Below, piece after piece: positions 1 to 64,000 of a DNA stretch of 64,000 nt (its first letter is position 1; each line of letters begins with the position of its first letter). A program made the translations under genes and the position numbers. The DNA is taken from NCBI GenBank assembly GCA_038496445.1, contig JALMLS010000480.1:62001-126000 (forward strand). The letters are read 5' to 3'. The notes under the pieces are model-generated. The model ran no database searches and had not been told where the DNA came from. It saw only the letters and a program-made list of their open reading frames with translations. Origin of the DNA: Trichosphaerium sp. ATCC 40318. Lineage: Eukaryota; Protista; Tubulinea.

Positions 1-601
1 GTCATATGTAACTGGCCTTCATTACTATGATACCACCTCTTGTACTCTCCGTGATACTGACCATGCTGATAATACACCTCAGCCTGTAGGACATTTTTTT
101 GTTAGTTTTTTTTAATTGTTTTTTTGGGGCATAGTTTTTTCCGAATTTTCCGAAAACAAAAATTCGAAAAAATAGAATTCGTAGAAAGATGCATAGCTAG
201 GGCAGTCCACTTAACTAGAAAGCGCCTGGTTCACTTACGGTCGGGTCCTCGCTGTGCTCGGAACTAGAACCCGACCTTCGCTCACATATAGTGATCCATT
301 GGTGGGTATAGGCATTCGGTTTTTGTATCGAATTCTATTTTTTCGAATTTTTTCTTTCGAAAAATTCGGAAAAAACGTGGGTCCGGTTTTTTTTGCCTTT
401 TACCTCGTATCCTCCTTGTTCGAGTCTAAATTGCCACGTTCCGTGTCGTTCTAGCTTATCATCGAACCTTGTCGTCATTGCTGTGTATTTCGATAGCAAA
501 GGCCATATTTTATACAAATCAGGGTCTAAATCGATGATATCTAGATGTATCTCCACCGGTAGGTGTAATATATTGTTGTTAGTTAATTTTGAATCATTCA
601 T
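1..601 (-). CDS. F-box-like + MORN_2/YwqK-type repeat protein, runs off window start; intron 84-403
   Basis: Exon 1 MNDSKLTNNNILHLPVEIHLDII...HGTWQFRLEQGGYE, GT..AG intron, then AEVYYQHGQYHGEYKRWYHSNEGQL (MORN-like); N-terminus matches the genes at 23462 and 51779. Confidence 0.8.
134..376. mobile_element. MITE-like element with ~48-bp terminal inverted repeats inside an intron
   Basis: gttttttccgaattttccgaaaacaaaaattcgaaaaaatagaattcg (134-181) is nearly the reverse complement of 329-376; GC-rich core with hairpin ggtcgggt..acccgacc. Confidence 0.65.
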
Positions 602-630
602 ACGTTTAATACTTGTGTAACCCTAGTTTA

Positions 631-737
631 CTTTACTTTACTTTTATTCCGGTCAAGATTCTTATTGACGGTTTTTACAAATAAATTTACAGCTATTTGT
701 TTCCCCATCATCGTCCACTTGTCGCCAGGGCCCCTAT
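631..737 (-). mobile_element. 107-bp insertion with 9-bp TSD (5'-truncated retroposon-like)
   Basis: cctagttta at 622-630 and 738-746; single empty site in the paralogous region at 9424-9432; (agtaa)n tail on the minus strand. Confidence 0.7.
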
Positions 738-743
738 CCTAGT

Positions 744-1080
744 TTAATACTTGTCATCAAAAGCTAAGTGTGAAGAGGAGACGTTAAGCAAGAAATGTAG
801 CCTTCCATTTAAACCTTTCTGCTTGTGTACTGTCTTTGCGTACGTAGGAGAGCCAAGTTCGCCTATTTGTACGCGTTTTTCAGGAGCGTTGTGAGAGAGG
901 CATTTGGATCGCATCGTCGTTAGGATGATGTTATTTAGGATAGATGATACGTAGCAATTCAATAACTTAACCTGAAAAGCAGAGGCGTATCTTTAGTGAC
1001 CAGATGATCCCTAGAGAGTACTGACAATCTCACTACTAAAACACTGAAAAAAAAATTCAAAAATAAATCACGTGATTAGT
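744..1080 (-). mobile_element. Non-LTR retrotransposon ORF2 linker relic
   Basis: VQIGELGSPTYAKTVHKQKGL resembles LKRIQLVELGSSTHVKLIQRRKRL at ~21870-22050 in the RT element; inverted copy at 9092-9430. Confidence 0.55.
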
Positions 1081-1329
1081 TAACCAAAAAAAAAAGTTGG
1101 TTTATTTCAATATTTTTTTTATTACAAAGGGGGGAGTGGGAAAGTGTAAGGTGTATAAATTACCATAACCCAAGGATATCCGACTTTTAAAAATCTTTTT
1201 CTTTACATAAAGATATTAAACAAGAAGCGATTTACAAAAAAAGGGCCAAAGTGTTGTTAAAAATCGCTTAATCGTTGATCCAAAAAACCATCATATGACT
1301 CAGTTATGTTTTTGCTAGATGAAAAAAAA

Positions 1330-3647
1330 AATTAGACGTCTACTTATCGATAATGGGGGATGAGGTGGAGGGTGTTAGAAGATTAAAAAAACTTGGTTCC
1401 CTTTTTTTTTTTTTTTTCAGAATCTATGGCTACATACGTTGTATTGGAACTTTGGAATGCCAGAAGGCTGACCTGGCACTAGGAGTATACTTTTTAATTT
1501 CAAAAAAAATAAAAAAAGGTACAGAGAAAAGATAAATAGATGATCTAGATAAGATGCAAAAAAAAAAGTTCAACACAAAAAAAAAGTACGTACCACCGCC
1601 ATGTGGTGCATTATAACCATCTCCTGGTAAACCAAGAGATCCAGGAAATCCTGGAGGTTTCAACATACCAGTAGGTGGGGCAGGTAGGTGACCTATAAAA
1701 GAAGTTAGAGGGGAAATAATGTACTCGAGTACAAAATTCACTGAAAAATACGGAAAACTCCGTGAAGGTTTTTTGCGTTTCAAAGTGCGCTATGGACGTA
1801 CCAAGATGTCCATGTGGTGCTCCATATCCTGCAGGGCTTGAGAAAGTAGGTCCAGGCATCATACCAGGTGCTAGAAAGGTGTTACAATTGTTACGTCTTT
1901 ACGAATAAAGGCGTTTGATAATATTAAAAAAAAACGTACGATGAAATCCGTGAGGGATACCAGGTTGATTTGGATGAGGTGCTCCATGTACTTGGTGACC
2001 AATATTAGCATGACCGCCAAGAGACCCTGGTGAATCTATTAGTACACGTTAGACATAAAAACGTGGTTTTAATGATCTTCAAGTACGTAGGCATACGCGC
2101 ATCGCGATCAAAAAAAAAAAAAAATAGACACAAAAAGAGAAGTTCCCAAAAAAACATCAAAAAAAAGAAGCAACTGTTGATGATTCAACAAAGGGTGACT
2201 GCATGCCTTCAGTTCCAGGTAGTTGTTCTACAAAATAAAAACATCAGCGCGCGGGGATAGGAGCGAAGACGGTGAGGGGACTTTTTGTGCTTTGCCGACC
2301 GGAGAATTCCAAAAAGTCGACTCGTGTTTTTTAGGGTTTTTAAAAATCACGTACGAAACTTTGGGGACGTACGTGATGGTAGACCGCCTCCGCGTGTTGC
2401 CATGCCACCAGGCGGTGGTAAATGACTAGCTACATGAGCGTGGTTATGGCCATACGCCATCGCGTTGTGTTGTTGTAAGAGTTGCTGTGGAGCGGCTGGT
2501 GGTTGTGCTGGTGGGTTATGATTATGAGCAGGAGCAGGATCAGGCTCATTAAGACAGTTCTAGAAGACACACAGTTAAGAAGGAAGAGAGTCTAATTCCA
2601 GACGGAGAGAAGGCGGAGGTTCAAAAAAATAAACAACGTTTTTGTTTTTTCCAAAAGTGTAGTTCCTTGTGCAGTAAAGTAGGTCTAATTACTCGACGAA
2701 AAAAGAAATGGAAATAAAAAAAAAAGGAAAAAAAAAGAATTTCGTATTTTTCCTTTCGAAAAGGGAAATTCACGAATTGATCAAAAAGAGAGAGATAGAT
2801 GGAGGTGAGTCTTCGATGAGAAAGATCAAGTAATTTGTTGTTTTGGTTTGTTTTGCCCTTTTGGTTTTTTAAACCACGTACTTGGATGAGTGTTTTGCCT
2901 TCTGTAGTTGTTACGAGAGGTTGTAGCTTTGGTGTAGCAAAGGTGTATACGTGTCCGCCTTCTGAGCAAATCAGAAGTAAGGCTTGAGACCCTGTGAGGG
3001 TAGTCAACTCGTAAACCTAAAAAGAACGTGAGTATGAAGCAATATTACCTTTTATAGAGGCGCTCACACGCCTCAATGTGCTTTTCGGGTTTAATCGGGA
3101 GCAAACAATGTAATTTAGAAATAAAAAAGAAATAAAGCTCTTGGGTACGTCTGGCGCATTCTAGACACCTTGATTTGTACCCAAGGCGGTTGCTTGGAGA
3201 TGGCCCGTTTTGGCAATAGTTTTCCTTTTTAAGGGCTGACAGGTGCACTACAATGCTCTGTGCTATATCTCCGATAGTTTTTGTAGGTTTTGGCGGGTTT
3301 TAGAAGCGGCAAAGCAGATGTAACGCAATCTTTCCTTTACTGGCAAAACAATGGATAAAAATGCAGAAGGGATGCGCTCCAATGCAAAAAAAGGCCATGC
3401 TACGGGTACTCGATAGTAAAAAGCAGATCGGTACCTTTTTCATTAGTCCTGATTTGCGCTTACTAAAAGTTGTATGACGTTTAGATTTGTTCTGTATGAA
3501 CTGTATGTTGACCTTCCCTCTTCTTCTTGGTACACCTCTCGAGTGTTTGCCGGGGGCTTTCTTTATCGTGCCTGTTTCTTCCTCTTTAAGAGGTGGCTCA
3601 TTAGCAGGAACAGAATTATGAAGCGGTGGTCTGTAGTCGCCGTCCAT
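1330..3647 (-). CDS. SRF-type MADS-box transcription factor, multi-exon; 3' end uncertain
   Basis: RRRGKVNIQFIQNKSKRHTTFSKRKSGLMKK|VYELTTLTGSQALLLICSEGGHVYTFATPKLQP, followed by P/G/H-rich exons. Confidence 0.9.
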
Positions 3648-3791
3648 TTGTTGTTTTATTGTCAACTGCAAAAAAAAAAAAACTCAAAAAATATTTTGCG
3701 TGAAAAAATTGATTGTTTGGAAAACGAGTCAAAGAGAATTTGCCCTTTGATCATCAATTGCCTGCCCCATTTGTTCATCTGTCGTTAAGAA

Positions 3792-4550
3792 ATGGATATT
3801 GACAGTGATGTTGAAAGTTCTTATGACGATATTGCCCAAAATATAGAAACGGTGCTTCAACTTATAGAGGGTGATAGTACAAGTGATGAGCCTGTGTGGT
3901 TATCTGATCTGGAAATACCTAAGCGTACGCGAAAATATTTGCACCTTTTTTTTTTTCAGAAAAGTAGCTTATTTGACGCTACTATGCGTCAATTAGAATA
4001 TGGCTAAATAATTCCGCGCTTTTTTACTTTTTCTTTGTTTTTTTCCTGTTTCGTGTCAAATACACTTTCAAAACGACACACAGTGATCTTACAACGTATT
4101 AGAGGATCTAGAAAAGCTTTCCGACGCAGATAAGGTCGAATTTACAAAGCAGCTCTCAGGTGTCACTGTTAACGCTCTTGGTCTACTAGCGCGTATGAGC
4201 ACAATGTTCGATGATAAAACGCCACTACTAAAGGTACACAACAGGCCACACAAGACAAGAACCAAAACAATGGAAAATGTCTCAAGATCAAATGAGCTTA
4301 TAACCCCTAGGACGTTGAAATTGATTTTACAGAGGCAGTAGGAGAGCGATTTACGCGGATAGGCGTTTGGCAGTTTATATCGCGTATGAATAAACAACTT
4401 AAGCGTAATATGGATGGATTTGTAGCAGGCGTAGAGGTATAAAACAACCACAAAAGTTTTTTTAATTGAAAAGACAAAATAACGGCGTAGTTGTCGCACA
4501 TTTCAAATTTTAAACCGCTGAAGCGTAGTAGAAAGCCGTTGTTGTATTAA
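3792..4550 (+). CDS. Hypothetical protein, multi-exon
   Basis: ATG-initiated acidic exon plus open exons (YNVLEDLEKLSDADKVEF; DVEIDFTEAVGERF) bounded by GT/AG. Confidence 0.5.
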
Positions 4551-4749
4551 CGCACGGTTTCCTGCGCAAATGCGCCAAAATAACGTTTGAAAATCAAAAA
4601 CAAAAAAATTTCCGTTATTTCCGGTAGACATTTGTCGTTCGTTCTTCTTCTGCGATTATTGATCAATTAGAAGTAAAAGAAGCAGAAGAAAAAGATTTTT
4701 TTTTTTTCACTTTAATCCCAATGCACAAACTCCTTATTTTGTTAGAAGT

Positions 4750-5844
4750 AATGGCAGTGTTGTTCAAGCTTTCAACGTATTTTTTATTTGCTTTTTAACG
4801 CGGTTTTGTACAAACTCAATTTTTTCTACTTTTTTTTCCGAGTTGTTTTGGCGTTGGTTGTAGGCGTCCTTTGTTGTATATTGTATGAATGTCTTGGTAC
4901 TAATTGTATTTATAGAAAGAGCAAGAGAGTAGTGAGCGAACGTTTCTTGATACTTACAGAGAGCTCATGGCCGAAGATTTTAAAGAAGATTTAGACAAAG
5001 TACGTTCACACCTCATGTCCGTTCTTTTTTTTTTGCATCTTCGCAGTTTTCTGAAGAAATAACAAAGTCCGTTACATTTTTGTGTAGTAAACAAGCAACA
5101 AAAAAACTCCAAACACCGAACGGCAGCAATACTTTTTGATTTTGATGAAAAATTTTTTTTTTTTTGGCGTTTCAGCAACTTTTTCGTTCATAAACTAGAA
5201 CGTTACTACTTCATCTATGTGCACTCTTTTTTTTAAAATAGCACGTATCAATGTGTCACCACCATGACTATTGTGTTAGCTCTACAGGAAAGAGTCTGAG
5301 CTTTATAATCACGTGATACGTGATATTTCCTCTGTAGTAGCCAATTGACTTGGTGTTCAAATTATTTTTGTTTTAAAAACCTCTCAGTTTGCGTGAAACT
5401 GACGTCCCATGCGTTTTATTTTTACTTTCTTCTAAAAACTAAACGTGTTCAATCACAACTGAACTAAATCACTTTTCGGTTATTTCATCTACTTGCTACA
5501 TTACATCGTAGCGATTTTGTGAAATACGTCTACTCGCGTAACGCATTTATCAATCTCATCTACTCAAGTAGTGATACCTGAAGTTTGGATGTTTCTCAAC
5601 CACGTGGTTGATATTTTTTTCTCTTTTTGTTTTTTTTATCTAGAAAAGATGTTCATTTTATTTAAAAATGTATTACCTAGGTTGCTAAATCAATGGGATC
5701 ATCAGATGAGTTAACACAAGCAGAATTTAATCGACTTGTTGATACAGTACAATCTGGTGCATCTATGTTTTCATCACAAGACCGAATGTTTCTATTCCCA
5801 AAGGGCGAGGATAACGATGAACCAACAGATATGGACACTACATG
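4750..5844 (+). CDS. Rsa3-like (ribosome/snoRNP assembly) domain protein; start uncertain
   Basis: FLDTYRELMAEDFKEDLDK|VAKSMGSSDELTQAEFNRLVDTVQSGASMFS resembles the Rsa3 motif (F..Y....eeF.dDLd.l.....l..alq.G..mF). Confidence 0.5.
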
Positions 5845-6599
5845 AGGCAAAAGGGAAGGAAAAAAAACCCAACAAAACAAAAACAAGAGTCTCTCCCTCC
5901 TTTTGAACTCAATTTTTCTGCTCACTGACGCATTTTTTTTGTCTATTATGTCGTGTGTTAATACCTTGCTATTAACACGCTTTAAAAAAAATAAAACTAC
6001 AACTGTACAGTATTACTTTTTGAAGAAGTCTTTGGACCAGGCAAATTTGTTTCAGCCCTTAAGTCGCACATCATGCGATGAACAACCAGTACTACAAGCT
6101 TAGCTACTTATCCTCAAGAGCAGTCGGACGTTTGCGATTGTTTTGGAACTCAAGGACGTCACTTCTTCTTGTTTAAAGCTCTCACAGCTGTATGTGTTAT
6201 ACTTTTCTATCTTGAGAATGGACGTGCCAAACCGAGCAACAGCGACTGTCTAACACTCATCTTAACGTGTTAATCGCTGTTGTATATAGTGTGGCGTACA
6301 ATATATCAAGTACTTATGCTATAAACGGTTTTCTGCAGCGAAAAGAGCTGACCGCACGTAGTGATTTTTCGGGCTCAAAACTGGGTGCTTTTTTTTTTTT
6401 TGTAGTTATTGTAGAGCCAGCCACGTTTTTCGCGGTATGGCCGAGAATCATGAACATATTCAACATAGTACGGTTTAAATAACACTATTTTTAATTTTAT
6501 AAACGGTTTAACTCAAAACGTGCGTTTTTAACAACACACGTGACCATGAAATAACACAAAAACGTTTTTCACAATTTTTTTTTTTGCTTATTCTGTATT

Positions 6600-8852
6600 T
6601 CGGCGACAAATTCAATGACGGTACACCTACAACAAGAGATAGCTTTGATGAGGCTTCTGTATGGTTAGATACCTTTGCTGCAGGATTGAAGCGTCAGATT
6701 GATGATTTTGTAATTGAAGCAAAGACAAAGCTTGCAAAGGAGAAAATAGAATTGTTGGCAAGACACGAAGCTGAGCGTAATAATTTTGCAAAAAAAAAAA
6801 CCGTTTTCGAAATTTGCTTTTTCTTTGTTTTCACGAAATCATCACGTGCGATCACGATATTTTCTACCTATTTTTAAAATGCGACTATTGGGAAAAGTAT
6901 ATTACGGTCGTTTCTAAGGAGGACTAGTCGAGGAACTGCGTATCCGTCATAAACTAGAAATGACTCAACTAAAAATGGACATGAAAAAGAAAAGAGATAG
7001 AGGCTCCAGCACAAGGGATAAAAGAGCAAGTGATGTATGTCATATGCCAAAACGGTTACATATAATTATTCTATCTAAAAAAATTTATCTTTAAAAGATC
7101 ACGTGCAACGTTAAAGTTTTTTGGTCACTTGTTCCAAAAACTTTACATTTAATTTTCTTTGGTAGGGATCAAGACGCAAAAAAGATTTTGTTAATCTTAA
7201 CGTTGGTGGCCATAAATTTACAACAACAAGACGTACATTAACATCAGCCGAAGGATCTATGCTACAAAGTATGTTTAGTGCAAGGTATTATAAAACGACA
7301 AATGAATCTATTTGAAGTCATTAGTTTTCTTTCGTATTGCATTTGGTCTTCAAAACAAAACTCACTTGATTCTGTACTCACGTGCTCAAGATTTTGACTG
7401 TATTTTCTACATATATACACAAATACAATTTGAATAATACTTAATTATTTTTTATCAATTAGGTGGACCAGTAGAGACGAGAATGAATATTCTATTGACA
7501 GAAATGGAAAATACTTTGGTGATATTTTAGACTTTCTCAGACACGGTAAAATACTTCCTCCAAAGTACTATAAACAACTTATATGCACTAATATACATCA
7601 TGTACTAAATATTATATATCTTAGAAATGATAGACATAGGATGGCATTGCTTGAAGAAGCAAAATATTATCAACTAAAAAATCTAGTAATACTTTTAGGC
7701 GTACGATTTTTTTTGAAACATAAGCTTTCTTTGTTGACCGCTAGTGGATTTCGTTCTTATTTCATAATAGGGATATCAACAACAGCCTGAGATGGAGTGG
7801 ATATGGGATGTTGATCATTGCTGTGAGATGATAAAAATAGGATACGACGGCAAAAATGTACGAGTGTTGTTTTTTTTTGGTTGTCTTGTTTGGTTGAATT
7901 TCGTACATGTAGTTATGTCGTGGAGCTACACTACAAAGAATATTCTTTTAGTATATATTAAATATGACAATTTTAGGTTACAAGAAACCAAAGTACTCCT
8001 GATGATGCAAAAGGGCGACTAAGATATCCTTGAAGGTTTTTTTTTGTTCTTTCTTCGAAGGTTTTTTTTTGTTTTTTCGTTCCTTGACTGTCCCGTACAT
8101 TCCCAGCTGTTTTTGGAGCTAATCCGGTTATTCTTAACCAAGCTTATGAAATAAAGATAACACGTCAGTATGGGAACGCAAACCAATATGTTATATTTGG
8201 TGTACGTGCACTTTTTTCATTTTTCTTGACAAAATCGTTTTTATCTCATCATTTTCTAATCTTCGAGTCGTCAACTTAAGAAATTCCTCTCGTAGTTCCC
8301 TCTGCTAAACAAAATGTTTACCTTCTCCTTAAACCTTTGATAAAATATTCTTTGAGATATCCACACTATTCGAAACCACGTGATATTTTTGCATGAAAGG
8401 AAAAGACAGAACGAAAATCTTTAAGTTTTCTTTGATGTTACAATCTTTCAAACAAACGTCAAAGTTCATGAATCTTCGTCTAATTTTGGTACAGGTTGAT
8501 AAAGATAATAATGTAACACGTGGAAGATCTGCAGCACAATTAGATCATGTATACCAATTTGAAGGAATTAAGGTGAGGCATCAACAAGGCGAGACCAAAA
8601 AGCGTTTTTCTATTTGAATTTTCAAAAAAAAAGTTTGCTTTGGTTTACTGCTTACTGTTTGATTTTTCCCTTTTGAGAGTATTGTTTGCTGACTAATGAT
8701 ATTAGAGAGGATCTACAATGGTTTTTATCATTAGTCAGGATCATATTACCTTCACTATGGATGAAAAAGTAGTCGCAAAGAAAAAAATAACAACAAAAGA
8801 TGAACTATACCCTGTAGCAATCATCGGCGACTTTTCAGTACAAATAATATAA
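6600..8852 (+). CDS. KCTD-type BTB/POZ protein with N-terminal coiled coil and beta-rich (SPRY-like?) C-terminus; start uncertain
   Basis: VNLNVGGHKFTTTRRTL...MLQSMFS|IDRNGKYFGDILDFLRHG|LLEEAKYYQL. Confidence 0.8.
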
Positions 8853-9091
8853 CCTCACCAACCATATTATCCTAAAAACTACTTTAATCATTAACAAAAC
8901 CTTGCATATGAGCTCTGAAAAAAGATCTTAAATAGAAAGTAAAAAAATAGCCACAAAACCTAGCTCTTTTGTTCCTTTTTTTTCAGAAACAAACTGTCGA
9001 CATTGTCTCTTAAGAAAAAATAAAATACTTTTGGTTGTCATATTTATGTTACAGAAACTGCATTATCCGTCAAACATTTAACAATCCTGAT

Positions 9092-9430
9092 CTAATCACG
9101 TGATTTATTTTTGAATTTTTTTTTGTCAATGTTTTAGTAGTGAGATTGTCAGTACTCTCTAGGGATCATCTGGTCACTGCAGATACCCTGCTTTTCAGGT
9201 TAAGTTATTGAATTGCTACGTATCATCTATCCTAAATAACATCATCCTAACAGCGATGCGATCCAAATGCCTCTTGCTCACAACGCTCCTGAAACACGTA
9301 CAAATAGGCGAACTTGGCTCTCCTAAGTACGCAAAGGCAGTACACAAGCAGAAAGGTTTAAGTGGAAGGCTACATTTCTTGCTTAATGTCTCCTCTTCAC
9401 ACTTAGCTTTTGATGACAAGTATTAAACTA
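9092..9430 (+). repeat. Inverted copy of 738-1080 (LINE linker relic)
   Basis: High-identity reverse complement over ~340 bp. Confidence 0.85.
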
Positions 9431-9453
9431 GGGTTACACAAGTATTAAACGTA

Positions 9454-9760
9454 TGAATGATTCAAAATTAACTAACAACAAAAAATGTCCTACAGGCTGA
9501 GGTGTATTATCAGCATGGTCAGTATCATGGAGAGTACAAGAGGTGGTATTATAATAATGAAGACCAGTTACGTATGACATGTATGTACATCAATGGTAAA
9601 CAAGAAGGAGAGTATAAGGAGTGGCATGTAAATGGTGTGTTACGTAAGAAATACAATTGTATTGATGGTAAACGAGAAGGAGAGTATAAAAAGTGGTACT
9701 TTTTTGGTCAATTAAGAACGATGCGCGTGTAAAAGGTGAATTTAATAAATGGGGTGTTCT
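9454..9760 (+). pseudogene. Deleted, frameshifted copy of the F-box/MORN gene at 1-601
   Basis: Same ATG context MNDSKLTNN fused directly to the intron 3' end (aaaaatgtcctacag), giving an early TGA; MORN repeats follow. Confidence 0.8.
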
Positions 9761-10224
9761 TTACGTGCTACAGAGCGCAGAGCGTTTGATTCAGGACGAG
9801 TGGAGCTTTAGTTTTTGGTTTTTGTTTTTTTTTTTTTCCATAAAAATCGTACAAGTGAGGATCAGTTGGAGGATAGATAAACGCATCATGAAACTTGACA
9901 ATATTCGTATGTGTGAATTTACTCTGTAAATTAGCTTCAGCCATCTTCGCTGTCAAATCTTTTAAAGAGGTAAGTTAGCAATAGTAGACAAAGCACGTGT
10001 AGCTCCAAAAGGGCTTATTTCAATGAAATTTTCAAAAAACTTTGGTTCCTCAAACAAATAGGAACTGGTGAAGCGTTACCTTCAACGTCGGTTCCTGTAA
10101 TACGTTTTACAGCCACAGGAGAACCATCTGATTTATTTTTGCCTTCATACACTCTACCAAACTCGCCTGAACCCAAAAGTCGCGTCAAAGTATAGTTTTC
10201 AAGGTTCGGTAAGTCGTTCGCCAT
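9760..10224 (-). pseudogene. Ser/Thr protein kinase N-lobe fragment
   Basis: LLGSGEFGRVY...VAVKRI|...HTNIVKFHDAF; no HRD/DFG region seen before the MORN relic. Confidence 0.7.
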
Positions 10225-10764
10225 GTTATATTTCCTACTTGTTTGAACCAATAGCTCACGTAATACTGATGTCTATCTACCTTGTTTATCTAGAAGACAT
10301 ACTGATAAAAATAACCACGTGCGTTGTGCTTGTTTGTTTGTTTGGTTTATTTAATTAAGTTATACTTAATCAAGGCGCACATCGCGTGGGTATTAAATGA
10401 ATATCGGACTCGTTAATTATTACGTGAATGTGAACACCACAAATGCCTCAGCGTAATACTAGGCGCCATTTAAGGCCAATCTATACGCTTTCATTATGAT
10501 TAAGTTATAGGTTTTATTTAAGGATAAAGGTATGCGCCTGTGGCGGTTAAGTTAGATAAGGTTAGGCGCCAACACTTACTAGTGCCATTACTTACAAGTG
10601 CCTTTGTTAAGCGGTATTTTTGTTGTAAAAACACGTGTTTTTGTGATAGCGTACCAGAGCGCCCTTTAAAAAATTGGGTTTTTGCGAAAAAAATCCGTTC
10701 GCGTTACATATAGTACAACACAAGCTCCCCATGGAGCCTGGGACATGCCCCTTTGTAATTAATG

Positions 10765-11391
10765 TTATGTGAACTCATTCACTAAGAAGTCTTCCTCCGT
10801 ATCTCTCATTCTTTCTTTCACTCTTCTTAATTTAATCGAATGGTTTATGCTTCTGTTATGTCGGTATTTCTTATATAATTCGATTTGGTGTATCATGTGT
10901 GCCATTTCTATTGTTTTCTTCCTTAGCTTTTTGTTAGTTGATTTGTCTTCGTCCAGTTCTTTTGTATATTCTGTTGAAAGGCGATATGCTGAGTCGTATG
11001 CTATGTATCCAAAACACGACTTCTTAAGTTGTGGACCTAGTATATCGTTTTCGATGCCTATCACGTTTTCGTTATAAAAACTGGGGTATTTCATGCTATC
11101 TTTGTATGTTAAGTTTTCGTGTTCGTTAGTGTAATCTCTTTTGTTAAATCCCAGAATGGCTAAAAGCCATAATTCTGGAGATATGTTTCTGTTGGGATTC
11201 TTATATCTCATGAACATGTTAGTGTGGTTAAAAATACGTTCATAGATTGGTGTGTTTTCTTCAGTTTGTTTTTCCTCTAGCGGGGTTAGTTTACTTCTGT
11301 TGATGTTTGTTTCTAGGTGTCCTGTGATTGGTATAGCTGTTTGTATACCATCAAGTTTACGTGCGTTGTGCGCTAGAGTTTTCGTTGTCAA
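10765..11391 (-). CDS. Intronless 208-aa ORF of unknown function, possibly a retroelement C-terminal fragment
   Basis: Long open frame with no ATG start or introns; no diagnostic motif recognised. Confidence 0.3.
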   Translation of the reverse strand: MTTKTLAHNARKLDGIQTAIPITGHLETNINRSKLTPLEEKQTEENTPIYERIFNHTNMFMRYKNPNRNISPELWLLAILGFNKRDYTNEHENLTYKDSMKYPSFYNENVIGIENDILGPQLKKSCFGYIAYDSAYRLSTEYTKELDEDKSTNKKLRKKTIEMAHMIHQIELYKKYRHNRSINHSIKLRRVKERMRDTEEDFLVNEFT

Positions 11392-11689
11392 ATAAAGTCA
11401 AGCGCACTAAAAAAACGGAAATCGATAAAAAGTGTTATTTAGGAATAGCCACAAATCTAAGTTTTGAAACTGTGCTATAGCCTAAATTGATCGAGTAAAC
11501 TGTTCCGGGCTTAAGCAATTGGCAGGACGAGAGAGATAAATACAGGAAGACGAACTGCCTTCTCTGACTTCTAAAAATTAAGTACAATCTATTATCAAAG
11601 GAATACGTATTTATAATTATGCATGATGAGGCCTTTGTGGAGGTCTTTGTTGATTTGTTTAGGACCAAAGTAATACTGATAAAGCTCAT

Positions 11690-13011
11690 ATTTACCTAGT
11701 CGTAAACACGTAACCAAAATACCACGGAGAACGTTCAGAACAGAACCAGACCAAGAAGCATGGAGCGATTACACTCATCCAAGCGAGCAGGTATACTATC
11801 ATTCCTTAACGTTTCTTAGTTTAAAACAACAATCAAAACAGTTTTTCACTAAAGGTACGTTAGTCATACTGTGAAGGACAGCATTGACACGCAAATAGTT
11901 CATTGTGACAGATATACACCATTTGACAGAAGTGTTATTCTTGCTAGATCTGCTAAAAGTGACCTAGGCACTGTACACTGTACATTCAAGCCACAGAAGG
12001 CACCCAGTAGCCAAAGGAGAATAGGAGAAGTTTCGCTGGCAAAAAGCAACGCATAATACTCAAACACTGTACAGCTGTTGTTTTACGTGAGAACAAACTA
12101 AGGGTATTTTACAAGCAAGTGAACTAATCTCAAATTACAAACAAAGAAACTGAAGAGATGATTGGAAGTTTATTAGTGACTTTAATTGAGACAAGTACAG
12201 CCATGTCTAAAGCGAGTTTACTAAGGAAAAGGTTAAACTGTGCCAATGAATTACGACTTACCTGAGGAAGGTATTGGACATGCATGTTCAGATTGAATAC
12301 TAACAAAAGTACCATGAAAGCCATTAGTATCATCTATAGCCATCGAAGGAGTTGCTAGATGAAGACAATTAGCGCAAACAGAAAAAAGTAGTAACTAAAC
12401 TTACTAGCACCCTTGTTACATTCTACGGTAACTGCTGTGTACTTCCCAGTATCTCCTTTGCTGTAGTAAATAAAAACACCTGAACCACCAATGAGTCCTT
12501 GCACTCCAGTAAATTTGCCTAAACAAGCCTTGAAGCGGGTTAGAATGTAACATTTTCTTGTACTAGGAAATATAAAGGAATGATAGTGTACCTGCCCTCT
12601 TGGATTGGTGTAATCATCCCATGCTTGACAAACTCCCCACGAATCCTTTCCGGTATCCTTACAAAAATATTGTAAGAAAAAAAGCGTATCACGTGCTGAT
12701 GGCGTATCAAACATTGTACGTACTAAACCACAAACGCTTGCATTATTAGAGCATATGGATACTTTATATTGATAGAAACCTTCCTACGCACGCTGTTTAG
12801 GAAAAAAGAGCCAAAAGAAACATGAAAAAGTCGTACGTACTTTGCAAAAGTTACAGTTTAGCCTGCCCAATCCTGTTAATACGGTACTTTGGAGTTTTGA
12901 TAAATCATATTCTGAGCCATCTGGAGCCTTAATGTTCCCACATTGCCCTTGGCACACGGCCAAGAGGCATACTAGTACGGTTGCGATAATACAAAGTCCT
13001 GTTGTTGTCAT
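11690..13011 (-). CDS. Secreted/membrane protein with MRH (mannose-6-phosphate receptor homology)-like domain; 3' end uncertain
   Basis: Signal peptide MTTTGLCIIATVLVCLLAVCQG, then C..APDGSEYDLSKL, Y.VSIC, VCQ, YSKGD...VTVECN, SEHACP. Confidence 0.6.
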
Positions 13012-13042
13012 GAAGTTGGTGTTGTTTGAATGTGTTTGTGAT

Positions 13043-13352
13043 TGACTTAACTTGCGTTTTCGCATTAACTTGGGATTTACGAGAAAGTTAAGAGATGTTG
13101 TGATTATCTAGATATCTAGATCTGGTTTTTAGTATGTCTTAAAATGGTATGCTCTACGATACCCTGAAATATATCTAGTTTTTATTGACTTGCGTTTTCG
13201 CATTAATTTGGGATTTACGAGAAAGTTACAGAGAAAGTTAAGAGATGTTGATTATCTAGTTATCTAGCTATCTAGCTATTTTTTTAGTTACTTTGAGAAA
13301 AAAAAAAAAAAGTGTAGATATCTAGATATCTGGATAATCACAACATCTCTTT
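13043..13352. repeat. Tandem ~80-bp duplication plus inverted partial copy
   Basis: acttgcgttttcgcattaa.ttgggatttacgagaaagtta at ~13049 and ~13188; agagatgttgtgattatc inverted at 13335-13351; (tatctag)n. Confidence 0.75.
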
Positions 13353-13746
13353 ACAAGAGTTTTTATAGGCTCTAGTACTGTACTCTTTTTAGGATACGGT
13401 ACTGTACCCTTTTTTAGGTTAGCCACGTGATTAGTTATCTCTTGTTTATTGTTATTTACAACTTTTATGAGTAGATAGGGGGTGTATGTGTATCAAAATT
13501 GGCATTCAACATACTTTAATTCTAGAGATGTGTTATCGCGTGATAGTGTACCAGAGCGCTTGAAAAAGTCTAGCGAAGCGCAAGCGAGCCAGTTTCCGTG
13601 ATTTTTTATTAGTAGTCACCAATCTACGCGAAGCCCATGCGAGCGCAGTGCCCTTGAGTTGTCTAGGTAAACCTTGAGCGGGTCTCAAGGTTTGCCGAAA
13701 GTAGACTACACAAAAGCATAATCCACGTGATTTAACGCAGTACCTG

Positions 13747-14361
13747 TTGAATAGTCTTTTTTTTGAATTTGTAGAAAGAAATTATGTCAATGGTGAACTA
13801 GAACGAGAGCACATGCATACGGGTTTTAATTATAGTGTAATAAGCTTTTATGTAAAAGGTAAAGTAATAAGAAAGGACGAGTATTACTCAGGTAAACTGT
13901 CATCACAGAACAACTATGCCAATAATGGCAAACAAGTTGAGCGTAAGTGCTGGCATGATAATGGTAATCTGTCTTCGCAGGAGAAATATGTCAATGGTAG
14001 ACAAGAAGGAGAGTATAAACGTTGGAGTAATGATGGACAACTTGTGGAGCAGTGTAACTATGTTAATGGTAAACTAGAAGGAGAATACTGGCAGTGGTAT
14101 TCTTCAGGTGAACAACACAGCTTCCATACCTATAAAAACAATGAACTTCATGGTGCATACATAGAGTGGTATCATAATGGTTATGCACAAATGGAAGGTC
14201 ATTACATTAATGGTAAAAGAAATACTGAGAGGAGATACAAAAGAATATTTGGTGGAACGTTAGATTGGAAAATACGTGAAGAACTTTACTGTTTAGTGTT
14301 GTTGACTATCTTGGTTATTGCTGTTTCTAATGTTATTTACATTGTACTTTACAAATTTTGA
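13747..14361 (+). CDS. MORN_2/YwqK-type repeat protein with C-terminal transmembrane segment; start uncertain
   Basis: Repeats WHDNGNL/YVNGRQEGEYKRW/YVNGKLEGEYWQWY; hydrophobic tail LYCLVLLTILVIAVSNVIYIVL. Confidence 0.75.
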   Translation: MNSLFFEFVERNYVNGELEREHMHTGFNYSVISFYVKGKVIRKDEYYSGKLSSQNNYANNGKQVERKCWHDNGNLSSQEKYVNGRQEGEYKRWSNDGQLVEQCNYVNGKLEGEYWQWYSSGEQHSFHTYKNNELHGAYIEWYHNGYAQMEGHYINGKRNTERRYKRIFGGTLDWKIREELYCLVLLTILVIAVSNVIYIVLYKF

Positions 14362-14734
14362 TAGCTTAAAAGTGCACCTATTCGAAAAGCAAGACTAAAT
14401 ACATCAAGTGTATAAGATATAATCCTTATGGTTACAGGTGTTAATATTCTACGACCATAGTTTTCAATCACTTGGCACTCGAGGTGCCGTAATACTTTGA
14501 TAGATGACCAATATGGAGTGTAAGAATAATCCAGTACTAGATAGCTTGTATAAATTGCTCTTTTGAGGCATTACGACAAATTACAGTGTAAAATAAAAGA
14601 TAAGTAGGTGGTGCGTTGTCCATAATTAAATTTCCAACGGATATAAAACAAAAAGTATGTCAACATCCTTACCATCTAAATATAGCCAAGGCATGTGAAG
14701 ACTCAGTCTTTTGAAAACATGTAAGAGATTTTTT

Positions 14735-14955
14735 GATAGCATGAACACCTGAAAGTCATTTCAAACCATCATCTGTAATATAACCACAAGTACTAAAATC
14801 AATAGTATGAACACCTGAAAGTGATTTTAGACCTTCATCTTTAACAGCATAATAATTTCGAACATTGATAGTATGAACACCTGCTAGGTATTTAATATTG
14901 TCAGTACAAAACACCTTTACAAGCACTGATGTCAATAGTATGAACACCAGCAAAC
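14735..14955 (-). pseudogene. LRR fragment related to the F-box/LRR gene at 49975
   Basis: LAGVHTINVRNYYAVKDEGLKSLSGVHTIDFSTCGYITDDGLK*. Confidence 0.7.
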
Positions 14956-15527
14956 TGTTTTGCTATACTAACCTTTTTATCGAAAATCCGTGTCAGAATT
15001 CACAGAGTAGCGCTAAAGATGCAAAGTGAGGAAACTTCCCAGAATGTGAACAGGGTCTAAGAGAAGAAGTAACAATAGATGATGATGAAAATGACAATGT
15101 CTGGTGTATGTGAAAAACACAATTTAACTATTCTCTTATGGTATTTTTATTTGTCCTATTCAATCTCTACTTTTCACAACTGTGTTAAGTTATGAGCAAT
15201 GATGAACTCAACAATGGGATTGTTGGTATCCTTTTTATATCGCAAATCTGGGTTAATTCTGGAGCCACTGCAAGATAAAATTAAACCTATTAGAGCTGAA
15301 GATGCAAAGGGAAGAAATGTAGCAGAATGGAAACAGGGTACTTTGTTGTTTATTATATCCTTCAATATTGACAGTCTTGTTTGGTCCAACCAAGCGCTTG
15401 TAAATGTTCCACTTGTTCATTCAAAAAAAAAAGAGTTTGTGTTGTATTAAAATTGTTTTATAAAGTGAAGCAGTAGTTGGCTTGTTTTTTTTACGTTCAT
15501 ACGTTTATAACCCATGAAGGTCCATGA

Positions 15528-16724
15528 TCAGAAACTTTCCATATTTCTGAGAATTCTCATTGGGGTTGTAAGGATACTTGATATTCTTCGTTTCATTTCT
15601 TCCTTCTCTGATTCCAGATGCCAGCAGCGTTCTTTTAGTTCTTGGAGTTGAAGTATTAATTCAGCTGTATCAATACTAGCACCCAAGGGATCGTGTTCCA
15701 TTGGGTCAAACTGTTCATGACGATTTTCATTTAAGGCCATGTAGTGATCGCGCGTACTTTGTTGTAAAGTAGCATTGGAGGAGTAAGGAAAGTTGTCTTC
15801 ATTACTGAACTTAGTGAACGGATGGCAATGGTCATACATATCAAGTGCACTTTGCTGTTCAGGAACATTGCCTTCATCACTGAACTGAGTGAACTGATGG
15901 TAATGGTCATTGGGTGTCATGTTATGGTTGAAATTGTTTTGGAAAGTGTTGTGGTTAGATGTACTATGTTCGAAACTGTTACAAGGTTGTTGAGAAACTT
16001 GTAGCTCTTGCATTGGTATTGTTGTATCGTCGTTAAGTTGATATTCAACAAATACTCTGTTATAAGCATCGACATCATTCATGTGGTCGTGTGATTGATG
16101 GGGCTGTTGGTACACTTGTAGCTCTTGCATTGGTATTGTTGTATCGTCGTTAAGTTGATGTTCAACAAATACTCTATTGTAAGCATCTACATCATTCATG
16201 TGTTCATCTGTTTGATTTGGTTGTTGGTACACTTGTAGCTCTTGTATTGGTATTATTGTATTGTCATCAAGTTGAGGGTTAAAAAACACCCTGTTATAAG
16301 TATCGACGTCATTCACGTTATCAACCTGGAGTATGGATTCATCAATGTACTCAACATGTGAGAATCCTAGACCAAAAAGTAAGCACAATATGACAGCGAG
16401 TGAATGGTAAAAGTTTGGTACCCAACAATTTGTAATGTTTAATGTTTGCGTATTGTGAAACTACGTATGGCAAAGACATGTAAGGACCGTATGGGTGATA
16501 TATAACAAACTCAGTCATTTCTGTTCTGCCGAATACACGCTTTTTGAATGCCATTCTCTTTTTCTATCACATGTTTCAGTGTTTTGTTTTTCCTGTGAAC
16601 GTACCTTGAGAGTAGAACGTATACAAAAGTCATATGCGTTTCTAACAGTTGAAGCAACACTCTTTCCATGATTTAACAATGCTTGAGTACTTTGTTGATC
16701 GAGATAAACAAGCCATCCATTCAT
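15528..16724 (-). CDS. Hypothetical protein, 3 exons, with three 39-aa repeats and a C-terminal coiled coil (copy A)
   Basis: MNGWLVYLDQQST...STLK|KKRMAFKKRVFG...YKLL|GFSHVEYID...; in-frame GT-AG joins; 117-bp repeat period. Confidence 0.7.
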
Positions 16725-18132
16725 CGTCTTGCCTGAAACGAAGTGAACCTAAAACACAATGTGAGAATAAAGAATCAAGAATAAATAGAAAGAAGAGCCC
16801 ATACAGTACATGGTCTTGAAAGAGATGCATTTGGTAAAGCAAGTGTGAGGAAGTGTTGTAATAGAGTCATGTGTCTGGACATTATTGATCGTAATATTTT
16901 CTAATGTGTCACGTGATAACCCGCATTCAGAGAAATTCCTCAAAAATCTTCGTCTTTTTTGCCCATTTATTTGTGCTTATGGACACATGCTATACGTTTA
17001 GGTTTTACGTACGAAAGTTTGGTAAACGGCATTGCCTGGCGTTACATTGACGCCAAAAAAAATCACGTGTAGTACTCTATAGTTATTGATATATAGCAAC
17101 AGAAACCTTTTTAAATATCTCTGATGTTTACTAAAAAAAATCTCACCAAATTGAGATTATTCAATGGTGGAATACTCGCTTATGGAAATATGTACACATT
17201 GTAAATCCTAATAGGAGCCAGTCTACTTTGGTTATGCAAAACATAATGAAAAGGGGAGCGAAGAAGTTGTCTACACAACTTAAAATTAATGTAGTTTTTT
17301 GGCAATAAGTATTTAAAGCCATTTTTTCTCCTCTTGTTCGAAAACTCTTTTGTAACAACAGATTTAAATAATCACGTGACTACCTTGGCAAACTGCTTAG
17401 TAACAACTTTTTTAACCTCAATTGCGTTTGCTAAAGCCTTTCTACCATGACATACTGTCTGAGTGCTACAATATAGTTTGAACCATCCGTGTTACTACTA
17501 GGAGTAAAAATAGATTAAAATGATGACGCTATTGCCAAAAAACTACAATTGCTTGTTTAAGTCTTGTACACAACTCCCTCGCTACCCTTTCACTACAATT
17601 GGCATCTATCAATACATAGAGTGTGTAAACTGAATTCGTATTAGGATTTGAAGTGAGCGCAGCATATAATTTCCTTAACTTTCTTTGAAAAATATTTGAA
17701 CTATCTGTGAGCTGCTTAAAACAGCCTTCTACATTCCTCATATATCTCTCTATACTCCAATAATATCCTCACGTGTATTAGGGGTTATGGTCGTTAATTT
17801 TACGTCAATATCACGCCACCAAAGCTGTATTGTGTACTACTTTCGCGTTTGCCAACAAAAATGTATATCAGGCCTGTGTTAGCGCAATAAAGACTATAAG
17901 AGTTAACGTCGTTTTGTTTGATTCTCTGAATGTGGGTTATCACGTGACACATTAGAAAATATTACGATCAAAAATGTCCAGACACATGACTCTATTACAA
18001 CACTTCCTCACAATTGCTTTGCCAAATGCATCTCTTTCAAGACCATGTACTGTATGGCTCTTCTTTCTAGTTATTCTCGAGTTCTGTGCATTCTCAATAA
18101 TTGTTTAGGTTCACTTTGTTTCAGGCAATATA

Positions 18133-19152
18133 ATGAATGGATGGCTTGTTTATCTCGATCAACAAAGTACTCAAGTATTGTTAAATCATGGAAAAAGTGT
18201 TGCTTCAACTGTTAGAAATGCATATGACTTTTGTATACGTTCTACTATAACTGTATGTTCACAAAAAAACCTCACAAACATTAATGGTTTTAGAAAAAGA
18301 GAATGGCATTCAGAAAGCGTGTATTCGGCGGAGTAAGGATGAATGAATTTGTTATATATCACCCATATGGTCCTAACATGTCTGCACCATACCTCGCTTC
18401 ACAATACGCAAACATTAAACATTACAAATTGTCAGGTAACAAACTTTTACAGTACTTCACTCGCTGTCAGTTTGTGCTTACTTTTTGGTCTAGGATTCTC
18501 ACATGTTGAGTACATTGATGAACCCATAGTACAGGTTGATAACATGGACGACATCGATACTTATAACAGGGTGTTTTTTAACCCTCAACTTGATGACAAT
18601 ATAACAATACCAATACGAGAGCTACAAGTGTCCCAACAGCAAACTGGTGAACACATGAATGACGTCAATCCTTACAATAGCTTCTTTTTTGACCCTCTTG
18701 ATAACTATACAACAACTGCAATACGAGAGCTACAAGTGTACCAACAACCTTATCAAACAGATGAACACATGAATGACGTCAATCCTTATAACATAGTCTG
18801 TTGTAACCCTCAACTTGATGACGATACAATAATACCAATGCAAGAGCTAAAAGTGTCTCAACAGCCTTATGACACTGTTGAATATAATGCATCTCAATAC
18901 AACGCTTTCCAAAACGATTTCAACCATAACATGACACTCAATGACCATTACCATCAGTTCACTCAGTTCAGCGATGAAGGCAATGTTCCTGAACAGCAAA
19001 GTGCACTTGACTATGACAGTAGTGATACATTTGAGTACATGATGGTTCAACTTCAACAACTAGACGAACGGTGCCTACAGCTGAAGTCAGTGCCTTACAA
19101 TCCTAAATACGAAACTGTTTTTGATCCAGACTTAATGTGTATGAACTTGTGA
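18133..19152 (+). CDS. Inverted paralog (copy B) of 15528-16724
   Basis: Same ATG, exon structure and 39-aa repeats; shorter, different C-terminus. Confidence 0.7.
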
Positions 19153-19689
19153 TTGTACAAACCCAATTCATTGCTCACAATATAAACAATTTTAATAGAA
19201 GTGAACTAACTATATGATGATAGCATCAAATAAACACACCTTGGGCATATCTTGGCAAAAATATTATTGATCTGAAACAGTGTATTTTAGACTATTAATA
19301 AATCCATTTTCGATTTAGATTCTTTTGAGAATGCTTGCAACAGTGAGTACCATTGTTCGAACACTTCTTTAGTAAGTTGGCCTAGTATACTAGTTGTACC
19401 TATACCCAGTACATGAAATTCTATTAATATTCAGTAGTTTGTCTATACAGCTACAATTAGTACATGGTTCGTGTAACCATTGGCTTCGAACAGAAATGAT
19501 TCAATAACGAACTGTCTTGTTACATTACTTTGTACTGTTTACGGGTACTCAAACACTGTCAAAACTGACTCATCTAAATACTGTGGGAAAGCATCGCTTC
19601 TAAGAGTGTAAATAAAATAAGAGTTTAGCTAGCTTTGATTTTTGATTTTATTAGTCTATACATGAACGTCAATGAACTCCAATTACCTC

Positions 19690-19810
19690 AAAAAGAGAAC
19701 CCAACTAGTGCTGGGCGTCCAAACACAGGGATCGAACCTGCTTGACAGAATGAATCTTTAACAGAACGGCAGCGCTTATGCCAAAGGCATTACGTTCCTC
19801 TGCTACCAAC
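19690..19810 (-). other. tRNA-derived/Pol III-like element (B-box T-arm), not a complete tRNA
   Basis: Minus strand GCAGG-TTCGATC-CCTGT T-arm, A-box-like TGGCATAAGCG ~40 nt upstream, hairpin plus TTTT downstream; no acceptor stem found. Confidence 0.35.
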
Positions 19811-19840
19811 AATATGAGGTACTGACCCTCACGCCCTTTC

Positions 19841-22050
19841 ATTAATTCTATCATTACCTTTCAATCTACTATGTATAGCTTGTTTTCAATCTATTTTATC
19901 ACCTAATCAGCAACATACATACTGACCCGCTACACCCCCTTAATTCTATCATTACCTTTCAATCTACTATGTAAGTTGCTGACTCATTTACCCTATAGCT
20001 TGTTTTCAATCTATTTTATCACCTAATCAGCAACATACATACTGACCCGCTACACCCCTTCACATAGGTTAAATTTACAATTGTACAAGTGTTAATAGTA
20101 AGGAAGGGCCGACCGCCTAACCTCACTTTGGTAAAAACCAATTTTGATGAAAGTCTAGTTGATATCTTAACCAATAAAGCCATTTGAGAAAGAATGTAAA
20201 ATCCTTCACCATGACGAGCTCGGTTGTAGAGTTTCCAACACCATTTGATGAGAATGCCCAGAACCACAAGGTTCCTTTCAGTAAGCACAATGGCATTGTG
20301 TATAGTGTGTGAGTTATAAGAAAAAGTATAGCCAAGGGAATGTTTAGTGATGCGTATAACATAAGCCGCAGGCGACCAAAACAAGATGTATGAGATTCGG
20401 TCTTGTGTTGCATCATAGGCACAAGGTAGAAATCTCAAAATGGATTTGAGTAGGTAGTCCCTAACTAGAGGAGCACATTTAAGTTTGGGATGCTTGAAAA
20501 TGTGAGGGAAAGTTTTGTAAAGTTTTTTATGGGTAGAAAGCATTCGAGAAATTGTAGTTGTGTCAACTTTACGGACAAAATTAAAGTGGTAGAGGTCAGA
20601 AGAGGTGCGTGGTAACTTAATTTTGTGCTCGACAAAAAGGCGCTCCAACTCTGAGAGTGTTTTACCTCTGAAACGTTGGTTAATTTTAATCCATGCTTTT
20701 TTGCATGTGGTGTAATGATAGGAGGCCGCCAGTCCCGACCAGAGGCCTCCACCTTCATCGCCACCTGCATATTGATGCCAAAGGTTCCATTGACTATGGT
20801 ACACCTGAGAACCATAGTCAAAGAGGAACACCTCCCAAACACGTGCGAGTAGAGCTTGATTATACCTGGCAGGGCAACCAAACCTAAACCACAAGCTTTG
20901 AGAGGGTTAAAATAACGACTAGCTACACGACGCATAGACAATTGATTATTGAAGAGTGTAGCAGCCGCATACCGTATAGATCTCACTTGCGTGGGATGAA
21001 TACTAATAAAGCGAAAGTAATAAGTAAAAAGAGGCAGCGCATAGGCTGTATAAATTGTTTTCTTAGAAATTAGAGTACGTGCCAGGTAGCGCCAACGACA
21101 AACTCGCTTCAATAACGTCAGAGGCATAGTTAGCCACTCCTTCATCAGCTCGGAAGTAAATACCTAGGTACTTTACCTCGTCCGTGTTTTGAAAGGCGGG
21201 CGTCTTGAGATTACTAATACTGAAGCACTTAGAGGGATTAGCTATAAGGCCTACGGTGTGTTCAGCAGCTCTAAGAACCGCTTTGAAGTTAATTGCGTCC
21301 TGTGGGCAAGAACACAATCCAGCAATATCATCCGCAAAAGCAAGGGAGGTGATACGTGTTTCACGTTACACCTTGGTTTATTTCTTGCACACGGGCCAAT
21401 ATAGGCTCCATGCACAAGACAAAGAGAGTAGGAGAGAGAGGATCACCTTGTTTGACTCCTCTCTGCACCTCAAAGGGGTTACTTAGCTGGCAGTTAGCCA
21501 GCACTTGAAATGTAGAAGACTGTAAGCATGCCATGACCATTTTGGCAAAAACAATTGGGATTTTAAGATGTGCCAGTTGAATAGCTATATGAGCAACAGA
21601 ATCAAAAGCTTTTTGAAAATCCAGTTTAGCTTGCTATGACATCAGACATTGTACTTTTCCTCAAGGCAGCATTAACAAAGCACCAATATTTGGTACTCCT
21701 ACAAGTATATAATCACAGCCTACTGATACGCAGGATGCTCTTGAGCAAGGTAAACCAGTCGACTGCAAAGGTTCCACTCTGTTATACACGTGGAGAGGAA
21801 GAGGCGGGTATTAGTTTGTGTTTTGACACTTATAAGCAAGAGGCAAAGAGGACTAATTTGCTGCGAGTTTTCTTTGTCAAATGTCGACTTCTACTTAAAC
21901 GTTTCCGCCTCTGTATGAGCTTTACGTGCGTAGAAGAGCCAAGTTCGACTAGTTGTATGCGTTTCAGGAAATCAAAAAGCGGAAAACAGTGCGAGTGGGT
22001 CTACAATCTAGACAATAGCATTTTGAGACTAGTTAAGTTGATGTAGCAGT
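19841..22050 (-). mobile_element. Degenerate non-LTR retrotransposon (L1/Tx1-like) reverse transcriptase
   Basis: LDFQKAFDSV, RGVKQGDPLSPTLF, AFADDI, GLIANPSKC, VKYLGIYF, GGDEGGGL, WCWKLYNRARH; stops and frameshifts; no endonuclease seen; ~100-bp tandem duplication at 19841-20060. Confidence 0.88.
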
Positions 22051-22121
22051 ATATTTTGTACTCCTTTGTGCGGAGGTGAACAGTTACAAGTAAAAAAGGG
22101 CTTTAATGCGGTAGATACGGT

Positions 22122-22364
22122 TTAACACGGCCAATATCCTCTTAGACAACAAAAACCAGGACGGTATACTTTTCTACTACCATGCGTGCAACAATAGTTG
22201 CGCCATCTGTAGCTACATCCTCGCTTGCTTATAGTAGCGCCGCTTTCTTTTTCTTCTACAGCGTGTTTTCGTTCTTGAATAGAACGCCTTGTACTTCCTC
22301 TAGCGTATGCAGTAGTAACAGCAATAATTACTACAAGTAAAAGGAGGGTTGTTGCAGCCTTCAT
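22122..22364 (-). CDS. Prepro secreted cationic 6-Cys peptide (antimicrobial/toxin-like)
   Basis: Signal MKAATTLLLLVVIIAVTTAYA, propeptide ending KR, mature GCSYRWRNYCCTHGSRKVYRPGFCCLRGYWPC. Confidence 0.75.
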   Translation of the reverse strand: MKAATTLLLLVVIIAVTTAYARGSTRRSIQERKHAVEEKESGATISKRGCSYRWRNYCCTHGSRKVYRPGFCCLRGYWPC

Positions 22365-22769
22365 CTTGATACGGCAGTGAATCCCTTTTTTAGAATTCCC
22401 CGAACTCAAAGCGGAGAAATCTAGTTTTTACGACATTCCGTAAAAACAATTTGGAGGGCAAATACGGACTATTGTGTAGCCAAATCTCCTCAGTAAATGT
22501 GATGCCAGAGGCATCTACTACTTCAACTATACCGTCGTTGTCAAGCAGAGACCTTGCATCTCATCTCTGCGATGCATCCGATAGATCTCAAACTTTACTC
22601 GTTTAGTTTGTATTTTAAAAGGCAACATGTCAGTGGACTACTATGCAAATGTGGTATTCTAGGGAGCTCCAAAAAGATGGATCCGTCATGTATAGAGGAT
22701 GATATGTTGGTATACACTTAAACGTTGTACAACAGCTTAATGATATAATCCATTTAGTGCCACCATGGC

Positions 22770-23000
22770 GAGCACAGCTTACCCGTTATGTATTTGTATT
22801 GCATTTTTGAATGTTCCATCAATTTACAATGTAATGTACTCTCCTTCAAGATTGTCATTGACATAATAGTATGCTATTGCAACTCTATTTGCATACCAAT
22901 CTTTTTATTCACCTTCAAGATTACTCTTAATATTGGCATGCCTTTTTTAATACACTATTTTCATACCACCCTTTGTTGCTACAAAAGGATCGTTCTAAGA
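22770..23000 (-). pseudogene. Degenerate MORN-repeat relic
   Basis: NKGWYENSVLKK, NLEGE*KDWYAN, YYVNDNLEGEY with stops and frameshifts. Confidence 0.55.
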
Positions 23001-23461
23001 CACGTACAATGGTATTTGTCAAGGGCTTATATCGGAGTTGTACCGATCGCTCTCAGCTCAAGGAAACTTTAAGCACGCCAACTACTAGACTGGTCTATGT
23101 AACAATAACAGTAAGGTTGTGACCTTCATCCCTAAAGGGATTCATGCTCATGTACTTTTTGACAGTGTCTGGGCCTATTTTAGCCAGGTATTGCCAGCCG
23201 CAAAAACATAAACGTTGACCAGTCCTAGCCATAAGAGTCTCACATCTATTTGTTTCTTTACTCATTGTAGCCCAATGCGTGAGAAAACTGTATTCATTTT
23301 ATATTAGTACAGCTTATTAATAGCATTACAAAAATAGATGCAAGTTCTCAAGGAATCTTCTATGAAAAGCAAAATATTGCTTGGCTTTACTCCTAATTTA
23401 AACTATTAATTTATTGATTGGTTCCTTAGTGTGTTTTGTATATACACTCATTACATAAACC

Positions 23462-24088
23462 CTAAAGCACATTACAATGTACTTGCTTCAGATTCCAATG
23501 TTTGGATTCTACTTCCCGGCTTCCATTGATGTAGTTACATTGCTTATACATTATACCACTAAGTGTCCACGCCTTGTACTCTCCTTGAACTATGCCAGCA
23601 ATATAACTACAATGCTCTTCTATTTGACCATTCCTGTACCATCGCTTACACACTCCTTCTTTTTTATTATTAGCATAAACACAAATAGTCTTTGTAGTGC
23701 CACAACTATACCAAGCCTTCCACTCTCCTTCAAGGACACCATTAACACAATGAAACTGCGCTTGTAATTGACCATTGCTGTGCCAAACTCTCCATTCTCC
23801 ATCATCCTTACCAGCTACAAAGCTACCTTGTACTTCAATTTGACCGCTTTTAAACCAGGACTTATACTCTCCATGCTGCTTACCATTGTTCCAACATTCT
23901 TGGCAAACAACCCTTGAAGCTGACACACTTTGTTTGAGCCATGTGCCATGTTTCTTCAAGTCATCTGTGAACCTTGTTGTAGTTGCTGTGTGCTTAGACA
24001 ATAGTGGCCACTTGTAGTACACTTCAAAGTCAATATCGATGATACCAAGCTGTAATTCGGTTGGAAGATTAAATAGATAAGTGTTCAT
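23462..24088 (-). CDS. Intronless F-box-like + MORN_2 repeat protein
   Basis: FNLPTELQLGII...WPLLSK; ~6 repeats such as NGKQHGEYKSWFKSGQI. Confidence 0.85.
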   Translation of the reverse strand: MNTYLFNLPTELQLGIIDIDFEVYYKWPLLSKHTATTTRFTDDLKKHGTWLKQSVSASRVVCQECWNNGKQHGEYKSWFKSGQIEVQGSFVAGKDDGEWRVWHSNGQLQAQFHCVNGVLEGEWKAWYSCGTTKTICVYANNKKEGVCKRWYRNGQIEEHCSYIAGIVQGEYKAWTLSGIMYKQCNYINGSREVESKHWNLKQVHCNVL

Positions 24089-24694
24089 GTTGTATAAACA
24101 CTACAAACGTTAATAAACTTAAGTTATTTGCTTCAAACGAATTTACAAAACACTTTTGTAAGAACCATTTGTTGTGGGATGAATCACAAAGGTTAGTGGT
24201 GATTCTTATGAACGTGTTACAATTGTACTTCACTGTTCTAATTGTAGTTATTACCAGGTGTTATTATCTAACTGTTGTAAATACAAACTATTAGAGCTTT
24301 AGTTTGTGTTTATTAATTCAAACGTTATTCTTTTGGCGAGGTGTATACAGCGTTTGACTAAACACGTGCTGTTTTACATAAAAATATTGTACAAAACTTT
24401 ATTTCTTCGCGAAAAATATTTGTTAGTTTGCTGAGTATATCTGTCGTATAAGGTTCCACCATACTCCAAAGTGAGTGTGTGTATACGTTTTGTATAGCGT
24501 AGTGGTTAATACGCGACATATCAGAAAGGGTTCTATCTTACATAATGAATATCACATGTACCAATGCAAAACGACTGGAGATTCACCAATGCTGGAGGCT
24601 AAAACTATTCCTTCACGCTTCCCTTGTGGGTTAACTTAACTTACAAGGCAATCAACTATTGGGTTAGGATGGACATACATCTTTTGGTGTTGTA

Positions 24695-25405
24695 ATGTCC
24701 GTATCGTTCAAGTTTTCTAATCTTTGCAACTTTTTGCTGCTTGTGACTTTTGGTTTTCGAGTTTAGTCAGATCTGACAGATCTTGCAACTTCTGTTAGTT
24801 CTACAGAACTGGCAATTTTGCTAGAACTAGCAGATCCAACGTTTGAAATGCGATTCACGTTTTTGGAGGCTTGCTGGGCGGAAAAATCATGAATTTACAC
24901 TGGCGCACGTGATTTTAAAACCACCAATATTAATTTTATTTTACAGTTATAACAGTTATATGGCGTACATACCATAATAACGCCTTCAGAGATACTTTGA
25001 GCGATTTTGGAATTAATCTTTACGTTTTTTCCCGTTGATACGCCTTTTGACACTATGATTGTGTAAGCACTAGCGCGTGGCAGCGTAGTACATTAACAAA
25101 TAACAAGTAATTAGTACCTTTTGGTCTTGTTTGATACTGCAATAGTCTTGTTAGATGATGTGACTTTGCCATTGTATTTTTTTCTTGCCTTAAGGTACAT
25201 AAGCACGGAAAGTAAGGTATATAGACTGGAGTTGTGGAATGTGATGCATTCAAATTGCACTGAACCTTCAAGTTTTTAACAGATCTGACAGAACTTACAA
25301 GAACTAGCAAAAGTGACAATATCTGACAGATCTGTTAGTTCTTGCAAGATCTTACACTTTGATACTTCTGCCAAACCTGTCGCAAACTTAAATGATACGG
25401 GCAAT
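24695..25405. mobile_element. Non-autonomous TIR DNA transposon (~700 bp)
   Basis: Ends tgtccgtatcgttcaagttt / aaacttaaatgatacgggca are inverted; subterminal agatctgacaga repeats; absent from the paralogous site near 44260; inverted partial copy at 40090-40490. Confidence 0.65.
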
Positions 25406-25563
25406 AAACTTGAACGAGTGGAATTTATTACATTTTGTTAACCGTATAACTCGATCACGTAAAAAGTAATAGTTTATGTTGACTTACAAATAAACCTGAA
25501 GATTTATTACATTCAACTTTAAATGAGGTACAATTTATTTAGGGCATCTATTCCATGTATTAC

Positions 25564-28500
25564 TTACTTGTACGTTATAAAGTTCTTCATGTTTTCAACT
25601 GAATAAGTTGTAAAATCACTTGCTATTACATGTTGATTTGGAGCTACACGTGGATCAACAAAAAAAAAAAAGATGTCAGGATTATACCTTTCCTTACAAC
25701 TGCCATCTTCGTCATCGGAGGGTTCGATAGTTTAAACTGGTTCTTCCAATTTGATAGTTTGTATTGGTTCTTCCATAAAAAATCTGTGACTGATATTTCT
25801 TGACTTGGTACACGAGTGTACTGTGAGAAACAACAAAGTTAGCAATCACTTAATATGAAATCTGTTTTACAATAAGCAGAAAGACGCACTAGCATATTTG
25901 TTATTGGTAATGGCACTTGCATGCTTTGTACAGGAAAGTTCTTGAACCAAAGAGGTTTCCAAAACGCATTTTTCATGCAAACTCTACGATAGTACTTGCT
26001 TGTACTACCAAGCTGACATAAACAATATGCATCTAGAAAGTCCACAACCTGTAGCTTAATCTCGTATGGCATTTCTTCAAAAAGCTAAGAACATTAACTC
26101 CATTAGCGTAACATTTAGGTTGAACAACTTTATGTTGTGCTGAAACGCTGTTTTCCTCAGATCAAAAACAACGTACTGTGAACTTCAATGACAAATTATA
26201 GCTTTTAAGCCAAAGAATAAAGTTAAATCGAGATCCAGAAGTCAAAGCTTTTGTTGAATGCACTCGATATCCTGGATGGACAATAGCATAGCAAGGTCTA
26301 TGACCGACAATAACATCTGATTCATTTTCTTTTGAGAAAACCAACTCTCCACCTAAACAACAGGGTTGAGCTACTGAAGCAAAGCTGTTATCACTTTCAA
26401 CAAGTGGACGTAATACCGAATCTTAGAGTATAAATAACGATAAAGAATACTTTAATCACATGGTTTGGAAGTACTTTTATACTTTAATCACGTGGTTTGG
26501 AAGTGTACCATAACAAATTTTAACAAAAAAGCTTGAAAAAAATACCTGTGAATGTTTGTCCTAAACATAGGTTCACTGTGTAATCAGAGTCATCAACATG
26601 TACAGGATGTTGAATGTCGCCATTCATATTATAGTGAACAATCATTCCAACAGTGCCTTTTAATACTTCGTGTTCAGAAAGACCATAAAGTTTATGTATC
26701 AACTTCCCAATAATATCACCACTCACGCTCTAAACAAATCAGTATTTACAATTGTATGTACGTAAATATTGTTTGCATTGAAGCGTGTATTGTGGCATAC
26801 CTTGATAAAGTTTGAGAATCCAAATTCATTCAAGATAAGACCATCTTTGTTCAACTTTTGACGACTTTTATCAATATTTAAAGCTTCGTGAATCAACATC
26901 CTGGCACATTGCTTTCCTATCAACTCAAAAGCGTATACATCTTCATCATGCGTTTCTACAATATCTGTTGGTGATATACCAGCCTTCATAGAGGTAACAG
27001 CAGGGCATTGACTCATGTTTGCAGCGAAAAAATTAAGCATGTTTGGATGGAGTGCTGTGAACTTGGATGCGAAATTGGATGCGAAATTGGATGTATTGAA
27101 GAGCGGTGGGATTGTAAGTTTATAAGAGGGTACGTCACGTCTTGGAAGGGTATTATGGGTTCCTTTTTTTTTGTTAGCTGTGTCAAGAAAAGAAATCAAG
27201 AAAAAAATAAGAAACTCACCTTTTGGGTCAAAGGTCATAACAATGAGTTTACTCTCGTTGTTGTTGGTTGATACTGAAAGCAGATTATTTTCAAAACCAG
27301 CAAAAGATGTGAGATATACTTCTTGCCATAACCAGAGTGGTTTGAGTTGAGTTGTAGATACACAACACAAGTCGCCACCAAAAAAACCATCGACATTGAA
27401 CCTTCTGTGAACAGAGTACAAAATGTAAGACTAATGTTATTGTTCTGTATTGTGTACTTTTCTTGTTCTGTCAAGAATATGTGTACATCTTTATAAATAT
27501 GCTGTGAGGTTATTCGCGTACCTATAGCTTGAAAACAATTTGTTGGGCGCTAATGAAAAGTAAACCCTTGAAAAAAAAAAGAGAAACGATGATTATAATG
27601 ACATACATGTTGTTCAATAAACGGATACCCATCTCGTTCAACTATGACTTCTCTGAAAGTATACATTATGCAAGACCCAGTAAAAGGCAGATTTACACTT
27701 GCGCATGAAACACCTTTCGTATTTAGAGCCTATCAAAATAACTTAGAGAATGAAACTGAAACAACTAAAAAACCCTTACAACCATCCAGTTTTTGTGAGC
27801 ATCTGTTATCCAGAACAACCTACCAACACACTGTACGGATCCATTAAACTTTATGTAAGATTTGCTACATGAATGTATTAGAAATAATTTAAAAGCAATT
27901 TCTGGATGAGCACGTGCGTGGTAGAGTTCAAACAAGAAAGGGTATTCAAGTTGAATAACCAAGTTTGTGATAAAGATATAAGCAATACATCATCGATTAT
28001 CCCAACATCACCAAACCTTTCAACTTTTTTATCGTAATCATGTGGTACCTATTCATTAAAAAATTATCATATATTGGCTTCAAAAGGGGTGATGTTAATA
28101 AATTATGGTGAGTACATTGATATCCTTGCAAACACGTGATTTCAAATAAAGAATCTTTGGAGGATGGCTTTGAACACAAAAAACAAACGCATCGTCCTTC
28201 CAAAAAGCAGCTGCACATATTCCAAAGCAGTCCGATGAGTCTTTGGCATTGAACGCAGACTCTCCTTTCACTGGATCAAAGTCACTCTTCGTCAAAATGT
28301 GTACGCGCCTAATCAGAATAAAAAGTCAAAAAAAAACACGTGTAAAATTTCAACCGTTTTTTTTGAAAAATGTGTTTCAGAAAACGATAACTCACAAGGT
28401 TGATATTATAGCCATAGACTCGCAACTGTCCGAGAATACTATTTTGGTGTATCTTTCTTTGTTTGTCTTGTTTGGTATCTTTAAAGTATTGATAACACTC

Positions 28501-28728
28501 CAATCATCGCCCTTAGCATCGTATATCGTTACATTAGCACATACAACAGACGATACTAAACTGTTTGTTTTGTCTTGTGTCACACAAACAGCATATTTTT
28601 CGCAGAGGCCTTAATCAGTAAGTACCTAAGCATATTGAAGCGTTTCTACTTGTACCTATAGCTTCAATAACGCAATTTAAAGTAATTTTAAGCTCCTTTA
28701 TGTCAAACTTTCCACAACGAAATGTCAT
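25564..28728 (-). CDS. OGFOD2/ICU11-like 2OG-Fe(II) dioxygenase - F-box fusion, copy 1
   Basis: HPVHVDDSDYTVNLCLG..GGELVF..HPGYRVH..SGSRFNFILWLKS spliced via intron 26085-26176 to LFEEMPYEIKLQVVDFLDAYCLCQLGSTSK. Confidence 0.8.
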
Positions 28729-29644
28729 TGATCTTTCGAAATTGTGGTTATGTAGTATTAACCGAACTTTAGCGTCAGGTTGTGTTATGTTTATTGGATA
28801 CAAGGCTTATCAGCATTAAGTTACAAGTTCGTTTGCTCCCGAATTTGGCTCGCACATAAGTCATCGTAGTTTGAGGCCTGGTGCAGGCTGATCCTAAGTA
28901 CAATGGACGAGATGCAGGGATTTCTCTTTACAACGTGTCATCCCTGGCAAACTCGGCAAAAGTTTGACAAAAATCAAAAAGAAGGGCGGAAACTCATCAA
29001 TACCAAACGTGAGATCTACTGATAACAACGGGTACCAGGGGCTAGCGAGGTGAAAGTTCGCCAGTGTTCATAAATACATTGAATTGTGTGTCTGAAAACG
29101 ATGCTGACGTGTATACTCAATACCAGTTAATAGCTGTTCGAGATATCCAATAAATAAATAAAGAAAAAAGTAAGACGCTTACCTATAGCATTTATGAGTA
29201 TCACCAAGCTATTGTTCTAAGATAAGCATGTGAGACTTGTTCCTTTCTCTTTTTGTAATAGAGAATAAGGTCTTGTTTAGAAAGTCTGTATTCCTCTTTC
29301 CTTTTAAAACATAGCATTTTTGTCCTTATTTGGTCAATGGACAACGGGTATTACTGATGCGCTTTGCAATTGCTATTCAGCATCAATTGATGTTTCACCT
29401 TTTTCGTGTAGGAGGTATAGCTGAGAAAGTTATTAGAAGCTCTGTTTGGTTTGAAAGAAAAAAACAGATTTCTTCTCGCAAAAATTTTCAGCGAGTGACT
29501 TTGGCCATTTTAGTCAACTTTTTTCTAAACTCAAGCATTCTTAGAGGGCGCGTGGCTTGTCTGTTATAAGTTTTTTGAACATGGCTAGTACGTTATCAAG
29601 CACTTGAAGCTATGTTTAATTAAAAAAAACCACGTGTTAATTTT

Positions 29645-32065
29645 ATGAGCGTAAAATACTTTTAAAACGAATTTACTCACCTCCTAGCGCGTATTAACGC
29701 ATCAAATATTATTCTGCTTGCCGGTATAGTTATTGGTGTATTTTTAATTTATCAGACAATATCTTTATCACGTGATCAAAGCATCTCTGTTCAAAAAGTA
29801 TGCTCTGGAGATAAATTTAAAGAAGAATATGCTGAGGACTCTTACGCGTTTATATCTGATCTAGAAAAGCGATTGCAAGATGTTATAGACGCAGGAGGTT
29901 TTAAAGAACGTATGTTAGAGCTTCAAAAGAACGAAAGCGTTCCCGTTTCACTCATGGCACGTGTACAGAAACAAGCTTCAATTTTTAGTACTTACGAAAA
30001 AATAGGAAGACTATCAAAACGCTTTAGCGCCATTCCTTGAAGTCGAGGTACGTTTTCTATAATTGAAAATAGATCACATGATTGCGTGCATCATAAACAT
30101 TGGTTTCTAATACCAGCATAGCCTCCAGCTCCTATGAAGGTGACACAAAGACCTATTCCGCTATCAGAAGGTTTGGATTGTGGCAGGTATTCTGCTATTC
30201 TTACTGGTAAGAAGCGCGATAAACCTGTGAAGGTAATATATCAGTAATTTACGCATTGCAACAATACCTTCTTTTCAAAAAGCTTTGAGAAGCTTGACGT
30301 TACAAAAATGGAACCAAAGAAATTTAAGCTCTTATTTAAACTTAACTGAACCTTAGGTTTACGATCTTGTTACTTTTTCAACTGAGCTTGACCTTCTTGA
30401 AGTAAGAATGCATGAATTGAACGAAAGTGTCGATCATTTTGTTGTTTCCGAAGCATCTTGGACTCATAGAAGAGTGCCAAAGCCGCTGTACTTTGCGAGA
30501 AACAGAGAAAGGTAATTTTTCCAAAAAGAAAAAAAAATGTTGTTTAAGTCAAAGTAACGTAACGTCACCACGTGACTGAAAATATATGTAATATCTACAA
30601 CCTTTACTTTTAAAATCACGCCATTACACTTTTTTCGTAGGCAGTATCATTTTAATACAGTGGAAGCCTTTTCTTGTGAAGTTTTTGTTACTCCGAATTT
30701 CTTCTTTTCCTAACTGACTTGAACGCCAGATACATAAAATTCCGTGATAAGATTATACATTTAGTCATTGATTACTCTGCGTTTGGCCATCTTGTTAATG
30801 GTAGGAAAATACATCAAACTGGCGGAATCCTATGGTAATATAACTTGTTGTCAAAACTATATTTCTAACAAATAAGGACGTTTGAAGAAACACATAGAAA
30901 AGCAACACAGAAAAGATTCGAAGAAGGTACAAACAAATAAACCTCTACACTATTTTGTGTATCATCTATAGATACACTAAAATTACACTGTAACCTTAAT
31001 TTTGAGAGGTTTTTAACACGAAGTTTTTACAATCTTTACAAAAACGTGTTCTGGTGTTCACCTGTTTTTACCAAGGTCACGGACAATTTGAACCTGATGC
31101 TATAGTTATTGATGGTGACGTAGATGAGATACCTACAGGCACGCTACATCAAACTCATATCACTTGTTACAAACGAGAAAAAAAGTCAAAGTCTCATTTC
31201 TGTTCAAGGTCATTTTATTTACCATCTTAAACATTGTGAAACAAAATCGGAGTTTGACACTGTTATCATAAATAATAACTTGTTTTACTTTAACTTCCGT
31301 TGGGTTAAACGTAATAATTGGCAACAACCTGCTGTCACATTAAATAATAACGTCAAAAGATTTCAGAGAGGTTTAGCATACAAAGACGGGTAACCAACTT
31401 TTTTCACCACTTTTATTTTTTTATTTTTCTCTTGTTGAGCACAGAACTTCTTGTCTAAGATACCAGCTTTGTTTTCATCACTATTACTGAACTCTATATT
31501 AAGGCGTTGTTCATTGGTAATGGTAAAAAATCCTATTTGTTGGCATATATCGTATTATGGTAATGTAACTTTTGGGGTCTTATCGTTTTTCATCTGAAAA
31601 ATTTATGCCACCTGATTCAAACGTGGGACTAATTGTCAAGTAGGTAATCCAGCTTTTTTGATGTGGAAAAGTTTATCAATAGCAGAGGTACATATAAAAC
31701 TACTTTGTTCCAAACAGTCTGCTTCCCTGAGAAAAGATTTTGATTGAAAAAAAATCTAGGGTGGCAAAATCCATAAAGAAATCTTCAATGTTAAGAAAGT
31801 ACGGGAATCACGTGAACTGGGCGAAATGTTTTATGTTCAGTTATCTCATGAAGAACAATATAAAGTAGAGATATCATGGGAGAGTGATAAATTAGAAAAT
31901 CCAATATCAATGCCATGGGTGGTATTCCACAACCCCAAGGTACCTATTTTTCTTTCAATAATATTACTTTTTTGTGTTCTCTCAGACTGGTGGAGAACAA
32001 CCTCCTTGGAATGCTTTATTTGTATATCTACAACAACACCGTAACATCATCTCAGCATTTCCTTA
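29645..32065 (+). CDS. GT17 family beta-1,4-N-acetylglucosaminyltransferase (MGAT3-like), type II membrane protein
   Basis: N-terminal TM; VYDLVTFSTELDLLEVRMHELNESVDHFVVSEAS..H...KPLYF; IVIDGDVDEIP (DxD). Confidence 0.85.
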
Positions 32066-32483
32066 AAACTGATACACAACACCAGCACGGTTCTTGCAAT
32101 TTTATTAAATTTCCTGATTTTTCTGGATGGGAGAGTGCTTTCATTACTAACCTTTCTTTAGCGGTACCCTTTCTTGATGGAAGGTATATCTGATGTGGTT
32201 CGTCATAAGTACTTTGTATCCACATAGCTATCAAGAAATTCCACGTGTACAATTCGAAATATGCCATAACAGCTGTTGTGAACAAATTAATAAAAAAACC
32301 AGTGTTCTCATCTACTGGTAGTCTAACCTAGACGTTACTCTGCAAGTCTTTCATCTTGAATCATCACTCTGACAAGAACCGAAAACCGTGATGCACGTGT
32401 TTCACTAAACGCTGACTTAATCAAGTAGCACTCGTCCAGCATTTGTTAACATCAGTAAATACCCACGACACCGAAAGATCACA

Positions 32484-35400
32484 ATGGCATTTCGTTGTGG
32501 AAAGTTTGACATAAAGGAGCTTAAAATTACTTCAAATTGCGTTATTGAAGCTATAGGTACTTGTAGAAACGCTTCAATATGCTTAGGTACTTACTGATGA
32601 AGGCCTCTGCGAAAAATATGCTGTTTGTGTGACACAAGACAACACAAACAGTTCGGCGTCTGTATTTGATGTTGTATGCGCTAATGTAACGATATACGAT
32701 GCTAAGGGCGATGATTGGAGTGTTATCAATACTTTAAAGATACCAAACCAGACAAACAAAGAAAGATACACCAAAATAGTATTCTCGGACAGTTGCGAGT
32801 CTATAGCTATAATATCAACCATGTGAGTCGCTTTCATGAAGCCGAAATCGGCGAACCTGTTTTTTTTGACTTTTTTTTTGTTTTAGGTGTGTTCATATCT
32901 TGACGAACAATGACTTTGATCCGAGGAATGGTACATCCACGTTCAATGCCAAAGATGCATTGAACTACATTTCAACTCATGGAGCTGCGTTTTGGAAGGA
33001 CGATGCCTTTGTTTTTTGCAGTAAACGTCATCCTCCAAAGATTCTTTATTTGAAATCACGTGTTTGCAAGGATATCAATGTACTCACCATAATTTATTAA
33101 CATCACCCCTTTTGAAGCCAATATATGATAATTTTTAAATGAATAGGTACCACGTGATTACGATAAAAAAGTTGATAGGTTTGGTGATGTTGGGATAATC
33201 GATGATGTATTGCTTATATCTTTAACATATACTTGGTTATTCAACTTGAATACCCTTTCTTGTTTGAACCCTACCACGCACGTGCTCAACATGTGTTAAT
33301 ATTTCTCTAACACCTAGCCAAAGAAAATCATATATAAGGTTTAATGGAGTCATTAATTGCGTTGATTCGTTGTTTTGGATCACGGATGTCCACCAAAATA
33401 AGATAGTTGTAAGTTTTCTATTTTTTCAAAACCTATTTCTAATTGTATTTTGATAGGCACTGAATAAGAAAGGTGGTACAGAAAAAAATACGCCTATACC
33501 TTTTACTGGAGCTCAGACAGTGAATACATTCAGGGAAGTCATAGTTGAACGAGAAGGGTATCCATTTATTGAAGAACACGTATGTCATTAAAGCAACTTT
33601 TTTAGGTTTAACTTTGAATTAGCGCCCAAATAACTGGTTTAAGGCCATAGGTTCCCATATAAACTCGCAGCATATCTGTAAAGATCTACACATATTCTTG
33701 ACAGAAAAAGAAAAGCACGTGATTAAGAACAATATAAACAATTAGCTGACATTTTCGTTCAGAATATACAATGTTGATGGACTTTACGGAGGTGACTTGT
33801 GTTGTGTATCTACAACTCAACTCAAACCATTCTGGTTATGGCAAGAAGTATATCTCACATCTTTTGTTGGTTTTGAAAATAAGCTGCTTTCAGTATCAAC
33901 CAATAACAACGAGAGCAAACTCATTGTTATGACCTTTGACCCAAAAGGTGAGTTTCTTATTTTTTTCTTTGATTCTAAATGTTTCTCGACTCCACTCATA
34001 GCTAACTGTATAAGGAAAAATTAATACCCTTCCAAGACGTGATGACGTACCCTCGTTTAACCTTTCAAAAGTCAAGTTTAACAGATACAGCTTCACACCA
34101 CTTCATCCAAACATACTTAATTTTTTCGCTGCAAACATGAGTCAATGCCCTGCTGTTACCTCTATGAAGGCTGGTATATCACCAAAAGATATTGTAGAAA
34201 CGCATGATGAAGATATATACGCTTTTGAGTTGATAGGAAAGCAATGTGCCAGGATGTTGATTAAAGAAGCTTTAAATATTGATAAAGGTTGTCAAAAGTT
34301 GAACAAAGATGGTCTTATTTTGAATGAATTTGGGTTCTCAAACTTTATCAAGGTATGCGAGAATACACTTGTAACCTTCGTTAAAGCAAATAATATTCTT
34401 ACATATTTCTATAGAGTGTGAGTGGTGATATTATTGGGAAGTTGATACATAAACTTTATGGTCTTTCTGAACACGAAGTATTAAAAGGCACTGTTGGAAT
34501 GATTGTTCACTACAATATGAATGGCGACATTCAACATCCTGTACATGTTGATGACTCTGATTATACAGTGAACCTATGTTTAGGACAAACATTCACAGGT
34601 ACTTTTTTTCAAGCTTTTTTGTTAAAAGTTTTTTGGTACACTTCCAAACCACGTGATCAAAGTATTCTTTATCGCTATTTATACTTTAAGTATTTGGTAT
34701 TATGTCCACTTGTTGAAAGTGATAACAGCTTTGCTTCAGTAGCTCAACCCTGTTGTTTAGGTGGAGAGTTGGTTTTCTCAAAAGAAAATGAATCAGATGT
34801 TATTGTCGGTCATAGACCTTGCTATGCTATTGTCCATCCAGGATATCGAGTGCATTCAACAACATCTTTGACTTCTGGATATCGATTCAACTTTATTCTT
34901 TGGCTTAAAAGCTACAACTTGTCATTGAAGTTCACAGTACGTTTTTGATCTGAGGAAAACAGCATTTCAACACAACATAAAGTTGTTCAACCTAGCGCTA
35001 ATGGAGTTAATGTTCTATAGATTTTTGAAGAAATGCCATATGAGATTAGGCTCCATGTAGTAGATTACCTTGATGCGTATGCGCTTTGTCAGCTTGGTAG
35101 TGTGAGCAAGTACTATCGCAAAGTCTGCAGTAAAAATGAGTATTGGAAACCTGTTTGGTACAAGAAATTTTCCAAAGACAAGCTTGTAGCGCCACCAAAT
35201 GCTCATGTTAACATACCAAAGGCACGTACTAGTACAATTAGAAGCACCTGTGCTAAAGACAGAAGTTCTAACTTTTTTTTAACCGTAGGAAGAAAATCCA
35301 TTGGAGCGATCTGCTTGGTTCCAGCAGCCAGTTCAACAAGGTGAACAACTCCAAACTCTTCCTGTCCAAAGCATGCAAGTACAAGCAACACAAACATTGC

Positions 35401-35746
35401 AGAAAAAAGGGCTGGTATGTATTTCTAATTTACTACTACCTTTGTCAACTAATTTGAGTTATTAAGACAAGAGCAGTGGGTGTCTCACAGTACAACCTTT
35501 ATCATCTACCAATTGATGAAGAATCTGTTACAAACTGGAAAAAACAGTATAAAATATCAAAGACACACAAGCCTTTTAATAAGCCTTTGATACAGAGGAA
35601 GGTCGCTGTTATGAAAGGTATGGTTTTTTTTCTTTATGTTTTTTTTCATAATGTTTATCATGTTCTTAGCTCCAGACATTATAACAGCAAAGAGTTTTAC
35701 AGATTATTCAGTGACCAACATGAAGAACTTTGTAACGTACAAGTGA
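32484..35746 (+). CDS. 2OG-Fe(II) dioxygenase - F-box fusion, copy 2
   Basis: Same exon structure; HVD..H..R motif intact; intron 34937-35020 joins in frame to IFEEMPYEIRLHVVDYLDAYALCQLGSVSK. Confidence 0.8.
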
Positions 35747-36307
35747 TAGTACTATGTAGTACAGGCAGGAATGTAATGTGATCACTTAGCAAGCACCTGC
35801 AATACATAGACAACAATTTTATCTCTGTTCCATTTATTTTCTCAATGTTTCCATATTAACTTTTGAGGAGTTGATGTTAAGATGACACGTGTTTTTTCCA
35901 AGTAAAAAAGAGATTCGTCTCTTGTGATAGTGACCTAAAAAGATTCAATTCTGCGGAAAATTAAAAACACCGCACCTTCTTTCCTTTGGTATTCCGCATA
36001 GGAATACTATGCTACAAAAGATGATACATTATTGTATGTCATGGATACGCACAGCTTAAGCGTGCAAAAGTGGTATACTAAGAATTTGTGCTCTTTTGGT
36101 CACTTTTTATTCCTCTGGCAGCTTGAACCTGATAGTTGCTTAGTACCTTCCAGTTCGCTAGCAACATGACTTCGTTCAATATCAATGCGCACAGTGCTAT
36201 GCAGAAAATCACAAAACAGCAGTAGCGCTAGTGCGAACGTAACTTAACACGTATGTACCAACTGTCATTGTGCTTCTTTTCAAACACGCAGCAACTCAAG
36301 CGGAATA

Positions 36308-37384
36308 ATGGTTAGTCGTAATATCCCGAAGCTCTATATCTGATGCTCCCTAGAATTGTAATACGAGGCTTATTATTGTACTGGTATGTTTTACCACAGT
36401 GGCTTTATGGTACGATCCCATCACGTGATTTTTAAAACAGTCTTTTGTTTTAGCCGTACATCATTCCCTGCTGGTATGACATGGCAAATACAGCTTCAAG
36501 ATACCATTGTAACTTCGTACAACGGTAAGTGAACACTTTTTTCTTGTCTTTCCTTGTTTTTGGTAAGTAGCGGACTAATAATTTTCCGCTAGTTGATATG
36601 TATGACATCGACCTCTTCGATACACCTCAGTCGGTCATTGACAGCCTTCATAACGCTGGTCGTAAAGTAGTATGTTACTTTAGTGCAGGATCTTATGAAA
36701 ACTGGAGAAGTGATGCTGGAAGTTTTCCATCAAGTGTCTTGGGAAGTCCGTTAAGTGGTTGGCCTGGTGAAAAATGGCTTGACATCCGACAAGTATGAGT
36801 TTCTTTAATTTCGCTTCATCTCATCTCACCTATGTCATATAAGATCTCCACTCTTGCTCCTATTATGCGAGCTAGACTTCAACTTGCAAAGAACAAACGA
36901 TGTGACGCTGTTGATCCCGATAACGTTGACGCTTACACGAACCCAAGTGGTAATCTCATTTTCTCATTCAAACGTTGCTCTAAGATCTACCACAGGTTTT
37001 CCTTTAACGAAATCACACCAACTGGCTTACAACAGATGGATGGCTACTGAAGCACACAATCTCGACTTATCGATAGGTCTTAAAAACGGACCTGAACAAG
37101 CTGCAGACTTAGTGAATTACTACGACTTTGTTGTTAATGAACAGTGCAGACAATACAATGAATGTGGGTCATACTCTCCTTTTATTAACCAGAATAAAGC
37201 TGTATTTCAAATAGAGTATAGCGGAGGGGTAAATGCAATTTGTAACCATGCTGCTTCATTTGGTCATTCGTACGTGGTTTCCAATCTTTTATATTCACGT
37301 GTCTTGATATTGACCATGGTTTGACAATTTTTTAGAGGTCTCAAGAAGAGACTTGACTTGAAATCATGGGTTAGATTCTGCTAG
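36308..37384 (+). CDS. Secreted GH114 endo-alpha-1,4-polygalactosaminidase-like hydrolase
   Basis: Signal peptide; TWQIQLQ, YDIDLFD, VVCYFSAGSYENWR, WPGEKWLDIR, CDAVDPDNVDAY, IGLKN, EQC; clean GT-AG introns. Confidence 0.9.
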
Positions 37385-37844
37385 TCTTTTAAATAAAAAA
37401 TGATTATGAAATGTTAACCTTGTTCAGACCTTTGCTGAGACATTTAGACCAAACGGATACCCTTTTTTGAGCGTTGAAAACTACCCTTTTGCGTTTTTAG
37501 GTGCTGTACTTTTTTCTGTCTGTTTTACTCTACAGCGTGTATAATGCGCTTCCCAAGTACACAAAACATGTATTTCGTAGTTCTAACAGCGACACATATG
37601 AACTATAGTGGAAGGGTTGCAAAATCATACTTAACTTTAGGCAGTTGGATGTTGAAGCAACGTTGCACTTACATTAGTTTTGTGCGTTCACACTCCACAC
37701 ATTCTGGTTTGCAAACATGTTTTTAAGCCAGTAACTATAGGCGGCAAAATAGAATCTAGCGCCAATTCAAAGAAACCTTCTTAAGAAATTCTACTTAAGT
37801 TTCAGCTAACAATACGCTACCCCGAAGCCTTATTTTGACAATAG

Positions 37845-38460
37845 TTGATACCTATGAGAAATCACAAGGAGGTAAAAAAGTATGGCTCTTATAGATCACC
37901 ATATAAGAAAGCTGCAGGTAGAAAAAAAGGAAATTGTTGGATAGTGAATATACTAGAAAGGCATGTTAGGAGAAAAGATGGTAATATTGCCAGTGTTAGA
38001 CCTTCTCGAATCTATGATGCATTTTCTCAAAGAAATACACAATATCATCCTAGTTGGTTTGAAGGGTTACCGCCTACTATGATCCGAGATGCAATAGAGA
38101 ATTTATTGATAAGTGAACAACCTTTTCTTCCTGTTCTTGTGTAAGTAAAGCACTGTCCAATCAACACAAGGTATCAATGTACAGTTGCTATTTATAAACC
38201 AGATAGTATACGCACCAGGTTAAAGCAATATTTCAATAATACTAAGCAGCAAAGTCATGCAAGAGATATTCCGATTAACAAAGTTGATGAGATTGCAACA
38301 TGGGCTATTGAAAATAAAAAGATATTGGCTTCAAATATTAATGCTGGAAGAAGAGAAGTATTGGGAACATTACTATCAATGAATTCCCTTGTTTCAGGGA
38401 AGTATTGTAAGGAATGGTTATAGTGGCTTGATGACCGGATGCATAGAGTTTTCTAAACTA
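37845..38460 (+). pseudogene. Stop-interrupted intronless ORF, probable transposable-element relic
   Basis: Frame continues through isolated stops for ~200 codons; no diagnostic motif. Confidence 0.3.
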
Positions 38461-38599
38461 ATGAGCTTGAACCAGCTTGTATAAAGTACGTTAATGACTC
38501 AACTCCGACTTGACTGTTGAAAAAAAATAAACGGTTTGACTTTGACTTCAGTCATCGTTAATAGTATAAACCAACAATGGGTGTTTGACTCGGAAATGT

Positions 38600-38800
38600 G
38601 GCATTTTTTTGAATAGTTTTGAGCTTTTGGTTTGATTTGATGACAATAGCTTTTCTATTTATATCCGACGTGTTGCGATCGTTTTTAATAATGTTTTTGA
38701 ACGGGACGCATAGACAGGTGAAACGAATGTACAATCATATAAGAATAACTTCAACAGGTGTATCATTTAAACTGGCTATCGTTCATTGGCTCAGAGTCAT
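38600..38800 (-). pseudogene. F-box relic related to the 49975-50982 gene
   Basis: SLNDTPVEVIL vs FFDEIPVEVIV; shared acttcaacaggt core. Confidence 0.45.
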
Positions 38801-39395
38801 ATAAAAATTAATACAGGAATTTACAGCTTGTCGTAAAGTAGACAGTTGCTTAACCAGATCTTAAACACACTAAGAAAAAAATAAGAAAACGTGCTGTAAG
38901 CCAGAACATCTTTTGGGTCTCGGTTTAATATTATTAATTTGAAGAACTTTATAGTTCTGTCTGCTTTGGCGTATGTACCCTATATAAGACATCTTTCATA
39001 GTTTCTTCCATCAGAGGATGTTCTACCAATGAAACCGTTTCTGATCGCTGAACTGAAGCAAAGATCTTGAAATCTGACATTACTTTCTTGGATTGGTCAA
39101 CGGCCACCCTTCTTTATAATACAAGGAGTCAAGCAATAGAAAAGTGGTTGCATATGTAAGCCGCCAGAAGCTTTTTTTCATATGCGTTAAATCTACAAGT
39201 TGAGTGAAAGTGACATTATTTTAATGAGCCAATTTTTGTTTTGGCTTTCATTTTTAACCATGGTATTTAGGAAGCTACCTAAAAAACGGGGTATGTCGTG
39301 TTAACATTCTGTGAAATCGGGCATTCATAGGACTAACTACACATAAACAAAAATTGATGAGATTTCTAACCTAACAATAAGGATTTAACGCCACA

Positions 39396-39795
39396 ATGAA
39401 CACCTTTTCTTCAAAAACTATGCTATCATTGACCACTATCTTCGCTGTATTGATGTTTGTATGTCCAGTAGCAGGAAATAGCGAAGAGGAAGAAGCATGT
39501 ATTGGTAAATGGTGCTCAAAACTCTACCAAAAGGCTAACGGTGGTACTGGAACTTTTTGTTCTGATACATGGGGTTCATGCCCACAAAACTCTTATGATG
39601 ATGTACGTGCATTGTCAGGAAGTTTACAAGCTATGTATACACTTACAATTGTGCTAGTTCTATCAAATTGAAAACAAGAGAAAGTGTGGTAAACGATGCA
39701 ATCAGAGAAAGCCAAGTGCTGGAAGATGTAACCATCATGATGGCACTATGTTGTCCGATGGCCTTCCTAGGCTTCTCCGCTTTGAATGCAGATAA
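39396..39795 (+). CDS. Small secreted Cys-rich protein (2 exons)
   Basis: Signal peptide to ..VAG; CIGKWC..FCSDTWGSC..YDD|FYQIENKRKCGKRC..GRC..ECR*. Confidence 0.55.
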
Positions 39796-40089
39796 GCAAT
39801 ACGCTGTGGTAATGATGCTCGGATAATGTGATGTTTGTACTCTGAGACCACTTGTTGCGAAACCAATATTATGATTTCATCAGTTTGTCGTTTTACTTCG
39901 AGATTTCTCAGCTAAAAAAAAAATGTTATGATTGACCAATATTTTCGTTGTTAGCAGGATGGCCTAGTCAGTAAGTTTACATGCCAGTATCCATCAAAAA
40001 ACGTAGTATTACACATAACCAAAGTGAAGCTAAAAAACTGTTGACTTGAATGGGTAGTTTACGTAGGTGCTAGTAAATAGTCACTCACC

Positions 40090-40490
40090 AGAGTAGCCGA
40101 ATGATGTAAGCTGTACAAACTACTTGTTTTTACTGGTTAACATACACTGCCACGCTTTAGTGCTGATACATTCATAGCATCAAGAGGTGTGTAAAAGGGG
40201 AAACTGTATTTAAAAGAGCTCAAAGTATCTCTGGAGGGGATATTGTGGTAGGTAACCAAACTATAAATGTACAATAACATAATAGTTTGGGTTTTAAAAA
40301 CACGTGGTCTAGTGTAAATTCATACTTTCTCCGTCCAGCAAGCTTCCAATAACGTGAATCACATTTAAAACGTTGGTCAATCTGCTCGTTCTAGCAAAAT
40401 TGCCAGTTCTTATTGCAAGAATCTGCTAAACTCGAAACCAAAGTCACAAACAGCAAAAAGTTGCAAAGTTTTGCAAACTTGAATGATACA
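40090..40490. mobile_element. Partial inverted copy of the TIR element at 24695-25405
   Basis: Reverse-complement matches to 24700-25120 (e.g. gctcaaagtatctctg, ctagcaaaattgccagttct). Confidence 0.7.
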
Positions 40491-40877
40491 ATACTCAACC
40501 TGACTGGTTCGCTTTATTACCTCACGACGTGCTAAACAACCAAAGGGTTACCTTAGTCTTGCATATAGTATCTGGCACTTCACACAGTATTACGAAGGTA
40601 GACGAGGGCGGTTTTGTTTCCTGGGTTTTCTTTTGACTCTGTCAAACTTTTGTACCAGTTTGCCAGAGACGCCGTGTAAAGAGAAATCCCTGCATCTCGT
40701 CCATTGTACTTGAGGATCAGCCTGCACGTGGCTTCAAACTACGATGACTTATGTGCGAGGCAAATTCGGGAGCAAACGAACTTGTAACTTAATGCTGGTA
40801 AGCCTTGTATCCAATAAACATAACAACCTGATGCTAAAGTTCAGTTAATACTACATAACCACGACTTCAAAAGATCA

Positions 40878-43800
40878 ATGACATTTCGTTGTGGAAAGTT
40901 TGACATAAAGGAGCTTAAAATTACTTCAAATTGCGTTATTGAAGCTATAGGTACAAGTAGAAACGCTTCAATATGCTTAGGTACTTACTGATGAAGGCCT
41001 CTGCGAAAAATACGCTGTTTGTGTTACACAAGACAAAACAAACAGTTCAGCGTCTGTATTTGACGTTGTATGGGCTAATGTAACGATATATGATGCTAAG
41101 GGCGATGATTGGAGTGTTATCAATACTTTAAAGATACCAAACCAGACAAACAAAGAAAGATACACCAAAATAGTCTTTTCAAATAGTTGCGAGTCTATGG
41201 CTGTAATATCAACCTTGTGAGTTATCGTTTTCTGAAACACTTTTCAAAAAAAAAACGTTTGAATTTTACACGTGTTTTTTTGACTTTTTATTCTGATTAG
41301 GCGCGTACACATTTTGACGACGAGTGACTTTGATCCAGTGAAAGGAGTGTCTATGCTCAATGCTAAAGACTCATTGAAGTACCCTGGAACATGTGCAGCT
41401 GCTTTTTGGAAGGACGATGCCTTTATTTTTTGTAGTCAAAGTAATCCTCCAAAGATCCTTGATTTGAAATCACGTGTTTACAAGGATATCAATGTACGTT
41501 ATCACCCTCGCATTCCATACCCGTGTAAATAATACGATAATTTAGGTGCCCCTTTATGATAAAATAGTTAATAAGTTTGCACATGTTGGGATAATCGATG
41601 ATGTATTGCTTTTATCTTTATCACAAACTTGGTTATTCAACTTGAATACCCTTTCTTGTTTGAATTCGGCCATGCACGTGCTCATCCAAACTCTTTTTAA
41701 ATGTCTAATACGCATGTAGCAAATCTTACTTAAAGTTTAATGGATCCGTGCAGTGTGTTGGTAGGTTGTTTTGGATAACAGATGCTTACCAAAACCGGAT
41801 GGTTGTAAGGGTTTTTATTTGTTTCACTTCCCTTCTCTAAGTTATTTTGATAGGCTCTAAATACGAAAGGTGTTTCATGCGCAAGTGTAAATCTACCTTA
41901 TGCTGGGTCTTGTATAATGAATACTTTCAGGGAAGTCATAGTTGAACAAGATGGGTATCCGTTTATTGAACAACATGTATGTCATTATAAGCATCGTTTC
42001 TTTTTTTTTTCAAGGGTTTACTTTTAATTAGCGCCCAACAAATTGTTTTCAAGCTATGGGCACACGAATAACCTCACAGCATATTTATAAAGATGTACAC
42101 ATCTTCTTGACAGAACAAGAAAAGTACGCAATACAGAACAATAACAATAATCTTACCTTTTGTACCTTGTTCACAGAAGGTTCAATGTTGATGGTTTTTT
42201 TGGTGGCGACTTGTGTTGTGTATCTACAACTCAACTCAAACCACTCTGGTTATGGCAAGAAGTATATCTTACATCTTTTGTTGGTTTTGAAAATAAGCTG
42301 CTTTCAGTATCAACCAATAACAACGAGAGCAAACTCATTGTTATGACCTTTGACCCACAAGGTGAGTTTCTTAATTTTTTCTCGATTTCTTTTCTTGACA
42401 CAACTAACAACAAAAAAGGAACCCATGATACCCTTCGAAGACGTGATGACGTACCCTCCTATAGATTGGCAAAACCAACGCCCTTTGAACCATCCAAGTT
42501 AACAGCACTCCATCCAAACATACTTAATTTTTTCGCTGCAAACATGAGTCAATGCCCTGCTGTTACCTCTATGAAGTCTGGTATATCACCAACAGATATT
42601 GTCGAAAAACACAGCGAAGATGTATACGCTTTTCAGTTGATAGGAAAGCAATGTGCTAGGATGTTGATTCAAGAAGCTTTAAATATTGACAAGGGTCGTA
42701 AAAAGTTGAACAAAGATGGCCTTATCTTGAATGAATTTGGATTCTCAAACTTTATCAAGGTATGCCAAAATACACGCTTCAAAACAAACAGTATTTTCGT
42801 ACATACTATTTGTTTAGAGCGTGAGTGGTGATATTATTGGGAAGTTGATACATAAACTTTATGGTCTTTCTGAACACGAAGTATTAAAAGGCACTGTTGG
42901 AATGATTGTTCACTATAATATGAATGGCGACATTCAACATCCTGTACACGTTGATGACTCTGATTACACAGTGAACCTATGTTTAGGACGAACATTCACA
43001 GGTATTTTTTCAAGCTTTTTGTTAAAGTTTTTGGTACACTTCCAAACCACGTGATCAAAGTATTCGTCATCACAATCTATACTTTAAGTATTCGGTATTA
43101 CGTTCGCTTGTTGAAAGTTATAAGAGCTTTACTTCAGTAGCCTAACCCTGTTGTTTAGGTGGAGAGTTGGTTTTCTCAAAAGAAAATGAATCAGATGTTA
43201 TTGTCGGTCATAGACCTTGCTATGCTATTGTCCATCCAGGATATCGAGTGCATTCAACAACATCTTTGACTTCTGGATCTCGATTTAACTTTATTCTTTG
43301 GCTTAAAAGCTACAATTTGTCATTGAAGTTCACAGTAAGTTGTTTTTGATCTCAAGAAAACAACGTTTCAGCACAACATAAAGTTGTTCAACCTAAATGT
43401 TACGCTAATGGAGTTAATGTTCTATAGATTTTTGAAGAAATGCCATACGAGATTAGACTACAAGTAGTAGACTTTCTAGATGCATATTGTTTATGTCAGC
43501 TTGGTAGTGTGAGCAAGTACTATCGTAGAGTTTGCATGAAAAATGAGTATTGGAAACCTCTTTGGTTCAAGAACTTTCCCAAAGACAAGCTTGTGGCACC
43601 ACTAAATGGTCATGTTTATGTACCAAAGGTATTTACAAAACCTATAGAATAACCAGAAAATACAAATGAGTCTACTTAGAGTAACACCGCTTGCGGAGTA
43701 ATTTACAAATTTTCGGGCTCTAACTTTTTTTGAAGGAAGAAAATCCATTAGAGCGATCTGCTTGGTTCCAAAAACCAGTTCAACAAGGAGAAAAACTCCA

Positions 43801-44197
43801 AAATCTACCTGTACAAAGCATGCAAGTGCCATTACCAATAACAAATATGCTGGTGCGTCATTCTGCTTAATGTAAAAAAACCTTCTAATTAAGTGATTAC
43901 TAACTATTGTTTCTCAGCTAAATCATGTACTAAATCATGTACCAATTGAAGAAAGATCAGTTACAAATTGGAAGAAACAGTATAAAATATCAAAGGAGTA
44001 TAAACCGATTGAAACCCCTCCGATAATGATGAAGGCGGCAGTTGTAAGGAAAGGTATAATCCTTGCATCTTTTTTTTTTTGTTTGCTATTTAGGATTTTA
44101 AGTTTATCCACGTTTAGCTCCAAATAAATACGTAACAGCAAGTGATTTTACAACTTATTCAGTTGAAAACATGAAGAACTTTATAACATACAAGTAA
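40878..44197 (+). CDS. 2OG-Fe(II) dioxygenase - F-box fusion, copy 3 (1-nt shift in last exon)
   Basis: Intron 43335-43427 joins WLKSYNLSLKFT to IFEEMPYEIRLQVVDFLDAYCLCQLGSVSK; last exon lacks one T relative to copy 1. Confidence 0.8.
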
Positions 44198-44699
44198 TAC
44201 ATGGAATAGAGGTACAAATTGTATCCAATTTAAAGTTGAATGTAATGAATCCACTCTTTCAGGCGCACAAGTAACAAAAGATGGTATGTCTAATATCCTG
44301 AGCGCAATAACCCAATAAAGAGTAAATTACCTTGTAAGTTAAGGGAATCGTGCAGCCTTCAGCATACCACGTTCTTGAGACACCAATAACAGAATTCGCA
44401 ATAGATTTTGTTTACGAGCAAATACATTATAATGAGTGTAGTGTGCCAAAACACGTGAAGCACATCTCTCAAAAGGAACCAATCTCCAAATTGTTTAGTT
44501 TAAATTTGGACAACGTAATGTTTTTGGCTGGCAATACCCGCTAAAATAGACAGACACTGTCAAAAAGTACATGAGCATGATCCCTTTAGAGCTGAAGGTC
44601 ACAACCTTACTGTTATGACAAAGTCAAAGTATACAATAAGGTACTGAATATTACTTCGCACAAAAAATTTATGTCGTTAATATCCAGTTTATCATTGCT

Positions 44700-46450
44700 C
44701 CATGTGTCTTGGAAATTAAGATTGTTCATCGTCATCTAGATAACCATCGACATAGTGGTTCTCATCCATCAATGTGCTTGCAATGAATGTTTTGCGAGTT
44801 CCATGCGACGCCGTGTCTCCAATGCTCCTGATAGGTATGTATTTTTTGAAAGGATCAATCCGAGGGCATCTGCTAACAAAACTCAAATACCTGTACATTG
44901 TGTCCGTTTTAGTTGAGTTTTGGTATCAGGTGAAAGTGTTCGAAAAACATTGCTGATTGACCACTGTGTTTTTACCAACTAGAGTGGAGTTGTGTTTAAT
45001 GTATTGTGAATAAGCTACAGTCGTTGTGAGTGTGATACTGTTAGAGATACAAAAGGAAAGGTGTAGCCTTGTGTAGTAAAAAAAATATATTTTTGTGGAA
45101 GATTTTAAAATACTATTTTCTCCTCCTGTTATGCCTTTTCAATGTTGATACCACTAGTGTATGTCTCACTTGGAATGTTGTGTCTGTTGTGAATACCTAA
45201 GGGCTGCTAAAGGCTTTTGAGTCAGTACAATTAAAAAATAACCAATAGCACATGGGAAGCTGTCTTTGCTTGTTGGACATGATGCATAGCACAGCTAAAA
45301 GCATTTGCATGCTGTCATTGTGTTAATGAAAATGCAGTTGTGTTATTGGTACATTCAAAACCATAAACGGCAGCCATAATGTGTCAACTATTATAACACA
45401 TTAATGACTACCTGTTCTGAGAGTATGACTGCTGTTTTATGATTTGTCTTTGAGATTTTGCCTAAATATCATCTCAATTTTTATTTTGTAAAAAAAGTTA
45501 TTAACGCACTTTCTGAGGTAAGCAGGGACAAATTCAGGCCTAGTGAACCGTTTATAAACTCAAATTAAAAAATACAAAAACAGTTCATCAAACCACTCAA
45601 AAATCATGCCCACGCAAAGACAGGCGTTTGGGGTTTGAGTACAATGAACCAACTGAAGAAGTTGTGACAGGTCAGCACATTGTCAAGAATGTCAAAATAC
45701 CGTCATATACACGCTTTCATTCAAAAATGGTATGTGAGAGGGTACAGAGTTAAAGTAACATGTTCAAAAAGTAGTGAACAGCCAAACAACTTTCAATTTT
45801 GGGCAATTGGATAGCGACTTTATTGCTAGCCAAACTCCTTTCAATGATACTACAGTGTACAAGACAATTGATTGGAGCTTTTTAGATGACTATTATGGAA
45901 CAGGTGACATCAGGGGACTTTTTGCCTATAATTTGTAAAAATCACATGTAAAAACTTAACCAACTCATGGAGATATTGCACAATAATTTTGAACGCTCTA
46001 ATTATAACAGAATATGCCCAACATATAGATAATGTACAAAAATAAATTCGTAACATTTTTGTTTACTGCTAAGGACTTGGCAAATTTTTTTCCAAAAATG
46101 GGGGAAGAGCTTTTCTGCTGAATCTGAAGCAAAATCCAGTCGAGTGGATTCTCATCCTTAGTCACATATTAACCTGTGCTGCCATACCCACCAATGGATG
46201 ACATTTTGTGAGCGAAGGTCGGGTTCTTGTCCCGTGTTAAACCAAAACTGGGAATACAAAGAATCCGCTATCCACTTTGGTCCATATTTTGAAAATGTCA
46301 CCTGCTTTGATTGGACCTGACAATAACACGTCCAAATTATCATTGGGTGGCAGACACGTCTAATGAGCCAAGTTTTTTTCATTGAGTATGCCGTAAAATC
46401 CACTCGCGTAAACTATTTTTGGTTTGGTTCAAAGCTGTACTAAGCTATTA
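44700..46450 (-). mobile_element. Heavily degenerate element, possibly DNA transposon remnants
   Basis: Broken ORFs; MLLAVLCIMSNKQRQLPMCYWLF loosely MULE-like; 46184-46233 shared with the core of the 134-376 element. Confidence 0.25.
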
Positions 46451-46699
46451 CATACGAGTTTTTGAGAATACCAGCAGCACAATATCTCAGTCAGCTGAAT
46501 AAGATCAATAAATGGCAATCATCTTGTAGCATATAGGAATCCACACTCCACATCTAGGAGACCACCTTATCTACTTTGGTAGTGGTTTGTCTATTTGTAC
46601 ACAATCTTTCTACAATACTACTGCAAAGCTACCTCAACTGCATTCTTTGCTGTGGCATAATCCAAATGTTGTAGTTACGCTAGTAACCTTACATTATTG

Positions 46700-48060
46700 C
46701 TAGTCACCAAAACTTTCATTCACATAAGCTTATTTGGGTAATCGCAGACGATGGCTTTGTTTACACGTGGGGACGAAACAATCGCGAACAATTGGGTGCT
46801 AGAGGCAAAATTCGGAGTTCTATACCTATACAAATAGAGTCACTCGTAAATATCGTATGCGTAGCTGCTGGACTTAACCACAGCCTTGCACTTAGTTCAA
46901 AGGGTATTGTTTATGCATGGGGTTGTAATAACAGGGGTGAATTGGGTATAGGAGAGGGCTCAGTACCTCATTCGTCGCCAATACTTATTCCTAATTTCTA
47001 CGAAATCGTTCAAGTTTCTGCCTATGACATAAGCATGGCGTTATCACAATCAGGCTGTGTCTACTCTTGGGGAAAAAATAACGATGATGTATTGGGTCAT
47101 TCGTATGACAAGCCTTCAGTTCTATCACCGACGCGCATTCCAGGGCTTGAAAAGGTTGAAAAAATTGAAACTAACAAGAATGTAAGTGGAGCAATAACAT
47201 CAAAAGGTCAAGTCTTTCTTTGGGGATCAACAAGATACAAGCAAATAGCTACGCATTTGTTCTTGCAATCACAGAAAATTTCGTGTGTTCCAAACATCTC
47301 AGATGCCTCTGATATTGCCATTGGTTTTTGGCATGTGCTTGTTCTATGGGTGTCTTGGGTTGGGCACTGATCTAGAGTATGAGGAGGGTACAATTGAAGG
47401 GCTCAATAACATCAAATCTGTACACGCTGGCTATCATACATCATTTGCAATTGATGATGAAGGTTGTTTGTTTGGTTGGGGCAAAGGGAAATGGATTGAG
47501 GAGTTCTCATCAAACAAACCAGTAACATTACCTGGAAAATATCTTGAGTTTGCAATTAAAGATAGAAAATCCTGGGCAATAACTCGCGAGTGTACATTGG
47601 TGTCAGGTGAGGAAGCAGTACTACAATTGACAAACAATCACCAAAAGGTACTTTTTGATATGCAACTACTGTTTATTTGACAACTATTTAGCGACCTTCC
47701 AAAGAAAAAGACGACATGAAAGTAATGCATGCACAGTTCAAAGAAGACCGAAAAGAGGTGCGTACATTCTTTTTAACTATTTTGTTTTTGAAATAAACAA
47801 AACCTTATTTAGTCGCAAACACAACCTCTAAATATTGATTGGACGTCATCATTTGCAAAGTTAGATATCACAAACAAGAAAGCACAAGCATTTGGATTAT
47901 ATATGAACGCATTACGTATTAAACCCGATGACGCCATTGACCAACACGTGCTAATTGCGCTCGGGGACATTTTGATGGAAGAATTAAAAAAAGTTACTGA
48001 ACCAAAGCAAAACAATTAGTGAACTCTCTAAAAGAGCTTGCGAGGAAACAGTTGTGTTGA
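46700..48060 (+). CDS. RCC1-repeat protein, possibly pseudogenised (frame break ~47345); start uncertain
   Basis: DGFVYTWGRNNREQLG, VAAGLNHSLAL, VYAWGCNNRGELG, VHAGYHTSFAI. Confidence 0.8.
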
Positions 48061-48299
48061 TGCTGTATGAGAATTAGAATAAATTAGTATAATCATGTTA
48101 TAACGCTTTAGTTTTTCTCCATTGTTTGCTTGCTCTTACAGTTGATTTTCGTGGTTTGATACAGTGACATTAACGTTCTCCAAGACTTACACGTATTGAA
48201 GCAAGTATCACTAGTACTGTCGGTGAATGACAATAATCCCACAGAGAAAATAAACAACCACACGCCTGCTTATACTATTGCTATGAGATTGGTAGCTTC

Positions 48300-48640
48300 C
48301 GTTTTGTTTCAGTGTAAATCTATGTAGCGCAGGTTGTCCGTTTTCATGCCATTGTTTCTTTCTCCTTCTCGTTTATCATCAACTCACAACACGAAAAATG
48401 GACATTTGAATACCACACCTTGTAGTCACTATCTTTTTTACCATGAACTTTACCACTTTTAACCACTTCTTTATTACCAGGCCACCCTGTGTATGGACAC
48501 TTCTAAAGCAAGATTTGTACTCTCCATGACGCTTATCACAAACAATCTTATAACTTACAAGGCACCACAGATGAACGAAACGCGTGCTTAGTATGATCTT
48601 TTGGTACCAAACAGGTCGACTTAGGCAAACGTTCACAGAA
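48300..48640 (-). pseudogene. Degenerate F-box/MORN relic
   Basis: LSTRF..., RHGEYKSCFRS, WHENGQP fragments. Confidence 0.5.
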
Positions 48641-49195
48641 TCAAGTATATTTCGTCAAAAACCTTTCTTGAAAAAGACAAGCCATTGCATACATATACGC
48701 ATGGTTTAACAACTACTAATAAAGTGCGTTATGGCGGCTAAATACTGCATTGCACAACCAGCAATGAATTACAAATTAATACACTTTTAAAGCGTACGTT
48801 GCAAAACAGTTTGGATCATGGGCGTATTGTGAACCTCCTGATGTAATGCCTATAAACAGTACGCCAACAAAGTACTATCGCTTGCTACTGAAGTGGTGGA
48901 TGTGGACATCCAACTCTACAAATCTCGATTCCTACCACGCGTTCACCATTTTTTTAGGTGACAATCATGAATAGTGAACTTGACTTGTTAGTCGGAAATA
49001 ACTAAGTTACTTACATATTAATTAAGTATTACGTATGTAACAGAGGAGATAACAAGTGGCTGTATATAGCCTAAGTTATGGGTCGCTATAACTTTGTATC
49101 TCGGAGTGTCACGTACGGCCCGTTGAGTCTCGAAGCATTAACTGAAAATCGTTGTGTTACGTAGTTAGTTAGCAGGTCAAATAGAAAAACACAAA

Positions 49196-49722
49196 ATGAG
49201 TGCACAGCTCTTGTTTTCTACTTTTTGTCCTTGTTTATTGCATATTCACTCTCACAAAATAGCAATGCGTTTATTATTATTGAAGAAAGTGGTCAAGGGT
49301 TTGAAATACGTCTAATAGATGATCCAACATCTGTTGTACAAAGTACAACATTTTATTTCAATAGAACGATAAATTTCTACAGCCTTTTAGCATGTGATGG
49401 TCCAGATATTGGTGGTAGACCAGTTTCAATGTCTTATTTACCATCAACAGAAACATTATTTGTCATCCTTCTTCTTTAATAACCAGTGGTACTTCTTTTT
49501 TCTGTTGTTTGGTTTTTTTATTTGTACATAATTGTTTCTCTAGATATGACAGCAATCTCAGATAATCAAATTATTGTCTCTAATCTGGCAACAATAAGGT
49601 TCTTTTCTCTGGATATTTCTGCATCCACGATAACTCTGTTTACAACATCATTACCCTCACGATTTTTTGGCTTTTCTTCATTTTTTTATAGAGAGCTATG
49701 TATCAGAAGATTGTCAGAATAA
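49196..49722 (+). CDS. Putative secreted protein fragment
   Basis: Signal-like MSAQLLFSTFLSLFIAYSLS then beta-rich exons; completeness unclear. Confidence 0.35.
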
Positions 49723-49974
49723 ACAATGTATAGGTTTCACGCATCCCCACTCATATCAAGGCCCTTGCTTGTACGTATAGAAAGTATACCAGCACAGCCA
49801 ACATCTAATTTGTCATCATAATTCCATATTGCATACCAAAGATTGAATGATAGCAATAAACATTTACTTGAAGGCTACAACTTCACTTACAGCTAAACAT
49901 GTGCCACCGTGTACATATGAAATTCCGATTGTAGTAAACAACACCACACTTTATTTGTAAGTCAACATAAACTG

Positions 49975-50982
49975 TTACTTTTTACGTGATCGAGTTAAAC
50001 GTTTAACAAAATCAATTGAAATACTCTCAACAAATGTTACAGAAGGAACACCCTCCAATGCTTTTATACCAGCTTCTGTAACTTGTTTACAACTATCCAC
50101 AACAATAGTATTAACTCCAGTTAATGCTTTGATACCATCATTTGTAACACTCTCGCAATGGCACAGTTTAATAGTATGAACACCAGACAACGCTTTGATA
50201 CCATCATCTGTAACATATGGCATGCATAAGTCAATTGTATGAACACCTGCTAGTGCTTTGATACCATCATTTGTAACACTATCGCAATGCCACATTTTAA
50301 TAGTATGAACACCGGACAACGCTTTGATACCATCATCTGTAACATAGTTACAACTACATATAGAAATTGTATGAACGCCAACCAATGCCTTAACACCATT
50401 GTCTGTAACACTACAGCCACTAAGTTTAATAGAATGAACACCAGCTAGTGCTTTAATACCATCGTCTGTAACCTTTGTACAATTTCTTAAGTCAATCGTG
50501 TGAACACCAGATAACGATCTAATACCGTCATCTGTCACTAATACGGCGTTCTGTAAAAAAATCTTGTGTACTCCAGCAAGTTGTACAAGGTGATAATCAG
50601 TAACATAATAATTACAGAGGTCAATACAGTTAACAATGTTGAGGTTTGTAAAATCAACTGTTAACAACATGTCTTTTCTCCAAAACCTTAGATTGTATGC
50701 TCCTTGTAGATACTTTAAATGCTTTTGTTTGATAGAGAATTGAAGAGTAATACTATTGGTGTGTATGAGGTGTGGTAGTTTTTTGAAGAGCTTTTTCAGC
50801 TTTTTTGGTGTTTTAAGGACGATATTTCTTCTGTTTACATATCCCACGTGATTTATTGCGATATTTGATAAAAGTTTCGATGTACGAACAACTGAGTGCA
50901 TAGTTAAGAGCGAAACGTATTGTAGAATATGAACAATGACTTCAACAGGTATCTCATCAAAGAATGCGCTGTTTTGGTTCAT
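49975..50982 (-). CDS. Intronless F-box/LRR protein
   Basis: FDEIPVEVIVHILQYV F-box; ~22-aa repeats LxGVHTIxLxxCxxVTDDGIKA. Confidence 0.9.
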   Translation of the reverse strand: MNQNSAFFDEIPVEVIVHILQYVSLLTMHSVVRTSKLLSNIAINHVGYVNRRNIVLKTPKKLKKLFKKLPHLIHTNSITLQFSIKQKHLKYLQGAYNLRFWRKDMLLTVDFTNLNIVNCIDLCNYYVTDYHLVQLAGVHKIFLQNAVLVTDDGIRSLSGVHTIDLRNCTKVTDDGIKALAGVHSIKLSGCSVTDNGVKALVGVHTISICSCNYVTDDGIKALSGVHTIKMWHCDSVTNDGIKALAGVHTIDLCMPYVTDDGIKALSGVHTIKLCHCESVTNDGIKALTGVNTIVVDSCKQVTEAGIKALEGVPSVTFVESISIDFVKRLTRSRKK

Positions 50983-51778
50983 TTTTTCTGTGTACTAGCG
51001 AGAAGTAGTTTCAAAGCTAACGCTAAACGGTTTTAGGTAAACTTAAGCATGAGATCGTATTTTTTGTGTTAAGTCTAACCGCTGTACTTGATTTACAACA
51101 CAACTATTGTCTGTCGCAAGCAAGTTTGGAGAAAACCAAGACTGCACGCCTGCCTTAAAATCATCGTTGCCTTGTTGCAATGGCTAAGCTCAACACGTGA
51201 AATAGATAACGCGAAAACTAGGTAAAAAGTGCAACATTGCAAATGCCCCGTGGGGATAATTACTGGACTTTACCTTCTGGTGCATAACAAGGTTATATTA
51301 ACCTTGACCAACGATGTGGTAATGCCTAGATACAGATGTTAGCACGTGTTGTGGTTGGATATGTAAGGAACAGTTGTCACCTAGTGTTCCTGCTGAAATA
51401 AAAGTGGCTACTTGTTTTGAAGTTCAACCGTCAGTTTGTATAAGTCACATGATATTGTGTAGATTGACGCATATACAAGTCAGTAAAACCGAAGAAAATT
51501 TGTTTAGAGGATAAACGTATTCTATTGTTCTATTCAGGTATGCAAAAAGTTGAATTCGCCTTGCTTCTGTGTTTCAGATGAAGACAACGTAAATCTCGAT
51601 GCCATGTACAATATCAGAAATCTCAAAACGATTGATACTTTATTGCTCAGATATACCCTAAAGACAGCTTGTTGTTCAAACATAAGGGATCCCGCTAAAA
51701 TTGCCACATATTTTAAGTTTACTTTATAAGACTTTAAATGGGCTGGTACCCTTAAACTTGGCGTATACAGACACAATT

Positions 51779-52925
51779 TTACATTTTTAGATTATCTTTA
51801 CCTTCCATCATAAGGTTTAAAAGCTCAACTATCCTATTTGTTAGTTTGCCATTTGCATCCCATTGTTTGGATTCACCATGCTGTTTACCCTCAACCCACA
51901 TAAACTGATACTTTAGTTGTCCATTCTCATGCCATCCTTTGTCTACTCCTTGTTTGTTGCCATCAACCCACATACACTGATACTTCAGTTGCCCATTTTC
52001 ATACCATCCTTTACTTACACCATGTTCTTTATCCTCTTTCCACGAGCCCTGATATTGTATTTGCCCATCATTGTACCAACTTTTGATTTCACCATGTTGT
52101 TTATCCTCAAACCACATTCCCAAAACTTTGAGTTGGCCATTATCATGCCATTCTCTACTTTCGCCATGTTGTTTACCATCAACCCATAAGCCTTGGTCCT
52201 CAAGTTGTCCATTCTCACTCCATTCATTACTCTCACCATGCTGTTTACCCTCAACACACGTACACTGATACTTCAGTTGTCCATTCTCATGCCATCCTTT
52301 GTTTACACCTTGTTTGTTACCATCAACCCACATGGACTGATACTTCAGTTGCCCATTTTCATACCACCCTTTACATTGGCCTTGTCGCTTACCATCAACC
52401 CACATGCACTGATATTTTAGTTGACCATCATTGTACCAAATTTTACTTTCACCATGTTCTTTACCCTCAACCCACATGACTTGTTCCTCAAGTTGTCCAT
52501 TCTCATACCAATTGTTGCATTCACCATGTTGTTTACCATCAACCCACATGTACTTATCCTCAAGTTGTCCATTCTCATACCATCCTTTGCATTCACCTTG
52601 TTTTTTGCCATCAACCCACATGCACTGATACTTTAGTTGTCCGTTCTCATGCCATCCTTTGTCTTCACCATGGGTTTTACCATTAACTTTGCTGCATTGT
52701 TGCTTCAGCTTTCCATTTTTATACCATTGCATCCATAGTCCCTTTGGTTGCAACATTTCATCAAAGTGTGTATTAATTGCTGCTCTCTTTGATAGAGTGT
52801 GGAATTTTGTAAATACTTCTACATTGAAAGTACAAATGTATGTTTGAAGCTCACTTGGAATATCCAATAATCTCAAAGAATCTGATTTACTGTCCAACTT
52901 TTGTTTACGTTTGGAAAGAGACTTT
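51779..52925 (-). CDS. F-box-like + ~12 MORN_2 repeats; a small 5' exon probably lies upstream
   Basis: LDIPSELQTYIC...TLSK; 24-aa units WyENGQLKYQCMWVDGKxxG; branch point, pyrimidine tract and AG near 52922. Confidence 0.88.
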
Positions 52926-54505
52926 AAAAAGAAAAAAAGTGTTAGTACTACAAAAAGGACACAAGTCGATTGAAACACTGAATAGTAGATGTTAGGATTT
53001 GACTTGAAATAACATTATTTTGTCTTAGCACTAGGCCTGATTTTTCTGGACAGTGTGAACGTATGTAGCCCTTTACAACTCTGCAAGATAAACCATGAGT
53101 GTATATATCCTCATGCAGTACTTAACATGAGCATAAGAACAGAAAGTCACGTGCGTGCTACAAAGTAGGCATAACACTCAAATAGAAATAGCGTTATTTC
53201 AGGTCAAATCCTATCATTTACAAACAATAGATTAGAGGTAAGTTTTTGAGCAACAATAGCTTCATATACGGTAATTGTTATGTGTGAATGCCAAAAGGGA
53301 AAGTAATGTAAAGAAACAAAGTTTTGTTTTTTCAACACAAAAACGTGGGTCCGAAAAAAAGACTCGTTTTTGTAAACGCTGTTTACTACAAAGAAGCTTC
53401 CGCCCGTTTTACTTTGTTTTTGTACGTACCATGCTTTAATTAACTAATTAGACTGTAAAACTGCTTTTAATATTAATAATAGGGCTTGCGCTGCTATATA
53501 CGACTCTCGTAGTACTTTCGTTTCCGTGTTTTGAATATTTGCTATTCTGCTGACTTAATGACTTTTTTTTTAGTATTATTAAGTCAGGTTATTGACATGA
53601 TGGTACATTTAGGCATGCTTTTTTTGCTTCACACACCGTCATTGACTTATCAAGCCGTTTTCATTACCTCTAGTGCATCAATAGTGAAACATTACAAGGT
53701 AAAGAGTTGTGTAAGAAGTTGTGCAAGTAAGCGTATTTTGTCCATCAAAAATATGCTTATCTAAAGAACAGTAGCATGTTCAATACCGTCTATCACCAAT
53801 GCATATTTGGCACACCCACCAGTACCTTCATACTTTCGACACTGTTAGATAAATAGTGTGAACATTTACTAATGCTTTGATGTTATGCTGACAAGAGTCA
53901 TCAACAACGTGCAATCATACAAGGACATAGTTGTATTTTGAAGCAAAGCACCTCCACAAACTAATGAAAACTCTTCACTCTTAACTCATGTGAGATATGC
54001 AGGTTGAGATTTGACATAATTGATCTTCAAGGTTTTCCAACACGTGACAGAACTGACACGTTTGATAGGTAAAATCTTGCTTGACAGATATGACAGTTCT
54101 TTCTGACAGAACTTGCGAGTAGTTATTTCCTACCTTTCTGTGCCTTTAAAATGAATACCTTGGCAATATTTACTTAATGTTTGACTTGAAGGGTACGCAT
54201 AATATTGAACGAAATAGCATATTTTGCTTTAGATTTTTTCACTTGCTTGCAATGTACAATACTTTCAACAACAATACAATAAACTAATTTCGTCTTGCCA
54301 CCCTCATCTGCAAGCACCCTACCCCAAAAAACTTTTGCACGTGACACAAAACCTGTTGAGAGACACTAAGGAACCACAATATGGCATAAATATACCGTTA
54401 ATGTAAAGAAAGGAACTCTTAACAAACAGTTTTTCGTTCAGGTAAAGCTTTTTTTGACGAAATATCCCGAAACTTCTTTTAAATCAACAAATTCATAAGC
54501 TCATC

Positions 54506-54826
54506 ATGTCCTTGGCCACTCTTCCGTTAGAGATACTACACAAGATTATTCTTTGTAATGAGAGGTGTTGGACTTCCGTAGGGTCTCTTTTGTGTACAAA
54601 CAAACAATTCTCCTTCGAACTACAAGATAACAGGTTCTGGGGCACAATATACAGCAATAGCTATGGAAAGTACAGCGTAAGCGAAGATTCAGACAAAGTC
54701 GACTACAAGAAAATATTACGCAAGAAACTTTGTTCAATTGAGGAAAGAAAGCTTCGTTTTCAGAAACAAGATGAAGGACTAGTAGTACCTGGGTATATAC
54801 GTGTACATAGTAAAAAATGCTTCTAA
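54506..54826 (+). CDS. F-box protein N-terminus; downstream part degenerate or unresolved
   Basis: MSLATLPLEILHKII...SLLCTNKQF....DNRFWGTIY. Confidence 0.65.
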   Translation: MSLATLPLEILHKIILCNERCWTSVGSLLCTNKQFSFELQDNRFWGTIYSNSYGKYSVSEDSDKVDYKKILRKKLCSIEERKLRFQKQDEGLVVPGYIRVHSKKCF

Positions 54827-55827
54827 AGTATCTTGGTACCGAGCTTGCAAGGTGTAGAGATTGTAAAAAAAATGGAAAAGTAAGAAAAGTTGATTTGTTT
54901 GTTTCATCATCATGATCACGTGATAAGTCAATAAATATTTATCATGTGGATCATCCGTATGGGTTTAATAGAATGTAGGGTTGGTTTTTTAATTGATTAC
55001 CATATCACCAGCACCTCAAAGAATCCTGTTTGCCAGCACGAAACTACTATAAGTTGCATAATTGTACAAGATTGAAGTACAGCAGTTATAGATGAATTGC
55101 TAGCAGTGAAAGACATACACAAAGTCAACTATTTAACACTGACAGCGATATAGAGTCATCAATTGTACTAAGCACTTCCAATCATTCTTTGTTGTACGAA
55201 TAATATGTCAAGAATTTCAGTGTGCTATTGATAGCCACTAAGACGTTGTCCTTCCTCCCAATAATCACATATTAGTTGTCTAGATGGCGCAACAGTAATT
55301 CTCATTGGATTCTATCAACTCAAATATAAATACAAGGGTTTATTGTAGACTGCGGTCAAACTGACGTGGTTCAGTAACCTCTTCAAACAGACTTGCGCAT
55401 TTATCACTGCAAAGAAGGAAAGAAGAAAAACATCACGTGATATTTTAATAATGCGCTATGAGAGAACGACAAGTTTAATCACGATTAGCTACACCTTATT
55501 TTTCCCTCCCTAGTGAAGAGAATGTATGTCAATGGTGCAGAAGTTCACGTGATAATTGTGAATACTTTTCGTGAGAATCCGAGAAAATAACGCCTTCGAA
55601 TACAGACTGGGTTTTATTAGCCTCTACTCTTATTTTACAGTCGCAGAGACCTCTGTGCGCGTATATAGAGGTGATGTGGGTCTCTTCTGCTGAAACATGT
55701 GTATCTTTTCGCACTTTCAGACAAGATCCCGACTTTTTATGGTTAGCTAATTTGTTTCAACACTTTATGAATTTTATCTCCCTCATAGCGTAGAGTACTC
55801 ACAACCGTTACAACTACAAATAATATT

Positions 55828-56735
55828 ATGGCCAACAAGAAGAAGAAGGCAGATATTACTATTGTTGTCGTAGGAAGCGACTATGATCAGGTGAAAACGA
55901 AGCTATTAACAGCTTATGCTACCAAAACTTTTACGGAACCTGTACCAAGTGTGTTCGACGATTGTTTGGGTGAGCATTCCCTGGAGAGCACCAACTTGTC
56001 TAAAACAAATCCATAGGTACTGTAACACTCGATGGAAAGGAAAAATCGTATAGTCTGATGGATACTGTACGATATTTTAGCACGTTTTTTCAAACAGTAT
56101 TTCCTTTACAAAATCAAACATTTTGAGCTAATTCTATCTTTTCAACAGCAAGGACAAGCTGAATATAATCGTCTACGACCACTGTCATACAAGGTATGAT
56201 GGCTAAGGACAGTATAGTCTTTAACATAAATAAATCCTTCAGGCTGCTAATGTGTTCATTCTTGTATTCTCGGTTGGTGACCATGACAGCTTTAAAGATG
56301 CTCGTGACAAGGTATAAGTTGTGGGTTTTTTTATTGACATTACAAGCTTTTTAACCTTATATAAACGTATTAGTATGCCCCTGAACTCAACCATCATGCA
56401 CCAGGTGTACCTATCTTGCTTGTTGGTGCTCAAGTGGAGCTAAGAGATGACCCTGATACTATCAAAAAGCTTAAAGACAAAGGATTATCACCAATCACAC
56501 AAGAGCAAGGTACTTTTGTTTTACTTGTGTTTTTTAGGTTTAATTAACACTTGTATTAACAGGTGCTCAAATGGCAACGAAAATACAGGCATTCCAATAC
56601 ATGGAGTGTTCTGCTAAAAAATATGTTAATGTCATTGAAGTATTTGACGCTTGTTTCCAACAAGCCGTGGCGGCTCAACAACAAACAAAACAAAACAAAA
56701 AACGTTCTTGGTTATCAACAATCATTGGTAAATAA
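55828..56735 (+). CDS. Atypical Rho/Rac-family GTPase (6 exons)
   Basis: PSVFD, LMDT|[53 protein letters not shown]; degenerate G1/G4; no CAAX. Confidence 0.88.
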
Positions 56736-57275
56736 AATAGTTTGTTAGTATATTCAAAGTACAGTAATTTATACACACACTACCACGGTATCAACTTTCT
56801 CTGGCATGAGTGCCTTACCGCTATCGATTGACTATTTTTGATTTGCAGATGTCAACATTGACTGGTCTGTCCGTTTTCATTGCCTTTAGCACATCGATGA
56901 CTATGGATGTGTTTCTTTAAGGTCTTCACTTTGTTAATAATACGCCTATATGATTTAAAGAAACGCCAAGATAGCTTTGTCACGTGCTATGAATGATGGC
57001 GCTACTGTTATAACAATTAATTGCCTTCAAACTCGTGGATAAAAGTGGTTACTTAGGTTTTGTCACGTAAAGAAAATACATAATGTATTCTGGGGGTTTT
57101 TACTTCGTCTATTTAGCCTGTTTAACCAGAAGATAGCTTCTCGCTTCTCTTCATGTATCAGAAGAAAAATTATAAGAGGTTGTTGCAATTAAGTAAGAAA
57201 CAGGCAAAGGGGTGGTGAAGGCACGTGATTAAAAACAAACAAAGATGTATTGGAAAAATATTGTAATTTATTTAA

Positions 57276-60200
57276 TTAGATGGTCTCTGATATGAAAGCA
57301 CTTCTCTTTGCAAAGTATTGATTCATTTTCAAATCAGAAGCACTTGACAATGTTGCATTGTATCGGTTGTGTTTAAAGTCAGATGAGAACATGTCTAACA
57401 AACAAAAGAGGTTAAGAACAGAGTTAAAAAAAAAAAAAGAGAAACGAAACAGATCCAAGACATACCAGAAACACGGAAATCATGTAAATTATCTTTCAGA
57501 AGTGCGTCCATCTTTGATTGAGTACTTGTATCAATGTCGTGGACTGTCAATCCAAGAAGACCTGAGACAATGGTTTAAAATAACAGAAAAAACAGATGAC
57601 CAGTTGTTGTTGACATTTTAAGTCTTCATAGACAAATATGCGTACCATGTGGAGGAGAGTCATGATCGCCATGCCAATGTTTGATATTAAACCCAACATG
57701 ACATGAAGGTGTATCAACTTGAACGATAGATAATTTGAACTGGTACAATGGGAATGCAACAGTCACTGTACCATCTTCATTGAGAGAAATGAATCCTGCA
57801 GAAGATGAAAACTTTTGTTTTGATGCCAACGGTTTGCCGTTGAGTTGAACAACAGACGCGTGTTTATCATCACATCCAACCAATATCTTCTCATCACCTT
57901 TATGAAACCAAGTAAGAACAATACACATATCAAACGAAAAGAAACAAAAAGAAAGGAGAGTTGCAAAGATGTACTTACCAACACTGAATCCAAGTAGAGT
58001 CACACGTGTTGACTTAGAATCGTCAGTCTTACCCAGCTTTGCGTTGACTTGACAATGGTCATCGCTCACAAGGTTCAAAATATCATTATGTTTGCCTTCC
58101 ATCGATACTTTGATACGTCAAGGTAAAAACTACAAGGTACGAAGCTGCATTGCAAGAAAAGACATTTAAAAAAAGAAAGAAAAGAAGGATACACTTTTGA
58201 TTTCTAAATCCCTTGATATTGTTGTATTCACGTTTAGCCATACGTGGGATTGTACATGTTCCTCTACACCTGAATAAATCTACTTCACTAGCTGTACTTG
58301 CTGCGTCAAACGTGTGGGTATACCTTTTTTTGTTGATTAGTTTTCACAATAAATATGAAAATAATTTAATAATAACGCACGTTCTTCCTCCAAGAGTAAT
58401 GGTTGACTCATCCAAATAAGCAGTAAGAACCCTTTCCCTAAAAACCATCTTTTAATTCCCGAGTGGTAATCAATGAGTATACTTATTGTCTCATTGCATA
58501 AAAAAGTGTTTAATGATCACTGTACAAATTAAAAAAAAAACAAAAAAAAACAGCTCTTGAAACTTACCCTGATCCAATACCGTACTCTGCACGAGCAACC
58601 TAAAATAAAAATCAAAACAAGAATAACTCAGCAATAATATGATGGTTTATCACTCTTAGTAACCCAATACAAGTCGCAGGAATGCATTGGGAAATTTTTT
58701 TTTGAGCAAAAAATAAAATGAAAAAAAAATACGATCACACACCACAGGAGGTCCGCCAAGGTTCAACGCATATGCGAAAGGATTAACATTCGCTTGGTCT
58801 ACATAGTCAGTCATGAGATCGTGAGTTGGAGTATCCACCCATTGCTACAAGTTCAAAAAAATTATGAGGGATAGTTTATTAAAAAAAAATGTTTCGTTGT
58901 TACCCTTAAGCTGTAGAAGGTACCACCAACGTCAGCAAAGTTTGAAAATGTGATTGTTGGAAGTCCTGGTATTTGCATTCCAAGTTCATTGTTGAATGCA
59001 TCACTTGCATCAGCCAAATCCGCGGCATTAGCTACGTTGTATTAAGTAAATTCTTCTTACAGTTCAAACTTTTATTCCGTTTTTCAAGGTGTCAAATGGA
59101 AAAGGATCCAGTTTTTTTGGGGTTAATAGATGACGTACCTCTATCATTCAAAAAAGTGGGAATGTCCATATCCATACGAGGTGTTCCTAATTCACCAAAC
59201 CAGAACATATTAGCAATGAAGTAATCCTGAAGTAAAAAATTTAGAAGGTTCAATAAAAATAAAAAAAAATTCAAAAGCATACAGCATCGTCAGGTGTTAT
59301 ATTCTCTTCAATCCACATGCCTTCAGTATTACTGTTTGGAGAGAAATTAACAATAGTTACTCCAAAAGATGAAGCTTCATTATACAAAATCATCTTCGCA
59401 GCAATGAAGCCAGGATTATTGTCTTCAATCTCCTTACCCCTTTTTTTTTTGGTCAGAAAAAACAAAAGTAGCCGATGCCTTTCACCAAACATACCACGTG
59501 TACTGCCAATTAAAAACATCAATATCAAATACTCCTAGTGGAGGTAGAGGTTCTATACAACGCGCTATGTTTTGGTTTAAACTCAAAAAACTTTATAAAC
59601 CAAAAATCCGAAAAGCCGACATACAAGCAATAAGCACATAAGTGATCTAAAGTAACAATCAAGGCGATGTCCGAAAATTCATTTATAAATACTATTACCT
59701 TTCCGTTGCCATCACCATCATCATTCGCGTCTGCCATTCTCACAAGCTTTTATTAGAAATTAGAGGAGGAAACCACCAAACGTTTTTTGATCACGTGGGA
59801 GATGATTAAACAAAAAAAATTGTGTGACGTTTTTTTGCTTTTTTTTTTTTCCATTCAACCTGGAAGCGCACGTATCACGTGATTACGAAAAAAAAATTGG
59901 CAATACGTACACCAGTCCTCGTTTCGCCATTAAGGGTTGCGGATTCTACGAGAAGCGTAAGAGACTCAGAACGATGGTAAAAGAAAAAGGTTGGTACTTT
60001 CCAACAACAATGCAAAAAAAGGAACCACACAAATTTTACACTCGGCGTAAGAGCTACGTACCTTGAAACCTCAGTTCGTCAGGCGCGATGTTGCGGGTTG
60101 AGGCAGGGCCTTCAATAAACCAACCTTTTTTCCAACAGTCAGTGAGTATTTTAACGTAATAGAAAGGGAAAAAAGTACACCAGCATCGTTTTTTATCTGT

Positions 60201-60509
60201 AACAACCAAAAAGGTAAACTGTGAAGTAAAACGACACTGCGGTTTTTTTTGCAAAAAGTCGTAAAGTAAAAAGCCACGCGCAAATAGTACAACAATAGTG
60301 TTTCTACTCTTTAGTTCGCGCAAAAGCTCATTTTGGCAAAAAACAAGCCGCTTTTGTTTTATTCTCCTCCTTTTGGAGTAAGAAGTACCAGATTGTGCCA
60401 AGCTACCGTCGAATGGGTCGAATGTGACATCGTCGCCGGCACCGTTTGGTATATCCCGTGCGTGTACAACAGTAACAAAAGCGATGATAAACGCAATAAA
60501 ACGTATCAT
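57276..60509 (-). CDS. Secreted multi-exon protein with C-terminal VWD/ITI-heavy-chain-C-like domain
   Basis: Signal MIRFIAFIIAFVTVVHA; GKHNDILNLVSD..QVNAKL; PHG|..GLLG. Confidence 0.65.
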
Positions 60510-61167
60510 AGAGGTATAATTTATCACTTATGGTTCGTTTCGTGGTGACAATCTGAATAACGGGTTATTAGATGAATGTGAACGCTACGAAAGATTCAGG
60601 TGAACACCTTCGCGTGTGTAACATGTTGCAACATAGCAAGGGTATTTGGGCAACCCTAGTGCGTAAGATAAAGCCTGCAGTAAGTACAGTAAGTACAGTA
60701 AGTGCATTAAAGCACACAATGATGCACCGCAAGCAAAACGGCGGACGACATGCTTGATTCCGCTTCTCAACGCGCGAATAGGTAAGCCAACGCGGCTAGG
60801 CTAATTCCTGAATGACTTTTACGCCGTTTAACGCATCTCTCCTCCATAAAAACCTTTACAAGAGGTACACTTGGAAACCAGCATGCTACACAAGCGTCGA
60901 CACTGTTTAATACCCTCAGTACTTAACATACCGAACTTGATTCAGAAAAGATATTTAAAAAAATAAACGCTTTTTCGCCGCTGTTTACTTCAGTAGGCGT
61001 TAATAAATTTAGGGGTGCTCGACGTAAGCATGAGATCGGTAAATAAACGCGGCTGTCAAAATATAATCAAACAAACAATGTAAATTAATCTGTAGCTTTT
61101 GTTTCGCTTAAAAACGTGTATTTAACATATTATGACACATTATTTTGTTCGTATGGACTTGTTTTTT

Positions 61168-61567
61168 TTACTGTTCTTGCATGGCCAAGCCTTCAGCGCC
61201 CCAACGACCGCCTAATAGTTTTATTAAACACCATTAATACGTTTAACGCCTATTACGTACCCTTAACTTTGGTCCATTTGAGTGCGTAGCGCCAGTTTTT
61301 GCGGGAAGGTGGGTACATCTACATTAGCGTTTTAGAAAGGTATATGTGCGAAAGAGAGGAGAACGAGCGAGATAACGCATGTAATAGCCAAAGAAACAAA
61401 ATAGAAAATAATTAATAGCGCTTTTCTTCGCTTTTGAGCTGTAATGGTGGTCGTACATCCTTCATTGGTCTTTTATCATTACGGGACCAGATTTCTTTCT
61501 TTTTGATACCGTTTCTGTGTTGTTTACGGATTTGGTTGTTGTTTCTGTGGTTACACCTCTTCGCCAT
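61168..61567 (-). CDS. RPL29: 60S ribosomal protein L29 (eL29), divergent, 3 exons
   Basis: MAKRCNHRNNNQIRKQHRNGIKK..MKD|MYPPSRKNWRYALKW matches MAKSKNH..HNQ..K.HRNGIKK..GVDPKFLRN.RFAKK. Confidence 0.85.
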
Positions 61568-62526
61568 GCTGAATAATGGTAAGAACAGATTCACGACAGC
61601 TTAGAGAAAAAGTCCTGAATGCTATCGAAAGTACGCTAATCGTACAGCACATACCTGCTAGATTTTTATTAGTGGTCTTACGCAAGTGGATATCGCTTGA
61701 GCAGATAATTTGTGGCTTAATGAATTTAAGACATCAAATTTTTTTACCTCTCTTGCGAATACATTAGCTGTTATGTTGCAGCAACAAACGTAGTTGGTAG
61801 GATACACTATAAAATTTGAGAATAAACCAACGACGCTCGCAAAAGTGCCATAAAGTAGCACAGCAATATGCTAACACGCAACGTTACCATTAATCGTAGC
61901 GAATTTGTGTCCAGCCCGGAGGTGCATTAGTTGGGAGGCGATAGTGGCTACAGTGGGTTAGTTTGCGCTGTGGGTGCAACATAACTTGTTGTCCTGCTTT
62001 CTGGCGTCGATAGGCGATTTAGTATCGCTTGCAAGAAGAACAGAACACTCCGTTTAAAACGTACAGCAACTAGACTGCGATCGCTTTAATGATAGCGAAT
62101 GAAATACAGTTGGGTTGATGCGAGAGAACAGTACGTATTAGTCCAGTTTGGTTCAGACGATCGTATGCGCCTAATCGCGCTATCAATGCTCGTTTTGATT
62201 GTGCTGAGTTCCTAACACAGACCCAAACAACCCAAACCATAAAACCGCATGAAACTACAAGATAGAACTGTTCGACGCGCAGGGAAGTTAGTTTGAAAGC
62301 AAGAAAGCGATCTCCGGCTATGCCTATCTTTTGCGATTTTCCTTTGTTCGAGCGTATTCGCGTCGATGGATGCGTTCAGTACGTGTTTATGTAGTTATCA
62401 TAAAAAGCCACGTGAGGATTATTTACGTAAATACGTGTCAAATTATTACCGTTTGCGTTCCTTCGTTTCTCAGTTGTTTGTTTGTTGTGTTTCCTTGTGC
62501 TTTTGGAACACTCGTATCGTACTAAC

Positions 62527-64000
62527 ATGATAGAGTGTAAGGAATCCACGTAGCTGTGAAAGGAGAAGGATTGAAGCACATTGGAACAAGCGAGATTTTT
62601 TGTGACACAATAAAATAGGACAGATAACAAAGAAAGCAACGCTTTATGGGGACATATTCTGTTATTTTCATTGCTCTACTTGTGTCTATAGTATCATCAA
62701 GGCCTCTCGCATTTTTGCCAGGTATTGAGGATGGAAGTTTTGATCCCCCATTCTCAGGAGAGATAGCCATAGACGGTACGTTAAACTGAAGCAATTTTAG
62801 TAAAAACAGCAAAGTGAGAACATTCTTTTGGTAACGTTCTTGCTTGATGGTGTTTACATTATGACACCAGACATGCTTTTGCGTAGATACACTACTCTTA
62901 GGGTTTATATGTGGTAATGTAAGGTTTTGATTGTTTTATTTAGTGTTTTACATAAAAACCGACTCTGGCTCTACAACTGCTACGATAGCTGGCGACGAAT
63001 TTACTTGGCAAGGTATGCGAGATTTTTTTTCAGATAGTGATGTGTATTTACGTACTACCTTTTGGGTGTGACGTTATATATTTTGATTTCGGATAGTCAC
63101 GTGATAACAACCGTCACTTCGCCCAGTTGTAGTTTTATACCCATTTGTAGTAAAATTTTGTTCCTTTTTTTTTTTGTCCTAATTGAGTTTGTCCGCAAAT
63201 TGGGTTTGTTTTTGTGGGTACTAAATTATTAATTAGCATCACAGACGTTGGGTGGCGAAGAAAGAATGGGTGTACGCTAGATTTTTTATTATGTTGACAA
63301 GAAACACTGGTTATTTTTTTTGTTTTTGGTTAAAGGTCAAATTGTACTTGTTTTGTTATGAAACTGTGGTTTTCGAACCCGTGATGATAGTGTTACTGAT
63401 AAAAACATAGCTAGTTACATTTTTTGATGGGCTGGGCGATCGTAAGGCACGTCATATCCAGTAATTAAACCGTTTTGTTTTAACTTACGTCTTTTTATTA
63501 GCTCACTTACGAAGGTGTTGCTTGTACGCTATTTTTGTCTTTGTAGCTTAAAATATATCTCTAAAGATTTAAACTATAGCGCGCTGTGTTCCTTCCCCAA
63601 GTTTTGGACAATTGGACCCAGCCACTTTTGGTTGGAACTATGTTTGGTATATCAAGATTCTTTTTTTTTTTATCTCATTTTTACTAAGGGGAAAAGATGC
63701 TGGGACTGGTTCCTTCATATCGGCAAAAATGATCGTTCTAAATAGAGAAAATGGGTTCTTTGCTACTTTTGTTTATCTATCTCCCAACACTGGCCTTGGC
63801 TCCGATAATACATGGCATGAAGAAGATATAGATAGCACTACCAATGTACAAACAATTTTTTTAGCTTTTTTTTTCGAAGTCTCTTCTTTTTGTTCCAACC
63901 ACCACGTGTTTTTTTTTTTCGTTCTAAATAATATCAAAAGTAGTTTATATCGTTATTCAAAGCATTTTTTGTCAGTTACGGTTTTTGGTGCAACCAGAAA
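62527..64000 (+). CDS. Paralog of the 57276-60509 secreted protein; runs off window end
   Basis: DGSFDPPFSGEIA, IAGDEFTWQG, SFISAKMIVLN..FVYLSPN..WHEEDI vs DVTFDPFDGSLA, IAPDELRFQG, GFIAAKMILYN..IVNFSPN..WIEENI. Confidence 0.7.

Follow-up and report, generated by a model that had tools for sequence, protein, structure and literature searches.

OGFOD2-class dioxygenase-F-box fusion genes in Trichosphaerium, with a predicted link to SCF ubiquitin ligases

In Trichosphaerium, a marine amoeba, a dioxygenase and an F-box are joined in a single protein; the genes are expressed and the fusion is real. The encoded proteins of ~770 residues are predicted to carry, in this order, an N-terminal region, an Fe(II)/2-oxoglutarate dioxygenase of the OGFOD2/ICU11 class, an F-box, and a short tail with two motifs. 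Judging from sequence, we tentatively favour, with a confidence that stops a little short of even, the reading that they are SCF-docked OGFOD2-class hydroxylases acting on a held client, which can be ubiquitinated. The F-box is the docking motif of SCF ubiquitin ligases and would here dock the protein on Skp1, genes for which, including one in the region C137:79701-79844, are present in the Trichosphaerium genome; an active, O2- and 2OG-dependent protein hydroxylase would thereby sit in an SCF-type complex, where its most likely target would be a client that either the N-terminal domain or the tail holds and that could then be ubiquitinated.

The window, i.e., the whole stretch of 64,000 nucleotides that was analysed, contains three copies of the gene (c1, c2, c3); two more (c0, c5) lie outside it on the same contig (C70).
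c3, 40878-44197, + strand: complete gene, 15 exons, 777 codons; no internal stops in a phase and stop check of each exon.
c2, 32484-35746, + strand: complete gene, 15 exons, 776 codons, intact ORF; model transferred via the five-copy alignment and then refined.
c1, 25564-28728, - strand: complete gene, 14 exons, 741 codons; exons 12 and 13 merged by an in-frame deletion.
c0, C70:12847-16184, outside the window: uninterrupted ORF, 770 codons.
c5, C70:~129131-132393, outside the window: degenerate copy, frameshifted and without the metal triad.

The limits that a first-pass annotation had given for c1, c2, and c3 were correct to the base, each gene being one intact ORF (741-777 codons); its count of three copies has to be raised to five for the contig, where the family stands in tandem and the four close copies (c0-c3) are intact. 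Intron positions are common to c0-c3, and ORFs of 770, 741, 776, and 777 codons stay open through 13-14 introns, so the gene structure is not a product of chance. The introns of c3 measure 46-157 nt (13 GT-AG, one GC-AG). At the exon 4/5 junction a canonical GT-AG pair fails in every copy and was replaced by GC-AG with donor GCACGT. The apparent frame break in c2 is due to a 57-67 nt intron contained in what the ORF list gives as a single long exon. In c5 the triad residues are replaced (H to D, D to E, H to P), the F-box and tail being kept. The parts of the gene are as follows, strands being those given above for each copy.
Exons 1-8, c3 40878-42361, + strand: N-terminal region, ~360 residues, conserved in all five copies.
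Intron 4, c3 41674-41719, c2 33278-33323, c1 27865-27917: GC-AG, donor GCACGT, the only frame-keeping splice pair in all five copies.
Exon 9, c3 42419-42759, + strand: variable linker and first half of the OGFOD2-like module (PF25238 match, E ~6e-6).
Exon 10, c3 42818-43001, c2 34415-34598, c1 26546-26729: HxD ligands (in c3, His 42947-42949 and Asp 42953-42955).
Exon 11, c3 43159-43334, c2 34761-34936, c1 26177-26352: distal His (43251-43253 in c3) and 2OG-binding Arg (43281-43283 in c3).
Gene-conversion tract among c1, c2, and c3, c3 42818-43427, + strand: exon 10, intron 10, exon 11, intron 11.
Intron 11, c3 43335-43427, c2 34937-35020, c1 26085-26176: phase 0, GT-AG, at the dioxygenase/F-box boundary; spliced out in the transcriptome peptide P0001.
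Exon 12, c3 43428-43628, c2 35021-35221, c1 25890-26084 (merged exon): F-box (PF12937).
Exons 13-15, c3 43736-44197, + strand: tail, ~110 residues, with NPLERSAWFQ...LPVQSM and a C-terminal YS.xNMKxF.T.K conserved in the alignments.

The junction between enzyme and F-box is documented by P0001, an independent Trichosphaerium sp. transcriptome peptide of 327 aa (MMETSP0405). It aligns to c1 at ~95% identity, matches the last six exons of that copy with five introns removed, and shares with it the in-frame deletion by which the end of the F-box exon is fused with the next exon. The predicted phase-0 intron is precisely where the dioxygenase exons join the F-box exon in frame in P0001, and the F-box begins ~12 residues past the last enzyme strand. 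The first-pass annotation had proposed one polypeptide and placed GT-AG, phase-0 introns at this junction in all three copies; the introns are there as given, and an RNA-derived peptide crosses the junction. It had also proposed RNA checks across the junction introns of the three copies, 26085-26176 among them: this intron is absent from P0001, which refutes for c1 a reading that ends at the unspliced stop. In c5 the sequence of intron 11 has diverged, the exons on either side being conserved. RNA support spans the last 327 residues; the first residue of P0001 is an internal Met (c3 position 42544, exon 9), and a short isoform lacking the N-terminal region is possible for that reason. Searches and fold models were run on single exons and, as the one joined sequence, on this C-terminal peptide.

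The enzyme belongs with PF25238 proteins. P0001 scores 30.6 bits (E 3.9e-7) against a curated cut-off of 31 bits, single exons score 26-28 bits, and the precomputed database annotation of P0001 lists PF25238.2; in BLASTP, residues ~1-184 of P0001 match PF25238 proteins, some of them named ICU11/OGFOD, at E 1e-11 to 5e-18 over 185-205 columns. What had been a guess at the OGFOD2/ICU11 class from motif spacing is supported by homology over the full module (E 1e-11 to 1e-18). H116, D118, H165, and R175 are invariant across relatives in two family alignments and are all kept in c0-c3, so that the HxD...H...R motif proposed for the three window copies is intact in each. The family motif PNSMH.YG is absent upstream of the catalytic core, P-N-S-M (present in at least 90% of relatives) reading R-Q-K-L in P0001 and the window copies, a replacement that may go with a different substrate pocket or with altered activity. 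The AlphaFold model of P0001 shows a double-stranded beta-helix (pLDDT 80-90 at residues 20-190). Its Foldseek matches are lysyl, prolyl, and PKHD hydroxylases (E 1e-10 to 1e-5), the best in the PDB being human LH3 and mimivirus L230 lysyl hydroxylases (E ~1e-10, TM 0.7 on the target), followed by PiuC, P4H, and PHD2; by this model the fold is closest to collagen lysyl hydroxylases. A Protein Atlas query with P0001 gave no usable match. To our knowledge, no enzymatic substrate has been established for OGFOD2-class oxygenases, from humans to plants.

The F-box assignment made from motifs stands as well: all five copies and P0001 score 31.7-35 bits against PF12937, above the cut-off of 24.3. The best PDB sequence match of this segment is FBXO4, and the fold model of P0001 places three helices over it. 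Across the deepest paralogue split (c3/c5, dS ~1) the F-box is the most conserved part, its dN/dS of 0.16 being the lowest across that split. The tail is predicted to be disordered in the P0001 model, and downstream of the F-box Pfam searches with each exon and P0001 matched neither LRR nor WD40 nor Kelch domains. F-boxes are joined to very many partners in the Trichosphaerium genome (PMC10521059).

For the N-terminal region, described as beta-rich in the first-pass annotation, Pfam searches on every exon gave no match, the only matches being to PF25238 and the F-box, and HMMER searches of all libraries with exons 8 and 9 returned P0001 alone, leaving the N-terminal part without a detectable relative among 1.84 billion representatives. 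A weak lead from the Protein Atlas language model points to WD40-type beta-propellers, so the domain is perhaps a beta-propeller; no internal repeats were found in an hhalign comparison of exon 2 with exon 8. The exons are coding and conserved (dN/dS 0.26-0.45), and the earlier suggestion of a variable substrate binder fails in its simple form, selection on them being purifying, not diversifying. The contrast between N-terminal and catalytic exons on which it drew was seen again (dS 0.03-0.08 in the tract vs 0.16-0.5 elsewhere) and is largely due to the gene-conversion tract. In pairs with c2, introns 10 and 11 are 87-95% identical vs 58-77% in the majority of the remaining introns, although 1 and 3 score high as well; near identity thus reaches into introns 10 and 11, which marks it as gene conversion. 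The catalytic exons are near identical mainly for this reason, with strong purifying selection in addition (dN/dS 0.10-0.12 vs c0). The per-domain comparison of copies that had been proposed gives values well below 1 in every part, i.e., purifying selection throughout.

The fusion, which the first-pass annotation did not know from elsewhere, is not unique: JmjC-class oxygenase proteins with an F-box have been published (PMC2453528), and Trichosphaerium itself has at least three genes of an OGFOD2-type-F-box-RhoGEF layout whose junction is homologous (C70:~169-172 kb, 43 kb past the window; C3:~549 kb; C29:~281 kb). These share the enzyme class, the order, and W.K......KFT followed by an L/M-P-x-E start of the F-box; they differ in lacking the long N-terminal region, in having a RhoGEF domain in place of the short tail, in the absence of a junction intron, and in a core identity of ~40%. 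The passage from enzyme to F-box lies within one exon in the C70 gene. In L022 a single exon carries both the final enzyme strand and the F-box, spaced by the same 12-residue W.K......KFT stretch, and RhoGEF follows. The enzyme-F-box module would predate the present family and be common to both, each adding different partner domains. Among ~60 database and giant-virus relatives (queries P0001, P0001 with P0002, and a 16-sequence profile), none but P0001 itself has an F-box fusion; five further OGFOD2-like loci of the genome (C125, C1, C139, C4, C26) have no F-box within ~3.5 kb; no relatives of the sister family's junction exon came up in a metagenome scan. An apparent enzyme-strand remnant ahead of an F-box-LRR ORF (L022:1528-3150) was rejected as too thin, the match resting mostly on the F-box. 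Origin from giant viruses was also judged unsupported: four viral loci encode stand-alone enzymes, three of which, with ORFs of 193-209 aa, are no closer than cellular relatives, and the N-terminal exons have no viral relatives.

That two neighbouring genes, or a pseudogene family in decay, have been misread as a fusion is hardly credible: the unspliced frame does stop a few codons past the enzyme exon, and c5 is frameshifted with a dead triad, but the spliced peptide P0001 crosses the junction, refuting this for c1, four ORFs are intact with dN/dS far under 1 throughout, and the sister RhoGEF family has the junction inside one exon. Self-turnover, in which auto-ubiquitination via the F-box makes the hydroxylase short-lived and tunes its level instead of targeting clients, would agree with the frequency of auto-ubiquitination among F-box proteins and with the many unrelated domains that carry F-boxes in this genome; it is very unlikely, as the F-box is most conserved over the dS ~1 split and the enzyme-F-box module is kept in two families with different partners, which argues for a specific joint function. 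Quite unlikely, too, is an enzyme that modifies its own ligase, hydroxylating Skp1, a cullin, or an adjacent F-box protein once docked by its F-box, as a second route beside the PhyA pathway of Skp1 prolyl hydroxylation in Dictyostelium. Trichosphaerium Skp1 genes do retain NDFTPEEE, which we take to be the site hydroxylated in Dictyostelium, and the enzyme is merely ~12 residues from the F-box; yet its class is OGFOD2, with a likeness to lysyl hydroxylases, and not PhyA/PHD; such a role would have no need of a large conserved N-terminal domain, and five paralogues would be odd for one invariant target.

A non-degradative scaffold, in which the F-box recruits Skp1 structurally, as with KDM2B in PRC1.1, and places the hydroxylase in a complex with no client ubiquitination, is unlikely but fits the present data as well as SCF action does. 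In KDM2A/B, too, the enzyme comes first and the F-box stands towards the C-terminus, and no LRR, WD40, or Kelch domain follows the F-box of the Trichosphaerium proteins; the plant relatives ICU11/CP2 serve as accessory subunits in a chromatin complex and do not belong to a ligase (PMC7368280). The conserved tail motifs, on the other hand, could equally bind clients.

Within the preferred reading of an SCF-docked hydroxylase, the strictest version would make the proteins SCF receptors that are self-contained and gated by oxygen: the N-terminal region would bind a client, the built-in enzyme would hydroxylate it, and only then would it be ubiquitinated via the F-box. We consider this version doubtful. 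Several points weigh against the preferred reading as a whole. The predicted position of the F-box, C-terminal to the putative client-binding domain, is the reverse of the order in most SCF receptors. The retention of F-box and tail in c5 without the metal triad suggests that part of the function may need no catalysis, and since F-boxes are joined to so many different proteins in Trichosphaerium, the fusion may reveal little of the enzyme's chemistry. If oxygen-gated receptors did prove true, they would give the orphan OGFOD2 class, also in humans, its first functional context (SCF-coupled hydroxylation). A selected, expressed fusion in two families with different partners is in any case a hint, of the 'Rosetta stone' kind, that OGFOD2-class enzymes can act together with Skp1/SCF, its weight lowered because F-boxes have many fusion partners here, and the genes offer a compact one-polypeptide system for testing hydroxylation-coupled ubiquitination.

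Among known systems, KDM2A/KDM2B (FBXL11/FBXL10), whose F-box binds SKP1, likewise combine the two parts in a single chain, with a 2OG/Fe(II) oxygenase on the N-terminal side of the F-box; theirs is a JmjC demethylase fold with CXXC, PHD, and LRR, whereas the Trichosphaerium proteins are OGFOD2/lysyl-hydroxylase-like, and no exon nor P0001 gave a Pfam match to JmjC, CXXC, PHD, or LRR domains. JMJD6-like JmjC proteins with a single F-box recur in plants, fungi, and protists (PMC2453528); they too combine a hydroxylase-type 2OG oxygenase with an F-box, but the oxygenase is of another family (JmjC) and nothing indicates common descent. OGFOD2 and Arabidopsis ICU11 and CP2 share the PF25238 module and the spacing of the catalytic motifs; they have no F-box, and their PNSMH motif is lost in the Trichosphaerium proteins; ICU11 acts with PRC2 (PMC7368280). 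The collagen lysyl hydroxylase domain (human LH3, mimivirus L230) is the best structural match and a weak sequence match, at ~20% identity, from a different family without an F-box; the substrate is not inferable from this likeness. The PhyA-Skp1 and PHD-VHL routes also tie hydroxylation to a cullin-RING ligase, with a separate enzyme of the PHD class and a separate ligase subunit, whereas in Trichosphaerium one chain holds both parts and the enzyme is of another class.

The three paralogous stretches reported in the first-pass annotation (c1, c2, and c3) were recovered with intact open reading frames; they are 80-89% identical in nucleotides over ~3.3 kb including introns, and c1 lies in the opposite orientation to c2 and c3. 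The supposed family of three became one of five when a genome-wide search added c0 and c5 on the same contig (C70, of which the window is 62001-126000).

Copies of the enzyme-F-box gene (window coordinates unless a contig or locus is named)
25564-28728 (-), c1
32484-35746 (+), c2
40878-44197 (+), c3
C70:12847-16184, c0, 79% identical
C70:~129131-132393 (-), about 3131-6393 of locus L009, c5, ~55-73% amino-acid identity

A 15-exon model (exons 1-8, N-terminal region; 9-11, dioxygenase; 12, F-box; 13-15, tail) was built on c3 and transferred to the other copies. Exons were told from introns by comparison with the diverged c5, in which exons are conserved and introns are not; every exon was checked in its own phase, only the 0-2 bases of split codons being carried over. 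Uninterrupted reading frames comprise 777 (c3), 776 (c2), 741 (c1), and 770 (c0) codons, and intron lengths range from 43 to 193 nt across copies. The long reading frame taken earlier for a single exon contains an intron of 57-67 nt; once it is spliced out, the frame of c2 no longer appears broken. For intron 4 no in-frame GT-AG solution was found in any of the five copies; it resolves as GC-AG with donor GCACGT in all five, the diverged c5 included. A switch of donor from GTACGT to GCACGT is also seen at intron 7 (c0, c2) and intron 12 (c2).

GC-AG introns with donor GCACGT
41674-41719, intron 4 of c3
33278-33323, intron 4 of c2
27865-27917, intron 4 of c1
33715-33762, intron 7 of c2
35222-35288, intron 12 of c2

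A search of all libraries with exons 8 and 9 of c3 returned a sole protein, P0001 (327 aa), from transcriptome MMETSP0405 of Trichosphaerium sp. ATCC 40318 (Amoebozoa); it is the window genes' only close relative in the databases. P0001 matches c1 at ~95% identity in six blocks, the ends of which are exactly the predicted splice sites, and crosses the enzyme/F-box junction (...SLKFT, then the F-box exon), so that the public transcriptome does not show transcripts ending at the unspliced stop, the outcome named earlier as refuting the fusion. The peptide begins within exon 9, at an internal Met, and RNA support is thus limited to junctions downstream of exons 1-8. P0001 is a mosaic of copy-specific residues and could thus represent an allele or, in part, a chimera of the assembly; the splice evidence stands either way, since the junctions are common to all copies. 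In c1, an in-frame deletion of ~230 bp extends from the last part of the F-box exon through intron 12 into the first part of exon 13, taking the conserved NPLERSAWFQ motif with it, and merges exons 12 and 13 as 25890-26084; the same deletion is present in P0001, indicating that the shortened c1 form is expressed.

Residues ~1-184 of P0001 can be aligned along the entire module to PF25238 (OGFOD2-like) proteins (E 1e-11 to 5e-18), some of which bear the name ICU11 or 2-oxoglutarate and iron-dependent oxygenase, in agreement with the OGFOD2/ICU11 resemblance proposed at first reading; the score of P0001 against PF25238 itself is 30.6 bits (cut-off, 31). Across two alignments, one of 13 relatives and one of 16, nine columns are invariant (H116, D118, S120, T123, H159, G161, H165, R175, W181; P0001 numbering), and all nine residues are retained in c0, c1, c2, and c3, among them the HxD...H and 2OG-binding R described as intact (H116, D118, H165, R175); the PNSMH family motif of the aligned relatives is absent from the window family. 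Best structural matches of the AlphaFold model of P0001 (mean pLDDT 65; beta-helix core, 80-90) are human LH3 and the mimivirus L230 lysyl hydroxylase (E ~1e-10; rmsd 2.4 Å; TM 0.7 on L230), followed by PiuC, P4H, and PHD2; the best match among viral models is a Hyperionvirus PKHD-type hydroxylase. Giant-virus metagenome contigs carry stand-alone relatives of the enzyme (193-209 aa) without an F-box. By its PF25238 alignment, retained invariant residues, and lysyl-hydroxylase-like predicted fold, the module appears to be a catalytically active OGFOD2/ICU11-class protein hydroxylase. ICU11 has been characterized solely as a PRC2 accessory protein (PMC7368280).

The F-box starts ~12 residues beyond the last enzyme strand. 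Its presence downstream of the dioxygenase was confirmed in all five copies (31.7-35 bits on Pfam F-box-like; cut-off, 24.3); its best match among solved structures is FBXO4, and it forms three helices in the AlphaFold model. The tail (~110 residues) is predicted to be disordered and holds two motifs, nearly invariant even in c5, the first of which is missing in c1.

dN/dS by region against c0 (dS ~0.33 in all regions)
Catalytic exons, 0.10-0.12
N-terminal exons, 0.26-0.33
F-box, 0.12-0.36

Between c3 and c5 (dS ~1), dN/dS is 0.16-0.38 everywhere, with its minimum in the F-box, which argues that every part of the protein has long been maintained by selection. Among c1, c2, and c3, dS is 0.03-0.08 in the catalytic exons versus 0.16-0.5 elsewhere, and introns 10 and 11 in pairs with c2 are 87-95% identical versus 58-77% for most other introns; this pattern marks gene conversion over a tract that spans exon 10 through intron 11 and ends at the F-box exon. 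Smaller patches occur in exons 1-2 and from intron 3 to exon 4. The contrast between conserved core and variable flanks noted earlier is real; taken alone, it is no sign of diversifying recognition surfaces. In c5, an 8-nt deletion in exon 9 shifts the frame and the metal triad is lost (H116D, D118E, H165P); F-box and tail motifs are retained, and c5 would be a pseudogene of recent origin or else a relative whose enzyme is dead.

Three further genes of this genome join an OGFOD2-type oxygenase to an F-box and a RhoGEF domain.

OGFOD2-type oxygenase-F-box-RhoGEF genes
L022:4299-6700 (C70:~169.3-171.7 kb), 43 kb beyond the window, HxD exon present
L024 (C3:~549 kb), RhoGEF-family paralogue
L023 (C29:~281 kb), RhoGEF-family paralogue; dead triad, Glu at the distal-His position

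A single uninterrupted exon of L022 (5014-5226) spans the last enzyme strand and the F-box (Pfam, 34.7 bits), and the RhoGEF exon lies downstream; the distance from the invariant Trp to ...KFT is 12 residues in both L022 and the window family (5/12 identical). Homology of the junction between all three genes and the window family suggests that the enzyme-F-box module rather probably arose once and acquired different partner domains later. The genome has five more OGFOD2-like loci, none with an F-box within ~3.5 kb, and a metagenome scan with the L022 junction exon gave no relatives. The ~20 in-frame residues preceding an F-box-LRR reading frame at L022:1528-3150 resemble the last OGFOD2-like enzyme strand; they may derive from an ancestral enzyme-F-box gene, or the resemblance may be chance.

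F-box fusions are rampant in this genome. The assembly is eukaryotic and intron-rich (70.3 Mb, ~36% GC); the published Trichosphaerium draft has 70.87 Mb, 37.7% GC, mean exon 154 bp, and mean intron 75 bp, and the commonest domains of its putative giant-virus-derived genes are F-box and MORN (PMC10521059). Window neighbours are MORN_2 repeat genes, an F-box-LRR gene, and an RCC1-like gene, all expanded families counted there as giant-virus transfers, and a GH114 gene. The gene in an inverted duplicate has ~38-residue internal repeats rich in Q, N, and D, and matched no Pfam family.

Neighbouring features (window coordinates)
13747-14358 (+), 23465-24088 (-), 51782-52978 (-), 49978-50982 (-), 46792-47680 (+), jointly MORN_2-variant repeat genes with F-box-like heads, F-box-LRR gene, and RCC1-like gene
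36854-37321 (+), GH114 glycoside hydrolase exon between c2 and c3 (Pfam, 112 bits)
15837-16934 and 17922-19015, inverted duplicate, 86% identity over 1.1 kb

Each of the window genes encodes a single chain in which the catalytic residues are complete, the F-box signature is genuine, and every part is under selection; a gene-model artefact or a decaying family is very improbable. The F-box would dock on one of the Skp1 proteins encoded in the genome, and the hydroxylase would then act inside the SCF or Skp1 complex, its client being held by the N-terminal region (a weak propeller lead) and the tail motifs. Such a docked, active hydroxylase working on a bound client is our tentative reading, held at slightly under an even chance; strict hydroxylation-gated ubiquitination, as a special form of it, seems unlikely. 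By analogy with KDM2B the protein could instead serve as a non-degradative Skp1 scaffold, to which we give a minor share. It is improbable that the enzyme modifies subunits of the SCF itself, for instance Skp1, in which this genome keeps the NDFTPEEE site, and self-turnover of the enzyme is a decidedly improbable account.

KDM2A/B are JmjC-class 2OG oxygenases fused to an F-box. JMJD6-like JmjC proteins of plants, fungi, and protists likewise include 2OG oxygenase-F-box fusions (PMC2453528). Fusion of an OGFOD2-class or lysyl-hydroxylase-like enzyme to an F-box was not found in the literature, and none of the ~60 recovered relatives has an F-box. The window family is of value chiefly as a hint, open to testing, that enzymes of the OGFOD2 class can cooperate with Skp1/SCF.
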